The notes under the pieces are model-generated. The model ran no database searches. It was not told where the DNA came from and saw nothing but the letters and a program-made list of their open reading frames with translations. The position numbers and the translations under genes are program-made. This document shows positions 1-64,000 of a stretch of DNA of 64,000 bases, one piece after another; position 1 is the first letter of the stretch, and every line of letters begins with the position of its first letter. Location: the NCBI GenBank assembly GCA_029880325.1, contig JAOUOP010000020.1:33124-97123 (forward strand). Reading direction: 5' to 3'. Origin of the DNA: Myxococcales bacterium. Its GTDB lineage: Bacteria; Myxococcota_A; Polyangia; Polyangiales; JAFGIB01.

Positions 1-210
1 ACGCGCGCCATCGGCAAGCCGTCCGACGAGGTGCGGCGCGCCGTCGAGTACGGCCTCGACCACGATCTCCTGCGCTATCGGAGCGAAGCTGGCGTCTGCC
101 GGTGGCAGTTTGCCGACTCCGAGGAGTCCCTGCGCGTGACCGAGGTGGTGCGCACGGCCCCCCACGGGAGCTTGCAGCAGGCCCTCGAAGCGCCCATCGC
201 CGCCGAGTGA
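1..210 (+). CDS. 3' end of a hypothetical protein (runs off the window edge)
   Basis: Frame 1 is open from base 1 to TGA at 208-210 with GC3-rich codons (TRAIGKPSDEVRRAVEYGLDHDLLRY...); convergent with the next gene. Confidence 0.6.
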   Translation, partial: TRAIGKPSDEVRRAVEYGLDHDLLRYRSEAGVCRWQFADSEESLRVTEVVRTAPHGSLQQALEAPIAAE

Positions 211-224
211 GCCGTCACCAGCGC

Positions 225-1454
225 CTACGCGCGCTGCGCATAGGTCCAGCTCAGGAAACGCCCGATGGCGGCGACCACGTGGGCGGTGCGCGTGGAGTGA
301 AAGATTTCGAAGGCGTGATGGGCGCCTTCGATCTCCGCATAGGCCACGGGCTTTTCGGCGTGGCTACGAAGTTTGGCCACGAAGCTGCGAGCCTCGTCCA
401 CGTGGACCAGGGTGTCGTGGGTGCCGTGGATCACGAAGAAGGGCGGCAGCTGTCCCTCGATGCGGTAGAGGGGGGAAGCGCGTTCGAAGCGCTCAGGATC
501 TTCCGAAACCCGGCTCTTGAGCACCCAGCGCGATACCAGTCCGTGAATGGTGGCGGCTGAGGGGTGCCCCAGGCGATTGGTGAAGTCGTAGACGCCGTAG
601 AGGGGCACGCAGGCACAGACCGCGGTGTCGACCTCCTCGAAGCCCGGCTGGTATTCGGGATCGCCCGCGGTCAGCCCCACCATCGCCGCCAGGTGACCGC
701 CGGCCGAACCGCCGGTCACGGCCACGAAATTCGCATCGCCCCCGTAGTCGGCAATGCGCTCGCGGATGAAGCGCAGGGCCAGCTTGGCGTCGACGAGGTG
801 ATCGGGGAAAGTGGCGCGCGGACTCAGCCGGTAGTTGATCGAGACGCAGACCCAGCCCAGGCGCGCCATGTGCAAGAGCAGGGGCACCGCCTGCTGGCGC
901 TTGTGGCCGGTGAACCAGCCGCCGCCGTGGATCTGCAGCAGCACCGGTGCGGCCCGGGCGCCGGCTTTCGGCGTGTAGATGTCGAGCAGGTGGCGGGAGC
1001 CTTCGCCCTCGGCGTAGCGGATGTTGCGATGGAGCGTGACCTTCGGGTCGCGGCGCAGCCAGGGCATCAAGAGATGGCGTGCGGGCGGCTGCGCGCGGGC
1101 GGCCTCTTCATCGATGGCCTGTGCGTAGTCGGGGCCGAGCGCCTCCTGCAGCGCGCTCTCGGCCTCGGGACCGGCGCTGCGCGAGCGCGCCCAGGCCCAC
1201 AGAAGCCCGAGCCACGACAGCAGCGTCAGCAGCATCGCCAGCTGCCCGGGCCAACGTTCGAGCGCGCCGGCGGCCGTGAAGCCGGCGCTGACCAGCACCT
1301 GGAGCAGCAGGTGATGGCCCGGCAGCTCGCTCCAGAGCCAGCCCGCCACAAAGCTCGGGAAGCCGAGCATCGCCACGCGCCGCGGCGGAAAGTGGGCGTT
1401 GAGGGTGAGGATGCTGCCGGCAAGGGCCAGCGCGAGAAAGAGTTCGGCGATCAC
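225..1454 (-). CDS. Alpha/beta hydrolase, HSL-family esterase/lipase with N-terminal membrane segments
   Basis: HGGG oxyanion motif, GGSAGGH nucleophile, HGTHDTLV Asp and HAFE His; hydrophobic N-terminus. Confidence 0.9.
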   Translation of the reverse strand: MIAELFLALALAGSILTLNAHFPPRRVAMLGFPSFVAGWLWSELPGHHLLLQVLVSAGFTAAGALERWPGQLAMLLTLLSWLGLLWAWARSRSAGPEAESALQEALGPDYAQAIDEEAARAQPPARHLLMPWLRRDPKVTLHRNIRYAEGEGSRHLLDIYTPKAGARAAPVLLQIHGGGWFTGHKRQQAVPLLLHMARLGWVCVSINYRLSPRATFPDHLVDAKLALRFIRERIADYGGDANFVAVTGGSAGGHLAAMVGLTAGDPEYQPGFEEVDTAVCACVPLYGVYDFTNRLGHPSAATIHGLVSRWVLKSRVSEDPERFERASPLYRIEGQLPPFFVIHGTHDTLVHVDEARSFVAKLRSHAEKPVAYAEIEGAHHAFEIFHSTRTAHVVAAIGRFLSWTYAQRA

Positions 1455-1513
1455 GGGCGCAGCATAGCGCAGCCTTGGGGGGCTTTGGTTCGCCCTCGCT
1501 CACGGTCTTGGAT

Positions 1514-2407
1514 TCAGCCGTAGGCGACCGCTTCGTTCTCGGACTCCAGCTTCCAGGCTTCCAGGTAGCGCCGGCTGTCGACCTGCCAGGGGTGGAAGCC
1601 CGGCCGGAAAAACGACAGCAGATAACGGATGGTGAAGCGGCGCAGACGTGGCACCAGGTCCGGGTAGGCGGTGACGAGGGCCTTGGACGAGACCGCTCGC
1701 TCGGCGGTGCGCACCTTCTTGAAACCCGCGATCTGGCGCCGAATCATGGGGCGGGTCATCAGCGCCCACATCAGGCCGAAGAGCAGCACGGTGAAGACGC
1801 GCGTGAAGTAGCCGCCGCCGGCGGCCTTGAAGACGTCGAAGGCCACGGCCTTGTGCTCGAGTTCTTCGGCCGCATGCCAGCGCCAGAAGTTCGAGGCCCG
1901 TGGCTCGACGCCCTGGCGCAGCTCGGGAAAGCGGAACTCGACCTCGGCGCCCAGGGCCGTGAGGTGCTCGGCGAAGACGGTCACCGCCAGCGCCATGCGC
2001 TTGGTGAAGTACTTCTCGATGGTCTCGAAGAAGCGTTTGATGGTGTCGGTGGCGTCGTCGGGGTCGAAGCCGTGCTTGCGCAGGGCCTCGTTGAAGACCA
2101 TGTGCACGCGGGTGTGGGCGGCCTCTTGTTTGGCGAAAGCTTTGACGTCTTCCAGCAACTCGGGATCCTTCACCTCCGAGCGCAGGGCATTGACGCTGCG
2201 GATGAAGAACTTCTCGCCCTCGGGGATCACCAGGGAGAAGAGGCCCACCGCGAAACTCGCCGCCGGGCTGCCGCCGGCCCAGAACTTGGGCAGGCCGTCG
2301 AAGTCGCCGAAGTCGGGACGGCGGTAGACGATCTCCACGCCGGGCCGCGTGCGCGGGGTCGCCGCGGCTTCCGCGGGTTTCAGGGGTTGACTCTCCGTTG
2401 CATTCAT
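1514..2407 (-). CDS. Predicted metal-dependent hydrolase (Metal_hydrol type)
   Basis: PEGEKFFIRSV, QEAAH..H, AEHLT, WHAAEELEHKAVAFD, FFRPGFHPW. ATG at 2407 overlaps the TetR stop (ATGA) and follows an AAGGAG RBS. Confidence 0.85.
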   Translation of the reverse strand: MNATESQPLKPAEAAATPRTRPGVEIVYRRPDFGDFDGLPKFWAGGSPAASFAVGLFSLVIPEGEKFFIRSVNALRSEVKDPELLEDVKAFAKQEAAHTRVHMVFNEALRKHGFDPDDATDTIKRFFETIEKYFTKRMALAVTVFAEHLTALGAEVEFRFPELRQGVEPRASNFWRWHAAEELEHKAVAFDVFKAAGGGYFTRVFTVLLFGLMWALMTRPMIRRQIAGFKKVRTAERAVSSKALVTAYPDLVPRLRRFTIRYLLSFFRPGFHPWQVDSRRYLEAWKLESENEAVAYG

Positions 2408-3081
2408 CGCTGTCGCTCCTTCGATAGCTTCCACAGGCGAACGAGTTCGTGGGTGATGACCGCTTCCACGTAGCCCAGCACGCGATCGGCTTCGGCTTCG
2501 GGCTCGAGGCTCTCGTCCTCGAGGATGCGGTCGTAGGCGTCGAAGGCCATCTCGAGCACCATGTGCGCGAGGGCTTCGACGTCATGCAGATGGCTCGCGT
2601 CGATTTCGGCGCGCTGGGCCAGCGCCCACAGGCTGGCGGTGCAGGCCCGCCGCGACCACTGGATCATCTTGCGGATGGTCTGGCCCAGGGGCCCCTCGCC
2701 GTAGCGCTCCTTGAGCAGGAGCGCGTACACCGAGCGCCGCTGCAGGGCATGGGCCAGCAGGCCGTGCAGGGCCTCGCGCTCGGCGTCCCGGTTGCGCTCG
2801 GGCAGGGCCACGATCTCCACCAGCTGCTGGGCCAGCAGGACGTCGTTGAACTCGCGACCCAGGTGCTTGGCGACGGCGGCCAGACATTCGTCGAGATTCT
2901 TGAAGTGGGCGTAGAAGGCCTGCTTGTGCAGTCCGGCCCTGAGCGCGATGGAGGCGGCGGTCAGTCCGCTCGAGCCGTGCTCGTCCGAAAGCGCAAGCGT
3001 CGCCTCGATCAGCGCCGCCCGATTGCGCGCCCGGCGCTTGTCGTTGCGCGGCCGCTTGGCGGGTTTTTCGGCGGCTTCCAT
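2404..3081 (-). CDS. TetR/AcrR family transcriptional regulator
   Basis: N-terminal HTH (NRAALIEAT...TAASIALRAGLHKQAFYAHFKNLDE); start shortened to ATG at 3081. Confidence 0.88.
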   Translation of the reverse strand: MEAAEKPAKRPRNDKRRARNRAALIEATLALSDEHGSSGLTAASIALRAGLHKQAFYAHFKNLDECLAAVAKHLGREFNDVLLAQQLVEIVALPERNRDAEREALHGLLAHALQRRSVYALLLKERYGEGPLGQTIRKMIQWSRRACTASLWALAQRAEIDASHLHDVEALAHMVLEMAFDAYDRILEDESLEPEAEADRVLGYVEAVITHELVRLWKLSKERQR

Positions 3082-3126
3082 CGTAAATCTTGCCCTTGAG
3101 TCGTCCCGATGCACATCGAACGTGAT

Positions 3127-3148
3127 CAGTAATTTCAATAGTTTACTG
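3127..3148. promoter_or_regulatory. Inverted repeat CAGTAA-N10-TTACTG, candidate TetR operator
   Basis: 6-10-6 inverted repeat in the AT-rich region about 45 bp upstream of the TetR start. Confidence 0.35.
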
Positions 3149-3439
3149 TCGAATATGTGCTTTGGATGAGTAATTCTTACCCCAAGGCAATGTTTGTTGC
3201 CAGCAAATTCGATCGGGGTCGCGCGCCGGCCGTGCCGCGGGAGGCCCACAGCTTCCAGGCCGGGTCTCCGCAGCAGCCGATCGGCGCGCCCGCGATTCTG
3301 GAATATCGGCTCCTTCGCCGTGGGTTATGGAGAAGAGCCCGCCGATGACAACTGCGACCACTTCATTTGCGCCTGGCACCCGATCGGCCCGGGCGCGCTT
3401 TGCGGCGAATCCTCGGTGGGGCTCGGCCGTCCCTGTAGC

Positions 3440-4804
3440 ATGGCTCTCGTAATGCCTCGTCGTGGCTGCGACTTTGGACCACTGCTCGTGCTGTGTATGG
3501 CGTGGTCGGTCCTGCCGATGCATGTCCAGGCGCAAGGCGAGGGCGGCGAGGAGGCCCTTGCGCTCGAGGGCCCCGACGACGAGGAGCCCCTCGACAGCCT
3601 CTCGCTGGGCTACGCCGACGGCGGGCGTCTGGAGCATCCCTTTGCGTTGCACGACAGCGAGGTGCTGCATGCGGCCCGTTCCAATCGCTACGGTACCCGC
3701 GAGCTGGTGGGCCTGCTCGAACGCGCCGCCAGCGCCGTCGACCGCGCGGCGCCGGGCTCGCGGCTGGTGGTGGGCAACCTCTCGGCCGAGCAGGGTGGGC
3801 ACCTCTTTCCCCACGAGTCGCACCAGAGCGGTCGCGACGCCGATGTGGGTTTCTACGCGCTGGCCGAAGACGGCACGCCCCGGCCCCAGGCCATCATGCA
3901 GCGGGTGGCGCCCGACGGCGGCATGCGCCGGGGCGAGCAGAGCTTTCGCTTCGACGATGCGCGAAACTGGGAGTTGGTGGTCGCATTCGTCGACGACCCC
4001 ATGGCCGAGACCCAATACGTGATCGTCGCTCCCCACATCCGTGAGCGGCTTTTGGCCTACGCGCGCGACAGCGGCGCCGACGCGGATCAGATCCGCCGCG
4101 TGGAGCTGGTCACCGTCCCCATGCGTGGCAGCGAGTCCCACGACGATCATTTTCATGTGCGCATCTACTGCTCCGTCGGCGACCGTCCCCAATGTCTCGA
4201 TCGCCCGCCGCTGCATCCCTGGTACTACGGCACCCCAAGCCCCGACGCCGTCGCCGCCGCTCGCGCGGCCGACGTCCTGCGCGCCGCGGCCCTGCGCCGT
4301 CGACAGCAGGAGGCGCGCCAGGCCGAGCTGGCCTTGCAGCAGGGGCGGGTGAACGAGGCGCGCCGCGAAGCCGACCGCGCCCGGGTGCTCAGGGCCGACG
4401 GCACCCGTCAACTGCAAGCTGAGCGCGTTCGGGCCATGCGTCTGAGTCAAGATGAGCGGCGCGCCCTGCGCGAGCTGCAGCGACAGGAAAAGGAGATCCA
4501 GCGCGAAGCGATGGCCGCCGAGAGCGGCGAGCGCGGGCGCGCCGCGGCTCTCGAGGGCGATAGCCGCCGCTGGTTTCAGAGCGAACGCCGCCGCGCCGAG
4601 CGTCTGCGGGCGGCCCTACGCCGCCAGCAGGCCGACGACCGCCGTCGCGCGACCCGCCAGAAGGCCCAGGCCCGCCGCGATACTCAGCGGGCCGAGGCCC
4701 AGCGTCGCGCCGAACGCCGGCGGGCCGAAGCGCTGATGAAAAAGGGCGAACGCATCTTGCGCGAGAGTCAAAAGGCGGCACAGCGGCGCATGAACTCGCC
4801 GTAG
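3440..4804 (+). CDS. mepA: Penicillin-insensitive murein endopeptidase (MepA family) with long C-terminal coiled coil
   Basis: S.G....GRL, RYGT, GNLS...GG, HESHQSGRDAD and HDDHFHVR LAS-type Zn motifs; signal-like N-terminus; R/E/A/Q-rich tail. Confidence 0.85.
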   Translation: MALVMPRRGCDFGPLLVLCMAWSVLPMHVQAQGEGGEEALALEGPDDEEPLDSLSLGYADGGRLEHPFALHDSEVLHAARSNRYGTRELVGLLERAASAVDRAAPGSRLVVGNLSAEQGGHLFPHESHQSGRDADVGFYALAEDGTPRPQAIMQRVAPDGGMRRGEQSFRFDDARNWELVVAFVDDPMAETQYVIVAPHIRERLLAYARDSGADADQIRRVELVTVPMRGSESHDDHFHVRIYCSVGDRPQCLDRPPLHPWYYGTPSPDAVAAARAADVLRAAALRRRQQEARQAELALQQGRVNEARREADRARVLRADGTRQLQAERVRAMRLSQDERRALRELQRQEKEIQREAMAAESGERGRAAALEGDSRRWFQSERRRAERLRAALRRQQADDRRRATRQKAQARRDTQRAEAQRRAERRRAEALMKKGERILRESQKAAQRRMNSP

Positions 4805-5124
4805 GCAGCGTGGCCCGAGCGGGCAGCGTCGCCCGGTCGCGCCATGCCGCCGACCGCTTCGTCCCCATGGCCAGCGGCAGGCCCGCCCGTCGAAAGCTCG
4901 TCCCCAGCGCGATCAGGGCGGCGATCGCCGCGCCCGCCAGGTCGACCAGCAATCGCCGAACGCCAGCTGCTTCAACTAAAGACGAACGAAGCGTGGCGAC
5001 AGCAGGCGATCGGCCTCGGGGGCGTTGGCATTGGACCCGGCGGGCTCCGGCTCGACGCTCGACTGCTGGTGGGGGGCTCAAACCGGCGCGCTTCGAACGG
5101 CGCCCGGCAGTGCCAGCCTGCCAG

Positions 5125-8100
5125 TTACGCACCCAGCGAGTCGCCGACCACCGTCGCGTGCAAGTCGCCGGCTTCGACCATGACGCGGCTGAGGTATTCA
5201 CTGGTGATCCAGTCGACCACCGGCGATGGCCCTGGCGCCATCAGCAGGACGGCGACGCCGCTGATGACCCGCTGGGCCTGGTCGCCGTGGCTGAGCACGA
5301 CCACTTGGCCGCGCTGACCATTGGAGGTCATCCAATGGGGCTCGTCTTCGGACAGCGATCCGGTCGCATCGGCCGTGACGGATTCGGGTTCCAGCTCTCG
5401 CGTAAGGTACTCGCGCGCCTGGGCCTCGATGTCTGCGGGCACCTGACCCTCTTCGGTCTGGGCGCAGGGCGTCAGGGTGTCCTCGGCGATGCTGAAGAGG
5501 TAGCCGCCTTCGGCATCGCAGCTCAGGACCAGCAGCTCCAGCGCCCTCCGCAGGCGCGAGGGTGCGTCCTGGCATTCGTGCAGCGCTGACTCGATCGTGG
5601 CCTGCGCCTGGTCCGGAGCGGGCGGCAGCTCGACGGCGGCGTCGACTTCGGCGGCGTCCTTGTGGGACCAGTCGCCGGTCAGGCGCCGGTACTTGGAGGC
5701 CAGGGCAGGGTTGGGATAGGCCAGAAACTCGGCCTCGCAGGCGCCGCTGTGATGCTCGAAGCCCTGTAGGTCGCCCAGGCGCCGCGCCACACGCGCAGCC
5801 GCTTCGTGCGTCAGGCCCAGCAAAAGGCCCTGGGCGCCGAGTGTCTCGAGACATTCAACGCAGCGTTGGGCCTGCTCGCGCGCGCGCTGGGCATGACCCA
5901 ACCAGGCCAGCGCTTCGGCGTAGGGCATGCGCAGAAAGCTCGTGGCATGGCCCAGGCCCGCGTTTTCGGCCAGCTCGAGGTCGCGTTCGGCATCCGTGCA
6001 TACCTGCCCGTAGCGCTCCTGCGACAGCAGAACCTTTAGCCGCGCGCCAGCCGCAAAGGGCCAGACCTGGTGCATTGCGGCCGGCAGCAGCGCAAGGGCT
6101 TGGTCGAGCGCCTGCAGCGCGGCGTCATGATCGCCGCGGATTCGCTCGTACTCCCCGCGCGCCCACAGGGCCATGGGCTCCCAGGTGGGCACGCGCGCGG
6201 CCACCCGTGCGATGGCCTCCTGGTCGTGCCGTACGCCGGTGAGATCGTCGGCGCCGGCGTGGGCCAGGAGCGCCCACAGCAGGGTCACGCTGTCGCTGCT
6301 GGTGCGATGGGGTTGCTCCAGGCGCCACAGCTCGCGCTCGGCGCTGGCCCGCTCTGCCGCTTCCACGTTGCCCAAAAATAGCTGCCACAGCATGCGAATC
6401 GCCAACGCGCTGCCGTGGTAGAGGGGGGCGCCTTCGACCTGCGCTGCCAGTTGTTGGCAGCTCGGCAAGCCGAGGGCCGCTTCCATCATGCCGATGATGC
6501 TGGGCAGGGCCGCCCGCACGCCGTCGGAAAAGGCCGGTTCGAGTCCGGCGCCGCCGGAGTCTTCGAGCTGCGCCAGCGTTTTGCGGTAGATCGCGCAGGC
6601 CTCTTCGAAACGGCCACTGACGCGGGCGTCGAAGCCCAGGCTGAGCTGGTGGGCGACGGCGATGGCGGGCGACAGTGGCAACAGCGGCTCGAGCGAGGGC
6701 ATCTGACGCCATTGGTCGACGTCCAGGTTGCGCGAGAACTCACCGATGGCGGAGATGGTGATGCGCGCCAGGCGTCCGATGGCCCGGGTCGGATCCAGCT
6801 TGCGCTCGTGCTCGGGGGTCTTTTGGTAGCGCACGGTGGCCTGTTCGAGGGCCGTGCGCAGACGCTCGCCCGTGGGCATGGAGTCGTCGAGCCCGGCGTA
6901 GAGGTCGAGCCCGGCGTCGTGGGCGTACTCATTGGCGAGCTCGGCTTGCACGCCATAGCTGCAGCCGTCGCTCTGGGAATGCACGCCGCCGAGGCGGAAG
7001 CGCAGGGCCTGCACCGCCCGGCCGCTGCGACCCTGGGCCTGGGCCAACTCGATGCCCATGCGGTAGATCTGGGACCAATCGCTCGGCAGGGCGCGCAAGA
7101 AATCGAAGTAGCGCTGTTGGCTGGTGGAGATGTCGTCGTGGTGCCGGGTGGCGTGCTCGACCAGCAGTTCCACCGCAGCGTCCTCCCGTCCGGCGAGCAA
7201 GGCGTGGCGGGCGGCGCGCACGGCGTCGTCGCGACGGGCGAAGACCTCGGCCAGGCGCGTGTGCATCTCGGGGCCAGCCGCACCCGAAAGGGGCTGCACC
7301 CACAGCTCGGACTCGAGCCCATAGAACTCGGCGCGACGGGCCACGATCGACGCTGACACCAGGCGGTCGAGGCTGCGGTAGACGCGTCCCAGATCTCCAT
7401 GCTCGGACAGGGCCTGGCACTCGCGCACGTCGAAGTGCTGGTCGGGGCACAGGGCCAGGGTCTGTGCCAACGCCCCCGCGTCGGCGTCCAGACCCGCTAC
7501 ACTCAGGGTCAAGGCCTGCGCCATCGAGCCTGGCAATCCCGCCGCGTTGAAGTCCTCGGGCAGCACGAAGGCGCCGTCGATCCGTCGAATCGCGTCGCGA
7601 TCGATCAGGTGCTGGGCCAGGCGCATCAGATCCCGAGGGTTGCCTTCGGCGACCTCGTCGAAGTGCAGCACCAGGCGCCCGAGGTTCGGGACCTCGCCAA
7701 AGACCGATTCGAATAGCTCGTGGGTTTGCTCGCGAGTCAAGCGCGACAGGTGCAGCTCGGTGCTCGCCGCCGCCAGCGGCTCGGTGGTGTCGTCCAGGGC
7801 GCGCGCAGCGTCGAGTGTGGTCAGCAGCAAAAGCGGCATGCGCGCGGTGTCGTGGGCCAACAGCGAAAGCAGCGCGCGCGAGTCGGCATCCAGGGCGTCG
7901 ATGTCGTCGGCCGCGATCAACAGCGGCGTGCTTTCACTCAGACGCAGCAGCAGACGTCGCACGGCCGCCTTGACGCGCAGCTCGACGCCGGCCTCTTGGT
8001 CTGCCTGTGGGGATAGCATCAGGACCGGGGCCAGCTCCGGCAGCAGCCTTGCCAACACCTGTCCATCGGGGGCCGCGGCCCGCTCGAACCCCTCCCGGCG

Positions 8101-9219
8101 CTGGACCAGCAGCTGCTGCAAGAGCGAGCGCGACAGGGCGTCGGTGTCGGGCAGCAATTCCTGTCCGGCCACGCGCAGGACGGTGAAGCCCCTGAGCTGG
8201 GCCTCGAGCGCGCTCGCTTCCAGCAGTCGCGAGCGCCCCACACCCGCCGCACCACGGATCAGCAGCGCGCTTCCGCGCCGCTCTTCAGAAGCGCGTTCGA
8301 TTCCCGAGATCACCTGGCCGAGCTGCGCCTCGCGAGCGACCAGGGTGGGCATGGTCAGATGGGCGCGCGAAACCAGCAGCCGTTCGTCCCGTTGCAGCTT
8401 GGCGATGGCGCTCAGGCGCTGGGCCACCTCGACCACGCTGGCGGGGCGCGCCCGTGGATCGAGCTGCAAGAGATCCATCACCAGGGCGTCGAGGGCGGGG
8501 GGGATCGACGCGACCAGCGACGAGGGCGGCGCCGGGGAGTTGCGCCACAGGGCTGGCAGCTGCCGAAAGGAGCGGGCCGGATAGGGGACGAAGCCGACCA
8601 GCGTCGCATACAGCGTCACCCCCAGTGCGTAGAGGTCGGCGCGACCGTCCACCGGCTGGCCGTAGACCACTTCGGGGGCGGCCACCGCCGGAGTGCAGAC
8701 GGCGTCGGCCTGGGCGTGTCCCATGGGGATCAGGGCGCCGAAGTCGATCAGCTTGGCCTTGCCGTCGCTGGTGCAGCGAATGTTGCGCGCGCTCAGGTCG
8801 CGGTAGACCGCATGGCGCGAGTGCAAGAGCGACAGCGCCGAGCACACATCGTAGGCGATGGCACAGGCCTGGGCCCACGGCAGCGGCGACAGCTCGAGCA
8901 GATCACCGCCATCCAGCAGCTCCATGGCGTAATAGGGCCGCTCGTGGTCGAGACCGAAGTCGCGCACCGCCACGATGCGCGGATGATCGAAGTGACTGAG
9001 GGCGTGGTACTCGCGGTAGAAAAGCTCGCGGCTGCGCCGGGCCTGCTCGGCGCCCTTGTCCTCGGTGATGAGCAGCTTCAGGGCCACCCTCGAATCGCTC
9101 ACCGAGTCGTGGGCTGCGTAGACCACGGCCATGCCGCCGCGACCGATGAGCCTCTCGCAGAGGTAGCGCCCCGCCACCCGCTTGCCGGAGAAGTCCGGTG
9201 CCCCAGGAATCCTTTCCAC
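5125..9219 (-). CDS. Large protein kinase with AAA/STAND-like ATPase domain and helical repeat region
   Basis: GRGGMAVVY, VALK, YRDLSARN, LIDFG, APE, DGRADLYALG; LVARE...GAAGVGRS Walker A-like and IAADD Walker B-like motifs. Confidence 0.9.
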   Translation of the reverse strand: MERIPGAPDFSGKRVAGRYLCERLIGRGGMAVVYAAHDSVSDSRVALKLLITEDKGAEQARRSRELFYREYHALSHFDHPRIVAVRDFGLDHERPYYAMELLDGGDLLELSPLPWAQACAIAYDVCSALSLLHSRHAVYRDLSARNIRCTSDGKAKLIDFGALIPMGHAQADAVCTPAVAAPEVVYGQPVDGRADLYALGVTLYATLVGFVPYPARSFRQLPALWRNSPAPPSSLVASIPPALDALVMDLLQLDPRARPASVVEVAQRLSAIAKLQRDERLLVSRAHLTMPTLVAREAQLGQVISGIERASEERRGSALLIRGAAGVGRSRLLEASALEAQLRGFTVLRVAGQELLPDTDALSRSLLQQLLVQRREGFERAAAPDGQVLARLLPELAPVLMLSPQADQEAGVELRVKAAVRRLLLRLSESTPLLIAADDIDALDADSRALLSLLAHDTARMPLLLLTTLDAARALDDTTEPLAAASTELHLSRLTREQTHELFESVFGEVPNLGRLVLHFDEVAEGNPRDLMRLAQHLIDRDAIRRIDGAFVLPEDFNAAGLPGSMAQALTLSVAGLDADAGALAQTLALCPDQHFDVRECQALSEHGDLGRVYRSLDRLVSASIVARRAEFYGLESELWVQPLSGAAGPEMHTRLAEVFARRDDAVRAARHALLAGREDAAVELLVEHATRHHDDISTSQQRYFDFLRALPSDWSQIYRMGIELAQAQGRSGRAVQALRFRLGGVHSQSDGCSYGVQAELANEYAHDAGLDLYAGLDDSMPTGERLRTALEQATVRYQKTPEHERKLDPTRAIGRLARITISAIGEFSRNLDVDQWRQMPSLEPLLPLSPAIAVAHQLSLGFDARVSGRFEEACAIYRKTLAQLEDSGGAGLEPAFSDGVRAALPSIIGMMEAALGLPSCQQLAAQVEGAPLYHGSALAIRMLWQLFLGNVEAAERASAERELWRLEQPHRTSSDSVTLLWALLAHAGADDLTGVRHDQEAIARVAARVPTWEPMALWARGEYERIRGDHDAALQALDQALALLPAAMHQVWPFAAGARLKVLLSQERYGQVCTDAERDLELAENAGLGHATSFLRMPYAEALAWLGHAQRAREQAQRCVECLETLGAQGLLLGLTHEAAARVARRLGDLQGFEHHSGACEAEFLAYPNPALASKYRRLTGDWSHKDAAEVDAAVELPPAPDQAQATIESALHECQDAPSRLRRALELLVLSCDAEGGYLFSIAEDTLTPCAQTEEGQVPADIEAQAREYLTRELEPESVTADATGSLSEDEPHWMTSNGQRGQVVVLSHGDQAQRVISGVAVLLMAPGPSPVVDWITSEYLSRVMVEAGDLHATVVGDSLGA

Positions 9220-9466
9220 ACCAGAATATTATGCTGTCGACGGAACTCCCGTCAATGGCGTGACAGGCTGGATCTGGCCTACAGCGCGTGAATTTCGCGT
9301 TCGAGTTTTGGGGTTCGGCCCTGGGGTTGCTATCGGGCAGCTGCCGTGGGGGCCGAGCCGGCGCCCGGCTGTTGCCCACGCCCCGACCGCGCCCAAATCG
9401 AGCTGGCGAAAAGCCCGTAGAGCGGCCGCCACGGTCTATTGCCGGCGCCCGCGTGCACTGCGCACA

Positions 9467-9478
9467 GTAAACGTTTAC
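9467..9478. promoter_or_regulatory. LacI-family operator GTAAACGTTTAC (site 1)
   Basis: Perfect 12-bp palindrome with central CG upstream of the LacI gene; identical copy at 10572. Confidence 0.8.
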
Positions 9479-9543
9479 ACTCCCGCTCGCGGCACAGCCC
9501 CCGCCGCACGAAGTCTTTTCCCATGCCGCCGCGCGCTCCCGAG

Positions 9544-10530
9544 ATGAAGGCGACCCTGCATGACGTGGCGGCCCGGGCCGGCGTGTCGATCGCCACCGTT
9601 TCGCGCGCGCTCAACGGCCTGCCCGTGTCGCCGGCCAGTCGCGAGCGCGTGGAGCGGGCGGCCCAGGAGGTGGGTTACGTGGCCAATCGGGCCGCCAGGG
9701 CCCTGCGCAGCGATCGCAGCCACACCATGGGGCTGATTTTCTTCGACCTGCGTAGCACCCTGGGCATCGATCTGCTGGATTCCCTGGGCGAGGCCATCGA
9801 GGACGCGGGCTACTCGCTGCTGGTCTCCAGCGCCCGCGGCGATGCCCGGCGCTTCGAGCTGCTGATGCATCGGCTGCTGGAGCGGCGCGTGGATGCGCTC
9901 TGCTGCGTCCAGGCGCGGGGCCAGAGTGCGACCCTTGAGCGCTGCCGCAGCGCGGGCATTCCGGTGGTCGCGGCGCTGACGGGCTCGGGGGCCTTCGCGC
10001 AGCTGCCGTTGGTGGCGCCGACGACCGGCGAGGCGGCCGCGGCCCTTTCGATGCAGCTGGGGCAGTTGGGGCACCGCCGGGTCGCGCTCGTCGCCGATAG
10101 CGCGCGGACCGCCCAGCTTTCGCCCGTGGGGTGCGCGCTTTCGGCCCAGGCGATCGAGGTCGAGTGCTTCGCGATCCCCGAGGTCGGTGGCATGGAGGGG
10201 CTGCTTGCGGCGCTGCTCGGAAGCCCCGAGCGGCCCACTGCGGTGGTGGTGCCCGGGCCCCAGACCCAGGCTTTGCTCACGGCCTGCCAGGCCCGGGGCC
10301 TCAGGGTGCCGCGCGACTTGAGCGTGGTCGCCCTGGGGCCGATCGCCGACACTGGCATGCCGGCCCAGCGTGAGCTGTCGGTCTTGCACATCGATCCGCA
10401 GCGGCTGGGGCGCGCCGCCGGGGCGGCCATGCTGGGCTGGCTCGCCGGGGTTCGCCCCGCAAATCGCATCGGGGTCGAGATCGGGTCGTTTGTGGCCGGC
10501 GCGACGACGGGCCCAGCCCCAGGTCACTGA
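9544..10530 (+). CDS. LacI family transcriptional regulator
   Basis: TLHDVAARAGVSIATVSRALNG HTH, hinge helix ARALR, periplasmic-binding-type effector domain (VPRDLSVV). Confidence 0.95.
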   Translation: MKATLHDVAARAGVSIATVSRALNGLPVSPASRERVERAAQEVGYVANRAARALRSDRSHTMGLIFFDLRSTLGIDLLDSLGEAIEDAGYSLLVSSARGDARRFELLMHRLLERRVDALCCVQARGQSATLERCRSAGIPVVAALTGSGAFAQLPLVAPTTGEAAAALSMQLGQLGHRRVALVADSARTAQLSPVGCALSAQAIEVECFAIPEVGGMEGLLAALLGSPERPTAVVVPGPQTQALLTACQARGLRVPRDLSVVALGPIADTGMPAQRELSVLHIDPQRLGRAAGAAMLGWLAGVRPANRIGVEIGSFVAGATTGPAPGH

Positions 10531-10571
10531 AAGCGTGCCCTGCTGTCGGCACCCCGCTTGCGCTGCCCGCC

Positions 10572-10583
10572 GTAAACGTTTAC
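10572..10583. promoter_or_regulatory. LacI-family operator GTAAACGTTTAC (site 2)
   Basis: Identical perfect palindrome upstream of the CocE/NonD hydrolase. Confidence 0.8.
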
Positions 10584-10689
10584 AGCATGGCTCCGGAAGG
10601 GAGCCGGTGTCCCACGCCCGCGGGGCTGCATCTGCCCGGTGAGTCCGCCGACGGCCCCCATCCCGAGCGACAACAACCGAGGTAGCGCC

Positions 10690-12306
10690 ATGTCCACTGC
10701 ACCGAGCATCCGCGAGCCCGAAAACGAGATCGAAGTCTTCCCGCTGCCGCCCGGCATCCGGGTCGAACGCGACCTGGCGCTGACCATGCCTGACGGCATT
10801 CGCCTCTCGGCCAACCTCTTCCGCCCCGAGGGCGCCCACCCACCGCTGCCGGTGATCGTGGCGCTCACCCCCTACGGCAAGGATGCCAATCCCGCCGAGA
10901 CGCGCGAGGCGACGCTGAAGCAACGCCAGAAGTCGGGTCTGGGCATGGGGCGCTACCGCGTCTCCGAGGCCACACCCTTCGAGGCCCCCGACCCGGCCTA
11001 TTGGGTGGAAAATGGCTACGCCGTCGTGCACGTCGACCTCAGGGGCTGCTTCAAGTCCGAGGGCAAGCGCGGGCTCTTCAGCCGTCGCGAAATCAGCGAC
11101 TACGGTGAGATCATCGAGTGGGCTGGAACTCAACCCTGGAGTAACGGCAAGGTGGCGCTGCACGGCGTTTCCTATTTGGCGATCTGCCAGTGGTATGCCG
11201 CCGCGCAGAACCCGCCGCACCTGGCCGCGATCGTGCCGTGGGAGGGGGCTTCCGACGCCTACCGCAACATCATGTTCCACGGTGGCGTGCCCGAGACCGC
11301 GTTTTTCCGCGGCTGGTCGCGGGCCATGACTGGCGAAAAGGCCGAGCAGCAGAAGGGGCCGAGCCGAACGCCTGCCATCGGCGACCTGCGCATCAACGTG
11401 GCCGATCTCTCTGCGATTCGGGTGCCGGCGCTGATCTGCGGCAGCTTCTCCGACCAGGGGCTGCATACCAAGGGCGCCTTCGATGCCTACGAGCGCATTC
11501 GTTCGGAGCACAAGTGGCTCTACACCCACGGTCGCGGCAAGTGGACCGTCTACTATGAAGAAGCGGCCCTGGCCTACCAGCGCCAATTCCTCGATTGCTT
11601 CCTCAAGGGCGAGGACAATGGCATGAAGGAGCGGCCGCGGGTGCGCCTCGAGGTGCGCAAGACGGTCGACACCTACGCCGTGCGCGAAGTGGCCGACTGG
11701 CCCCTACCCGACACCGACTACCGCGAGCTCTACCTGGGCGAAGGCAGCAGCCTGAGCGAAGAGCGGGCTGCCGAGCAGATCACTGTAAGTTATGATGCCC
11801 GGGGCCGCGAAAACCTGCACTTCGACCTGCGCTTCGACAGCTCCTGCGAGATCACCGGGTACATGCGCCTCAAGCTGTGGGTCTCCACCGACGAGGGTGA
11901 TGACATGGACCTCTTTGTCGCCATCCAAAAGCTCGACGCCGACGGCCGGGAAGTCTGCTTCGAGGCGCGCGAAAACGACCCAGCGGGTCCCGTCTCCATG
12001 GGCTGGCTGCGGGTCTCTCACCGTGGGTTGGATGGGGATCGCTCCCGTCCCTTTCAGCCCGTGCTCAGTCACGAGACCGTGGAGCTGATAGAAGCCGGCC
12101 AGATCGTGCCCGTCGAGATCGAGATCCTTCCCTCGAGTACGTTCTTCGAAGCCGGCGAGAGCCTGCGTCTGGTCGTTGGCGGCGCCGACATCTATGCAAA
12201 CGCCATGCTTCACCACAAGGACAGCTGTAACCAGGGCAAACACCTGTTGCACCTGGGTGGTGAGCAACCCAGCTCCCTGCTGGTGCCCTTCATTCGCACG
12301 CCCTGA
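10690..12306 (+). CDS. CocE/NonD family hydrolase (peptidase S15-like)
   Basis: TPYGK, DLRGCFKSEG, QPWSNGKV, GVSYLA nucleophile, C-terminal GWLRVSHR jelly-roll domain. Confidence 0.93.
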   Translation: MSTAPSIREPENEIEVFPLPPGIRVERDLALTMPDGIRLSANLFRPEGAHPPLPVIVALTPYGKDANPAETREATLKQRQKSGLGMGRYRVSEATPFEAPDPAYWVENGYAVVHVDLRGCFKSEGKRGLFSRREISDYGEIIEWAGTQPWSNGKVALHGVSYLAICQWYAAAQNPPHLAAIVPWEGASDAYRNIMFHGGVPETAFFRGWSRAMTGEKAEQQKGPSRTPAIGDLRINVADLSAIRVPALICGSFSDQGLHTKGAFDAYERIRSEHKWLYTHGRGKWTVYYEEAALAYQRQFLDCFLKGEDNGMKERPRVRLEVRKTVDTYAVREVADWPLPDTDYRELYLGEGSSLSEERAAEQITVSYDARGRENLHFDLRFDSSCEITGYMRLKLWVSTDEGDDMDLFVAIQKLDADGREVCFEARENDPAGPVSMGWLRVSHRGLDGDRSRPFQPVLSHETVELIEAGQIVPVEIEILPSSTFFEAGESLRLVVGGADIYANAMLHHKDSCNQGKHLLHLGGEQPSSLLVPFIRTP

Positions 12307-12371
12307 GGACCTGCGTTTCACGGCATCGAGCCGGGGTGCAAGGCTGCGCCCGACGTGCGACACTGGCGGCG

Positions 12372-13448
12372 GTGAACGATCTTCCGGTGGCCGAAGCGAG
12401 CACGAGTGTGGAGGCAGAGGCTTCTGCCCGGCGACGCTTTCCCCAGATCAGTGCCCACGCGTTCGAGCACCCCCTGGACCGCACCGCCTCCCGTGCGCTG
12501 CAGAAGGTGGTGGGTCTCGACTGGGTGATCCGCAAATTTCTGGCGGCCATCGGCGAGCGGCGGCTCAGGCTTCTGCACCTGGGCTCGGCCGTACGCGTCG
12601 ACGAGCAGCAATTCCCGGAAATCGGCGCCCTCTTCGACGAGGCCTGCGCCATCCTCGACATCGAGCAGCGGCCGGAACTCTTCATCACCCAGAGTTCGGA
12701 GGTCAACGCCTGGTCGATCGGTGTCGATCGCCCCTTCGTGGTGGTGACCTCGGCCCTCGTGGAGCTGATGGACGAGCGCGAGCTGCAGTGCGTGCTCGGC
12801 CACGAGCTCGGTCATATCCTGTCGGGCCACGCGCTCTACACCACGGTGCTGATGCTGATGCTGCGCCTGTGGCAGCTGTCGCTGGGCATCCCCGGCGGCG
12901 CCGTCGCGGCCACGGGCATCGTGCTGTCTCTGCTCGAATGGAGCCGCAAGGCCGAGCTCAGCGCCGACCGCGCCGGGCTCCTGGTCTCGCAGGATCCGCA
13001 GGTGAGCTACCGGGTCGACATGAAGCTGGCCGGCGGCGCCCTGTGTGAGCACACGCGCGTCGAGGGTTTTCTGCGCCAGTCCGAGGAGTTTCGTGCCGGC
13101 GGTGACCTGCTCGACGGCGCCATCAAGGTGGCGTTGCTGCTCAACCGCAGCCACCCGCTGCCGGTGCTGCGCGTGGCGGAGCTACAGGCCTGGGTGCAGT
13201 CGGGAAAGTACCAGACGATCCTCGACGGCGACTACGGACGCCGCGGCGAAGACGAAGCCGACACCTGGCTCCAGGACGTGGTCGCCACCGCGTCGCAGTA
13301 TCAGGAAGGCCTGAGCAACAGCGCCGATCCCCTGATCTCCACGCTGGTAGGCATGGGTAGCGGGGTGGCAGCCGCGGGCGGGGCGCTGTGGAACTTCGTT
13401 TCGCGTCGCAGTGGCGGCGCTGGCGGCGGCACTGACGATGAGTCCTGA
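12372..13448 (+). CDS. M48 family metallopeptidase
   Basis: FEHPLD, GHELGH Zn motif, WSRKAELSADRAG, SHPLP. Confidence 0.92.
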   Translation: MNDLPVAEASTSVEAEASARRRFPQISAHAFEHPLDRTASRALQKVVGLDWVIRKFLAAIGERRLRLLHLGSAVRVDEQQFPEIGALFDEACAILDIEQRPELFITQSSEVNAWSIGVDRPFVVVTSALVELMDERELQCVLGHELGHILSGHALYTTVLMLMLRLWQLSLGIPGGAVAATGIVLSLLEWSRKAELSADRAGLLVSQDPQVSYRVDMKLAGGALCEHTRVEGFLRQSEEFRAGGDLLDGAIKVALLLNRSHPLPVLRVAELQAWVQSGKYQTILDGDYGRRGEDEADTWLQDVVATASQYQEGLSNSADPLISTLVGMGSGVAAAGGALWNFVSRRSGGAGGGTDDES

Positions 13449-13501
13449 GGGCGGTGCGATAACTCGCCATAACGCTGTCGGCATCCGCTAGTCTGTCGTC
13501 G

Positions 13502-14983
13502 ATGGCCGCGACCCCACACGCCTCCCCGCCGGGCCGCAAGCTCAGGCTGACCAGCAAGCTGAGCTATGGCATCGGCCAGGTCGCCGAGGGCATCAAGAAC
13601 AACGCCTTCAACCTGCTGTTGCTCTTCTACTACGTGCAGGTGCTGGGTGTGCCCGGCAGCTGGGCCGGGGGTGCGCTCTTCATCGCCCAGGCCTTCGACG
13701 CCGTCACCGACCCCATCGCCGGCTTCGTCTCCGACGGCTTTCGCTCGCGCTGGGGCCGGCGCCATCCCTTCATGTACGCCTCGGCGCTGCCGCTATCGCT
13801 GTGTTTCTACCTGCTCTTCGTGCCGCCGGCGGGGCTGTCGCAGCTGTCGCTGGCGCTTTGGCTGACAGTGATGGCGGTGCTCACCCGCGGTGCCATGACC
13901 CTCTACCACGTGCCGCACATCGCGCTCGGCGCCGAGCTCACCGAGGACTACGAAGAGCGCTCGGCCGTGGTGGCCCATCGCACGGCCTTCGGCTTCATCG
14001 GCATGCTCGCGGTCGTCGTGATGGTGGCGCGCTTCTTCCCGGCTGCCGCCGACGGCTCCGACGGCAAGCTGATCGCTGAAAACTACGGTCCCTTCGCCGT
14101 GCTCGGCGCCGTGCTCATCAGCGTCACCATCCTGCTGTCGGCCCTGGGCACCCATGGCGAGATCCCGCACCTGCCGCCGCCGCCCCAGGCCGTCGAGCGC
14201 TTCGCTTTTCGCCGCGCCTTCGAGGAAACGCTGTCGGCCCTGCGCAACCAAAACTTCCTGTGGCTCTTCGTCGGCGTGCTGATGATCTACGTGATGGTCG
14301 GCACCTCCCAGAACCTCAACATGTTCCTGTTGGCGTTCTTTTGGGAGCTGCCCCAAAAAGAGCTATCGATTGTCCTGGGCTCCTTTCCCCTGGGCATGAT
14401 CCTGGGCGCGCCCTTGACCCGCTACCTGCACCGCCGCGTCGAAAAGAAGACCGCATTGGTCTTCGGCACCGGCTGGTTCGGCTTCTGCACCGTGGCGCCA
14501 CCCTTGCTGCGCCTGCTCGATCTCTTCCCGGCCAATGGCACGCCGCCGCTCTTTGGGACCTTGCTCGGATTCGGCCTGCTGCAGGGCATCGGCGTGGTAC
14601 AGGCCATGGTCAGCTTCGGCTCGATGATGGCCGATGTCATCGACCAGCACGAGCTGCAGACCGGCCGCCGCCAGGAGGGCGTCTTCTTCGGAGCGATCTC
14701 CTTTTCGGCCAAGGGCTCGAGCGGCCTTGGCGGCTTGATCGGAGGCGTGGGGCTGGACCTGATCCGCTGGCCCCGCGGTTCCGAAATCAAGAGCGCCGCC
14801 GACGTCGATCCCCAGACCATCGTGCACCTGGGGGTGGTCTACGCCCCGGCGGTGGCCCTCTTCGCCTTCATCAGCGTGGCGGCCCTGATGCGCTTTTCCT
14901 TCACGCGCGCCGAACACGCCTCGGTGCTTGCGGCCCTCCATGCCCGCCGCAAGCCTTCCACTGCAGCTCTCCCAGGAAGGTAG
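13502..14983 (+). CDS. MFS transporter, GPH (MelB-like) family
   Basis: DAVTDPIAG..SD, RWGRRHPF, ELTEDYEER, MMADVID, RQEG; many TM segments. Confidence 0.92.
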   Translation: MAATPHASPPGRKLRLTSKLSYGIGQVAEGIKNNAFNLLLLFYYVQVLGVPGSWAGGALFIAQAFDAVTDPIAGFVSDGFRSRWGRRHPFMYASALPLSLCFYLLFVPPAGLSQLSLALWLTVMAVLTRGAMTLYHVPHIALGAELTEDYEERSAVVAHRTAFGFIGMLAVVVMVARFFPAAADGSDGKLIAENYGPFAVLGAVLISVTILLSALGTHGEIPHLPPPPQAVERFAFRRAFEETLSALRNQNFLWLFVGVLMIYVMVGTSQNLNMFLLAFFWELPQKELSIVLGSFPLGMILGAPLTRYLHRRVEKKTALVFGTGWFGFCTVAPPLLRLLDLFPANGTPPLFGTLLGFGLLQGIGVVQAMVSFGSMMADVIDQHELQTGRRQEGVFFGAISFSAKGSSGLGGLIGGVGLDLIRWPRGSEIKSAADVDPQTIVHLGVVYAPAVALFAFISVAALMRFSFTRAEHASVLAALHARRKPSTAALPGR

Positions 14984-15120
14984 CGACCGGCGCTGCCCGC
15001 ATCGATACCCAAAGGAGGGGACCCCAGGCTCGGAGTCTTTTCCGCACACTGACACCCCTGTAGGTTCGCCCGCCACAGGTCACCGGCAGTATGGGTAGCT
15101 GGTGCCGAGGAGACACGACT

Positions 15121-15735
15121 ATGTACAAATTGGGATTGCGGACACTGTTGTCGGTTTTGGCGATCGCGTGGATCGCGCAGCTGGCCGGCTGCGGTGACGA
15201 CGGTGGTGGTGACGCCGAAGGCAGCGCCGGGACGGGCAGCGATGCGCTTTCACAAACGGCCAATCCGGGTTCGACGGCCACGGGGACGACCACGACGACG
15301 ACCTCCGTGCTGCCCGACGGCGGCGTGCAGGCGCTCATCGACATGCTCCAGCCGACCTGCGACCCCAACGTCCCGACCACCGCCAACTGCGGCGGAACCG
15401 AATGCCCGGCGCCGGGCGGGCTGGCCCAGTTCACCTGCACCGTGCCCTGCTGTCAAAACGACACCTGCGGCACCATGAGCGCCGTCGAGGGCATGGTCGG
15501 CGAGTGCCAGATCCCGGCCCAGCCCGACCCCAACTGCCCCGGCTACGAAGCCCCCGCCTTCAGCGGCTTCGGCATGGGCGCCGCGGACAACGACGCCGGT
15601 GCCGAGACCATGACCCTGCCGGGCTGCTGCACGGCCGAAGGCGTCTGCGGCGTGATCTCATCGTTCACCCAGCAGTGCATCACCTCGAGCATGATCTACA
15701 CCGACATCACTGCCGGCCCGCCCTGCGGTCAGTAG
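15121..15735 (+). CDS. Cys-rich hypothetical lipoprotein
   Basis: GAGGAG RBS, lipobox LAGC, Thr/Ser linker, 14 further Cys. Confidence 0.8.
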   Translation: MYKLGLRTLLSVLAIAWIAQLAGCGDDGGGDAEGSAGTGSDALSQTANPGSTATGTTTTTTSVLPDGGVQALIDMLQPTCDPNVPTTANCGGTECPAPGGLAQFTCTVPCCQNDTCGTMSAVEGMVGECQIPAQPDPNCPGYEAPAFSGFGMGAADNDAGAETMTLPGCCTAEGVCGVISSFTQQCITSSMIYTDITAGPPCGQ

Positions 15736-16016
15736 CGAGCGGGCGGGGCATCGCTGGGCTGGTGCCGGGCGCGCGCGCCCGCGTCCGCCTGGGGGGGAGC
15801 AACGCTTCAAGATGCCGGTGAGCTGGTGGGGTTGCCAATCGCGCGGTGAGTTTGACTGGGACAGGTCGGCTCACCGTTTGCGAGTTCGCCGAGGGGCTTG
15901 CGGCGTTGAGCTGCGAGTCCTCGGAGGCGGCTTCTGGGCGCCTTCAGCAGGGAACGCTTCCGCCCTTCCGCCGGTCTTGACGCTCCGCTTCCCTTGGGTC
16001 AATAGTCCGCCGATGC

Positions 16017-16352
16017 TTACGACGGAGAAGGGGGTGTGGCGAGGTTGTGCCCGCCGTTACCATCTTCCGTCGCGCCGTTGAGCGCGTGGATGGCACCACC
16101 GGAGTCAGCCCTAAGGAAGCCCCGACCGGCGTTTCCACGCGCGATCGCATTGTCTGAAGCGATCACACCGTTGAGCGAGGCCGAGAAGCCGCCTGAAGAG
16201 TCGCTCTCGCTGATGACCCCGTGCGCTTGAACGCTGCCACTGCGCGCGAAGACTCCCTGCACAAAGTCGCGGACGACTGTATCGCGACCGATGACAGCGC
16301 TTCCGGATTGCTCGACCCGCACGCCGCCGCCCCCTGAATCCGTACCGCGCAA
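16017..16352 (-). pseudogene. Remnant of a parallel beta-helix repeat protein
   Basis: G/S/N-rich periodic turns (GVRVEQSGS, GFSASLNG, ARGNAGRGFL, DGNGG); no proper start; codon usage unlike neighbours. Confidence 0.35.
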
Positions 16353-16543
16353 GGCTCGTCCGCGAAGGCAGATGGCAGCCGGCCCCGCTTGGTCGCAAGC
16401 CCCCTACGCCCCAATGCTGGGATGAGTCCGCCGCTTCATCTCGGCGCCCGGTCGCCCATCGGCGGGCGCAAGGCACCGCTCGCGCGAGGTCCACAATCTT
16501 TTGGGTTTCGGTCGCGGCCCATCGGGACTAGCCTCCGGGCACC

Positions 16544-17791
16544 ATGCGCATCGGTGGCACGTTCCTGCTGCTGCTGCTGCTTTCGGCGTGTGGGGCGGCG
16601 GCCGTCGGTGACGCGAGGCCGGTCGCGCCCCGGGTCGAGAGCCAGCCGCAGCCCGTTGAATCCTTGCCCGAGCCCGAGCCCGAGCCCGAGCCTGCGGAAC
16701 CGGTTGTCGCCGCCACAGAGCCGGGCAATCCCCCCGACGACTTCGACGGCGATGGCGTCATGACGGACTCCGACGCGTGCCCCTGGCTCCATGCCAAGGC
16801 GCCCGATGGCTGCCCCGAGCACCTGCGTATCGATGAAGCGCGAAAGGGTGTGCGGCTGGTTTCGGGTCCCTTGAGCTATGACTCGACGAGCGGCCGCCTG
16901 GGTCCGCAAAACGAGGCGGCCCTCGGGGAGCTGGCGCAGGCGCTGATGGCTACGCGTGAGCTGTGGGTGCGTGCCGAGGCCCATACCTTCGAGTCTGGCG
17001 ATGCCGAAGAAAACTATGAGTTGTCGCTGCGCCAGGCGCGCGCGGTCCACGACTTTCTGGTCGCTCGAGGCGTCGACCCATCCCAGCTCGAGGCCTACGG
17101 CTGTGGCATGAGCCGAGCGGTCTCGCCCGAGGCCGGGTGGCGGCGCTTCGAAAACCGTCGCATCCTGATCCGTCTCGTTCGACCCTTGCCCCAAAGTGGC
17201 TATCCATCGAACTTCAACTGTCGCAAGGTCGGCGCTGTGGAGGCGGAAAAGGAGCCACGGGCGGCCGACAAACCCGGTGCGCCGGCGGCCACGGAAAAGC
17301 CCAGCGCCGCGCCCACCGCCCTGGCAAAGCCAGCGCCACGCAAGACGCGTGACCCCGACGGCGACGGCCTCAGCGGTAACAACGACGGCTGTCCCCGCAG
17401 TCCGGGCGATGAAATCTTGATGGGCTGTCCCAAGCGCCATCGGCTCCAGCTCGATGCGGGTCGCATCGAACTCAAGCGGCGCGTTCGCTTCGAGCAGGGA
17501 GAGGCCACGCTCAGGCGGCGCGGGCAGGAGCTGCTCGACGAGGTCGCCGCCACGCTGCGCGTCAACCCCGAGGTCAACGTGCGCGTCGAAGTGCACGAGA
17601 CCGACTCCGAGTTAGCCCAGCGGCGCGCCGCGGCGGTTCGCGAGTACTTCGACCGCCATGGCGTGAATGCCGAGCGCGTGCAGGCGGTGGCTTGCCCGCC
17701 GTCGCCGGGCGCCGAAGCCGGCAGCCTGCTGCTACCCGCGGCCGAGGGCAGGTTGCCGCCGCTGCCCGAGGGCTGTGCGCTGGCACCCTGA
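16544..17791 (+). CDS. Lipoprotein with two OmpA-like C-terminal domains and TSP3-like Ca-binding repeats
   Basis: LLSAC lipobox; DFDGDG..DSDACP and DPDGDG...DGCP; NYELS..RAV, ENRRI; VRFEQG..LDEVA..L; AQRRAAAV. Confidence 0.85.
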   Translation: MRIGGTFLLLLLLSACGAAAVGDARPVAPRVESQPQPVESLPEPEPEPEPAEPVVAATEPGNPPDDFDGDGVMTDSDACPWLHAKAPDGCPEHLRIDEARKGVRLVSGPLSYDSTSGRLGPQNEAALGELAQALMATRELWVRAEAHTFESGDAEENYELSLRQARAVHDFLVARGVDPSQLEAYGCGMSRAVSPEAGWRRFENRRILIRLVRPLPQSGYPSNFNCRKVGAVEAEKEPRAADKPGAPAATEKPSAAPTALAKPAPRKTRDPDGDGLSGNNDGCPRSPGDEILMGCPKRHRLQLDAGRIELKRRVRFEQGEATLRRRGQELLDEVAATLRVNPEVNVRVEVHETDSELAQRRAAAVREYFDRHGVNAERVQAVACPPSPGAEAGSLLLPAAEGRLPPLPEGCALAP

Positions 17792-17800
17792 CACGGTGGT

Positions 17801-19390
17801 TCAGCGAAAGAAGCAGTCCAGCACTCGATGCTGGCGCAGCTGGGCCAGCTGGCTCGCCTGTGACGCACTGGGGCACAGCTTCAGGAACTCGCCCACGGTG
17901 GCTTCGGGATCGCCAGGGCTGCGCTCCAGCTCGAGCGAGAGGTAGTCGCGGTCGGCCAGCAGGATCGAGAGCCCGTGTTGCTGCTGCCAGCGCGCAAGCG
18001 TTTCGCGCAAGGCCGTTCCCCGTTTGCCCCCGGTGCCGAGCACCACAAGCGCCTGCAAAACGTCGGGCCGGGCAAAGACACCGAGTTCGGCTGGTTTGCC
18101 TCCATAACCTCGAGTGATTCGGAGCGCGGTCGCGCCGAGGGGCGAAAGCGCTTCGACCAGGCGCGCCGTCAGCGCCTGGGCCTGGGCCTTTTCCACGCGC
18201 ACCCTGAGCCAGGCCTCGCCCGCGCTGCCGGCGTCGACCTCGAGATCGTCGCCGGCCACGGCGATGACGGCGTCGAGCAGGGGGCCGAGCGAGGGTTCAC
18301 GGCGCGCGGCCTGCACACGCTGGTCTCGAAGCTCGGGCGGGGGGGGCTCTGGGGGGGGCGCGTAGCTGGCGTCATCGTCAGCCGTATCGGTATCTGCCGG
18401 GCCTGCAGGTGCGCTGGTCGAAGCTTGATAGGCCGCCCATAGCACGGCGGCGAGCACGCGCGCCTGCTCGGGCGACAGCCGTAGCTCGGCGCGCAGCGCG
18501 CTGCCGTCGAGGTCGGTGTTCATGCCGTGCAAGGCGTCGGCGTCGCCGGGCACCTGCTTTTGCGCCAGGCTTTCAGCCGCGCCGGCCGCCAACATGCGCA
18601 GCAATAGGGCAGCGTGATGCGCCACGCCTTCGAGATCGAAGCGGGCCACGAGGCTGAGCACGACGGTCTCGCGTTCGCCGCTCGAGTCGCGCGTCATCGA
18701 GAGGCGCCCGCCCTCGAGGGCCTCGAGCACACCGGGCAATTTTTCGTGCAGATAGGCGCGCACTTCCTCGCCGGCTTCGGCCCGTGGGATGCCGGCGCTC
18801 AGCTCCAGCGCGGCGCGCTTGCCCTTGCGCTTGGCTGGCAGCGCCCACTCCGGTGCGCGCTGGGAGGGGTCGCGTTGCGCGGGCGCGATCAGCGCGCGGC
18901 TGCAGTCGTGGCGCAGGCAGCCGACCCAGAGTCGATCGCCGACGCGGGCCCAGATTTCGTCACCGAAAACCCAGGCCTCGCGCCCGGCGCGGCGTTCTTT
19001 TTGCGCTTCGGGCGCAAGCGGTGGCTCGCCTTCGACCACGATCGTGTATTGGGGATCGCCGGCGGTCAGCGCAGCGCCCACGTGCAGCGCCTGGATCTGA
19101 CCCAGGGCCTGCTGGGCCCGCTGGGCGCCGAAGAGTTCACCGAGGATCGATCGGGCCGGGATCAGGTCGCGCGCCTGGGCCAGCTCCACGTGCAGCACCA
19201 CCACCGACTCGCCCGCGAGCCAGCGCACCACCTCGGGCCCATGGCGCTTGGCCTTGGGGGCCGGGGCCCTGGCAGGCTCGGCGCGCACGGCGGGGGCCGG
19301 CTGCGAAGCGCAGGCCGCCGTCAGAAGGCATGCGCCCAGCGCCAGCGCTCTTTGGGCCCGCGGACGCAGGAGTCGCGGCGTCATCGCCAT
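17801..19390 (-). CDS. Hypothetical lipoprotein with C-terminal DUF4253-like domain
   Basis: TAAC lipobox; C-terminal W...HG..I...DRD....P.D.....EF..LCP pattern. Start trimmed from the 791-aa ORF. Confidence 0.65.
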   Translation of the reverse strand: MAMTPRLLRPRAQRALALGACLLTAACASQPAPAVRAEPARAPAPKAKRHGPEVVRWLAGESVVVLHVELAQARDLIPARSILGELFGAQRAQQALGQIQALHVGAALTAGDPQYTIVVEGEPPLAPEAQKERRAGREAWVFGDEIWARVGDRLWVGCLRHDCSRALIAPAQRDPSQRAPEWALPAKRKGKRAALELSAGIPRAEAGEEVRAYLHEKLPGVLEALEGGRLSMTRDSSGERETVVLSLVARFDLEGVAHHAALLLRMLAAGAAESLAQKQVPGDADALHGMNTDLDGSALRAELRLSPEQARVLAAVLWAAYQASTSAPAGPADTDTADDDASYAPPPEPPPPELRDQRVQAARREPSLGPLLDAVIAVAGDDLEVDAGSAGEAWLRVRVEKAQAQALTARLVEALSPLGATALRITRGYGGKPAELGVFARPDVLQALVVLGTGGKRGTALRETLARWQQQHGLSILLADRDYLSLELERSPGDPEATVGEFLKLCPSASQASQLAQLRQHRVLDCFFR

Positions 19391-19523
19391 CGTAGACTTG
19401 TAGCAGAGAGCGTGCGCAAAGTGGGCACTGGCCGCGGCCGTGCCTACTTTGCAGGCGGCGACGGGGCGGCAGGGCCACGGGACCACTGTGCTTGAAAGTC
19501 CTTCAAGCCGACCAGGAGAAGCG

Positions 19524-19859
19524 ATGCGCAAAACAACGATGACCCTACTATCGATGCTGCTTTTCGCCTGCGGCGGCGGCGACGACGCGGCGCCCAGCGA
19601 ATATCCGCCTCCGATGCCGCTCGATGCCCAGTACACCGCCTGCGGCGACGTCTCCGAGTGTGAGGTGCTCGAGCTCGGCTGCTGTGATGCGTGCAACGGC
19701 GGCACGGCGGTGGCGGTCCACAAGGAGCACGCGGCCGACGTCATGGAGCGCCACTCCGAGCGCTGCGGCGCCTCGACCGCCTGCACCTCCATCGGCTGTG
19801 CTCCGTGGGAACTCTCCTGCGAGCAGGGCGTCTGCGGGCTGCAGCGCGGTAGCTTCTGA
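19524..19859 (+). CDS. Small Cys-rich lipoprotein
   Basis: AGGAG RBS, LFAC lipobox, 10 Cys in the mature part. Confidence 0.75.
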   Translation: MRKTTMTLLSMLLFACGGGDDAAPSEYPPPMPLDAQYTACGDVSECEVLELGCCDACNGGTAVAVHKEHAADVMERHSERCGASTACTSIGCAPWELSCEQGVCGLQRGSF

Positions 19860-19869
19860 GCGCGCGCTG

Positions 19870-22271
19870 TCAGCGCAGGCCAACGGCGTGGCGCGGGGGC
19901 TGTGGCGCCTCCTGTTGGTCGCCCGGCGCTGGCGCCGGTGCCGTCGGTTCGGTGCCCGCCAGGAAAAACTCCTGCAGTGAGCGTCGCGCCGGGCTGGCAA
20001 GGCCGCCGCTGCTGGCGTCGATGGACAGGCGAAGCAGTCCCTTGCGCGGCGGCTCGAAGCTGCCGGCCGGCTGGCCCCCATGGGCGCGCTTCATGAAGTC
20101 GATGAAGGCCGGCAGCGCGGCGCTGGCACCGGTTTCGCCCTTGCCCAGGGGGGCGGCGTCGTCGAAGCCGGTCCACACGACGCAGGCGATGCGCGGCGAG
20201 TAGCCGACGAACCAGGCGTCCTTGGCGGCGTTGGAGGTGCCCGTCTTGCCCACGACATCGAAGGGCAGGGCGCGCGCCTGTCGGGCCGTGCCCGACGTGA
20301 CCACCGAGCGCAGCAGGCTGGTGACGATGAAGGCGCTGGCCGGGTCCAGGACTTCACGTTCGGTACGGGCCCGGCCCGGCTCCAGCTCGCGACCATCCGA
20401 GCGCACGATGCGACGGATCAACCTCGGTTCGCGGTAGACGCCGCCGGCGGCGAAGGTGGTGTAGGCGGCGAGTAGCTCCAGGGCGGTGACCTCATAGGCG
20501 CCGAGCGCAAGCGAGAGATCGGCGCCCAGCTTGGAGCGGATGCCGAGGGCGCGGGCCCATTCGACCACGCGACCTGGACCGAGCTGCTCCAGCGTCCAGA
20601 CCGCCGGCACGTTCAGGCTCTGGGCCAGGGCCTCGCGCAGCCGCAGGGGAGTGCCGCGGCCGGGTCCGTGGTCGCGCGGTCGATAGCGCGCGGCGATGGC
20701 GTTGGGGTCGGTTTCGAGCAGGCTCGCAGCCGAAAAGCGCCGCGAGTGGATGGCGTGGCTGTAGACGATCGGTTTGAAGGCCGAGGCCGGTTGCCTGCGG
20801 GCCGATAACGCTCGGTTGAAACCCCCGCGTTGCACCTCATAGCCACCGACCATCGCCAGGACTTCGGCGCTGCGGGCGTCCAGTGCGACCAGCGCGGACT
20901 CGGGAGATAGCGCCAGGCGCAGCCGCGGGCTACCCGAGCCATCGTCCTCGAGGCGCACCCGCAGGATCTGACCGATTTTGGCAAAGCGGCTGGGAGGAAG
21001 GCCTTCGGGGTTGTCGCGGGTTTCGCCGTCGAGTTTCAGCGTGCCCTCGAAGCTGCCCACCTGCAGCGTCAGCGTGCCATTGGCGTCGTCGACGGCACGG
21101 ACCACTGCGTTGTAGCCGCGCCGGCCCGCCACGGGCTTGCCCTCGAATGCCGCGGCCGCGCGGGCACCGCGGGCCGTGCGCCGCCGCGGCCGTGCCACCC
21201 GCGCAGCCGGGCGGTGGCGCGCCACATAGGCGTCGAGATTGCTTCGCACGGCCTCGCGGGCCATGCGCTGCAGGGCCGGATCGAGCGTCGTGGTCACGCT
21301 GAAGCCGCCGTGCTTGGCTCCCGGTCCCAGCAGGTCTTCCAGGCGGCGCTGCACCTCCGAAAGCATCTCCGGCGCGATCGAGGCCGGCGCCTCGGGAAGC
21401 GGCGCAAGGGCGAGGGCTGATTTTGTCGCCGCATCGACCTCGGCCGCGGGCGCGAAAGCGTTTTTGCCCATCTGGCTCAGCACGTAGGTCCTGCGTTGCA
21501 GGGCGCGCTCGGCGTTCACTCGCGGTGAGTAGATGCTGGGGCCTTTGACAATGCCAGCGAGCAAGGCCGCCTCGGCCAGCTCTAGCTCGGAGACCGTCTT
21601 GCCGAAGTAGTAGCGCGCCGCTTCCTCGATGCCGTAGCGGCCGTGGCCAAAATAGATGCGATTCAAGTAGAGGCCCAGGATCTGATCCTTGCTCAGCTCT
21701 TGCTCGATGCGGCGGGCGAGAATCAACTCCCGGATTTTGCGGGCGAAGGTTCGCTCCGGGGTCAGCAGCACGTTTTTCACCACCTGTTGGGTGATGGTGC
21801 TGCCGCCCTGCCTGGTGCGGCCGGCGCGCAGGTTGACGATCAGGGCGCGCAGGATTCCCAGGTAGTTCAGGCCCTCGTGCTCGTAGAAGTGGGCGTCTTC
21901 GGCCGCCAGCACCGCGCGCTTCATGGCCTCGGGTACCGTCTCGATGGGCACCAGCGTGCGCCGCTCGATGAAAACTTCGGCGAGCAAGCTGCCATCGCGG
22001 GCCAGGATGCGCGTAACCTGGGGCGGGTTGTAGTTGTCCAGCTCGGAGGTGTCGGGAAGCTCGGCGCCGTAGTAGAGCATGGCGCCGGCGAAGGTGAACA
22101 GGCCCAGGCCCAGCAGCAGCGAGCCGGCGGCCAGCGCGCGCCACGCCCAGCGCCTTAGGCGTCTGCGTTTGCGCTCGCTGCGGGAAGGCCGGTGCGGCCG
22201 CTTGTTGTTGGCTTCAGGAGGCGAGGGCCGAGGGCCGACGTGGCGCGGTTCGCGAAAGCTGCCGCCTTTCT

Positions 22272-22275
<4 letters not shown>
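19870..22275 (-). CDS. mrcA: Class A penicillin-binding protein (PBP1A family)
   Basis: EDAHFYEHEG, GGSTITQQ, RKIRE, LYLN..YFG glycosyltransferase motifs; SAFK, SLN, KTG transpeptidase motifs; GTG start overlaps the kinase TGA. Confidence 0.93.
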
Positions 22276-23915
<1,640 letters not shown>

Positions 23916-24374
23916 CCCGCCGCCTCCCGCGCCGCAAACGCTCGCGGGCGCCGCCCGGCGTTGCCCGGTGCCATCGGTCCACGGTGCTGCCCGCGGGTCG
24001 AGACCGCTCGTCGCCGGGCCTTCAGCTGGGGAGATGCAAAAGCCAGCATCAAGGGCTTAAGCCTATCGCAAGCACTCCCCAATTGCGTACGCGGGGTCTG
24101 CGGTCTGGCGCGATGTGTCAGTCGGTTCCGGGTTTTTCGGCTCTACCGTGCGCGGAAAACCTGCTCTTTTGTCTAGTCATCCCTGCGCCAGCGCAATTAT
24201 CGATGCCACCCCACCTTGCATTCACCCACACGGCAGTGAAAAAAAGGTACAGTGCTTGAACGAACGCTGGGTGCCGTCTCGTCCAAGGGTATCGAGGCCG
24301 GCTCCTGGCGTGCCACCCGCGCGGTGTGCCGCCGGCCTGCGGAACCTCGTTCAACCCTCGTCCTGGCCCATCGA

Positions 24375-25190
24375 GTGAAATCCCTGCCCCTCAGCGTTCG
24401 TTCCACGTTGGCTCTGGCCGCGAGCGCCCTATTGGCGCTGCCCTTTGCTGCGGGCACCGCCCAGGCCTTTTCGAGCCCCTCGAGCTATCTGTTGGAGCCG
24501 GAGGTGGGTGGCGGTGGCGGGCGTTGGTTCACGGGATCGCCCGCCGATGGCTACGGCTGCGACGTCTGTCACGAGGGCGGCGAAGCAGCCGACCTCAGCG
24601 TGTCGGGCCTGCCCTCGGGGCGGGCCATACCCGGCAGCTCCTACGAGGTGACCATCAGCTGGCCATTCGAAGTGGAACACGTGGCGATGGTGGTGGAACT
24701 GACCGACGAGTTCTCCCAGCCGGTCGGCGAGCTGTCGCTCAAGGCTCCCACCGCGATGCAGCTCGATGAGCTGTGCGGGCCGGATTTCGGTGGCTTCCCC
24801 GCCACCGAGCTGCACCAGACCGAGGACGGTCGTCAGCTCGTCAGTCTGATCGACTGCGGCGCCCGGGTCGTGCGCTTTCAATGGACCGCCCCCCAGGTCT
24901 TCACCGGCACGGCCTGGCTGAGCGCGGGTCTGGTCGTGTCCAACGAGGATGCCGCGGCCACCGGCGATGGCGTCACCTTGGTTCACCTTCCGGTCGCCGG
25001 AACACAAAACTCCCAGGCGACGCGAGAGTTGCTGGAGGGGAGCTGCAGCGTGAACGCGGCGCCCGGTGGCCGCGGCGCGTCTGCCATCGGCTACGGATTG
25101 ATAGTTTCCTGCGTGCTCGTGTTGATGCTGCGAGCCCGACGCAGCGGGATCGCGAAAGGAGCGGTGCGATGCAGAACCGATCGGCGATGA
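24375..25190 (+). CDS. Secreted CxxCH protein with Reeler/choice-of-anchor-V-like domain and MYXO-CTERM-like anchor
   Basis: Signal AQA, FTGSPADGYGCDVCHEGG, FQWTAP, C-terminal GSCSV...hydrophobic helix-RARR. Confidence 0.7.
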   Translation: MKSLPLSVRSTLALAASALLALPFAAGTAQAFSSPSSYLLEPEVGGGGGRWFTGSPADGYGCDVCHEGGEAADLSVSGLPSGRAIPGSSYEVTISWPFEVEHVAMVVELTDEFSQPVGELSLKAPTAMQLDELCGPDFGGFPATELHQTEDGRQLVSLIDCGARVVRFQWTAPQVFTGTAWLSAGLVVSNEDAAATGDGVTLVHLPVAGTQNSQATRELLEGSCSVNAAPGGRGASAIGYGLIVSCVLVLMLRARRSGIAKGAVRCRTDRR

Positions 25191-26101
25191 TTCGAGAGCG
25201 TTCGAAGTCAGTGAAGTCCCAGGCGGTCCATGCTGCGTTGCTGGTGTCGCTCGCCCTGCTTGCAGCCGCCTGCGTTGCCGCCGAAGGCGAGCCCGCTTTG
25301 GGAGAGGTGATGGCCACGCCCGGGCTTCCCATCGACAGCAGCGCCTATCAGCCCTCGGCCGCCGGACCGAACGCGGCCGCGGCCAACGGCGTCGCACCCG
25401 GGGCGCCCACCACGGCAGCTGGCGCGGCACCCGCTCCGGCAGGCAACGACCCGGCAGCGGCCATGGGCAGCGATCCGGCAGCAGCAGCCATGGGCAGCGA
25501 TCCGGCGGCCTCGGGTGCCGCGGGTGCCCCCGCCGACGCCACGACCGACCCGGCCGCCACCGGTGCCGCGGGCGCGGCTGCCGCGACCGACCCGTCCGCC
25601 ACGATCGACCCGTCCGCCGCCGCGCCGGCGTCGGCACCGGCGTCCGGCGGCACGCTCACGATTTCTTTCACCACCGTCGACCTCCGCGGTCGCTACGCGC
25701 CGCGCAACATCGGCGCCGTCTGGGTCGCCACCGGCAGCGGCTCCTTCGTCAAGACGCTGGAGCGCTGGGCCGGTGTGCGCGCCAATCACCTGAGCAAGTG
25801 GAATGCGGCTTCGGGCGGCTGGTCGTCCTTCTTCGGCTTCGGCGCCACCGACGACGAACTCGACGCCGTCAGTCGCGCGACGCTGACCTCCCACCAGATG
25901 CATAGCCTGACCTGGGACATGGTCGGCAACGACGGCGCGGTGGTTCCCGACGGCTCCTACAAGGTCATGGTCGAGATGACCGACAACGAGACGGGCTCGG
26001 CCGTCGGCGAGGTCGCCTTCGACAAGGGTCCGGGCGCCGTGAATCTCAGCGGGCAGACCTCGGCCGCGTTCACCGGATTCAACCTCGACTACCAGCCCTG
26101 A
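25169..26101 (+). CDS. DUF2271 domain lipoprotein with Ala/Pro/Asp-rich linker
   Basis: AAAC lipobox; GRYAPRNIGAVWV...FVKTL..W...HLSKW...DAVSRAT...LTWD...VPDGSYKVMVE; AAGGAG RBS. Confidence 0.8.
   Translation: MQNRSAMIRERSKSVKSQAVHAALLVSLALLAAACVAAEGEPALGEVMATPGLPIDSSAYQPSAAGPNAAAANGVAPGAPTTAAGAAPAPAGNDPAAAMGSDPAAAAMGSDPAASGAAGAPADATTDPAATGAAGAAAATDPSATIDPSAAAPASAPASGGTLTISFTTVDLRGRYAPRNIGAVWVATGSGSFVKTLERWAGVRANHLSKWNAASGGWSSFFGFGATDDELDAVSRATLTSHQMHSLTWDMVGNDGAVVPDGSYKVMVEMTDNETGSAVGEVAFDKGPGAVNLSGQTSAAFTGFNLDYQP
25461..25506 (+). repeat. Intragenic direct repeat (CCATGGGCAGCGATCCGGC x2, 27-bp period) encoding AMGSDPA
   Basis: Two exact 19-bp copies at 25461 and 25488. Confidence 0.8.
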
Positions 26102-26323
26102 ATCACCCGAGGCGATGCAATAACCGCCAGCTTGCGGTATGGAGCATTGCGCTGCACCGCCGCCGTGGCTTCGAGTTCCGCCCGACGCGCCCTGCGCTAC
26201 CACCACGTTCTGGAGCACCCGCCCCTAGCCTGCCCGCACCCCTGACAAGGCCTTCGAGCGTTGTGCACCGCCATTGCTGCGAGCGGCGGCGCTCGAGCAC
26301 CACAGGCCCGCGTTTGCCTTGCC

Positions 26324-27580
26324 ATGCCTCGCTACCCCAAGACCGCGCGAGAAAATCGAAGCTCTCGAGCCGCCCGCCCGCGTGTGAACTCCTTGCACGG
26401 CCGCGCGCTCGGTGGGCTACTTTTGGCTGTCTGCGTGCTGCTGATGCCGCGCCCGGGGATCGCCGAGGATCAGGCGGCGGTGGCCACCTACGTGCGACGG
26501 GATAGCGATCGCACCCTGGTGGTCGCACCGCGCCTGCGTCTGCGCACCGGGGTCACCGAAGCCACCCACCTGAACATGGTCTACGCCGTCGACGTCTGGA
26601 CCAGCGCCTCCATCGATATCATCTCCTCGGCTTCGCCCTATCCGGTGACCGAGCAGCGCGACGAGGTCGATCTTTCGGTTGACCACGAGTTTAGCGATAT
26701 CACCGTCACCGCCGCCTATCGCTACTCGCGCGAGCCCGACTACGTGTCCCACGGCGGTTCGGGAGGTTTCGGCTACGACTTCGCGGACAATAACTCCACC
26801 ATCGCCGTCGGCATCTCCGGCAGCAGCGATAGCGTCGGTCGCGCCGGCGATCCCAACTTCGATCGCTCCGCCAGCACCTTCGGCTCTCGCCTCGCCTTCA
26901 CCCAGGTTCTGGATGTCGACACGGTGGCCCAGGGCATCTACGAGTACAGCCGCATCGGTGGCTATCAGAGCAGTCCCTACCGCTTCGTTCCCATCGGCGG
27001 CGCCAACTGCACGGAAAAGATGTCCAAGAACGCTGCGATGGACGTCGCAGTCGACCCTGCGACGGGCATCCCGCTGGACCCGGCAGCGGCCGGCGTATTC
27101 CAGACGCAGCTGGCGAGCCTGTGTCCCCCCGAGCACAACCCGACCCTGAGACAGCGCCACGCCATGAGCGCGCGCGTGCGGCGCTCGCTGGGCGAAGCGC
27201 TTTCGGCCGGACTGACCTATCGCTTCTACCTGGACGACTGGGGCATCACGTCCCACACCGTCACCGCAGACATGGGCTACATGCTGAGTGAGCGCACCAT
27301 GCTGGGCGCGCGCTATCGCTTCTACACCCAGGGCGCCGCCGACCATTATCGGAGCTTCTACGAGATCGAGCTGCCCTACCTGACGCGCGACAAGGAGCTG
27401 TCGCCGCTGACCGGCCATCGCCTGGTGCTGGAGCTCGAACACGCCATCCCATTTCCCGACGAGCGCAAGCTGGTAACCAGCGCCTCGGTCTCGCCGCTCC
27501 TCTACTTCTATCCCGACTTCCCCCTGCGCGAACGCATCAGCGGGGTGGAGTTCAACCTGGCCCTCTCGTTGACCCTATGA
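26324..27580 (+). CDS. DUF3570 domain outer-membrane beta-barrel protein
   Basis: VDVWTSASIDIISSAS, EQRDE, SREPDYVS, GYQSSPYR, YRFYLDDWGITSHT, RYRFYTQGAA, DKELS. Confidence 0.85.
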   Translation: MPRYPKTARENRSSRAARPRVNSLHGRALGGLLLAVCVLLMPRPGIAEDQAAVATYVRRDSDRTLVVAPRLRLRTGVTEATHLNMVYAVDVWTSASIDIISSASPYPVTEQRDEVDLSVDHEFSDITVTAAYRYSREPDYVSHGGSGGFGYDFADNNSTIAVGISGSSDSVGRAGDPNFDRSASTFGSRLAFTQVLDVDTVAQGIYEYSRIGGYQSSPYRFVPIGGANCTEKMSKNAAMDVAVDPATGIPLDPAAAGVFQTQLASLCPPEHNPTLRQRHAMSARVRRSLGEALSAGLTYRFYLDDWGITSHTVTADMGYMLSERTMLGARYRFYTQGAADHYRSFYEIELPYLTRDKELSPLTGHRLVLELEHAIPFPDERKLVTSASVSPLLYFYPDFPLRERISGVEFNLALSLTL

Positions 27581-28827
27581 CGATGCGCTGCGCCGATCCG
27601 AACGCCCTGGCACGTGCGGCCCTCGTCGCGGGTTTCGTGCTGCTTTCGCTGTGGCTCGTGGCTCCCGGAGTCAGCGCCCAGGGCGCGACGGTCTGCGTGA
27701 TCCGCGTCGACCCGGCGGCGGAGGGTGATGCGGCGGCCATCGAGCGGATGCTCGGTGGCGTCGCGGTCGTGCCCGACCCGGGCTACTACGCCGAAAGCAT
27801 GAACCGGGGCCTCGACCCCACCGGCGACATGGCGATGCAGCAGCTGGTGCCGCCCCTGGGTGTCACCATGGCGCTGGCACCCGTCAGCACCGATGGCCAG
27901 CAGCTGTGGATCGATTTTCGCCATGGTGCCACAGGGGCGGGTCTCGGTGTGGAGGCCATCCCGCTCGAAGGTGGCTACATCGGCGCCCAGGGGCAGCAGC
28001 AGCTGCAGGCCCTGGTCGGCCAGAAACTGCAGATGGTCATGGGCGGGGGCGGCCCGTCGGGTTTCACCGGTGGTGAAAGCGCATCCGACATGGGCTCGAT
28101 GGATGCTGAAGCAGGCGGCGAAGGGGATGCGGCTTCCGGCGAGAGTGAGGCGTTCGGCGAGCTGGCCGCGGAGCTCGGCATGGGCAGCCGCGCGATCAGC
28201 TGGCCGACCGCAGCCGGTCGCGACTCCGCCGACACCGGCTCCTTTCTGGCGGGCGGCGTGCGGGCGCGTTTCGCCTTCGGCGCCCGCGCCGGTTTTTCCT
28301 TCGGCCCGGAGTTCGCCTACCAGACCTCCATCGGACACGACGTCAAGGAGCTGCACATCGGCGGCGGAAGCTACGACTACGTGATCCGCGCCCATCGCTT
28401 CGAGGCGGCGCTCGTACCGCGCATCGCCTTCGATGACGACGGTGAATTCCGCCTCGAATTCGCGCTTGGCTACGGCGTGCGCAACCTGCGTCCCGAGTCC
28501 CACGACACGCTCACGCCGGCCTTCAGCGTCTCCGGTCCCCTCGTGCGCCTCGGCTTGAACATTCCCCTGGCCGGTCGCGCCCTACGCGTGCAGCTGCGCC
28601 CCGAGGCCCAATGGCTGGCCAGCGTGGGCGAAGGACTCGAGCAGCGCGGCGTGCAGTCCGGCGGCCTGGGTTACGGCTTCGAGGCCGGCCTCGCGGTGGG
28701 TGTACTGGACCCCATCGATTTTCACGCCAGCTACCGCATGGTGTGGGCGAGCTACGACACCCGCATCGGTGCGTCGGCCGAGGACAGCGAGAGCTTCTTG
28801 ATGCTGGGCGTGGGGAGGGCGCTATGA
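27577..28827 (+). CDS. Hypothetical exported protein, probable C-terminal outer-membrane beta-barrel
   Basis: Signal VSA-Q; alternating amphipathic strands to the C-terminus; ATGA-coupled on both sides. Confidence 0.7.
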   Translation: MTMRCADPNALARAALVAGFVLLSLWLVAPGVSAQGATVCVIRVDPAAEGDAAAIERMLGGVAVVPDPGYYAESMNRGLDPTGDMAMQQLVPPLGVTMALAPVSTDGQQLWIDFRHGATGAGLGVEAIPLEGGYIGAQGQQQLQALVGQKLQMVMGGGGPSGFTGGESASDMGSMDAEAGGEGDAASGESEAFGELAAELGMGSRAISWPTAAGRDSADTGSFLAGGVRARFAFGARAGFSFGPEFAYQTSIGHDVKELHIGGGSYDYVIRAHRFEAALVPRIAFDDDGEFRLEFALGYGVRNLRPESHDTLTPAFSVSGPLVRLGLNIPLAGRALRVQLRPEAQWLASVGEGLEQRGVQSGGLGYGFEAGLAVGVLDPIDFHASYRMVWASYDTRIGASAEDSESFLMLGVGRAL

Positions 28828-29348
28828 GTCGTCTGCGTTTGATGCTCTTTTGGGCGCTGCTGCTGCTGGCCGGCTGCGCCGAAGACGATGGCGCGCTGCT
28901 CATCGCCCAGCCCGATCGGGCGCAATTCGAGGCCGAGGTTTACCCCGTGCTCCTGCGCGACTGTGGTTTCGACCAGTGCCACGCCTCGCGCGAGCGCTTC
29001 TTCCAGGTCTTCGGACCCGGCCGCGCCCGCTACTCGCCGGACCTGCGTTCACTCGATCCGCCGGGCATGGCCGAGTTGGACCACAGCTACCAGCGGGCGC
29101 GCTCCATGATCGACCCGGTCAACCCCCAGGCCAGTCTGCTGCTGGTCAAGCCGCTTTCGGTCCAGGCCGGCGGTGCGGGGCACCAGGGCATCGACAGTCT
29201 GGGGCGCGACGTCTACCAATTCGACGCCGACCCGAGCTATCTCGTGCTATTGAATTGGGTGTTGACCAGCGCCGGCGTACCCACGGCCGGCGCCACTCCC
29301 CAGCCGACCCCCCAGCCCGGCCCTCTGCCGGTCCCGGCGCAACCATGA
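28824..29348 (+). CDS. Lipoprotein with atypical haem-c-like motif (CxxxxCH)
   Basis: LAGC lipobox; F..EVYPVL..DCGFDQCH...SLLLVKPL...GHQG...YLVLLNW, resembling planctomycete-type cytochrome domains. Confidence 0.7.
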   Translation: MSRLRLMLFWALLLLAGCAEDDGALLIAQPDRAQFEAEVYPVLLRDCGFDQCHASRERFFQVFGPGRARYSPDLRSLDPPGMAELDHSYQRARSMIDPVNPQASLLLVKPLSVQAGGAGHQGIDSLGRDVYQFDADPSYLVLLNWVLTSAGVPTAGATPQPTPQPGPLPVPAQP

Positions 29349-29590
29349 AGTCTTCACACAAGCGAATCTCGTCGACCCGCGCAGGGCTGGTTGCTGCGGC
29401 GCTCGTGGCCTGCGCCGTGCTCGGAGGCTGCGCCACCGTGGCGCCCTACGAGCGCGAGACCCTGGCCCGGCGCGACATGGAACTCGAAGGCAACGAGGAC
29501 ATGCGCGCCGGTGAGCAACACGCCAACGCCTACCGCGAGGGATCCTCGGGCGCCGAAGGCGCCAGCGGTGGTGGCTGCGGCTGCAACTGA
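29345..29590 (+). CDS. DUF4266 domain lipoprotein
   Basis: LGGC lipobox, VAPYERETLA...M, YREGSSG...GGGCGCN terminus. Confidence 0.9.
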   Translation: MKSSHKRISSTRAGLVAAALVACAVLGGCATVAPYERETLARRDMELEGNEDMRAGEQHANAYREGSSGAEGASGGGCGCN

Positions 29591-29622
29591 GACGCTTGTC
29601 GTAGGGGATGCGACCGGCGGCG

Positions 29623-29865
29623 TCAGCGCGTCGTGAACTGGATGACCTTGCCTTCCGGATCGATGGCGCCGACGAACCGGGCGTGCCCGAGGTCGACGAG
29701 ATCGCGACCCTGGATGCCTTGCGCCTGCAGACGCTCGCGCCTCGCCGCCACGCTCTCCCTTGCGAAACACTTCTTCGCCGGCACCTGCTCCCGCGCCAGC
29801 GGCGGCTCTGGCCATGGTCTTCGCTCCGTCTGGGTCGCCCCGGTGTTTCGGGACGTGGCCACCAT
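29623..29865 (-). pseudogene. Truncated VOC/glyoxalase-family fragment
   Basis: KKCF..ESVAARRERL...G...DPEGKVIQF matches a VOC C-terminal half; N-terminal half is missing. Confidence 0.45.
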
Positions 29866-29914
29866 GGGCGTCACTCGGCGCTGCTGTCGCTCGCCATTCG
29901 TTGAAGCGCGCGCC

Positions 29915-31945
29915 TCAGCCGCCGGCGCGCTGGCGCTTGCCGTGGCGCGCTGCCCAGCCTGCGAGTTCGGGCGGGTAGCGCACGTGCACTGCGCCGCTGG
30001 CCTGGCGTCGATGCCAGTCGCAGGGCGCCTGGGGCACGCTGCCTTCGATGAAGAGTTCGCGCTTTTGGTGTGGGCAACCGGCCGCCGGGCGCTTGCCCGA
30101 CAGCGGACATACGGCGGCGGCGACCAGGCCTTCGGGCGCCTCCGGTAGCTGCAGCGGTCGACCCGCGCTGGCCAGGAGCAGGGCGGTCCGGGCCAGGGGG
30201 GCGGCCGCTTCCATGCCCGACAGGCCGCGGGTGGGCTGGCCGTCGAAGCGACCGGTCCAGGCCGCGGCCGTGAGCTCAGTGGTGGCGAAGATGGCCACGG
30301 TGTCGGCAAAGCCCCGCGCGGTGCCGGTCTTGACCGCGACGGGATAGGGAAGGTCGGCGGCCAGCTCGGTGCCAAAGACCTTCCGCCGCGCTTCGGGGTC
30401 GGCCAGCATGTCGAGGGTGAGCCAGGCGGCCTGGGCGCTGACCACGCGCTGCTCGGGCGGCGCGGGCGAAAGCAGCGGTGCCTCCCCGGGAGGCGTGAAG
30501 CGAAGCAATCCCTGGGCGTGGGTGGCCATGCCGTCGCGCACCAGAAAGCCATAACTCGCAGCCAAGTCGAGCAGGCGCACCTTGGCCGAGCCCAGGGCCA
30601 GGCGCGGGCCGTAGTCGTCGATGTCACCCTCCAGGCTGCCGACGCCCGCCCGCCGCAGGGTGTCCATCACCGCGCCGATGCCCACCTTTTCCAGCACCTG
30701 CACGGCGGCTAGGTTGTAGCTGCCGGCCAGGGCCTGGCGGTAGCGCGAGGGACCGTGCTCGCGCGGTGGCAGCTCGCGCACGCGATAGGCCGAGGCAACG
30801 TCGAAGGCGTCGAAGGCGATGCTGGCGGGGCTTTCGCCGCGTTCGATGGCGGTGGCGTAGACGAAGGGCTTGAGCGCCGAGCCCGGATGGCGCCTGCGGG
30901 TGACGATGTTGAGCTGTCCGCCAGGGAGATCGAAGCCGGCCGAGCCCACCATGGCCAACACTTGCCCACTTTGACTGTCGAGCACCACGGCCCCGGCCTG
31001 CTCGGCGCCGCGGGCCCTGAGCGCATCCACGTGCTCGCGCACGCGGCGCTCGAGAGCGCGGTTGAGTTCGAGATCCAGCGTGCTTCGCACCACGCCGCCG
31101 CGCGCGCGCAGCTCTTCCGGTAGCTCCTGCAGCAGCCAGTCGACGAAGTGTCCGGCCTCGAAGCTCGAATCCGCCCGCGCGAATTCAAGTGGCTCGGCCG
31201 TCGCGCGCTGCGCTGCTGCGGCCTCGAGCTTGCCCTGCTCGACCAGCAGCGACAGCAGGTGCTGGCGTCGGCGCAGGGCGCGCCCGCGGTGGCGCGTGGG
31301 ATCGTAGTAGCTGGGGTTGCGCGGCAGCACGGTCAGCAAGCTTGCCTCGCCAAGCGAGAGCGACGCGGCGGGCTTGCCGAAGTAGCGGCGGGCGGCGGCG
31401 TCGATGCCGTGGGCGCCGTGGCCGTAATAGGCGCGGTTGAGGTATTGCTCGAGAATTTCGCGCTTGCTGAGCACGCGCTCGACCCGCAGCGCCAGGTGCA
31501 TCTCGCGCAGCTTGTTCGTCAGGGTGCGCGGTTTGCCCGGCGAGTGCACCATGCGCATCAGTTGCATGGTCAAGGTGGAGGCGCCATATTCGATGCCCCC
31601 GGCCCGCAGGTTGAGCACCAGCGCGCGCAGCACGCTGTAGGGGTCGATGCCTTCGTGTTCGAAGAAGCGCTGGTCTTCGCTGGCCAGGAGCGTCAGAATC
31701 GCGTGGGAGCTGATGCGCTCGAGGGGTACCCAGGCGCTGCGGCCCTCGCGCGCTCCTCCTCTTCCGCCGGCCGGCAGTCGCCGCAGCACCCGGCCGTTGC
31801 GGTCCTCGATGATCAAGGGTTCGCCGCCCTCGGGGTACAGCGATTCGAGCGGGTAGGGCAGAAAGCTCGAGGCCAAAAGCAGCGTGAAGCCGAGGCAAAA
31901 GAGCGGTGCCAGGCTGCGGCCCAGGACCTTCAGTGCGCGCTTCAT
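29915..31945 (-). CDS. pbpC: Penicillin-binding protein 1C
   Basis: EDQRFFEHEGID, GASTLTMQL, PGSALKPF, SYN, KTGT; directly downstream of alpha-2-macroglobulin. Confidence 0.92.
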   Translation of the reverse strand: MKRALKVLGRSLAPLFCLGFTLLLASSFLPYPLESLYPEGGEPLIIEDRNGRVLRRLPAGGRGGAREGRSAWVPLERISSHAILTLLASEDQRFFEHEGIDPYSVLRALVLNLRAGGIEYGASTLTMQLMRMVHSPGKPRTLTNKLREMHLALRVERVLSKREILEQYLNRAYYGHGAHGIDAAARRYFGKPAASLSLGEASLLTVLPRNPSYYDPTRHRGRALRRRQHLLSLLVEQGKLEAAAAQRATAEPLEFARADSSFEAGHFVDWLLQELPEELRARGGVVRSTLDLELNRALERRVREHVDALRARGAEQAGAVVLDSQSGQVLAMVGSAGFDLPGGQLNIVTRRRHPGSALKPFVYATAIERGESPASIAFDAFDVASAYRVRELPPREHGPSRYRQALAGSYNLAAVQVLEKVGIGAVMDTLRRAGVGSLEGDIDDYGPRLALGSAKVRLLDLAASYGFLVRDGMATHAQGLLRFTPPGEAPLLSPAPPEQRVVSAQAAWLTLDMLADPEARRKVFGTELAADLPYPVAVKTGTARGFADTVAIFATTELTAAAWTGRFDGQPTRGLSGMEAAAPLARTALLLASAGRPLQLPEAPEGLVAAAVCPLSGKRPAAGCPHQKRELFIEGSVPQAPCDWHRRQASGAVHVRYPPELAGWAARHGKRQRAGG

Positions 31946-34900
31946 GGCTTCACCTGGAGTTTCATGGCCGCGGTGGAGGCGAAAAGCCCCGGCTCGTACA
32001 TGGCCTCGGCCCGCGCTGGCGCCGCCGTGAACTGTCCGGCCACCGACGCGCGCATCAGGTATTCGTAGACGTGGGTTCCGGCCGGCAGCCGATCGGAGAA
32101 GGCCCAGACGGCATCATCGCGCAGGGCGTGGTGATCCCAAATGCCGTAGCCATCGTCGTATGCGTGGTCGTAGTCCCGCTGTCGCTGACCGCCCTCCGTC
32201 GCGAGCTTGCCGTTGACCGCCTCGAAGCCCGCCGGCAGCGCGTCGCTGAGGGCCAGGTAGTAGACGCTCTCGCTGGACTTGACGCGTAGTCGTACCTTGA
32301 CCAGCTGGCCGCGGGTGACCCGCTCAAGGGCTGTTCCGCTTTCGGGGTCCAGGTATTCGCGCTCCACATGCAGCACGTCGGCCTGGGGCTCGGGCGCCTT
32401 GACCTCGCGAACGAAGTGCTGTCTCAGGCTCAGCTGCACCGGCTGGCTGCTGTCGAGTCCCAGCCGGCCGCCGCCGAGTTTGGTCAGTGGGCGACTCAGG
32501 CGCAGCACGGCCGGACCCTCGATGCGCTTTTCGAGCAGGCGCTTGCCGTCCAGCGTGACCGCCACCGTGGCCACTTGCCCCTCGAGGCTGCGGGCGTAGT
32601 CGGCCAGGGCGATCAGGGCGTAGAGGTTTTCCTGGGTATTGCCGAAGCGGCCACTCCGTCCGCGCGCCGAAAGCAACTCCTCGACCAGGGGTCGAATGCG
32701 CGGGTGGCCAGGTGCCGCCTCGATCAGCGCCGAAAGCGCGATGGCGCGGTCGCGGGTATTGCTGCTCATGTAGCGCGCCCGACCTTCCGACGGCCAGCCG
32801 CCGAAGCCCTGGTCGCCCCCTTCGAGGGCGTTTGCCAGCTCGGCCAGCAGCCCATCGCGCTGGGTGCTCTTGGCACCGCTGCGCGTCAGCGCCCGCAACA
32901 AAAATGCCTTGCCGTAGACGGGCAGCGCCGAGCGCGCTTCGAAGAGGCGCGCCAGCAGGCCCTGGTCGACCCGATCGTGGACGGCCAGAACGTGGGCCGC
33001 CATGGCCATGGTGGCGATTTCACCTCCGGGTGAAAGCGACCGCTCGGCGCCGTTGGCCCAGTCGCGCAGGGCATCGAGGCCCTTTTCGAGCGCGCGGGCC
33101 TCGACCTTCACGCCGGCGCGCTGGGCCTCGGTCAGGCCCATCATGGCGTAGGCCGTCAGGTGGGGGCGTTCGGTGCCGCCGGGCCACAGGCTGAAGTGGC
33201 CGTCGTCGTGTTGGTGGCGCAGCACCTTGGCCACGCCCTGCTCGATGAAGCGCTCGAGCTTACCGTCGCGTAGTTCGGCGAGTTTCATGCTGCGCGCCAG
33301 GTCTTCGACCTTCACCAGCGGAATCACGCCTGAGAGGGTCTGCTCCAGGCAGCCGTAGGGGTAGCGGATCAGATAGCGCAGGCTCGGCTCCAGCGACGCC
33401 AACCCGGTTTGGTCCACGCGTAGCTCCAGGCGGCTTTCCTCGGGCAGTACCTGCTCGGGCCAGCTGAGATCGAAGCTCTTTGCGCCCTGTAGCGTCCCTG
33501 CATGGAGGGTCGACCATTCGCTGTGCAGCGGGCGCTCGATGGGCAGGCGCTTCTCAAAGGCGTCGTGATGTTCGCCCAGCTGCACCGAAAGCAAGACCCG
33601 CGCCTCCGAGCGCTTGCCCGCGCTGACGGCGAAGAGCGCGGCCTTGCTCTCGCCGGCCTCGAGCGCCACGCGCTGCTCTCCATCCTTGGCCCAAAGGCCC
33701 TGGGTCTCGAGCGTGACCAGGGCTTCGCCCGCCGCGCCGCTGCGATTGTGGATCACGGCGCCCACCCACATGCGATCGCCGCTGCGCGCAAAACGCGGTA
33801 ACACGGGCTTGGCCACAAGCGCCTTGCTCACAACGATGCGGTGGTCACCGCTGCCGAAGCGAGCGCCGCGGTCGGCGGCCACCGCCATCAGGCGAAAGGT
33901 GGTGAGGTTGTCGGGTGCAACGAACGCGAAGCGGGCCTCACCGCGGGCGTCGGTGGTCAGCGCCGGCAGCCACAGGGCCGAGGCCAAAAAGCGCGAGCGC
34001 ACGCGGGGGCTCTCGCCTCCCGGTCCATCGCCGCCCTCCTCTTCGCCGCCGTCGGCGCCGTCCGGGGCATCGAGGCGCGCCACGCGCGTCCAGTTGGTGC
34101 TGTTGTCGATGCCGAGGCCAAAGGGCGCGTAAAAAGCGGCCATGGGGTCGGGTGTCTGGTAGTTGATCAGGGCCAGCACGCCCTGATCGGCGGCCGACAG
34201 GCTCAGCTCGGCGCGCACAGGCCTGTGCCCGTCGCGCACGCGCACCGTACCCATCACGCGCTCGCCGGGCTCGTAGCTCGGCTTGTCGGTCGCGATCTCC
34301 ACCTGAAGCCGCTGCTGCTCGGCGCTGACGGTCAGCTCGACCACGCCGAGCTTCATGCTCGGCCGGTAGCGGTCGCCCTGGCCACGACGGCCTTGCACCA
34401 CGGCCACAGAGGCATAGACGTTGGGCGCGTGCTCGCTCGACAGCGCCACATCGATGGCCTCCCCGGAACTCCCGGGCTGCACCACGAAGGCTTCGACAAT
34501 GCCGGCGCGCTCGAGCGTGACCAGCACGCTGGCGCCGGCGGTGTCGGCTCGCGGCAGGAGCTTGGCCTGTTGTCCGGGTTGATAGCGATCGCGGTCGGCA
34601 ATCACCGAGATGCGCTCGGAGCCGTAGTCGGCCCAGGCGCCGGCGCCGCTGCCGTAGATCCACAGCGGGCTCGAGGCCGCCACGCGCGTGCCGCGGCCGT
34701 CGTTGGCCTCGAGGGTCACCACGTACTCGCCGGTCTCCTCGACGCGTAGGTGCTCGGCCCGGGTGCCGGTGGTCAGCGTCAGCGCGCGCGTCCAGAGCGT
34801 CTTGTGCTCGCGCTTGCAGCTGCTGTAGACGCGATAGCGGCCCTCGTAGTCGCACTTCCAGCTGCGCTTGGTCAGGCTCAGCGTTGCGCTGCCCGCCATG

Positions 34901-37524
34901 GGTTGCCCGTCGCGGTCGAGGGAGACCAGCTCCAGGTTCACATCGCTTCCGGCCCGGTAGGCCCAGCGGCCGTGGCGCAGGCCCAGGTAGCGAAAGCTTC
35001 GGTGGGCGGTGGCGACGATGCGCTTGCTCACGCTCTGCCCGCTGGCGTCCTGGACCCGCAGTCGCAGCAGGTAGTCCTGGGGGCCATCGAGCGACTCGGC
35101 CCGATCGCGCAGCTCGATGTGAACGCGGCCGTTCTCGTCGGTGCGGGCCGTGTCTTCGGTGACGTAGTGGGTATCGCCTTCGTAGGCGTCGTAGAAGTCG
35201 TAGAAGTCGTCGTCGGTGGCGGCCTCGTCGAAATCGAAGCGGTCGTAGCCGGCAAAGCGTGCACGGTGAGGCCTGCGCTGCACCTCCCAGTGAACTTCGG
35301 CGTTTTTGACCGGCGCGCCGAAGAGGTAGCGTACCTCGAAGTCGAACTTCATGGCTTCACCCAAAGTCATGGGATCGCGCTTGGCTCCCTTGGGCTCGGT
35401 GATCTCGAAGCCCACGGCGCGGAACTCTTCGACGCTGAAGTTTTCGCGGAAGCTCTGGCCGCCGAGTTCGGCGCGCACCGTGTAGTCGCCGAGGTCGGCG
35501 GCCTCGGGCAGGGCCAGGTCGAAGTGGAAGCCGCCGAAGGCGCTGAGCTTGAGCTTCCTGTCGTAGATGCGCTCGCCGCGCGGATCGTCCACCGTCACCG
35601 CCACCCGGCGCGCGCGCGGCAGCCGTGGCGGCTCGGCCACCGCCACCTCGCGCAAAAGTCCCTTGAAGTGCACGGTTTCGCCGGGTCGGTAGATGCCGCG
35701 ATCGCTCTGGATCAGGCCGCGGATGCGCGTGAGGCCGGGACTGCGATCGCTGTGCACGCCAAAGTTCCAGGCCTGCAGCCCGTCATACCAGCGCCCATCG
35801 ACGATGGCGCGGTCGTCGTCTTTTTCGACCACAGCCAGAAGTCGCTGTCCGTAGGCGCCCAGGGCATCCTCGCGCGTGCGGGGCTTGCTGCGCGATAGCA
35901 GCTCGGTCGTGCCGGGCGTGTGCACAAGGCCCGAGGCATCGCTTGTACCGCTCCAAAGGCGTTTGCCCTCGCCGTAGAGCACCACCTGCGCGCCGGCGAC
36001 CGGTTGACCGTCGGATAAGCGGGTCACCCAGACCAGACCCGAAGCGGGACCGGCCTTCATCAGCACGCCCAGATCTGTGACGTTGCCCAAAAGGCGGTAG
36101 GGCTGGCGCCGGTAGTAGCGGGAGTCGTCGCCTTGGACCTCGGGAGCGCGCAGCTCCGCCAGGTAGAGCCCGCCCCTGGCCTTACTCTTGTTGCTGCTGC
36201 GGCACAGCTCGGGCAGATCCAGGTGCGTCAGCGTCCACTTGTTCTTGACGTCCGAGAGCTTCACCTCGCGCTCGACCAGGCGCAGCCCCAGACCTTGAAA
36301 GTCCAGGGGCTCGTCCTCGTCCCGGTAGTGGTAGGGGCCGTAGCTGATGCCGGCCGCCAACACCGAGGTGATCTTCGAGGCCGGCACGGCGGCGCAGGCC
36401 AGCGAGACGCGGCCGACATTGCGCGACCACAGGGGGTAGGGCTCGCCGCGGGCCTCGATGGCGTAGATGCCGGTCTGCACCTGGACCCGCGGCTTGGCGT
36501 CGGTGGTCTCGAAGCGCTGCACGAAGTCGCGGCCGAGGCGCTGGCCGAAGCGGTCGCGCAGTTCGCCGTCGACCCGCAGCTGGTAGCGGGTGGTGGCTGC
36601 CAGATCGATCTCGGCGCTGAAGCGGCGCGGTCCGCGCGCCACCCAGGCCTGCTCGAAGCCCTTGACCTCGGGTTTGATCGTGACCTTTTCCTTCAGCTCA
36701 TCGAGCGAGACCGGTGTGGCGAAAGTCAACTCGAGCCGCAGTTCATCCGGCGTCACCTTGCCGCTGCCCGAGGGGATGGCCAGCGTGACGCCGGCATCGG
36801 GCCGCACGGAAAAGAGCATGGCGAAGGGGGTGGCCAGGGGTTCGTTGCCGCCGTCGGCCGGCAGCCCCTGGCATTCGAAGAGATATCCCTCGCCCTGCTT
36901 CAAGGCCTCGGCGGTGGCCAGCTCGATGCGACTGGCCACGCGCTCGGGCTCGGGGGTCTCGAGCTTCACCCCATGCTTTCCGTCATCGGAGTGCAGCGAG
37001 CAGTGCTCCAGCACGTCGGCGGCCCTGACGGCGTCGCTGGCCTCCAGCCACAGCTCGGGTTGACTGGCAGTCCATTCACTGTCCAGGCCGGCGACGCGCT
37101 CGATGCTGAGCGGCCGGTGCACGAAACTCAGGGGCTCAGTGCGATCGAGGCGCGCGTGGAGGGGCGCCTTCAGCGAAAGCGTGTAGCGGGTGGCCGCCCG
37201 CAGCGGCGAAAGCGGCTCGACCTCGAGTGTCTGGCGGTCGCGATAGCGGGCTCGAAAGTGCAGGGCCGGCTCGATCGAAAGCGGCGCCTGCGCAAGCCAG
37301 GCGCCCACGGCCTCTGCTTCGACCACGGGCGCATCGAAACCGATGCGGATCGGGTTTTGCGTTGCAGCCCCGTCGTCCGCTTCAGGCGCGTCCGAAGCGC
37401 CGTAGTCAAAGCTGACCACGTGCAGCGCCTGCTGGGCGCCCCGCCCCAGGCCCGCGTCCACGCTCTTGCAGCTTATCAGCTGCGCGATGACAAGAATAAA
37501 CCACCAATCGATCAAGCGCCCCAT
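31942..37524 (-). CDS. Bacterial alpha-2-macroglobulin (MG2 domain lipoprotein)
   Basis: LISC lipobox, SDRGIYRPGETV, PDNLTTFR, intact thioester YPYGCLEQ, DALPAGFE, AEAMYEP. Confidence 0.95.
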   Translation of the reverse strand: MGRLIDWWFILVIAQLISCKSVDAGLGRGAQQALHVVSFDYGASDAPEADDGAATQNPIRIGFDAPVVEAEAVGAWLAQAPLSIEPALHFRARYRDRQTLEVEPLSPLRAATRYTLSLKAPLHARLDRTEPLSFVHRPLSIERVAGLDSEWTASQPELWLEASDAVRAADVLEHCSLHSDDGKHGVKLETPEPERVASRIELATAEALKQGEGYLFECQGLPADGGNEPLATPFAMLFSVRPDAGVTLAIPSGSGKVTPDELRLELTFATPVSLDELKEKVTIKPEVKGFEQAWVARGPRRFSAEIDLAATTRYQLRVDGELRDRFGQRLGRDFVQRFETTDAKPRVQVQTGIYAIEARGEPYPLWSRNVGRVSLACAAVPASKITSVLAAGISYGPYHYRDEDEPLDFQGLGLRLVEREVKLSDVKNKWTLTHLDLPELCRSSNKSKARGGLYLAELRAPEVQGDDSRYYRRQPYRLLGNVTDLGVLMKAGPASGLVWVTRLSDGQPVAGAQVVLYGEGKRLWSGTSDASGLVHTPGTTELLSRSKPRTREDALGAYGQRLLAVVEKDDDRAIVDGRWYDGLQAWNFGVHSDRSPGLTRIRGLIQSDRGIYRPGETVHFKGLLREVAVAEPPRLPRARRVAVTVDDPRGERIYDRKLKLSAFGGFHFDLALPEAADLGDYTVRAELGGQSFRENFSVEEFRAVGFEITEPKGAKRDPMTLGEAMKFDFEVRYLFGAPVKNAEVHWEVQRRPHRARFAGYDRFDFDEAATDDDFYDFYDAYEGDTHYVTEDTARTDENGRVHIELRDRAESLDGPQDYLLRLRVQDASGQSVSKRIVATAHRSFRYLGLRHGRWAYRAGSDVNLELVSLDRDGQPMAGSATLSLTKRSWKCDYEGRYRVYSSCKREHKTLWTRALTLTTGTRAEHLRVEETGEYVVTLEANDGRGTRVAASSPLWIYGSGAGAWADYGSERISVIADRDRYQPGQQAKLLPRADTAGASVLVTLERAGIVEAFVVQPGSSGEAIDVALSSEHAPNVYASVAVVQGRRGQGDRYRPSMKLGVVELTVSAEQQRLQVEIATDKPSYEPGERVMGTVRVRDGHRPVRAELSLSAADQGVLALINYQTPDPMAAFYAPFGLGIDNSTNWTRVARLDAPDGADGGEEEGGDGPGGESPRVRSRFLASALWLPALTTDARGEARFAFVAPDNLTTFRLMAVAADRGARFGSGDHRIVVSKALVAKPVLPRFARSGDRMWVGAVIHNRSGAAGEALVTLETQGLWAKDGEQRVALEAGESKAALFAVSAGKRSEARVLLSVQLGEHHDAFEKRLPIERPLHSEWSTLHAGTLQGAKSFDLSWPEQVLPEESRLELRVDQTGLASLEPSLRYLIRYPYGCLEQTLSGVIPLVKVEDLARSMKLAELRDGKLERFIEQGVAKVLRHQHDDGHFSLWPGGTERPHLTAYAMMGLTEAQRAGVKVEARALEKGLDALRDWANGAERSLSPGGEIATMAMAAHVLAVHDRVDQGLLARLFEARSALPVYGKAFLLRALTRSGAKSTQRDGLLAELANALEGGDQGFGGWPSEGRARYMSSNTRDRAIALSALIEAAPGHPRIRPLVEELLSARGRSGRFGNTQENLYALIALADYARSLEGQVATVAVTLDGKRLLEKRIEGPAVLRLSRPLTKLGGGRLGLDSSQPVQLSLRQHFVREVKAPEPQADVLHVEREYLDPESGTALERVTRGQLVKVRLRVKSSESVYYLALSDALPAGFEAVNGKLATEGGQRQRDYDHAYDDGYGIWDHHALRDDAVWAFSDRLPAGTHVYEYLMRASVAGQFTAAPARAEAMYEPGLFASTAAMKLQVKP

Positions 37525-37691
37525 GGCGACCCTCCGGCTTCGGAATGAGTTCCCCCCCAAAGAGAGCAAGAGGGGTGCCAAGGTCGGGCTGTGGCAATTG
37601 CGGGGAAAAGTGCCGCGCGCCCGGGCGCGCCGGTGCACTCGGCTCGGATTTACAGCATGGTGCTATAAATCATGGCTTCTGCGCGGGGGCC

Positions 37692-38276
37692 TCAGGAGCC
37701 GCAACCGCCGCCGCAACCGCCGCCGCAGCTGCTGCCGCAAGAACTTCCACCACAGCTGCTGCCGCAGCTGCTGCTGCCGCTGTCGCCCCCGCTGTCGCCG
37801 CCGAAGAAGCTCGGGAAGAAGCCGCCGCCGCTGTCGCCGCTGCTGCTTCCGATATCGCTGCCGCCGAAAGTCTCGAAGCAGAGGAGTTCGGCCGCGTAGG
37901 GTGCGGAGCCCGCGTCGCGCTCAAGCGCGTGGCGCAGCCGTGGCAGCACGCGCAGGGCCTCGGCCGGTCCCGGTGGCAGCGGAGTGTCCATGGCCTGTGG
38001 TGGTTCACGATCGACGAGACGCCGGTAGCGCCGCTCGAGGTTTCGCGCCACCTGCAGGCTACAGGGCCAGACCCGCGCGAGGTTTCGCCAGCGCTTTTCG
38101 ATCAGGCCCTGCGCGTAGTGCTCCAGGCGGGCTGGTTCCAGGCCCGCGAGCATCGCGCGCTCCGAAGGTGACAACTCGTAGTCGGCCAGGGCTGCCTTCG
38201 GATCGGCCTTGAAGCGTCGCCGCAGCGCCGCGTCGGTGGAAAGCGCGACCAACGCTTCTTGATAGGCCGCCAGCAC
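37692..38276 (-). CDS. Helical DUF692-partner/NHLP-like domain fused to a Gly/Ser/Cys low-complexity tail
   Basis: TDAALRRRFKADPKAALADYELSPSE...LIEKR...ELLCFE followed by SCGSSCGGSSCGSSCGGGCGGGCGS. Confidence 0.7.
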   Translation of the reverse strand: MLAAYQEALVALSTDAALRRRFKADPKAALADYELSPSERAMLAGLEPARLEHYAQGLIEKRWRNLARVWPCSLQVARNLERRYRRLVDREPPQAMDTPLPPGPAEALRVLPRLRHALERDAGSAPYAAELLCFETFGGSDIGSSSGDSGGGFFPSFFGGDSGGDSGSSSCGSSCGGSSCGSSCGGGCGGGCGS

Positions 38277-38433
38277 GATTGCAGTTTGGCAGCGGCGGGG
38301 CGTGCGAACAAGCACTGTCGCGGGAGCTTTCGGGGGGCTGGCCTGCGATCGGCTGCTGCTCCTTCGGGGCCGGGCGTGCCGGGCGTCCTCGCCACGTACC
38401 TTCATGAAGCATCCGGATTCGACCCCAGCTCCG

Positions 38434-39081
38434 CTACGGCCCCGTAAAGCTCACGTCCTGCTCCACCGTTTCCCCGTCGGCCACGGTGATGGTGGTGTCG
38501 CCCTCGGCTTCGTAGACGGTGGCCAGGTTGTCGTCGGGCTGGTTGGGATCGAGGACCTCGACGTAGAGCGACCACTGGCCCGCATCGACCATGGTGATCT
38601 CGTAGCCAAAGGTGGGCGTTTCGCAGACCGAGACGATGTCGAAGAGGTTTTCTCCCAATACGCCAGATTGCAGGCCGTCGGCCCCGATCATCAGGTTGAG
38701 CTGGTAGCCCCGGTCGAGGCCGTCGGGCAGGGTGCCGGTGCCACGGATGGTCGCGGTGCCCGCGTGGCCGAAGGGGGAGCCGACGAAGTCGCAGCCCATT
38801 TGGATGCCGAAGAGGTCGAGCAGGTCGGCGCTGGGGTCGCCGGCTGCCCCTGCGGCACCGTCGGTAGCTGCGGCGCCCGCTGCGCCGTCCATGGTGGCGG
38901 CTTGGCCTCCGCTTCCGTCGCCTCCGCTGCCGCCCGCTGCGCTGTCAGCCGGCTCGCCGGTTGCAGGAGCTGTTGAATCGCCCGCGGTCGTATTGGAGGA
39001 ATCGCCGTCGCCGCTGCAGGCGCTGGCGAGGAGCACCAGGGAGAGTAGGGGCGACAGAAGCATGGGGGGTGTGGGGGGCAT
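38434..39081 (-). CDS. Hypothetical lipoprotein
   Basis: ASAC lipobox, Ala/Gly linker, acidic beta-rich C-terminal domain. Confidence 0.75.
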   Translation of the reverse strand: MPPTPPMLLSPLLSLVLLASACSGDGDSSNTTAGDSTAPATGEPADSAAGGSGGDGSGGQAATMDGAAGAAATDGAAGAAGDPSADLLDLFGIQMGCDFVGSPFGHAGTATIRGTGTLPDGLDRGYQLNLMIGADGLQSGVLGENLFDIVSVCETPTFGYEITMVDAGQWSLYVEVLDPNQPDDNLATVYEAEGDTTITVADGETVEQDVSFTGP

Positions 39082-39208
39082 GGGGGCAGTCTAGCCTCGC
39101 CCCCCACGCCTCACCACAGCGCTCGCCCGGAGAACCTCACCCGGCTGCGGCGCCCGCCGCCACTCCGTGTCATGATCGCCCACTTCCCCGCCCGCCCGAA
39201 GCTTTCCC

Positions 39209-40441
39209 ATGCGCCTCCGGCTCTCCCTCTACTGGCTCTTCGCCACCGGCGCGCTCGGCGTCTTCTTTCCCTACTTCACGCTCTATCTGCGCGAAAACAT
39301 CGGCCTCGGAGGGCAAGAGCTGGGTCTGGTGATGGCGATTCCACCCCTGGTCGGAAGCATCGCGCAGCCGCTTTGGGGGCAGCTGGCCGATCGCAGCGGC
39401 TCGCGCACGCGCACGCTTTCGATCTTGGCCCTGTGCGCCGCTTTTGGTTATGCCGGGCTGGCGCTGCCCCACGACTTCGCCAGCGTGGCGGTGGCCACGG
39501 TGCTCTTGGCGGTCTTTTCGACGCCGCTGGTGCCGATCGCGATGAGCGTGACGCTCGGAGCGCTCAGCGATCAGGGGCCGCTGGCTTTCGGGCGCGTGCG
39601 CGTCTGGGGCACGCTGGGCTTTCTGGTGGCGGTGGTGGGCTGTCCGCCCCTGCTGGGCGCGGTGGAGGCCGCCCTGGGGCTGCGAGCGGAGGCCGGTGGA
39701 CCTTCGCGGCCGGGGCTGCACCTGATCTTCCTGCTGGGTGCGCTGCTTCTGATTGTCGCCTCGCGCATGGCGGCGCGACTACCGGGCCATGCCAGTCTAT
39801 CGCTGCGCGCCTCGCGCGGTGACCTGGGTGCGCTGCTGCGCCATCGGGGCTATCGCAAGGTGTTGGTCTTCGTCTTCGGCAGCTACCTCTTCTTGCATGG
39901 GCCGATGTTCTTCTTTCCGGTCTACGTGCGCGAGCGCGGTGGCAGCATGGAGCACCTGAGCTACCTGTGGATCCTGATGCTCAGCCTCGAGGTGCCGCTG
40001 ATGATCTACTCGGGCAATCTCTTCGAGCGTATCGGCGCCCGCGCCATGGTCGCCATCGCCACCTTCGCCGGAGGCCTGCGCTGGGTGGTCTGTGCCCTTT
40101 CGCCGTCGCTAGCCTTTGCCGCACCGGTGCAGCTGCTCCATGCATTCACCGTCGCGGGTCTCATCGTCGGCGCTTCGCTGCACATCGACGCCACCATGCC
40201 GCCTGCCCTGCGCTCGACGGCCCAGGCGGGCTTGACCATGACCGGCGCCAACCTCGGCGGCATTGCCTCGAGCACCCTGTGCGGCGCGATCTTCGATCGC
40301 CACGGCATCGATGCGATCTACCTCTTCGGTGGCGTGGGTGCGGCCCTGTGGGCGCTGACGTCGCTGCTTCTGCTGCCGGGGTCTTCGCGTTCGCGGGTAG
40401 CGCCCGCAGAGATTTTGGCCAGCGAAAGGGGGACGCGGTAG
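39209..40441 (+). CDS. MFS transporter (MFS_1_like)
   Basis: QPLWGQLADR, FGRVRVWGTLGF, LEVP, QLLHAFT, LRSTAQ; about 12 TMs. Confidence 0.9.
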   Translation: MRLRLSLYWLFATGALGVFFPYFTLYLRENIGLGGQELGLVMAIPPLVGSIAQPLWGQLADRSGSRTRTLSILALCAAFGYAGLALPHDFASVAVATVLLAVFSTPLVPIAMSVTLGALSDQGPLAFGRVRVWGTLGFLVAVVGCPPLLGAVEAALGLRAEAGGPSRPGLHLIFLLGALLLIVASRMAARLPGHASLSLRASRGDLGALLRHRGYRKVLVFVFGSYLFLHGPMFFFPVYVRERGGSMEHLSYLWILMLSLEVPLMIYSGNLFERIGARAMVAIATFAGGLRWVVCALSPSLAFAAPVQLLHAFTVAGLIVGASLHIDATMPPALRSTAQAGLTMTGANLGGIASSTLCGAIFDRHGIDAIYLFGGVGAALWALTSLLLLPGSSRSRVAPAEILASERGTR

Positions 40442-40487
40442 CGCGCGTGAGGCCGACGGAGGCGCCGACCGAGTCCAAGCTTTGACC

Positions 40488-41048
40488 ATGAGTGAAGACG
40501 AACGCAGGCGTTGGATCTTCGGTTACGGTTCGCTGGTATGGCGACCGGACTTCCCCTATCTGGAAGCGCGCCCGGCGCTGGTGCACGGTTGGGCGCGGCG
40601 CTTCTATCAGGGCTCGGTCGACCATCGGGGCGTGCCCGGCGCGCCCGGGCGCGTGGTGACGCTTTTGCCCGACCCGCAAGAGCGCTGCTGGGGGCGGGCC
40701 TTTTGCGTTTCGGCCCAGATCTGGCATCAGGTGATCGACCGCCTCGACGCGCGCGAAGTCGGCGGCTACGAGCGGGTGGAGCTTCGCCTGCGGCTCGATC
40801 CGGTGGCCGACGTCGGGCGGGCGCCCGCGTTGCAGCCGGCCCTGACCTACATCGCCACCGAAGACAACGAAAACTACCTGGGCCCGGCCCCGCTCGAAGC
40901 CATCGCCGCCCAGGTGCTGGGGGCGCAGGGGCCGAGCGGTCCTAATATCGAGTACGTACTACGGCTCGCCGAGGCCATGCGTGACATCGGCGCCGATGAC
41001 ACGCACCTCTACGGGCTCGAGCGGGAAGTGCGCCGGCGCATGGGGTGA
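40488..41048 (+). CDS. chaC: Gamma-glutamylcyclotransferase, ChaC family
   Basis: WIFGYGSLVW, QGSVDHRG..PGRVVTL, LDAREVGGY, GPSGPNIEY. Confidence 0.93.
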   Translation: MSEDERRRWIFGYGSLVWRPDFPYLEARPALVHGWARRFYQGSVDHRGVPGAPGRVVTLLPDPQERCWGRAFCVSAQIWHQVIDRLDAREVGGYERVELRLRLDPVADVGRAPALQPALTYIATEDNENYLGPAPLEAIAAQVLGAQGPSGPNIEYVLRLAEAMRDIGADDTHLYGLEREVRRRMG

Positions 41049-41057
41049 GCTGCGCTG

Positions 41058-41226
41058 GCGGCGAGGTCTGGCGCGCTCCTGTTGCCAACACTACCGTGGT
41101 AGCTGAACCTGTTCCCCGGGGTTCGCATTCTTCCCGTCTGAAATGGGCACTTCGGGCTCCGCGGCGGTGGCCGGACGCGGGGTGCAGCACCACGCTCGCA
41201 TGGGTCGGCGCCCGGCGGCTCGCCGC
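41058..41226. ncRNA. Rod-shaped structured RNA candidate, 6S RNA-like
   Basis: Nested complementary segments: GCGGCGAG/CTCGCCGC, CGTGGTAGCTGAACC/GGTGCAGCACCACG, CGGGGTTCG/CGGGCTCCG, CCCGT/ATGGG, with a central asymmetric bubble. Confidence 0.4.
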
Positions 41227-41307
41227 GGGTGAGAGAAGTCTGCCCCGGCCCTCGCCCACGGGGTAAGATTGCCGGCATCGCGGGCGAGCGGAGGCGAGCT
41301 TGCGGCC

Positions 41308-42432
41308 ATGATGACCCAGGAGCCAAGAGATCACATGACCGAGGCGCAATCGGGCAGTCGGCACTTCACCGGCTCGACGGTGTCGCTGACGGCGATCACC
41401 CCGTTTCTGCGCGCGCTGGAAGACCGCGGCCCCGAGCTGTCCTTGCGCGCTCTGGAGCGCGGTGAGCAGGTCCTGCAGCGCTGGGGCCTGAGCGGCGAGA
41501 TGCTGGCGGCCGATCACCGCCTGCGACTGCCCCACGACCTGGTCATCGAGCTGCAGCTGGACTTCATCGATCTGCTCGGCGATCCCGCAGCCCCCCTGCT
41601 CGCCGGCCAGAAGCTGCAGCCAGGCGACTACGAGTTACTTGAGTACCTGTGCGCCAGCTGCAGCACGCTGGGCGAGTCCATCGCCTGCCTGGGCCGCTAC
41701 TACCCGCTGTTGATCGACGCCGAACACACGCTGGCCATCGAGGGCAACCGCGCCGAGGCTCGCTTTCGGATTCGCCCGGGCCTGCAGGCGCCGGACTCGA
41801 TCCACGAGTTCGGCCTGGCCAGCAACTTCACCATGAGCGTCCTGCACCTTCAGCTCGAGGGCGCCGAGCCCTTGCTCGAAGTCTGTCTCGCCCATCCGGC
41901 ACCGCCGCACGCTTCGATCTTTTCCCAGATCTTCATGGCGCCGGTGCGCTTCGGTTGCGAATACAACGCGCTGGTCTTCCCGGTCTCCATGCTCGAGCAC
42001 CCGATGAAGGACGCCGATCCCACGCTGCACTCGCTGCTCACGCGACAGGCCGACAGCGAGCTGGCCGCCCTCTCGATCCATAGCGCCTTTCCAGCCCAGG
42101 TGCGCGAACACATCGAGCGAACCCTGGCGCAAGGCGCAGGTCTCGAGCAGGTGGCCGAGCGCCTGCACCTGAGCCCCAGCGCCCTGCGCACGCGCCTGCG
42201 AAGTCACGGCACCACCTACAGCGCCCTGCTCGACACCCTGCGCCGCGACCACGCCCGCCGCGCCCTGCGCCAGTCGCAGATGAGCGTCGCCGAGATCGCC
42301 CACGCGTTGGGCTTCGCCAACCCGCCCGCCTTCAACCGCGCCTTTCGCCGCTGGTTCGGCGTGGCGCCACTGGCGTTTCGCGAGGCGGCGGTCGATCACC
42401 CGGCCAGTCGCTTTTGGCGCGCGCGGGGGTGA
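41308..42432 (+). CDS. AraC family regulator (Arabinose_bd_2 type N-domain)
   Basis: TLGESI..L.RY..L, APVRFGCEYNAL, C-terminal double HTH (IAHALGF..AFNRAFRRWFG). Confidence 0.93.
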   Translation: MMTQEPRDHMTEAQSGSRHFTGSTVSLTAITPFLRALEDRGPELSLRALERGEQVLQRWGLSGEMLAADHRLRLPHDLVIELQLDFIDLLGDPAAPLLAGQKLQPGDYELLEYLCASCSTLGESIACLGRYYPLLIDAEHTLAIEGNRAEARFRIRPGLQAPDSIHEFGLASNFTMSVLHLQLEGAEPLLEVCLAHPAPPHASIFSQIFMAPVRFGCEYNALVFPVSMLEHPMKDADPTLHSLLTRQADSELAALSIHSAFPAQVREHIERTLAQGAGLEQVAERLHLSPSALRTRLRSHGTTYSALLDTLRRDHARRALRQSQMSVAEIAHALGFANPPAFNRAFRRWFGVAPLAFREAAVDHPASRFWRARG

Positions 42433-42444
42433 GCACCGGGCGTC

Positions 42445-42882
42445 CTACGGGCTGCCTCCGAGTTCGGTCGTACAGTTAGCGACTCCGCCCCGCATTGCGC
42501 ATTTGTAGTTGGCCTTTTGCCCGCAGCCCCGGACCTGGAAGATGAATGTGGACAGTTCGATCACGGTGATCTGGTCACCTGGGCAAGAAAATTCGATGCG
42601 CGCGCGGTCGCGGGCGAGGCCCGTCAGGTTTGCGCACTTCCGATCCCAGCGATGGCACTGGTAGAACTCGCTCTTGCCACATCCGTGCGCCCGATAGGTG
42701 TTGTTGGTGACGGTTTCGACGCTGGTTTCCGCTTCGCCGCACTGGAACTCGGCTTGGGCGCGGAGATGAACGAGACGCTTGAGGCCGCCGTAGCGCTGGC
42801 AGCCACCGGCCGCGAGGACGAGCAACGAGACCAATGTAGCCCAGCCGCAAAGCGTGCGTAGCATGGTAGTGGCACCGAACAT
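42445..42882 (-). CDS. Small lipoprotein with two Cys-containing repeats
   Basis: AGGC lipobox; RA..EF.C.....GCG....Y.C occurs twice. Confidence 0.7.
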   Translation of the reverse strand: MFGATTMLRTLCGWATLVSLLVLAAGGCQRYGGLKRLVHLRAQAEFQCGEAETSVETVTNNTYRAHGCGKSEFYQCHRWDRKCANLTGLARDRARIEFSCPGDQITVIELSTFIFQVRGCGQKANYKCAMRGGVANCTTELGGSP

Positions 42883-43032
42883 CGGGGCGAGCCTGCCATA
42901 GTTCGAGCCAAAGAGAACCGCCGATCGGGGGTTCTCTTTGGCTCGCTTCCCGCATGGCAGCAGCGCACGCTCGGCCTCACTCGACGCCGACGCCATGGCC
43001 GGGTACCGTCGCCGCGTAACCAAGGACCGACG

Positions 43033-43716
43033 ATGCTGCAACTGCTTGGATTTTCGGCGAGCAACTACTACAGCCTGGTGAAACTGGCGCTGCTCGAAAA
43101 GGGCGTGCCTTTCGAGGAAGTCGAGGTCTACACCGGCGCCGGGCCCAGCTACCGGCCCGACTACCTGGAGCTCAGCCCTCTGGGCAAGGTGCCGTGTTTG
43201 AAAACGCCGGAAGGGCCGATCAGCGAGTCGCGCTGCATTTTGCAGTACCTGGAAGTCGCCCACCCCGAGCCGGCGCTCTTTCCTACCGGGGCCTACGCGC
43301 GGGCCAAGCACGATGAACTCTACCAGGTGATCGAGTTCTATCTGGAGCTGGCGTCGCGGCGGGTCCTACCCTACGTGCTCAGCGGTCGCCAGGCGCCCGA
43401 GGTGATCAAGGCCGAGACCCGAAAGGACGTGGAAAAGGGGGCGGCCGCACTGCAGCAGCTCGGGCGTTTCGAGCAATTTCTGACCGGCGAGAGCCTGCGC
43501 GCGGTGGATCTGGCCGCCACCCTGCACATTCCAATCACCTCCTTCATGATGAAGGGGGCCTTCGGCGACGATCCGCTGGCGAAGCTCGACGGGCTGTCGG
43601 ACTACCTGGCGCGCATGGAGGCCCGCCCCCACGTGCAGCGCATTCGCAAGGACACCCAGGAAAACCTGCCGAGGTTCATGGCCCACATTCGGGCGCACTA
43701 CGCCAGCGCCACGTAG
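43033..43716 (+). CDS. Glutathione S-transferase
   Basis: SNYY..VKLALLEKG, SPLGKVP, ISES; AAGGA RBS. Confidence 0.93.
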   Translation: MLQLLGFSASNYYSLVKLALLEKGVPFEEVEVYTGAGPSYRPDYLELSPLGKVPCLKTPEGPISESRCILQYLEVAHPEPALFPTGAYARAKHDELYQVIEFYLELASRRVLPYVLSGRQAPEVIKAETRKDVEKGAAALQQLGRFEQFLTGESLRAVDLAATLHIPITSFMMKGAFGDDPLAKLDGLSDYLARMEARPHVQRIRKDTQENLPRFMAHIRAHYASAT

Positions 43717-44396
43717 ATGTTCTGCACGTCGTCGTCGGCGTCCATGTTCTCGAGCCAGGCTTCCACTTCTTCGCGTGCCCCGGCCTCCAGGGTCACCGGG
43801 TTCTTGGCGAGCCACGCCAGCGCCGAGGACTCGATGTTCCAACCCCGCTCCGACAGCGCCCGGCCCACGGCGTCGAGCTGGTCGGGGGCGGTCAGAAATG
43901 CCTGGGCGCCGTCGTCGGCGGGGCGCACGTCGTCGGCGCCGGCCTCGATGGCGGCTTCCTCCGGGTCTTCTCCCTGCGCGGGCGGCTGCGCCTCGATGAC
44001 GCCGCGGCGGTCGAAGTCCCAGGAGACCGACCCGCTGGCCCCCTGCTGACCCTTGCGGAAGAGCACGCGCATGCTCGAGGCGGTGCGGTTTTTGTTGTCG
44101 GTCAGGCACTCCACGATCACGGGCACCTGATGGGGCGCGAAGCCCTCGTAGGTGACCAGCTCGAGATTCAGCGGGCCGTCGAGCAGACCAGCCCCCTTCT
44201 TGATCGCGCGTTCGAGGGTGTCGCGGGGCAGCGAGTGCTTCTTGGCGGTGTCGATGGCCAGGCGTAGGGCCGCGTTCAGCGCGGGGTCGGCGCCGCCGCG
44301 CGCGGCCATCATGACTTCCTTGGCGAGCTTGCCGAAAAGGCGGCCCCGCTGATCGGCAGCTGCCACCCGATGCTTTTGCTTCCACTGGGCGCCCAT
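43698..44396 (-). CDS. yebC: YebC/PmpR family protein
   Basis: MGAQWK, GADPALNAALR, YEGFAPH, TDNKNRT, DDDVQNIY. Confidence 0.95.
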   Translation of the reverse strand: MGAQWKQKHRVAAADQRGRLFGKLAKEVMMAARGGADPALNAALRLAIDTAKKHSLPRDTLERAIKKGAGLLDGPLNLELVTYEGFAPHQVPVIVECLTDNKNRTASSMRVLFRKGQQGASGSVSWDFDRRGVIEAQPPAQGEDPEEAAIEAGADDVRPADDGAQAFLTAPDQLDAVGRALSERGWNIESSALAWLAKNPVTLEAGAREEVEAWLENMDADDDVQNIYVALA

Positions 44397-44701
44397 GGGC
44401 GCAGTGTAACCGATCGACCGCCAGGACGAGCCCACGGCGAAAATCGCCTCCAGTCGCGATTTCCGCCACCCACTTGGCGATTGCTGTCGCAGGCCCTTGA
44501 GTGTGCAAAACGCTGCCAAATGCCGGGTCCCGGTTGCGCCAGGTCAAGGCCAGCTCCGGGCGGGCCGCGTAGATTTCCGGCAGGCGAACGGGCTGCCATC
44601 CGAGGACGCGATGTCCGAGCCAAAGCGCTCACCGGTGGCCAGTTCGGTATGAGTTCCGCGGCCTGTGAGTGCCGCGGTGGTTGGGTTGATAGGAGTTGAT
44701 A

Positions 44702-46210
44702 ATGTTGGGTCATTCAATCGATTTGCGCGCCATGCCGATCGCCTTGCTCGCGCTGGCCTGGGCCGGCGCGGCCTGTTCCGGAGAGTCGGACTCGAAGCAG
44801 GGCGATGGCGCGGGCGCTTCGGCCTCGGTCACCGATGAGGGCGACGGCGCGGGAGGCGGCGGCGCCTCGAGCGCTGTCGACGCGATTCCGTGTGGCGTGG
44901 CCGAGGTGGTGATCAACGACTGCCAGGGTTGCCACAGTGCACAGATGGTCGGCGGCGCGATCCCCCTGCTCACCCACGATGACTGGCACCAGGCCTCGCC
45001 ATTCTATGCCGACAAAGAGGGGCTCGAGGCGGAGACCAAGGTCTACGAGGTGGCCAAGATCCGCATCGGCGACGGCTCGATGCCCCAGGGCGCGACCCTG
45101 GCCGAGGCCGACTTCAAGGTGCTCGACGAGTGGCTGGCCGCCGGAGCCCCCGCTGGCACCGAAGACGATGCCAGCTGCATCGCAGACCTGGCCACCGCAA
45201 GCGCCACCGGCTCGGGCGATATCGTGCGCGACAAGGACGACGAGTGCGGTCGCCCCGGCGCTGAAGACCCCATCGTCGCGCGCGACGGTGAGCGCTGTTT
45301 CAACTTCTTGACGCACGGTCAAAGCGGTGTCGACGACACCACGAAGTTCCCTGTCCCCCCGGGCGAGTCCTATCACGAGATCTACTACGCGACGCCCTGG
45401 GAAAACGACGACGTGATGACGCGATTTGGCCACCAGTTCGACAGGCTCGAGGTGCTCCATCACTACTTGATCTTCACCAACAACAACAGCAGCAGGCAGC
45501 CGGGCGACGTGGCGATGAACGTGGCCGGCTCGACGCTCGGCACCGGTTCGACCCTGATCGGCGGCTGGGCCGTGGGTGGCTGCGGTCAGGAGTTTCCCGA
45601 GGATCTCGGGGGTGAGCTGCCCGATTCACCGCTGGTGATGATCCAGTGGCACATGTACAACCTCACGGGCGAGACCCAGGACGACGGCAGCGAGCTGACG
45701 ATTTGCGTGGTGCCCGAGAGCGACCGCGACAACATCGCAGGGGTGACCTTCCTCGGCACCGAGTCGCTGGGTGGCATCTCGGTGGCCGGCATCTCCCTGG
45801 GCGGCATGGGTCCGGGCGAGCAGAACTTCACCACCGAATGCAAAAACGAGTCCGAGGGCAAGGTGACGCTGCTGGGCTTCACGCCGCACATGCACCTCAT
45901 CGGCACCAATATGAAGACCGAGCTCAGGCGCCTGGACGGCACGGTCGAGACCATCTTCGACAAGCCCTTCAGCTTCGACTACCAGGTGGGCTACACGCTG
46001 CCCCAGCGCGTGGTGGTGGAGCCAGGCGAGACCCTGATCACGACCTGCAGCTACTTCAACGACACCGGCGCCAACGTCGGTTTCGGCGAGTCGACGGGTG
46101 CGGAGATGTGCTACAATTACGTCTCCTACTATCCGGCGGGGGCCCTGGACATTCCGGGCATCGCCAGCCTCATCGGCGCCACCAACATCTGCTGGGGCCC
46201 GGTTCTCTGA
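44702..46210 (+). CDS. Lipoprotein: cytochrome c domain plus copper type II (PHM/DBM-like) monooxygenase
   Basis: GAAC lipobox, CQGCH and SMP; LHHY, QWH, PHMHLIG, EMC. Confidence 0.82.
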   Translation: MLGHSIDLRAMPIALLALAWAGAACSGESDSKQGDGAGASASVTDEGDGAGGGGASSAVDAIPCGVAEVVINDCQGCHSAQMVGGAIPLLTHDDWHQASPFYADKEGLEAETKVYEVAKIRIGDGSMPQGATLAEADFKVLDEWLAAGAPAGTEDDASCIADLATASATGSGDIVRDKDDECGRPGAEDPIVARDGERCFNFLTHGQSGVDDTTKFPVPPGESYHEIYYATPWENDDVMTRFGHQFDRLEVLHHYLIFTNNNSSRQPGDVAMNVAGSTLGTGSTLIGGWAVGGCGQEFPEDLGGELPDSPLVMIQWHMYNLTGETQDDGSELTICVVPESDRDNIAGVTFLGTESLGGISVAGISLGGMGPGEQNFTTECKNESEGKVTLLGFTPHMHLIGTNMKTELRRLDGTVETIFDKPFSFDYQVGYTLPQRVVVEPGETLITTCSYFNDTGANVGFGESTGAEMCYNYVSYYPAGALDIPGIASLIGATNICWGPVL

Positions 46211-46291
46211 GGCGTTCGGCTGGCACAGGCCGGCGGTAGCTGGCCGCGGTCGACTGACGACGACGGACTCCAGAACTTTCTGGGGCCGTCG

Positions 46292-46801
46292 TTGTCGATC
46301 CATCAGGCCATGTTCCACGCGCTGCTCGCCGTCAACGCTCTGACCTGGTGTGTGATCATGTACGGCTTTGCGGTCGAGCTACGGCGGCGCGAGCCGGCTC
46401 CCCAGCGGGTTCTGGCGCACCGGGCCTGGCGGGCTTCGCAGTTCGTGGTGGCCGAGGCGCGGGCGCTGGGGCCGCTGCACCGGCGTCTTTTGCGTGCGGC
46501 GCTGCATTATCAGCAGCGGGCTGCGGCCATTGCAGGCGCGCTCGACGCCCCTCGGCGGCCTGCGGTTGGGGCTTTGCGGCTGGCTGAACTCGCGGCCCGC
46601 CCAGCGCTCGCTTCGCTGGGCCTGTCGTGGCGACAGCGTCGCGAGGAACTGTTCGAACTCGCCCACATGGTCGAGCAACTCGAGGCGCTGGGGGCTGCCA
46701 CCGCGCGCTACCGCGCGGGCATCGGAAGGCTGTGGGAGCTGGACATTCCGCTGCGCTCCCTGGACTGCGGCGCCCTCGAGGCTTGTCAGTCGAAGCGGTA
46801 G
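46292..46801 (+). CDS. Hypothetical protein with N-terminal hydrophobic segment
   Basis: Fills the gap between genes and has a TM-like N-terminus; no recognisable motif. Confidence 0.4.
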   Translation: MSIHQAMFHALLAVNALTWCVIMYGFAVELRRREPAPQRVLAHRAWRASQFVVAEARALGPLHRRLLRAALHYQQRAAAIAGALDAPRRPAVGALRLAELAARPALASLGLSWRQRREELFELAHMVEQLEALGAATARYRAGIGRLWELDIPLRSLDCGALEACQSKR

Positions 46802-47544
46802 CCGTCGAAGCGGTAGCCGACGGTGCCGAAGACACCGAAGGTCGAGTCGCCGTCGCCGGGGATGATGGTGCTGCGCAGATCGCCGCCGAACTCCCAGGCG
46901 CCCGAGGTGAACAGCAGGGTCAAGCCGGGTCCCAGGGTGAAGTAGACGGGCACTGTGCGGACTTCCGGTTCGCCCGGCGACTGCTTGCTGACCATGCCGA
47001 CGGCCGCACCCAGCATCAGGGTCGGTCGGATGATGATGCTGTCGCTCGCCCACAGGTTGTAGCCGAACTCCGAGCCCATCAGCATGTAGTTGGCCGAGGT
47101 CTTGCGGATTACGGGGGGAATGCCCGCGGCTTCCCCGTCGTCGTGGCTGGTGCCCAGGTAGTAGAAGTAATAGAGGCCGGTGTAGAGGTCGAAGTTCCAG
47201 CTGTAACCGCCGCGCAGGGCCGCTCCCAGCCCGTAGGGGTGGACGCTCTCGGTGCTGATGCGGTCGGTCTTGAAGCTGTAGCCCAACAGCAGAGCCGCAT
47301 CCCAGGGCAGTCCGTCGCCCGCGCCCTCGGCGACCGGGGCCTCTTGTTTGGCCGCGGGCTTGGGCTTTTCCTCGTCCGGCGGCGGGCGTTCCCAGGAACC
47401 GTCGTCCTGTTCGTAGTCGCCATCGGCCGGCGCGTCGCCTTCGCCGCCCTCTGAACTCTCCTCGTCGTCCTGGGCGAGGACTGGCGCCGCGGCACAGAGC
47501 GCGAGCAAGAGGGTTACCAAAATGGAACAGAGGTACTTTGCCAT
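46786..47544 (-). CDS. Outer-membrane beta-barrel protein (OmpA-like membrane domain)
   Basis: Signal VLA-Q, acidic linker, PYGLGAALRGGY, terminal VGYRF. Confidence 0.8.
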   Translation of the reverse strand: MAKYLCSILVTLLLALCAAAPVLAQDDEESSEGGEGDAPADGDYEQDDGSWERPPPDEEKPKPAAKQEAPVAEGAGDGLPWDAALLLGYSFKTDRISTESVHPYGLGAALRGGYSWNFDLYTGLYYFYYLGTSHDDGEAAGIPPVIRKTSANYMLMGSEFGYNLWASDSIIIRPTLMLGAAVGMVSKQSPGEPEVRTVPVYFTLGPGLTLLFTSGAWEFGGDLRSTIIPGDGDSTFGVFGTVGYRFDGYRFD

Positions 47545-47692
47545 CGAATGCTCCCGCTGGACGATGGCGCCAGTTTGTACTGCAAGCGCACCGTGAAGGA
47601 AAGGGTACGCCCGTGTGATCAGGGCCGCGCCAACATCACTTCCGCCGTTACGCAGCCGAGGGGAAAGCTATTTTGTCGCGCTTCGGCAGCCC

Positions 47693-48460
47693 TCAGAAGT
47701 ACTTGCCGGCGACCAGCATGATGGCAAGCGCGGAGATTTCCCCTTCGCCGTTGAAGATCACGGGTACGGTCGCGTCGCCACCCACGAAGAATTCGGGTGT
47801 CAGCGCGTAGGTCAGACGTGCGCCGGGCGCCAGATAGAAGTCCTGGGCCGAGCCGTCGTCGACGTTGGTGCTCGCCGGATCGCTGTCGCTCCAGAACTGC
47901 ATCGCAAGGCCCAGATCCAGGGACAGTCGAAACTGCCAGACGCGATCCTGGTGCAGGATGTAGGCCCCCTCCATCGCCAGCATCAACCAAAAGATACCGG
48001 CGCTGCCGCCGCCCGTGTAGCTGACGCTGTCGCCAAAGTAATACTGGGCGCGCCCGCCGACCACCCAGGGACCAAATTGATAACCCCCAGTGATTCCCAG
48101 GCCGATGCCGAAGGGCTCGAAGTCCCGCGCCGTGGTCGGCACGCGGACGAAGACCGAGTCGTCGGCCAGGTTCATACCGTAGCCGAAGAGCAGTGAACCG
48201 CTCAGGGCGTGCACTTCCGCCAAATCGACCGCGTCTTCGCTCCCCTCGGCGTCGTCGCTGGCCTCCCGGTCCTGCGTCGGCGCGGGTTGTAAGTCGGCGT
48301 CGGCGCCATTGCTCTCCCCCGAGCTTTCCTCGCCGCCCTCCTCGTCTTCGAGTTCGGGCAAGGTGGTGACGGGCACGTCGCGCTGCAGCGCCGGGATGTG
48401 CCTTTGGGCCTGTGCTTGTGTGGCAGACAACAGCAGCGAAAGGGCTGCCAGAAGCCGCAT
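47693..48460 (-). CDS. Outer-membrane beta-barrel protein, paralogue of the neighbour
   Basis: Signal AQA, acidic linker, PFGIGLGITGGY, YYFG, terminal Phe (AGKYF). Confidence 0.8.
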   Translation of the reverse strand: MRLLAALSLLLSATQAQAQRHIPALQRDVPVTTLPELEDEEGGEESSGESNGADADLQPAPTQDREASDDAEGSEDAVDLAEVHALSGSLLFGYGMNLADDSVFVRVPTTARDFEPFGIGLGITGGYQFGPWVVGGRAQYYFGDSVSYTGGGSAGIFWLMLAMEGAYILHQDRVWQFRLSLDLGLAMQFWSDSDPASTNVDDGSAQDFYLAPGARLTYALTPEFFVGGDATVPVIFNGEGEISALAIMLVAGKYF

Positions 48461-48543
48461 CGATGTGGTTTGGATCGAGCCGAGGGCTGGCTGCGTTTGC
48501 ATGAGCCCACAATGGTAGCCCATGGGCTTGGCCCGGTGGGACT

Positions 48544-48957
48544 TCAGACGGCGGGCTGTTCGCGCTCGTTCGCTTCCGGCGCCTGTGGCCGCTCCGAGTC
48601 GCCGCCGCCGGGGTCGGGCTCGATGTGCGTGGGGTGGCTGGGCGGCGCTGGGCTGCTGGGGCCGGCGGCCAGGGGTAGCTTCGCCGACGGCGCCGCCCGC
48701 TGTGCGGCCTCCAGATCCACCCTGGGGCCGCCGCTTCCGCTGCTCGCCCGCGCCGCCGCCACCAGGCCCGCCATCGTCAGGCGTGCGCGGCTGGCGTCGA
48801 CCAGGCCCTTGCGTTCGAGCTCGACCAGCAAGCGGGCCGCCTCGGTGGGAGTCACGGAGGCCGCTGCTGCCAGCGTGGTGGCACTGATATGGCCCGTGTC
48901 CCGACTGAGGCAGAACAGGGCGTGCAGGATGCGTGGAGCCATGCGATCTTGTGTCAT
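48544..48957 (-). CDS. Small winged-helix domain protein
   Basis: ILHAL...SATTLAAAASVTPTEAARLLVELERKGLVD..RLTMAG. Confidence 0.7.
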   Translation of the reverse strand: MTQDRMAPRILHALFCLSRDTGHISATTLAAAASVTPTEAARLLVELERKGLVDASRARLTMAGLVAAARASSGSGGPRVDLEAAQRAAPSAKLPLAAGPSSPAPPSHPTHIEPDPGGGDSERPQAPEANEREQPAV

Positions 48958-48977
48958 GCTCCGAGCCTGGGCCAAAA

Positions 48978-48993
48978 CTGAAAACGTGTCCAG
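48978..48993. promoter_or_regulatory. LexA(SOS)-box-like palindrome CTGAAAACGTGTCCAG
   Basis: CTG-N10-CAG inside a 22-bp imperfect palindrome; one mismatch to the 16-bp core of the Myxococcus LexA consensus CTRHAMRYBYGTTCAG. Confidence 0.55.
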
Positions 48994-49053
48994 TTTCCAG
49001 CGTTCAGCGCAATCACTAGTGGATAACCTCGCGAAAACACCGAGAAAAACACC

Positions 49054-49503
49054 ATGAGTCTGCCCCCCTGCGGTCTCTACCGAACCACCGCCGCCATCGC
49101 CTCGATCCCCGAAGGGCGCCTGGTCTACTTCCATAACCACGGCGATCCGGGGCCGGGGCTGTATCTGCCCGAGAGTTGGAAGGCCAACCGCATGCAGCTG
49201 TCGCCGCGGGGCACGCTGCTGCCGAGCCCCGAGGACGTGCGTTACCTGGAGCCGCTGCCGCCCGAGGGCTTTTACCGCGTGGTCGAGGCCTTCGACTGCT
49301 GCGACAAGAAGTGCCGCCGCTTCGAGCAGGAGGCGCTCTTGCAGCTGGGCTACAACGGTGAGGGCCACGCCATCGTCTTCGTGCCCGAGTGGGTCGATGG
49401 CATGTTGGCGATCCCCGAGCGCGGCAGCCGCATCGACGCCAAGAACTTCGAGCGTATCAAGCGCCTGCGCGTACCCGAGAGCCAGCCGCGCGAGGTGCAC
49501 TGA
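49054..49503 (+). CDS. Hypothetical protein
   Basis: Good codon bias; LVYFHNHGDPGPG, EGFYRV, CC.K.C, LQLGYNG. Confidence 0.8.
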   Translation: MSLPPCGLYRTTAAIASIPEGRLVYFHNHGDPGPGLYLPESWKANRMQLSPRGTLLPSPEDVRYLEPLPPEGFYRVVEAFDCCDKKCRRFEQEALLQLGYNGEGHAIVFVPEWVDGMLAIPERGSRIDAKNFERIKRLRVPESQPREVH

Positions 49504-49521
49504 GGGCTCGCGCGGCCGGTT

Positions 49522-52218
49522 CTACAGCGCCACGCGCACCAGCACGAACTTGTTGTTGTCGCGCTCGCTGGTCACCGGCTCCACGTCGCGCTTGTCTGCG
49601 AGTTTACGGAAGCGTCCCAGGCGTTTGTGTTCGAGCAGGAAATAGGCGGTGGAGCCCTCGCGCTCGTCCATCCACTTGGTCACCTCGGTGTTGTTGAGGT
49701 TGACGAAGACCGCCACGCGGTTGCCACTGTAGAAGTTTTCACCCTTCCAGTTCATCTGCCAGGCGACCAGCGGCTGCTCGGGTCCCTTGCGTTCGCCGTA
49801 GTAGCGGTCGATGAGACCGCGCTGGCCCCAGTGGGGTGTCAGGTCGAGCATGTAGACGTCGAGGTAGAAGACGGTGAACAGCAGCGCCAGGCCCAGGTAG
49901 GCGCGCAGCATCAGCGGTCTGAGGGCGCGCACGGCCGCGAGTACCAGCAGGGCCGAGGCCACGATGGCGAAGCCGCCGAAGATGGGGCGGTAGTCGAGGT
50001 AGTCGGGGAAGGGGCGCTCGTAGTTGTAGATGAACAGCTGGATCAGGCGTTCGGCGCCGGCCGGCCGCTCGGCGGTGGTCCAGGCCAAATCGCGGCCGAC
50101 GAAGGCGGCCAGCAGCGCGCCCGCAAGCAGCGCCGCGCCGACGCCCGCCGTTGTCGACGAAGGCTCGTCGTCACGGCGAAGCGACCCGAGCTGCAGCCAT
50201 GCGGCGGCGCCCAGCGAAAGCACGCCCAGGGCGATCAGCAGCGCGCACAGGGGCGTGGGCCAGGGGTGCTGCAGCGCCCAGACCGCGCGCTCGGCCATGC
50301 CCAGGTCGGGCGGCAAGACGCCCCGCACGTCGCCCCGAAGCCCCGCCACGCCCAACAAGAGCGGCAGCGGTGCCACAAGCGCGAGCATCAGTCCCAGGGC
50401 GGCGCGCTTGCCGAGCTTGCCCTCGCCTGCGGGGTGGCCCAGGAGCCGGTCGAGGCTGATACCCACCACGATCGCCGCCGGCGGCACGGCCGGGAAGATG
50501 TAGTGGTGAAACTTGGTGGTCATGGCGCTGAAGAGCGTAAAGGCGGCGGCAAACCACAGGCACAGCACGGTCACAAACTCGCGCTGCTCCACCGCACGCC
50601 TGTCGCCGCGAGCTTCATGGGCCCGCATCTGCGCGAAGGCGGCGAAGCCCAGCGGCAATAGCGCAAACCAGGGGAAGGTGCCGTAGCCGAGCTGCTCGAT
50701 GAAGTAGCCGATGTCGCCGGTGTCGCCGTGCACGCCCTTGGTCAGGCGATTGATGTGGTCGTGGATCAGCAGCCGGTCGGTGAAGCGAGGCCCGTGGCGC
50801 ATGTACATGGCGACAAACCACGGCAGGCCCACACAGCTGAGCAAGAGCGCGCCGGGCGCGATGCGAAAGCGCCCCTCGAGCAGCTCCGACCAGCGCGTGG
50901 TCGACAGCAGATACAAAAGCGCCACCAGCCCCGGCAGCGCGAAGCCGGGGATGCCCTTGGCCATGAAGGCGAGCGCGCAGAAAATGTAGAAGAGGAACAT
51001 CAGCAGCGCCTGGGTGCGCCGCTCGCGCAGCACAAGACGCACCGCCGCGGCGATACAGAGGCCCCAAAACAGGGCCTGGCTGAGCGGCTGGGCCCACAGC
51101 GAGCGCGCGAAGGGTTGCTGGGCGCGGGCCGCGGAGTTGCCCGGCACCTCCGGGTTGTGGCCGGAGCCGGAGAGAAATTCGTCGCGATGCCAGGCGAACA
51201 GGCCGTCCATGAAGGTGACGTTGCGGCTGGCCAGGTAGAGCACCTGGGGCAGCGTCAGCATCAGAAAAAGCCCGATCACCAGCTCCTGCAGCGAGACCGT
51301 GAAGGGCCCGACGCGCAGGCGCGGGGCGGTGGCCTCGGGATCGCTGTGGACGGCGGCCAGAAAGAGCATCACCGCGATCGTCATCTGCCCGACGAAGGGC
51401 ATGTCGGTGATCGCCTGGTGCGAGAGGAAGGCGAAGTAGGGCGTGGTCGACAGCACCAGGGCCGAAAGCCGGCCAGCGCGGCTGTCGAAGCGTCGGCTGA
51501 CGGTGAAATAAACAGCCAAAAGAGCGCTGATGGCGATCAGGTAGATGGGCAGGCGCAGCACCCACTCGCTGTGCTGGAAGTGGCTGTCGGGCATGAAGCC
51601 GACGCCGCTGGCGCTCCACAAAAGTGCCTCGCTCCAGAAAATGAAGATCGGCTTGGACCAAAACCAGCGGTCCTGGGCCCACCACAGGCTGATCCAGTCG
51701 TCGCGGGCCAGGATTTCGCGGGCCACTTCGCCGTAGTGGGTCTCCCAGGGGTCCCACAGCCCGAAGCCGCCCAGCAGCGGCAGGTAGAGGGCCGAGCCGA
51801 TCACAAAGACCTGCAGCCCCGGTCGTCGCAGCGCCGCCGGTACCAGCAGCCCGAGGGCGACGACGATGGCCCAGGGCAGCGCGACGCCGCCGCCGATGAG
51901 GGCCGCGCCCAGGGTCAGCAGCAGCGCCGCGGCCATGGCCGGCAGCGGGCTCAGCCAGGGCAGCTCGCCGGGCTTTCGGCCCAGGGCCGTATCGGTGAGA
52001 GGGCGGGCTTCGGCGTCGGCCTGCAATAGGCCCAGGGCGCGCAGCAGGGCCACCACGGCCAGCGCCAGGCACAGCCCTCCCCACAGCACGCCGCGCGGCA
52101 GCTGACCCTCGCGCGCCATCAAAAGGAAGCAAGCGCCCCCGGCGGCGGCCGAAAGCCAAAGCGGTCGCCAGCGCAGCGCGGCCACCCGGGCCCGGATATT
52201 TCGCCCGATTTCGGCCAT
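49522..52218 (-). CDS. ArnT/PMT-like membrane glycosyltransferase (GT-C fold)
   Basis: LWDPWETHYGEVAREI, SKPI, LRLP, DMPF, MAKG, TKFHHYIFP; many TMs. Confidence 0.88.
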   Translation of the reverse strand: MAEIGRNIRARVAALRWRPLWLSAAAGGACFLLMAREGQLPRGVLWGGLCLALAVVALLRALGLLQADAEARPLTDTALGRKPGELPWLSPLPAMAAALLLTLGAALIGGGVALPWAIVVALGLLVPAALRRPGLQVFVIGSALYLPLLGGFGLWDPWETHYGEVAREILARDDWISLWWAQDRWFWSKPIFIFWSEALLWSASGVGFMPDSHFQHSEWVLRLPIYLIAISALLAVYFTVSRRFDSRAGRLSALVLSTTPYFAFLSHQAITDMPFVGQMTIAVMLFLAAVHSDPEATAPRLRVGPFTVSLQELVIGLFLMLTLPQVLYLASRNVTFMDGLFAWHRDEFLSGSGHNPEVPGNSAARAQQPFARSLWAQPLSQALFWGLCIAAAVRLVLRERRTQALLMFLFYIFCALAFMAKGIPGFALPGLVALLYLLSTTRWSELLEGRFRIAPGALLLSCVGLPWFVAMYMRHGPRFTDRLLIHDHINRLTKGVHGDTGDIGYFIEQLGYGTFPWFALLPLGFAAFAQMRAHEARGDRRAVEQREFVTVLCLWFAAAFTLFSAMTTKFHHYIFPAVPPAAIVVGISLDRLLGHPAGEGKLGKRAALGLMLALVAPLPLLLGVAGLRGDVRGVLPPDLGMAERAVWALQHPWPTPLCALLIALGVLSLGAAAWLQLGSLRRDDEPSSTTAGVGAALLAGALLAAFVGRDLAWTTAERPAGAERLIQLFIYNYERPFPDYLDYRPIFGGFAIVASALLVLAAVRALRPLMLRAYLGLALLFTVFYLDVYMLDLTPHWGQRGLIDRYYGERKGPEQPLVAWQMNWKGENFYSGNRVAVFVNLNNTEVTKWMDEREGSTAYFLLEHKRLGRFRKLADKRDVEPVTSERDNNKFVLVRVAL

Positions 52219-52275
52219 CTGGGCGCGGGAGAATACGGAAGCGCCGGTGTCGGGTAAAGCGGGGGCTACCCGTAC

Positions 52276-52683
52276 TTAGGGCTGCAGCGTCACGGTGCCG
52301 GCGGCGGGCACTTCGAATTGGCGCTCCAGCCGTCGCGTGCTGCCGTCGCGCAGGCGCAGCTCGCACAGCAGCTGCACGCTGCCGCTACTCAGCTCGACCT
52401 CGTGGCGCACGGTGGGCGGGGCGCCGGTGTTTTCGGGATAATGCAGGGTCAGGCCGTGCAGCTCATCGCCGTCGCGCAGGTAGGCCAGGCGCAGCTCGCG
52501 CACCCGGGGGGCCAAAGGGCCCAGCTGCAGGAGCAGCTCGGTCTGCCGCGGCACGCTGGGCCACAGCTCCGAGCCGACCGCGATCGCGAGCAATAGAAGG
52601 GTCAGCCGCGCCAGCATTGCGCGGCGCCCGCGCAACCACCCCAACAGGGCCCGGCCGCCCCCGCCGTTCTGTGTAGCTGTCAT
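52276..52683 (-). CDS. Hypothetical membrane-anchored protein
   Basis: One TM helix followed by a small beta-rich domain. Confidence 0.65.
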   Translation of the reverse strand: MTATQNGGGGRALLGWLRGRRAMLARLTLLLLAIAVGSELWPSVPRQTELLLQLGPLAPRVRELRLAYLRDGDELHGLTLHYPENTGAPPTVRHEVELSSGSVQLLCELRLRDGSTRRLERQFEVPAAGTVTLQP

Positions 52684-52926
52684 CGCAGTGCGTCCCGCAG
52701 GCCAATTCGGGGTGGCTGCGCCGCTCCCGCCGCCCCCGTGACTCCCCTGGCTCTTGGAGCGGCCCAGTTGGGTCCCAATTGTTGACCTGTCGGCGGCATC
52801 CCTGATTGTATGGCAATGTGTGGATCTGCGGGTGACTTTGCCACCAAAAGGGCAGAGACTTGGGTTTGTGGCACACCAAAAGCGGTGTTAAGTTGCACTC
52901 CTGAGCGAATTTTCCGTGCTGATTTC

Positions 52927-55071
52927 ATGGTCCCACTGACCGAGATACTGGACAAGATCCGCACCTACCACGAGCACGCGGACACCGAGCTCATCAATCG
53001 GGCCTATGTGTACGCGGCCCGTATGCACCAGGGCCAGCTGCGCAAGTCCGGCGATCCCTACTTCGTGCATCCGGTCAGTGTGGCCGAGGTGATCGCCGAG
53101 ATGCACCTGGACACCGCCAGCGTGTGCGCGGCGCTGCTGCATGACGTGGTCGAGGATACCGAGGTCACCCAGGAGCAGCTGGCCGCCGAGTTCGGCGACG
53201 AGATCGCCTTCCTGGTCGAGGGTGTCACCAAATTGGGTAAGCTCAGCTTTGGCACCCGCGAGGATCGCCAGGCCGAGAGTTTCCGCAAGATGCTGCTGGC
53301 CATGTCGCGCGACATCCGCGTGCTCTTGGTCAAGCTGGCCGACCGCCTGGATAACATGCGCACGCTCCACTACATGAGCGTCGACTCCCAGGAGCGCATC
53401 AGCCGCGAGACGCTCGACATCTACGCGCCGCTGTCGGGTCGCCTCGGCATCCAGTGGCTCAAGGACGAGCTGGAGGACCTGGCCTTCAAGTACATCTACC
53501 CGGAAGCCTATGCCCACGTCTCGGGCAAGCTCGAGCGCGCCAACCGCGACGCCGACCGCTACATCGGCAACGTGGTCGCGCAGCTGACGGACTTGCTCGG
53601 CGAGGCGGGCATCTCCGTCGACTCGGTGACCGGGCGCGTCAAGCATCCCTTCTCGATCTACCGCAAGATGCGCGAGCAGCAGTGCGACTTCGAGCGCATC
53701 CACGACCTGATGGCCTTTCGCGTGGTGGTGCCCGAGCTGGCCGACTGCTACGGCGCCCTGGGTATTACTCACTCCCAGTTTACGCCGGTGCCGGGCCGCT
53801 TCAAGGACTACATCGCGCTGCCCAAGAGCAACATGTACCAGTCGCTGCACACCACGGTGATCGGTCCCGAGCATCGCCGCGTCGAGATCCAGATCCGCAC
53901 CGTGGACATGCACCGCACGGCCGACATGGGCATCGCCGCGCACTGGAATTACAAGGACGGCGCGCTGCTGGACGAGGAGGACAAGAGCCGTTTCCGCTGG
54001 CTGCGCGAGTTGATGGAGTACCAGAAGGAGGTCGACGACCCCGAGGAGTTCATCGACGGCGTGCGCGTGGATCTCTTTGCCGACGAGGTCTACGTCTTTA
54101 CGCCCAGGGGCGACGTGCGCGTCTTTCCGCGCGGGGCGACGCCGGTCGACTTCGCCTACGCGGTGCACTCCGAGGTCGGCGAGCACTGCACCGGTGCGCG
54201 CGTCAACGGCTCCATCGTGCCCCTGCGCTACAAGCTCCACAATGGCGACACGGTCGAGATCCTCACCTCCGATCGCCAGCGGCCCAACAAGGACTGGCTC
54301 GACTTCGTGGTCAGCGCCCGGGCCCGCACCCGCATCCGTTCCTACATTCGCGGCGAAGAGCGCAAGCGCAGCGTGCAGTTGGGGCGCGAGCTCTTGGAGC
54401 GCGAGCTGCGCCAGCGCCAGCTCTCCTACCAAAAGGCCAGCAAGCGCGGCGACATCGTGCGCGCCGCCAAGAAGCTCAACCTCGCCAGCGACACCGAGCT
54501 GCTCTACCAGCTGGGCTACGGCCAGGTGCAGCCCGAGGATGCGGTCGAAGCGATCGCGCCGGCCGACGACAAGGGCAAGGAAAAGGAGCTGCGCCCGAGC
54601 CTGATCGAAAAGACCGTTTCGCGCGTCACCGGTCAGCGCGGCGCGGTCATGATCGGTGGCGTCGACGAGGTGCTGGTGCGTTTTGCCAAGTGCTGCAGCC
54701 CGCTGCCGGGTGAGCCCATCAGCGGTTTCATTACGCGCGGGCGCGGCGTCACGGTCCATCGCAAGGGCTGCGAGCGGGCGCTGTCGCTGGAGCCCGAGCG
54801 CCGCATCGACTGCAACTGGAAGCGCGACGCCAGCATTCAGCTCCCGGCGACCCTGCGCATCGTTACCGCCGACCGCCCCGGCATCCTGGCGCTGTTGTCG
54901 CGGGCCTTCAACGACGCCGGCGTCAACATCAATGAAGCCACTTGCCGCGCCTCGGTGCAGGGCCGCTCCGTCAATACCTTCCAGTTTCAGGTGCCCGAAG
55001 TGGGCAAGCTGCGCTCGCTGATGCGGGAGCTGGCGCGCGTGGACGGCGTCTACGAAGTCGAGCGCATCTGA
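52927..55071 (+). CDS. relA: Bifunctional (p)ppGpp synthetase/hydrolase (long RSH)
   Basis: RKSGDPY..HP, LHDVVEDT HD domain, KLADRLDNMRT, RFKD, YQSLHT, EIQIRT, TGS, AKCC, ACT. Confidence 0.97.
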   Translation: MVPLTEILDKIRTYHEHADTELINRAYVYAARMHQGQLRKSGDPYFVHPVSVAEVIAEMHLDTASVCAALLHDVVEDTEVTQEQLAAEFGDEIAFLVEGVTKLGKLSFGTREDRQAESFRKMLLAMSRDIRVLLVKLADRLDNMRTLHYMSVDSQERISRETLDIYAPLSGRLGIQWLKDELEDLAFKYIYPEAYAHVSGKLERANRDADRYIGNVVAQLTDLLGEAGISVDSVTGRVKHPFSIYRKMREQQCDFERIHDLMAFRVVVPELADCYGALGITHSQFTPVPGRFKDYIALPKSNMYQSLHTTVIGPEHRRVEIQIRTVDMHRTADMGIAAHWNYKDGALLDEEDKSRFRWLRELMEYQKEVDDPEEFIDGVRVDLFADEVYVFTPRGDVRVFPRGATPVDFAYAVHSEVGEHCTGARVNGSIVPLRYKLHNGDTVEILTSDRQRPNKDWLDFVVSARARTRIRSYIRGEERKRSVQLGRELLERELRQRQLSYQKASKRGDIVRAAKKLNLASDTELLYQLGYGQVQPEDAVEAIAPADDKGKEKELRPSLIEKTVSRVTGQRGAVMIGGVDEVLVRFAKCCSPLPGEPISGFITRGRGVTVHRKGCERALSLEPERRIDCNWKRDASIQLPATLRIVTADRPGILALLSRAFNDAGVNINEATCRASVQGRSVNTFQFQVPEVGKLRSLMRELARVDGVYEVERI

Positions 55072-55787
55072 AGCGCGCGCTGTAGGGCTGCGAGTTCGTC
55101 GGTGATGAGGCCGTCGACCCCCAGGGCGGCCAGCTCGAGTGCTCGCTCGGGGTCGTTGACGGTCCAGACGTTGACCGCGAGGCCCGCGGCGCGCACGGCT
55201 TGGAGTGCGGTCACATCGAGCGCGCGCACGCCCGGATGCAAGGCACCGGCGGCGGCCGGCGGCGCGTAGGGCGGTTTGGCCACCAGCCAGGCCATGGTGA
55301 TGTCGGGCAGCGTCGCGGCCAGCGCTTCGAGCATGGAGCGGCTGAAGCAGGAGACCAGCAGCTGCTGTCGCTCGGCTGCGGCGCGGCCGCCGAGCACGCG
55401 GGCCGTCGCTGCGATCAGGTCCTGGCGATCGGGCAGGTCGCTCTTGACCTCCACGTTGATCCGCAGGCCCGCGTCCAGCAGCAGGTCCAGGACCTCGTCG
55501 AGCAGGGGGATGCGCTGGGCGCCCGCGAGCTGCACGTCGCGCAGCTGGTTATAATCGCTGTCGGCCACGATCCGCCCGCGCTCACCCGGATCCTGGGCCA
55601 TGCGCAACAGATCCGGGTCGTGGAAGACCACCACCTCGCCGCTGCGGCAGCGCCGCACGTCCAGCTCCACGCCGTCGGCGCCGAGCTCGATGGCCGCGGC
55701 AAAAGCCCCCAGCGTGTTCTCGGGCTCATGGTGATGCACGCCGCGATGGGCGTACAGCAAAGGCGAGCCGTGGTAGCGTGGGGGCAT
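55050..55787 (-). CDS. Glycerophosphodiester phosphodiesterase
   Basis: AHRG..PENT, VELDV, VVFHD, NVEVK, WTVND, GVDGLITD. Confidence 0.93.
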   Translation of the reverse strand: MPPRYHGSPLLYAHRGVHHHEPENTLGAFAAAIELGADGVELDVRRCRSGEVVVFHDPDLLRMAQDPGERGRIVADSDYNQLRDVQLAGAQRIPLLDEVLDLLLDAGLRINVEVKSDLPDRQDLIAATARVLGGRAAAERQQLLVSCFSRSMLEALAATLPDITMAWLVAKPPYAPPAAAGALHPGVRALDVTALQAVRAAGLAVNVWTVNDPERALELAALGVDGLITDELAALQRALQMRSTS

Positions 55788-56733
55788 GGCAGAGATGGAG
55801 CTTCAGCAATTGGCGCCCGACGTGCACGCCTGTCTGCAAGAGGACAAGGGCCTGGGCTATAGCAATTCGGGTTTGATCGCGCGTGGCAAGGGCCTGGTGG
55901 TCGATACGTTTTGGGATCTACCGCATACGCGGGCCATGATCGAACTCTACCGCGGCGTCTGGAATCGGGAGCCCGGGCAGCTGGTCAACACCCACCACAA
56001 CGGCGACCACTGCTATGGCAACCAACTCTTCGAGGGCGCCGAGATCATCGGCCACGAGGGTTGCGCCGAGGCCCTGAAGAACGACGACCCGGCGCGCATG
56101 CAGATGCTCAAGGGTCTGGGCGCTTCCGGCGACCCCGTGCTCGAGGACTTCGCGCGCCAGCTTTCGCCCTGGGACTTCGAGGGCATCGAGCTACGGCCCC
56201 CCACCACGCTGGTCAAGGAGCGGCTTCAGCTCGATAGCTGTGAGTTTCCCATCGAGGTGCTCTACGTGGGCCCGGCCCATACCGTCGGTGACGTCATCGT
56301 GCACCTGCCCGAGCAGCGCATCGTCTTCACCGGCGACATTCTCTTTCGCCGCTGCACGCCCATCGGCTGGGAGGGCACCTTTGAGCAGTGGGTCACCGCC
56401 CTCGATCGCATCATGGAGCTCGACTGCGACATCGTGGTGCCGGGACACGGCCCCCTGTGTGGCAACGAGGGGCCGCGCGAGATGAAGGAGTACCTGCAGT
56501 ACGTGCGCAGCGAGGCGCGCAGCCACTTCGACGCCGAGCGCAGCGCCGTGGAGGCCGCCAAGCGCATCGACCTGGGGCCCTACGCCGACTGGACCGAACC
56601 CGAGCGCATCGTCTTCAGCGTCGAACGCGCCTATCGGGAGTTCCGCGGCGAGCCCTTCGACGCACCCTTCAACCCCATCGACACTTTTCGCGGGGTCTAC
56701 GAGCTGCGCGAGGCAATGGCCAAACCAGGCTAG
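55786..56733 (+). CDS. MBL-fold metallo-hydrolase (cyclase-like)
   Basis: THHNGDHCYGN, AHTVGD, FTGD, VPGHG. Confidence 0.93.
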   Translation: MAEMELQQLAPDVHACLQEDKGLGYSNSGLIARGKGLVVDTFWDLPHTRAMIELYRGVWNREPGQLVNTHHNGDHCYGNQLFEGAEIIGHEGCAEALKNDDPARMQMLKGLGASGDPVLEDFARQLSPWDFEGIELRPPTTLVKERLQLDSCEFPIEVLYVGPAHTVGDVIVHLPEQRIVFTGDILFRRCTPIGWEGTFEQWVTALDRIMELDCDIVVPGHGPLCGNEGPREMKEYLQYVRSEARSHFDAERSAVEAAKRIDLGPYADWTEPERIVFSVERAYREFRGEPFDAPFNPIDTFRGVYELREAMAKPG

Positions 56734-56823
56734 CTTGGTCGGGCGCTGGCGTCGGGCTGCGGCGGCTGCTGGCTAATTTGGCCAGAAGAGGCCAATTGGG
56801 GCCAAAAAAGGCTTGCATCTGCG

Positions 56824-57405
56824 ATGGCAATCCGTAGCTCATGGCTCGGGCCGACAGCGCTCATCCTGCTGCTGTCGGCCTGCGCCGCGCGCGCTTCGCA
56901 GGTCGGAGAGCAGGTCGATTTCGACTCGCCCCAGGTCGCGGCCCTGCGCCAGACCAGCTGCAGCCAGGACTTCGAGGCGGCCACGCGCATCGGCGCCGCG
57001 GCCGCACCGGAAAACGCTTCGGGGCTGTGGTCGGTTTCGCCCTATCAGGTGCTGCTGCCCCAGAGCGGCGAGGGTTACGTCATGGTCCATATCGACGCTC
57101 CCCACTTCGACTGGCTGCTCTACACAAGCGCCAGCGCGACCCTGGAGAGCCTGGACGAGCCCGCACTCGAGTTTGGCGGGGATGTTGAAGTCTGTGGCGA
57201 ACCGGCGCTGGTCGAGTACGGCCTCCACCCGCCCGAGCCGAGCGGGTGGCCCCTGCGCATCGTGGGCGAGCCGGGCACCCGCGTGCTCTTCTACGCCGGC
57301 CTGGCCCAAACCGACCACAGCGACCCGAGCCAGGCGGGTCACGCCGGTCACGACCTCAGCGGGGACGTGGGCGCAGGGGGCGTAGACCACGGCGACGGAC
57401 AGTAG
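56824..57405 (+). CDS. Hypothetical lipoprotein with His-containing tail
   Basis: LSAC lipobox; tail DHSDPSQAGHAGHD...DHGD. Confidence 0.7.
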   Translation: MAIRSSWLGPTALILLLSACAARASQVGEQVDFDSPQVAALRQTSCSQDFEAATRIGAAAAPENASGLWSVSPYQVLLPQSGEGYVMVHIDAPHFDWLLYTSASATLESLDEPALEFGGDVEVCGEPALVEYGLHPPEPSGWPLRIVGEPGTRVLFYAGLAQTDHSDPSQAGHAGHDLSGDVGAGGVDHGDGQ

Positions 57406-57419
57406 CGGGCTGCGGGTGT

Positions 57420-58358
57420 TCAGCCCGACAGCGCGATCGGCGGCTTCCAGCCCGCGCGCGCGCGGCCGCCCTCGTAGAGCGTGCGCTCTTTGGTGAAGGC
57501 CGCGTGGAGGAAGTCCATCAGCGCCTTGACGCGAGCGGTGTGGCGCAGGTCGGGGTGGGTCAGAAGCCAGAGATTCAGGGTGAGCGTTTCGACCGGTTCG
57601 GTGGCGCGCACGAGCCGCGGCTCGGCGTCGCCCAGATAGCAAGGCTGCAGCGTCAGTCCCATGTCCTGGCAGGTGGCTTCGATCACCGTGATCGAAAAAC
57701 CGCCGCTGAACACGATGCGGCTGTGGGCCTGTTCCACCTTCTTCCAGACCCATGGCGTAAGCCAGTCGGTGATGCCGTGCAGCAAGCACCACTGGTGTTC
57801 GCACAGGGGCAGGCCCGGGTGCTCTGCCAGGTAGCGCTCGGTGGCGTAGACCGCGAAGCGAAAGGGGCAGACCTTGCGGCCCAGGCTGGCGTCGGGCGGC
57901 TTGCCCGTGGCGCGGATGGCGATGTCGGCCTCGCGCCGCGTGAGGTCGGCGGCGAGGGCGCCGCCATCGAGCTCGACCCTGACCTCGGGATGCAAGGCGC
58001 GGAATTGGGCCAGCAGCCTGGGCGCGATGAAAGCCGCCACGCCCTCGGGCGCCGTCAGCCGCACCTTGCCCTGCAGACGCATGTCCTGGCCCAGGACCTC
58101 GCGGCCCAGGGCATGCACCTCGCTCTCGATGCGCTCGGCACAGGCCAGCGCGGTCTCGCCCGCGTCGGTCAAGAAGTAGCCCTTGGGCAGCCGCTCGAAG
58201 AAGCGCACGCCGGTGCGCTCCTCGATGGCATTGATGCGGCGGAAGACCGTGCTGTGGTTTTGGCCGAGCAGCCGCGCCGCGCCCGACAGGCTGCGTGCGC
58301 GCCCGATCGCCAGGATCACCATCAGGTCGTTCCACTCCAGCGCGTTGTCCTCGGCCAC
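57420..58358 (-). CDS. LysR family transcriptional regulator
   Basis: WNDL...SLSGAARLLG.NHSTVFRRI..IE, FER, LTDAG, RREADIAIR. Confidence 0.95.
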   Translation of the reverse strand: MAEDNALEWNDLMVILAIGRARSLSGAARLLGQNHSTVFRRINAIEERTGVRFFERLPKGYFLTDAGETALACAERIESEVHALGREVLGQDMRLQGKVRLTAPEGVAAFIAPRLLAQFRALHPEVRVELDGGALAADLTRREADIAIRATGKPPDASLGRKVCPFRFAVYATERYLAEHPGLPLCEHQWCLLHGITDWLTPWVWKKVEQAHSRIVFSGGFSITVIEATCQDMGLTLQPCYLGDAEPRLVRATEPVETLTLNLWLLTHPDLRHTARVKALMDFLHAAFTKERTLYEGGRARAGWKPPIALSG

Positions 58359-58390
58359 CGGCCGACCGTGCCAGAGACCTGTGCGACCTT

Positions 58391-58405
58391 GCAATATTAT
58401 ATTGC
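58391..58405. promoter_or_regulatory. Inverted repeat GCAATA-TTA-TATTGC, candidate LysR binding site
   Basis: AT-rich dyad between the divergent LysR and cupin genes. Confidence 0.5.
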
Positions 58406-58508
58406 TAGTTTGCTGGATACCATTGCTAAAATGGACGGGTTAGGGTGGTTCCAGTTCGACACGGCGGGGGCCCCGAGGCCCCGGCAGAAACCTGAAAGGA
58501 CAACCCTC

Positions 58509-59147
58509 ATGAGCACTTTTTCGATCGACCGTTTCGCCGCCGAGTGCAAGCAGGCCATGGCCGGGGCTCCCAATGCCTGCGATGCCGCCAGGCAGTACCT
58601 GGAGCAGAGCCTGGGCCAGCACGACAGGGCCGACATCATCGCGGTCCTCGAGGCCGCGATTCCCGCCGGCGCCAGCGTGGGCGAGATGATCGTGCACCAA
58701 TCGCCCGAGCTGACCATGCTCTACGCGCGCGTACCGGGGCGCTTCCGCAGCGGCATCCACAACCACACGGTCTTCGCCTGCATCGCTCAGCTCGAGGGCG
58801 AGGAACGCAGCACGGTCTACGCGCAGAGCGACGAGGGCCTGCGCGTGCGCGAAGAGCTTGGCGTGGTCGCTGGCGAGGTGATGGAGCTGCCGGCCGACGC
58901 CATCCACCACATCGAAAATCCGCTCGAGCAGACCAGCAGTGCCCTGCACATCTACGGCGGCGACTTTGGTGCGCTGATGGCAAAGCGCAGCCTGTGGACC
59001 GAGGGCGAGCACGCCGAGGTGCCCTTTTCCTTCGAGGGCCTGGTCAAGCAGGCGGCCATCGCCATGAAGCGCGAGGGCAACGCCAAGGGTCTCGAGGAGA
59101 TGGTCAACGCCATCCCCGCCACCAAGGCGCTGGTGGATTCGCTTTGA
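58509..59147 (+). CDS. Cupin, cysteine-dioxygenase-like protein
   Basis: GIHNH, GEE...Y, AIHHIENP, ALHIYGGD; GAAAGGA RBS. Confidence 0.85.
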   Translation: MSTFSIDRFAAECKQAMAGAPNACDAARQYLEQSLGQHDRADIIAVLEAAIPAGASVGEMIVHQSPELTMLYARVPGRFRSGIHNHTVFACIAQLEGEERSTVYAQSDEGLRVREELGVVAGEVMELPADAIHHIENPLEQTSSALHIYGGDFGALMAKRSLWTEGEHAEVPFSFEGLVKQAAIAMKREGNAKGLEEMVNAIPATKALVDSL

Positions 59148-59165
59148 GCACGGTGCCGCTCTTCG

Positions 59166-61670
59166 CTACACAACCAGCTCCAGATGCGAAAGACCGCGCA
59201 GGACGGGGCTTGGCTGGCGCCTGAAGCCCCCGTCGCCTAGCTTCCAGTGACCAAAGCGTTCGAGCAGCACCTCAAACGCGATCTGGGCCTCGAGGCGCGC
59301 CAGGGGGGCTCCCAGGCAGTGGTGGATTCCCCAGCCGAAGCCGAGATGCGTCCTGTCGTCGCGGCCGACGTCGAAGACTTCGGGGTCCTTGAAGGCCTCG
59401 GGGTCGCGGTTGGCCGCGCCGAGCATGACGACCACGCCGGAGCCCTTGGGGATCTCGTGGCCCTGTACATCGAGGGGCTCCGACGCCGTGCGGAAGACCA
59501 GCTGCACGGGGCTGTCGTAGCGCAGCATCTCTTCCACCGCCGAGGGCACCAGCGAGCGCTCGGGCCGCAGGCGCTCGAGCTGCTCGGGGTTCTGCAAGAG
59601 CGCGAGCACACCGTTGCCCACGAGGTTGGTGGTGGTGACGAAGCCGGCGATCAGCAACAGCAGCGCGGTCGAGCGGATTTCGGCGTCGCTGAGGCGCTGG
59701 CTCTCCACCTGGGCGCCGATCATGGCGCTGATCAGGTCGTCGGCGGGCTCGCGCCGGCGCTGGGCGATGATGTCTTCGAGGTAGAGCAGCAGCTCGCGCC
59801 CCGGTCCGTCTGTGCGCACCTGAGAGGGATCGGTGGCGCCGAGCAGGCTGTTGGCCCAGCCGCGGAAGCGGGCGTGGTCCTCGGTGGGCACCCCGAGCAG
59901 CTCGGCGATCACGATGGCCGGCAAGGGCCCGGCGAGGGTGTCGACGAGATCGAAATGCTGCCCCGGGCGCACGCCGCCGAGCAGCTCTTCGACCGTGCCC
60001 TCGATGCGGAGACGCAGCTCCGCGATACGCCGCGGGGTGAAGGCCTTGCTGACGATGCCGCGTAGGCGCGTGTGCTCGGGCGGGTCCACGTTGAGCATGG
60101 TGGTACCGAGCAGGTTTTGGTTTTCGGCGTCGCCCACCGTCTGGCGCCTTCGGCCTGCGCCGTCGGCCGAGGAGAAGCGGGTGTCGCGCAGCACCTGGTC
60201 GGCCGCTGCGTGACCGGTGATGACCCAGGGCGCTCCGCCGATCGGCCCGCTGCCGCGGCGCGGGCGCAGCACCGGCGAGCGGCGGCGTAGGGTGCGGAAG
60301 GCTGCGTAGGGATCGATGCCATCGGCCCGAAAGCGCTCACGGTAGTCGCGCAGGGCCCGGCGCGTGTAGGGCGCGAGGGCATCCTGAAGGCGGTCCTGAA
60401 CCACCGATTCACCGGGAGTGAGCTGGTGGGAGAGGCCGTCGAGCAACATGATGGCGCGGGCCACCAGCGTGAAGTGATGGGGCATGCGGATGGGCTCGCC
60501 GCCCTCCGCCAGCGTTTCCAGCTGCTCGCGGCGCTCGCGCCGGCGTGCGCGACGCTCGGCCCGTGGTGGGCGCGGTCGACCGGGGCGTGGCGGCTCGCGC
60601 GGCTCGCCGAAGACCTGCTCCACGATTTGGTCCAGCAGCTCCGGCGTGACCTCGTCGAGGTTGAAGCCGAGATCGCGGGCCGCAAGCAACGCGCCCTCGT
60701 CGTCGCCCACGCTGCTCTTGGCGACCAGGTCGGCCATGGAGGCGGCGAAGCCCTCCGGCAGCTCCTTGGCCAGGCCGAAGTCGAGCAGGCCCACCACGTC
60801 ACCGGGCAGGATCAGCACGTTGCCCGGGTGCGGGTCGCCGTGGAAGAAGCCGTGCTCGAAGATCATCTTCGCGAAGAGGTCGCCGATGTTCTCGGCGATC
60901 GCGCGCAGATCGGCGCCGCTCTTCCGCAGGCGCTCGACCTCGGTCAGCGGAATGCCCTCCAGGTACTCGAGCACGAGCAGGCGCCGGCTGCTCCACTCGC
61001 GGTGAACGCGCGGCACGCGGATGCGGGCATCACCCTCGAACTGGCGCCGCACGCGCTCGGTGGAGTCGGCCTCGCGTGTGAAGTCCAACTCCAAGTCAAG
61101 AAAGTGACTGCCTTCGTCGATCAGGTTTTGCGGGTCGAAGACGTTGCTCCTGGGGATGAAGCGGTCGGAAGCGATGCGAACCGCGCGCAGGTCGGCGCGC
61201 ACCAGCTTCGCCACCTCCGGGTACTGCACCTTGAGCACCACCTCGGTGCCGTCGAGCAGGCGGCCGCGGTGAACCTGGGCCAGCGAGGCGGCGGCCAGGG
61301 CTTTTTCGTCGACGTGCTGGAAGACTGCGGACAAGGGCTTGCCGAGCTCGGCTTCGACGGCGGTCTTGATCTGGGAGAAGGGGCGCGGCGGGACCTTGTC
61401 CAGGAAGCGCCCGAGGATACGCGTATAGGGCTCGGGGAAGATGTCACCGCGGGAGCCGATAACCTGGCAGAGCTTGATGTAGACGCCCTCGAGCTCGACG
61501 GTGAGGTCATGGATGTCGCGGGCCGTGGCCTCGTGGGCGCCGTTCCACTCGTCCTCGGAGGGCGGCGCGTCGGTGCGGGCGCGGGCGCGCAGGGGTTGAT
61601 AACGGCGGTGGGCCTGGAAGGCCAAAAGGCCCGACTTCGCCATGCGATAGGAAACGGATCGACGCAGCAT
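59166..61670 (-). CDS. ABC1/AarF/UbiB atypical kinase fused to cytochrome P450
   Basis: Kinase: YIKLCQ, AAASLAQVH, LKVQYP, LDFTREA, FHGDPHPGN, LDFG. P450: DPY, DPPEHTRLR, AGFVTT, EEMLR, AANRDP, FGWGIHHCLG. Confidence 0.92.
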   Translation of the reverse strand: MLRRSVSYRMAKSGLLAFQAHRRYQPLRARARTDAPPSEDEWNGAHEATARDIHDLTVELEGVYIKLCQVIGSRGDIFPEPYTRILGRFLDKVPPRPFSQIKTAVEAELGKPLSAVFQHVDEKALAAASLAQVHRGRLLDGTEVVLKVQYPEVAKLVRADLRAVRIASDRFIPRSNVFDPQNLIDEGSHFLDLELDFTREADSTERVRRQFEGDARIRVPRVHREWSSRRLLVLEYLEGIPLTEVERLRKSGADLRAIAENIGDLFAKMIFEHGFFHGDPHPGNVLILPGDVVGLLDFGLAKELPEGFAASMADLVAKSSVGDDEGALLAARDLGFNLDEVTPELLDQIVEQVFGEPREPPRPGRPRPPRAERRARRRERREQLETLAEGGEPIRMPHHFTLVARAIMLLDGLSHQLTPGESVVQDRLQDALAPYTRRALRDYRERFRADGIDPYAAFRTLRRRSPVLRPRRGSGPIGGAPWVITGHAAADQVLRDTRFSSADGAGRRRQTVGDAENQNLLGTTMLNVDPPEHTRLRGIVSKAFTPRRIAELRLRIEGTVEELLGGVRPGQHFDLVDTLAGPLPAIVIAELLGVPTEDHARFRGWANSLLGATDPSQVRTDGPGRELLLYLEDIIAQRRREPADDLISAMIGAQVESQRLSDAEIRSTALLLLIAGFVTTTNLVGNGVLALLQNPEQLERLRPERSLVPSAVEEMLRYDSPVQLVFRTASEPLDVQGHEIPKGSGVVVMLGAANRDPEAFKDPEVFDVGRDDRTHLGFGWGIHHCLGAPLARLEAQIAFEVLLERFGHWKLGDGGFRRQPSPVLRGLSHLELVV

Positions 61671-61839
61671 CGGTAGTGCCCGGGAGCATAGCAAGAACGC
61701 CGCCGCGCTCCAGCGGGGGGCGAAGGCCACCGCACCGATCGCCACCTTGGAGCTGTGAAATCAGGCGTCGCGCTGCGGTTCGGCGCAGCGGCGAGCACCT
61801 GCGATGGCCGGTCCCGAGCATTGCGAAATGCAGGGGGCC

Positions 61840-63384
61840 TCAGTACCAATCGGGGCCCCAGGTGACGCGCCAGCCCACTTCCAGGCGCTCGAGGTGCAAG
61901 CCGAGCATCGACAGCGCCCCGTTGGCGTCGCTTCTGCTGGCGATGGCGTACGCGGTCTCGAAGTTCTTGATGCCGATCGGATAGGCAGCCACCAACCGGG
62001 TCTCGGTGTGTCCGTAGGCCCGCACGGCGCGGGCGGCCAGCTCCATGCGACCCCGATCGTCGAGCCAGTTGCAGTAGAAGCCCTCCATGGTGCTACGGTA
62101 GAGCGGGGCGTCGTCGCTGCCGATGGCCGCGTCCATCACACGCAGGATGCCGGCGATGGCGTCGCGGTCCCGTGCGCTCACTTGCGTGACCCCTGCGAGC
62201 GCTGCCTCCACCGGCTGCCGCCATTGGTCCTGCAGCTGCTCCCAGTCCAGCTCGAGCACCTGGCGCAAGCCGTGGTCGAGTAGGTTTCGCAGCTGGTGCT
62301 CGTCGCTGATGCAGCCCAGTTCGGCATGGAAGTAGCATCCGGAGCGCCAGCCCACCGAGGTTACGGCCAGTAGCCGAACCACCGCGGACATGCCGTGGCG
62401 ATCCCGAAGTAGGCGCAATAGCGATCCGGCCCTGCCGTAGTTCGAGCCCCACACGTCCGTCTTCTCGAGCTCCACCATCCGCGTGCGCGTTTCCACGTTG
62501 GCCGCCAGCTTCTGCGCGTATTCGAGGTGATGGTCGCGGCCGGATTGATCGAGAAGCTCGGCCAACCCCTCGTTGAGAAATGGAAGTGGATAGCTGTCGT
62601 CTCGTGGTAGAGCCGCTGCCAGCACATGGGTCAATTCGTGGCCGTAGCGGACCCGCTCGAAGCTCCCTTCCACGCCCGTGTAGATCACGTCGTAGCGACC
62701 CTGACTCGGATAGGAGACGCCCACGCCCACGCCATGGAAACTCGCGGCGCTGCGGGACGGCGACAGGTGCACTGTCACGCTGGGTTCGTCCTGCAGCCCC
62801 AACTCCTGGTGAATTTGCTCGTAGGCAGCTTCGCGGCTCGACTCGATCGTCTCCAGATCCCGCTCGGCCGCGGTCCCGGGGAAGTACTTGAAGCGAAAGT
62901 GCTCGGACTCGTGGGTCAGCCAGCTCGCGTCTTCGTGAAGGTCGTGGTCGCAGGCATCGACGGCCAGCACGGGCAGCGGCGGCACGGCCGATTCGGCGAG
63001 CGGTGCGTCGTCTTCGAAGCCCGGCTCTGGCGGCGGTGAAGGCGCTGGCTGCTCTGGCGGCGTGTCCATCGTCTCGACCGGGTCGGCTTCTTCACCGCCG
63101 GCATCGGATGACCCATCACCCGCTGTTGAAGCGCCCGTCGGTAGACCCTGCAGCGGGCCGATCGCTCGCAACGCCATCGGCGGTTGCGACTTCGCCGGGG
63201 TCGGCTCTGTGGGCAGGTCGCTGTCGGGCTCTGGTGCGGCGGGGGACCCTGCCTCACCCGGTGGAGTACCACCGCCGATCGTCGAGGCGGCCGTCTGCTC
63301 CGCTCGGTCGCAGGCGAACAGTAGGGACAATACGAGCGTCGATCCGACCAGGGGCCGCGACAGGACAAGCGCTTCGCTTCGCAT
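61840..63384 (-). CDS. Lipoprotein with gluzincin (peptidase MA-like) domain
   Basis: LFAC lipobox, Pro/acidic linker, HELTH...FLNEGLAE, NYGRAGS. Confidence 0.78.
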   Translation of the reverse strand: MRSEALVLSRPLVGSTLVLSLLFACDRAEQTAASTIGGGTPPGEAGSPAAPEPDSDLPTEPTPAKSQPPMALRAIGPLQGLPTGASTAGDGSSDAGGEEADPVETMDTPPEQPAPSPPPEPGFEDDAPLAESAVPPLPVLAVDACDHDLHEDASWLTHESEHFRFKYFPGTAAERDLETIESSREAAYEQIHQELGLQDEPSVTVHLSPSRSAASFHGVGVGVSYPSQGRYDVIYTGVEGSFERVRYGHELTHVLAAALPRDDSYPLPFLNEGLAELLDQSGRDHHLEYAQKLAANVETRTRMVELEKTDVWGSNYGRAGSLLRLLRDRHGMSAVVRLLAVTSVGWRSGCYFHAELGCISDEHQLRNLLDHGLRQVLELDWEQLQDQWRQPVEAALAGVTQVSARDRDAIAGILRVMDAAIGSDDAPLYRSTMEGFYCNWLDDRGRMELAARAVRAYGHTETRLVAAYPIGIKNFETAYAIASRSDANGALSMLGLHLERLEVGWRVTWGPDWY

Positions 63385-63535
63385 GATCGGCGATACGGAT
63401 GGCTAGGTTGGATCTTGAGCGGTCCATATTGCCTGTGGGTGAATGTGGTCAGCCACCGATCTGCATCCGAATCGATCGTACGCCGGTGTCAATTCATTGG
63501 CCTCTGTGCCGTCAGATGGTAAAATTACAGGTCGT

Positions 63536-64000
63536 ATGAGATTGTTCGCCGAGGTTGAGGCGCGCCCGGCAGATCGGTTTTTGCTGCGCGATTACCTTCG
63601 GCTCATGGTCGCAGGTCGGAGTCCCGCCTCCGAGACCCTGAGCGAAGCGGTTGGGCTGCTCGGATGGAGCTGCACGCTGTCGCGGCGTGCCGGCCGCTTG
63701 CCGAGCGCCGCCGAGCGGAGCGCCCACGGCCGGACGTTGGCCACAAATCTCCCCATCCTCGCGGCGGTCGAGCAGGCGGCATCGGCGTTGCGGGCAGCTG
63801 GAATCGATGCCATCGCATACAAAGGGCAGGACTACCTGCATCGGTTGTACGCCGACGTCGGTGCCCGGCCCATGGCCGACGCTGACCTTTTGGTGCGGCC
63901 CTGGACGCGCAAAGCGGCGGCCAGGGCCCTGAGTGAGGCTGGCTTCGTGGCCGATCCCGAATGCCCCAGCTCCCATGAATGCAAGTTCGTGCGGGATGGG
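63536..64000 (+). CDS. Nucleotidyltransferase family protein (NTP_transf_5-like), partial
   Basis: Translated by hand: AAGIDAIAYKGQDYLHRLY..VGARPMADADLLV; runs off the window end. Confidence 0.8.
   Translation, partial: MRLFAEVEARPADRFLLRDYLRLMVAGRSPASETLSEAVGLLGWSCTLSRRAGRLPSAAERSAHGRTLATNLPILAAVEQAASALRAAGIDAIAYKGQDYLHRLYADVGARPMADADLLVRPWTRKAAARALSEAGFVADPECPSSHECKFVRDG

Follow-up and report, generated by a model that had tools for sequence, protein, structure and literature searches.

Does a gene cluster that joins flavinylation-associated families to candidate haem proteins, and that holds neither the flavin transferase ApbE nor a thioredoxin, represent an ApbE-free alternative to the ApbE/DUF3570/DUF4266 redox system or a variant of it? 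The question arose from a preliminary description of a stretch of 64,000 nucleotides (the window) from a Myxococcales bacterium. We addressed it by examining each gene, its relatives and the rest of the genome.

Organization of the locus

Six genes, all on the + strand, occupy positions 24375-29590 and each encodes an exported protein:

g1, 24375-25190, + strand: 271-aa exported CxxCH protein, no Pfam family
g2, 25169 (or 25187)-26101, + strand: lipoprotein, Pfam DUF2271
g3, 26324-27580, + strand: Pfam DUF3570, predicted outer-membrane beta-barrel
g4, 27577-28827, + strand: 416-aa exported protein, no Pfam or NCBIfam family
g5, 28824-29348, + strand: 174-aa lipoprotein with CX4CH, no Pfam family
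g6, 29345-29590, + strand: 81-aa lipoprotein, Pfam DUF4266

Start and stop codons overlap as ATGA at 27577-27580, 28824-28827 and 29345-29348, and the g1-g2 overlap is either a further ATGA (25187-25190) or, with the g2 start placed at 25169, 22 nt long; a gap of 222 nt separates g2 from g3. Signal peptides were recognized by eye on g1, g3 and g4, and lipoboxes on g2, g5 and g6 (LAAC, LAGC and LGGC respectively). Coordinates and export signals confirm the overlapping, co-oriented run of exported and lipoprotein genes described earlier, and the three proposed domain families hold up, with matches above the Pfam cut-offs for DUF2271 in g2 (E 7.3e-10, 39.1 bits, cut-off 27.3), DUF3570 in g3 (E 1.2e-38, 133.4 bits, cut-off 25) and DUF4266 in g6 (E 5.4e-18, 66.1 bits, cut-off 27). 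The flanking genes are unrelated and lie on the opposite strand (Ser/Thr kinase and PBP1A upstream, PBP1C and alpha-2-macroglobulin downstream). No inner-membrane electron-input component is encoded in the cassette.

Recurrence of the cassette

Using g1 motifs, with a pattern that included CxVCH, we fished 76 loci from Myxococcota. The companions recur in these loci, g5 in 69, DUF3570 in 62, DUF4266 in 53 and DUF2271 in 45, while ApbE is found in one and a thioredoxin-like (TlpA-like redoxin) gene in 15. The exact six-gene order and strand is repeated in four loci (L118, L122, L131, L151), and only g6 is inverted in L145, L167 and L173. Similarly, 20 g1 loci taken from the genomes of relatives contain g5 (16), g3 (13), g4 (10), g2 (10) and g6 (8) and no ApbE. 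The genome studied here has four copies of the cassette (contigs C131, C137, C87 and C79). Because the grouping recurs in many genomes, it exceeds what chance would give, and comparison of the sequences indicates that the cassette is conserved within the class Polyangia (Myxococcota), one branch of the myxobacteria. Literature searches found no account of this gene set, in agreement with the view that the arrangement is undescribed.

ApbE is encoded in trans

Profile and query searches bear out the reported lack of ApbE and thioredoxin in the locus, with no match to ApbE or to a TlpA-like query on this contig. The only two ApbE matches of the genome were located on C19, as an orphan gene, and on C106, at the end of an nqrABCDEF operon. 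C79 carries adjacent genes for DsbD and a TlpA-like redoxin, and CcmE and CcmF/C-type genes are present in the genome. The suggestion that haem proteins and an extra barrel stand in for ApbE and thioredoxin is thus correct as to position and not as to function, since ApbE, DsbD and a TlpA-like protein are encoded elsewhere.

Of 20 loci centred on g5 and drawn from across the phylum, 19 contain DUF3570, and 12 have ApbE together with DUF3570. The ApbEs found there share 37-48 % identity with the C19 enzyme and 30-36 % with the C106 enzyme. Given that in more distant relatives ApbE still adjoins the g5 family, DUF3570 and DUF4266, the locus appears to be derived from the published ApbE/DUF3570 system. 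Judged by these sequence comparisons, the cassette is a variant of the ApbE/DUF3570/DUF4266 system and not an ApbE-free alternative. ApbE was found in 21 of 23 g1-positive relatives, the other two genomes being 70 % and 54 % complete, and also in 12 of 18 g1-negative relatives; being common in genomes with or without g1, its presence does not discriminate for g1.

Candidate flavin carriers

ApbE is proven to act on both DUF2271 and DUF3570, and a Chlorobium DUF3570 carries flavin at two sites (both described in PMC8238504). The lipoprotein g2 consists of a linker of ~125 residues rich in Ala, Pro and Asp followed by a C-terminal DUF2271 domain, with the putative flavinylation motif DAVSRAT at residues 232-238 (nt 25862-25882). 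This motif closes with T in 45 of 47 distinct homologue segments and with S in the other 2. In g3 two such motifs stand in tandem, DVWTSAS-IDIISSAS (residues 90-104, nt 26591-26635), and A95, S96, D98 and A103 are invariant across 37 sequences; from 80 distinct homologue segments the 40 commonest forms were inspected, of which 39 keep both motifs and the remaining one is gapped at the second. The canonical Gly of [S/T]GA[S/T] is replaced in both proteins (SRAT in g2, TSAS and SSAS in g3). A Gly to Ala change in a model substrate cut flavinylation to about 50 %, as described in PMC12052999. The ApbE-linked DUF3570 proteins of relatives likewise have no canonical Gly, for example DMMTCASVDVVSAAT.

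Two cysteine-histidine proteins

g1 and g5 had been put forward as two putative haem-c proteins. g1 carries CxxCH in the form CDVCH (C62-H66, nt 24558-24572), whereas g5 has C-G-F-D-Q-C-H, that is CX4CH and not CxxCH (C47...C52-H53, nt 28962-28982).

At its C-terminus g1 has Cys224, a hydrophobic helix and an Arg-rich stretch, which make up a MYXO-CTERM-type anchor (about nt 25038-25142). No Pfam family, cytochrome families included, matched it, and its score against NCBIfam choice_anch_V (34.8 bits) is under the cut-off of 42; choice_anch_V is matched at E<0.01 by all 38 members of the g1 family and MYXO-CTERM by 3 of the 38. Invariant positions of the family include A31, a G-rich run, C62, C65, H66, C134, C161 and C224. 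CxxCH is kept in 85 of 85 distinct homologue segments, although within the 76-locus set this invariance is partly built in because the fishing pattern contained CxVCH. Where g1 and DUF4266 are adjacent, they form a single open frame in 10 of 12 loci.

The AF2 model of g1 (pLDDT 80.4 overall, <50 in the N-terminal arm) is a beta-sandwich preceded by an arm that carries the CxxCH. By VIA-align it resembles the reeler domain (Z 11.5, 127 residues, 3.1 A) and cytochrome f (Z 9.0-9.8, 140-145 residues, 3.5-4.3 A), where the row with Z 9.8, 1q90_A, covers 181 residues at 16.2 A; residues 33..214 of the model align to 4..250 of the cytochrome f chain. The cytochrome f scores do not rise above the Z 8-9 seen for generic beta-sandwiches, and the reeler domain, which has no haem, scores higher; the copper-binding protein YcnI is also near (Z 8.8). 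The likeness of g1 to the large domain of cytochrome f and to the reeler (Reelin-N) domain, the latter itself haem-free, is one of model fold, without sequence similarity.

For g5 we found 190 relatives, of which the named ones are called 'hypothetical protein' and several are labelled Polyangiales. C-x4-C-H occurs in 27 of 27 aligned g5-like segments and, with the 40 commonest forms inspected out of 96 distinct segments, in 39 of these 40, the last having C-x5-C-H; H120 is invariant and M95 near-invariant. g5 matched no Pfam family, cytochrome families included. Foldseek returned nothing at E <= 0.001 (best 3.7), and VIA-align gave at best a Z of 3.7 (FoxE 3.0, PccH 2.6). Alignment of g5 by hhalign to a neighbouring CxxCH family gave 93.2 % (E 3e-7) with a 2-residue gap within the motif, and that family weakly matches cytochrome c Pfams. 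These profile comparisons indicate that g5 is a divergent cytochrome-c-like domain homologous to the CxxCH domain and a candidate haem protein. Clusters of relatives also encode proteins whose cytochrome-c Pfam matches are weak and mostly below threshold, such as HZS_alpha with cytochrome c and a beta-propeller with Cytochrom_C.

Alternatively, the Cys and His residues of g1 and g5 may bind a metal ion instead of haem, in a system for iron or copper capture or uptake where the barrels would be the channel and the flavoproteins would reduce the metal for import. The resemblance of g1 to YcnI and the reeler domain fits this explanation, as does its conserved mature N-terminus, which is expected for N-terminal metal ligation. 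As described in PMC8238504, DUF2271 occurs in other bacteria within PepSY-like/DUF4198/ApbE clusters that are proposed to reduce iron, and the iron transporter VIT1 is present in 25 DUF3570 clusters. However, PepSY, DUF4198, VIT1, TonB-dependent receptors and other metal transporters are missing both from the genes that recur around the 76 loci and from the flanks of this cassette; generic scans detected no Fur-type or other regulatory element, and g5 is homologous to a CxxCH cytochrome-like domain. We consider metal uptake unlikely.

Barrels and the g3-g6 pair

g6 ends in GGGCGCN, with CGC at nt 29576-29584. C29, C78, G79 and C80 are invariant across 37 sequences and CGC is found in 35 of 35 distinct homologue segments. 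A complex model of g3 (48-418) with g6 (29-81) scored 0.73 compared to 0.02 for the best of three controls; among solved complexes 116 of 157 reach the score mark, among mismatched pairs 2 of 215, counts that hold only roughly because our own alignments were used. Runs share at least 73 % of contacts with a partner pLDDT of at least 64, and the modelled contacts fall on alternate residues across many g3 strands. A search by sequence found no solved relative. g6 is therefore predicted, for this single modelled pair, to lie within the lumen of the DUF3570 barrel, which answers the call for a complex prediction of these two families.

g4 has a variable N-terminal part and, at about residues 190-412, a conserved domain resembling a small beta-barrel; the matches of its 233 representative relatives are mostly confined to this domain. 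Structure neighbours of residues 183-416 in the Atlas are outer-membrane barrels of the OpcA, omptin, Pom and OMP_b-brl types (TM 0.60-0.75 by row), supporting the proposed extra barrel. g4 is present in 38 of the 76 g1 loci by family HMM and in 24 by tblastn, directly after g3 in 22 of these 24.

The invariant CGC of g6 and the two further invariant Cys of g1, C134 and C161, could also reflect an envelope thiol-disulphide system, in which DsbD/TlpA electrons would maintain or repair envelope Cys or Met with no external acceptor and the Cys pairs would be redox disulphides. Canonical clusters do combine DUF3570 and DUF4266 with DsbD and a thioredoxin-like protein, the CXC being proposed to cycle (PMC8238504), and both the TlpA-like gene in 15 of the 76 loci and the DsbD/TlpA-like pair of this genome are in line with such a role. 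Yet the His after the second Cys is invariant in g1 and g5 as well, which a plain disulphide does not need, the flavin-acceptor residues are conserved, g1 bears an anchor of the surface-sorting type, and related clusters have the weakly matching cytochrome-c-type CxxCH proteins. This possibility appears somewhat less probable than metal uptake.

A complex with no redox role at all (structural, adhesive or transport-related), its flavinylation-like and Cys-His motifs being relics, would account for the loss of the canonical Gly, for ApbE and thioredoxin missing in cis in nearly all loci of the lineage and for the failure of g1 and g5 to match a cytochrome Pfam. But relics would decay, and at 25-55 % overall identity all distinct segments examined retain the g2 acceptor Ser/Thr, CxxCH and CGC (CX4CH and the g3 motifs in 39 of the 40 commonest forms), with ApbE retained in all g1-positive genomes except the two incomplete ones. 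We regard it as improbable.

A proposed working

Taken together, we favour the view that the Polyangia cassette derives its layout from the extracytosolic DUF3570/DUF4266 redox system that depends on ApbE, and give the working set out here about an even chance. For flavinylation, haem binding, localisation, direction of electron flow and physiological substrate we infer the following. g3 would be the outer-membrane barrel whose lumen is plugged by the small lipoprotein g6 with its CGC end. An ApbE acting in trans, most likely the C19 orphan, would put FMN on g3 at two tandem Ser sites and on the tethered lipoprotein g2 at one Thr. g5 and g1, the latter with its MYXO-CTERM-type anchor, would each contribute a probable haem centre, on the periplasmic and surface sides, and g4 may be a second small barrel. 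Electrons would then pass between periplasmic thiol or cytochrome carriers and a surface acceptor or donor.

Comparison with known systems

MtrCAB-type porin-cytochrome conduits combine an outer-membrane barrel, a redox protein inside it, a lipid-anchored surface haem protein and decahaem wires. The cassette may work alike, with g6 modelled in the g3 lumen, the likeness being one of layout; its candidate cofactors are FMN, a Cys pair and single haems as opposed to decahaem wires.

A JDVT-CTERM protein adjoins DUF4266, DUF3570 and TlpA in a few Pseudomonadota, according to a preprint (Haft 2023, 10.1101/2023.06.07.544157) that reads JDVT-CTERM/DUF3570/DUF4266 as a partnership of mature proteins; its text names no haem motif, with 0 occurrences of 'heme' and 'cytochrome'. 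Like g1, that protein has a Cys-containing C-terminal sorting signal and is encoded beside DUF3570 and DUF4266. The signal itself and the phylum differ.

The PepSY-like/DUF2271/DUF4198/ApbE clusters (PMC8238504) share with g2 a DUF2271 with the conserved Thr in D-x-x-[S/T]-x-A-T. In contrast, the cassette is without a PepSY-like or DUF4198 gene, and its DUF2271 belongs to a lipoprotein with a long low-complexity tether and is joined to DUF3570.

The DsbD/ApbE/DUF3570/thioredoxin-like/DUF4266 clusters (Meheust et al. 2021, eLife, PMC8238504) share with the cassette two tandem flavinylation-type motifs in DUF3570, as in g3, and a C-terminal CXC in DUF4266, as in g6. Distant Myxococcota relatives retain ApbE and a thioredoxin-like gene beside the DUF3570, DUF4266 and g5 families, whereas here ApbE, the thioredoxin-like protein and DsbD are encoded in trans, g1, g2, g4 and g5 are added and the canonical Gly is replaced. 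The cassette thus appears to be a new arrangement of an outer-envelope redox system that is itself little understood, with its flavin-attaching enzyme encoded elsewhere.

The six genes and their surroundings

The cassette consists of six + strand genes, g1 to g6, at positions 24375–29590 of the window. They are listed below with the gene pair that follows.

Genes of the cassette and the adjoining pair (coordinates, strand, identity)
24375–25190, +, g1: no Pfam family; CxxCH motif
25169 or 25187–26101, +, g2: DUF2271 (PF10029), 39.1 bits against a Pfam cut-off of 27.3
26324–27580, +, g3: DUF3570 (PF12094), 133.4 bits against a Pfam cut-off of 25
27577–28827, +, g4: no Pfam family
28824–29348, +, g5: no Pfam family; CX4CH motif
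29345–29590, +, g6: DUF4266 (PF14086), 66.1 bits against a Pfam cut-off of 27
29915–37638, −, PBP1C-type transglycosylase/transpeptidase and 1898-aa bacterial alpha-2-macroglobulin: translationally coupled; no relation to the cassette

The preliminary description had presented this locus as six co-oriented genes for exported proteins or lipoproteins, and coordinates, strand and N-terminal signals agree, with a signal peptide or lipobox found by inspection at the start of all six proteins. Both couplings that it described were seen: ATGA overlaps link g3 to g6 and g1 overlaps g2, with a gap of 222 nt between g2 and g3. The proposed DUF2271, DUF3570 and DUF4266 identities all score above the Pfam gathering score. 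The g6 protein has the lipobox LGGC and ends in CGCN, as expected of DUF4266, a family of small secreted proteins with a C-terminal CXC. The flanking genes are unrelated and lie on the opposite strand, with a Ser/Thr kinase and PBP1A upstream and PBP1C and alpha-2-macroglobulin downstream; the latter pairing is already known. Gene layout, Pfam identities, export signals and unrelated flanks thus confirm the original observation.

Scanning the cassette revealed no promoter site, no regulatory RNA and four terminator-like sites where 2.3 are expected, none of them intergenic. The sole outcome of an Rfam scan of positions 23800–29800 (E ≤ 1) was an ASdes match within g3 that, at 25 bits, falls short of the threshold of 40 and that we take as chance.

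Recurrence of the gene set

The genome of the window (8.16 Mb, 156 contigs) has six DUF3570 loci and, by Pfam, four DUF4266 and three DUF2271 matches. Searching this genome with the six proteins by tblastn, we found the block g1-g2-g3-(g4)-g5 four times, on the contig of the window (C131) and on contigs C137, C87 and C79. Two extra DUF3570 and DUF4266 pairs (G000:C132:24304-25842 and G000:C8:1500-2880, G000 being this genome) are devoid of g1, g2 and g5, and neither has a gene nearby for ApbE, the transferase that attaches FMN covalently. The C132 pair has a DsbA-like thioredoxin-fold gene at a distance of about 1 kb.

The g1 gene is present in 23 of 41 genomes of relatives, including 11 of the 14 from the same family, often in multiple copies. 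In 20 loci surrounding g1 in these relatives, several of them interrupted by contig ends, we counted g5 in 16, g3 in 13, g4 and g2 in 10 each, g6 in 8 and ApbE in none. One genome per species was scanned for g1 motifs using a pattern that includes CxVCH, resulting in 76 loci. Their labels are of Myxococcota type throughout (Polyangiales, Sandaracinaceae, Nannocystaceae, Kofleriaceae, cultured Enhygromyxa and Nannocystis strains) except for a few metagenome-assembled genomes with the generic label 'Proteobacteria/Pseudomonadota bacterium'. Cultured carriers include, by record title, Enhygromyxa salina DSM 15201 (locus L124) and Nannocystis exedens DSM 71 (L154); in these two species the genes are laid out as g5-g1-DUF4266-DUF2271/DUF3570.

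Loci with each gene within 8 kb of g1
g5: 69/76
g3: 62/76
g6: 53/76
g2: 45/76
g4: 24/76 by tblastn, 38/76 by family HMM
ApbE: 1/76

The gene set of the cluster reported from a single sequence is conserved in these loci, and its six-gene order is repeated exactly, on one strand, in four loci (L118, L122, L131 and L151). Three more (L145, L167 and L173) keep the order with g6 alone inverted, and the commonest alternative layout places g5 then g1, with g2 and/or g6, opposite g3 then g4. Such constant content with shuffled order is the signature of a functional module. No metal transporter was found as a recurrent neighbour among the 76 loci.

Several other genes accompany the cassette in a minority of loci; counts of these neighbours are approximate because gene calling was crude and GC3-based, and run-on ORFs fused g1, g2, g3, g4 and g6 into one cluster. 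Upstream of g5, 8–10 of the 76 loci (L129, L130, L136, L144, L147, L160, L172, L178, L179 and L181) have a trio of genes. These encode a PSCyt3/PSD2 (DUF1588/DUF1585) protein, a product of about 240 aa that belongs to no family, and one of about 470 aa whose signal is twin-arginine-like. Occasional neighbours are exemplified below.

Occasional neighbours (one example each)
L169:5541-6635: MbnB/TglH/ChrH-type RiPP-modification enzyme (6 loci)
L135:10535-11938: SBP56 selenium-binding-protein homologue (6 loci)
L171:11616-14696: multihaem c3/c7-type cytochrome, about 1025 aa (5 loci)

Proposed link to ApbE-dependent flavinylation

Meheust et al. 2021 (PMC8238504) describe ApbE, a thioredoxin-like protein and DUF4266, which has a conserved C-terminal CXC, as the usual cluster partners of DUF3570, often together with DsbD; the system is widespread, with more than 500 clusters reported. 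The cassette differs from this arrangement: as the preliminary description had noted for the locus, neither ApbE nor a thioredoxin-like protein is encoded beside it, and both of these and DsbD are absent from the whole contig.

Proteins resembling g5 occur in 53 of 301 genomes sampled across the phylum, and the 20 loci around the best matches contain DUF3570 in 19 cases and ApbE in 12. The 12 ApbE-bearing loci belong to more distant relatives, while the five closest loci (same order or class) have g1, some of them g2, and no ApbE. Pfam scans of four distant loci found ApbE and an AhpC/TSA-type redoxin. They also found two large proteins encoded beside DUF3570 and DUF4266. One, of about 1000 aa, combines a g5-like domain in its N-terminal third with a middle domain of the hydrazine-synthase-alpha type and a cytochrome c motif; the other is a 7-bladed beta-propeller protein of about 800 aa with a cytochrome c domain. 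The cytochrome c matches are weak and mostly sub-threshold.

Large proteins (about 1000 and about 800 aa) of ApbE-linked clusters
L062:6595-9885
L065:10249-13116
L070:7323-9788
L065:5591-7984

Since distant relatives keep g5 and DUF3570 beside ApbE, the cassette is a derived form of the ApbE/DUF3570/DUF4266 system rather than an alternative independent of ApbE.

The genome of the window has two ApbE genes, both away from its contig, on C19 and C106. The C106 gene is the last of an nqrABCDEF operon and the C19 gene is an orphan with no flavoprotein neighbour. Cluster-linked ApbEs of relatives are 37–48 % identical to the C19 protein compared to 30–36 % for the C106 protein. DsbD and a TlpA-like redoxin are encoded by adjacent genes on C79, roughly 45 kb away from the cassette on that contig, and haem c maturation genes (CcmE, CcmF/C-type) are present as well. 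Among relatives, ApbE is found in 21 of the 23 g1-positive genomes, the two exceptions being 70 % and 54 % complete, and also in 12 of the 18 g1-negative ones. With ApbE this common in genomes devoid of g1, its presence in g1-positive genomes is consistent with flavinylation in trans and does not discriminate.

Both candidate substrates carry motifs of the flavinylation type that depart from [S/T]GA[S/T] at the glycine. The g3 protein has the tandem motif DVWTSAS-IDIISSAS at residues 90–104, reading TSAS and SSAS (Gly to Ser), and g2 has the single motif DAVSRAT at residues 232–238, reading SRAT (Gly to Arg). The acceptor Ser/Thr of g3 is conserved in homologues: 80 distinct segments were tallied and, among the 40 commonest forms, 39 have both motifs and one has a gap at the second. 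In g2, 45 of 47 distinct segments have T as the acceptor and the other 2 have S. We considered that loss of the glycine might mean loss of flavinylation and dropped this explanation because ApbE-linked DUF3570 proteins of relatives equally lack it, for example DMMTCASVDVVSAAT. PMC12052999 reports that, in a model substrate, changing Gly to Ala reduces flavinylation only to about 50 %.

A predicted DUF3570–DUF4266 complex

We modelled g3 residues 48–418 with mature g6 (residues 29–81) from row-matched alignments of 37 loci. The complex, whose prediction the preliminary description had suggested, scored 0.73 compared to 0.02 for the best of three controls. Of 157 solved complexes, 116 attain the mark applied to this score, as do 2 of 215 mismatched pairs; these counts hold only roughly here because our own alignments were used. 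At least 73 % of contacts agree between runs and the partner pLDDT is at least 64. Contacts on g3 fall on alternate positions (52/54/56/58, 66/68/70/72, 193–209, 278–288, 300–312, 384–390 and 409–415), the pattern of lumen-facing residues in a beta-barrel. In the model g6 residues 32–72 are buried and the last nine, including the CGC, are placed without confidence; the CGC itself is kept in 35 of 35 distinct segments. Comparing g3 and g6 profiles with PDB sequences returned no solved relative of either, so the score is unlikely to reflect recall of a known structure. The model supports binding of g6 to g3.

The g4 protein may form a second barrel: residues 183–416 in the protein atlas's own model (pLDDT 0.67) have OpcA-, omptin- and Pom-type barrels as neighbours, with TM of 0.60–0.75 depending on the row.

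Putative haem proteins g5 and g1

Two proteins of the cluster had been proposed to carry haem c. The typical CxxCH site stands for g1, which reads CDVCH, and not for g5, which reads CGFDQCH and is thus CX4CH.

The CX4CH arrangement is itself conserved. C-x4-C-H is found in 27 of 27 aligned g5-like segments and, from 96 distinct segments tallied, in 39 of the 40 commonest forms, the other being C-x5-C-H. The alignment also has an invariant H120 and a near-invariant M95. None of the 34 members matches a Pfam family. In the AF2 model (pLDDT 79.9) an N-terminal helix ends at the Cys motif and is followed by a middle and a C-terminal helix. Foldseek found nothing in the PDB at E ≤ 0.001 (best 3.7), no Z in a wide VIA search exceeded 3.7, the values for the cytochromes FoxE (3.0) and PccH (2.6) being not significant, and the g5 profile had no meaningful match among PDB sequences.

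A lipoprotein family with a canonical CxxCH adjoins g5-g1 in 17 of the 76 loci and has its motif in the same sequence context as g5. Aligning the two by hhalign gave 93.2 % probability (E 3e-7) with a two-residue gap within the motif. Members of this family have weak Pfam matches to PccH (10/16), Cytochrome_CBB3 (9/16, best E 9.6e-6) and Cytochrom_C (6/16), and some of these matches may lie in the second CxxCH domain that longer members have at the C-terminus. Two further leads come from the protein atlas, where 16 % of the members of one cluster carry PSCyt1 and a structure row at TM 0.53 is a 'cytochrome c domain'. We read g5 as a putative divergent cytochrome-c-like domain with a CX4CH site, and consider that it binds haem somewhat more probably than it does not. 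The adjoining family, encoded in divergent orientation to g5-g1, is about 300–540 aa long with a PSCyt1-like motif context (e.g. L171:6467-7417 on the − strand, plus 16 other loci), and tblastn found it absent from the genome of the window.

In g1 the residues C62, C65 and H66 of the motif are invariant in 38 sequences, and CxxCH is present in 85 of 85 distinct homologue segments, with the caveat that the pattern used to find the 76 loci includes CxVCH. Also invariant are the cysteines C134, C161 and C224, A31 at the signal-peptidase site and the aromatic residue with which the mature protein begins. No Pfam family matches g1. Its AF2 model (pLDDT 80.4) comprises a low-confidence CxxCH arm, a beta-sandwich at residues 75–208 and a C-terminal helix. 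By VIA-align the F-spondin reeler domain scores highest (Z 11.5, 127 residues, 3.1 Å). Most cytochrome f rows have Z 8.5–9.3 over 139–145 residues at 3.5–4.3 Å, with 1q90_A at Z 9.8 over 181 residues but 16.2 Å; cytochrome f at Z 9.0–9.8 is thus not above generic pilin and integrin sandwiches, which reach Z 8–9. The copper protein YcnI has Z 8.8. The cytochrome f alignments start at model residue 33–34 and thus include the arm. A likeness to cytochrome f, suggested by the CxxCH before the sandwich and the conserved mature N-terminus, is a lead rather than a result. Full-text searching found no paper that treats both cytochrome f and the reeler domain.

The C-terminus of g1, judged by eye, has the MYXO-CTERM layout of a Cys (the invariant C224), a transmembrane helix and an Arg cluster. 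The MYXO-CTERM HMM (TIGR03901) detects 3 of 38 members at E<0.01, the protein of the window not among them, and source databases name some relatives MYXO-CTERM. The choice-of-anchor V model (NF041895) scores 34.8 bits, or 35.6 bits in the genome search, below its NCBIfam cut-off of 42, and matches 38 of 38 members at E<0.01; this sub-cut-off score makes g1 a distant relative rather than a member. Nothing relevant on choice-of-anchor proteins was found among the literature matches listed. A search with a profile of the g1 alignment gave 338 matches at E ≤ 0.001, the best 120 of which are close family members only.

In some loci g1 shares an open frame with a neighbour. Where DUF4266 directly follows g1, the two form one open frame in 10 of 12 loci, all with Nannocystaceae-type layouts, with no break between the Arg cluster of the anchor and the lipoprotein signal and lipobox that open DUF4266. 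The same joined frame is found in 7 among the 120 listed g1 relatives. It could represent one precursor for both proteins that is cleaved at the lipobox, or contain an internal start. In the C79 paralogue (G000:C79:100546-102270, − strand, in locus L021) g1 and g2 share one 574-codon frame with no stop between them, and the 523-aa database protein P0394 also has a g1 domain fused to DUF2271.

Single frames joining g1 and DUF4266, at about 8001–8900 in each locus
L123, L124, L132, L135, L140, L148, L152, L154, L157, L189

Proposed working and comparison with known systems

The evidence best supports reading the cassette as an outer-envelope redox module, in which the DUF3570 barrel (g3) would be plugged by DUF4266 (g6). 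The orphan ApbE would add FMN in trans to g3 and to g2, the latter held on a low-complexity tether about 125 residues long. The g5 and g1 proteins would be two probable single-haem proteins, g1 being displayed via a MYXO-CTERM-type anchor, and g4 may serve as an accessory small barrel. By analogy, DsbD/TlpA is the candidate for inner-membrane input.

The cassette unites in one unit both known non-FMN_bind substrates of ApbE, DUF3570 and DUF2271, in the consistent company of three uncharacterised families (g1, g4 and g5). Its proposed architecture, in which a lipoprotein plugs a barrel, is testable, and cultured carriers exist. If both flavin and haem are present, it would provide a new route for electrons across the outer membrane, in bacteria that are aerobic, predatory or polymer-degrading and are not expected to transfer electrons extracellularly. 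If neither cofactor is present, a conserved outer-envelope complex remains.

A full-text search for DUF3570 and DUF4266 found only the 2021 flavinylation paper, a 2023 myxosortase preprint and two unrelated macroalgal papers. That preprint (Haft 2023, 10.1101/2023.06.07.544157) notes briefly that a few Pseudomonadota encode a JDVT-CTERM protein, anchored via Cys, next to DUF4266, DUF3570 and TlpA. In keeping with the view of the arrangement as undescribed, the search found no published description of the cassette or of the g1, g4 and g5 families, though the supplementary cluster tables of PMC8238504 may list such clusters undiscussed.

It is conceivable, though in our judgement unlikely when taken as a whole, that the DUF3570 barrel with two covalent FMNs and the CGC-bearing DUF4266 plug in its lumen form a conduit for electrons through the outer membrane without any need for a multihaem wire. 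Such a conduit would be fed by the CX4CH cytochrome-c-like lipoprotein and its end point would be a monohaem protein anchored at the surface and resembling the large domain of cytochrome f in build, with CxxCH on an N-terminal arm and the conserved mature N-terminus as possible sixth ligand. It would then be the flavin/thiol equivalent of the porin–cytochrome complexes, with four to seven copies in each genome of these aerobic myxobacteria.
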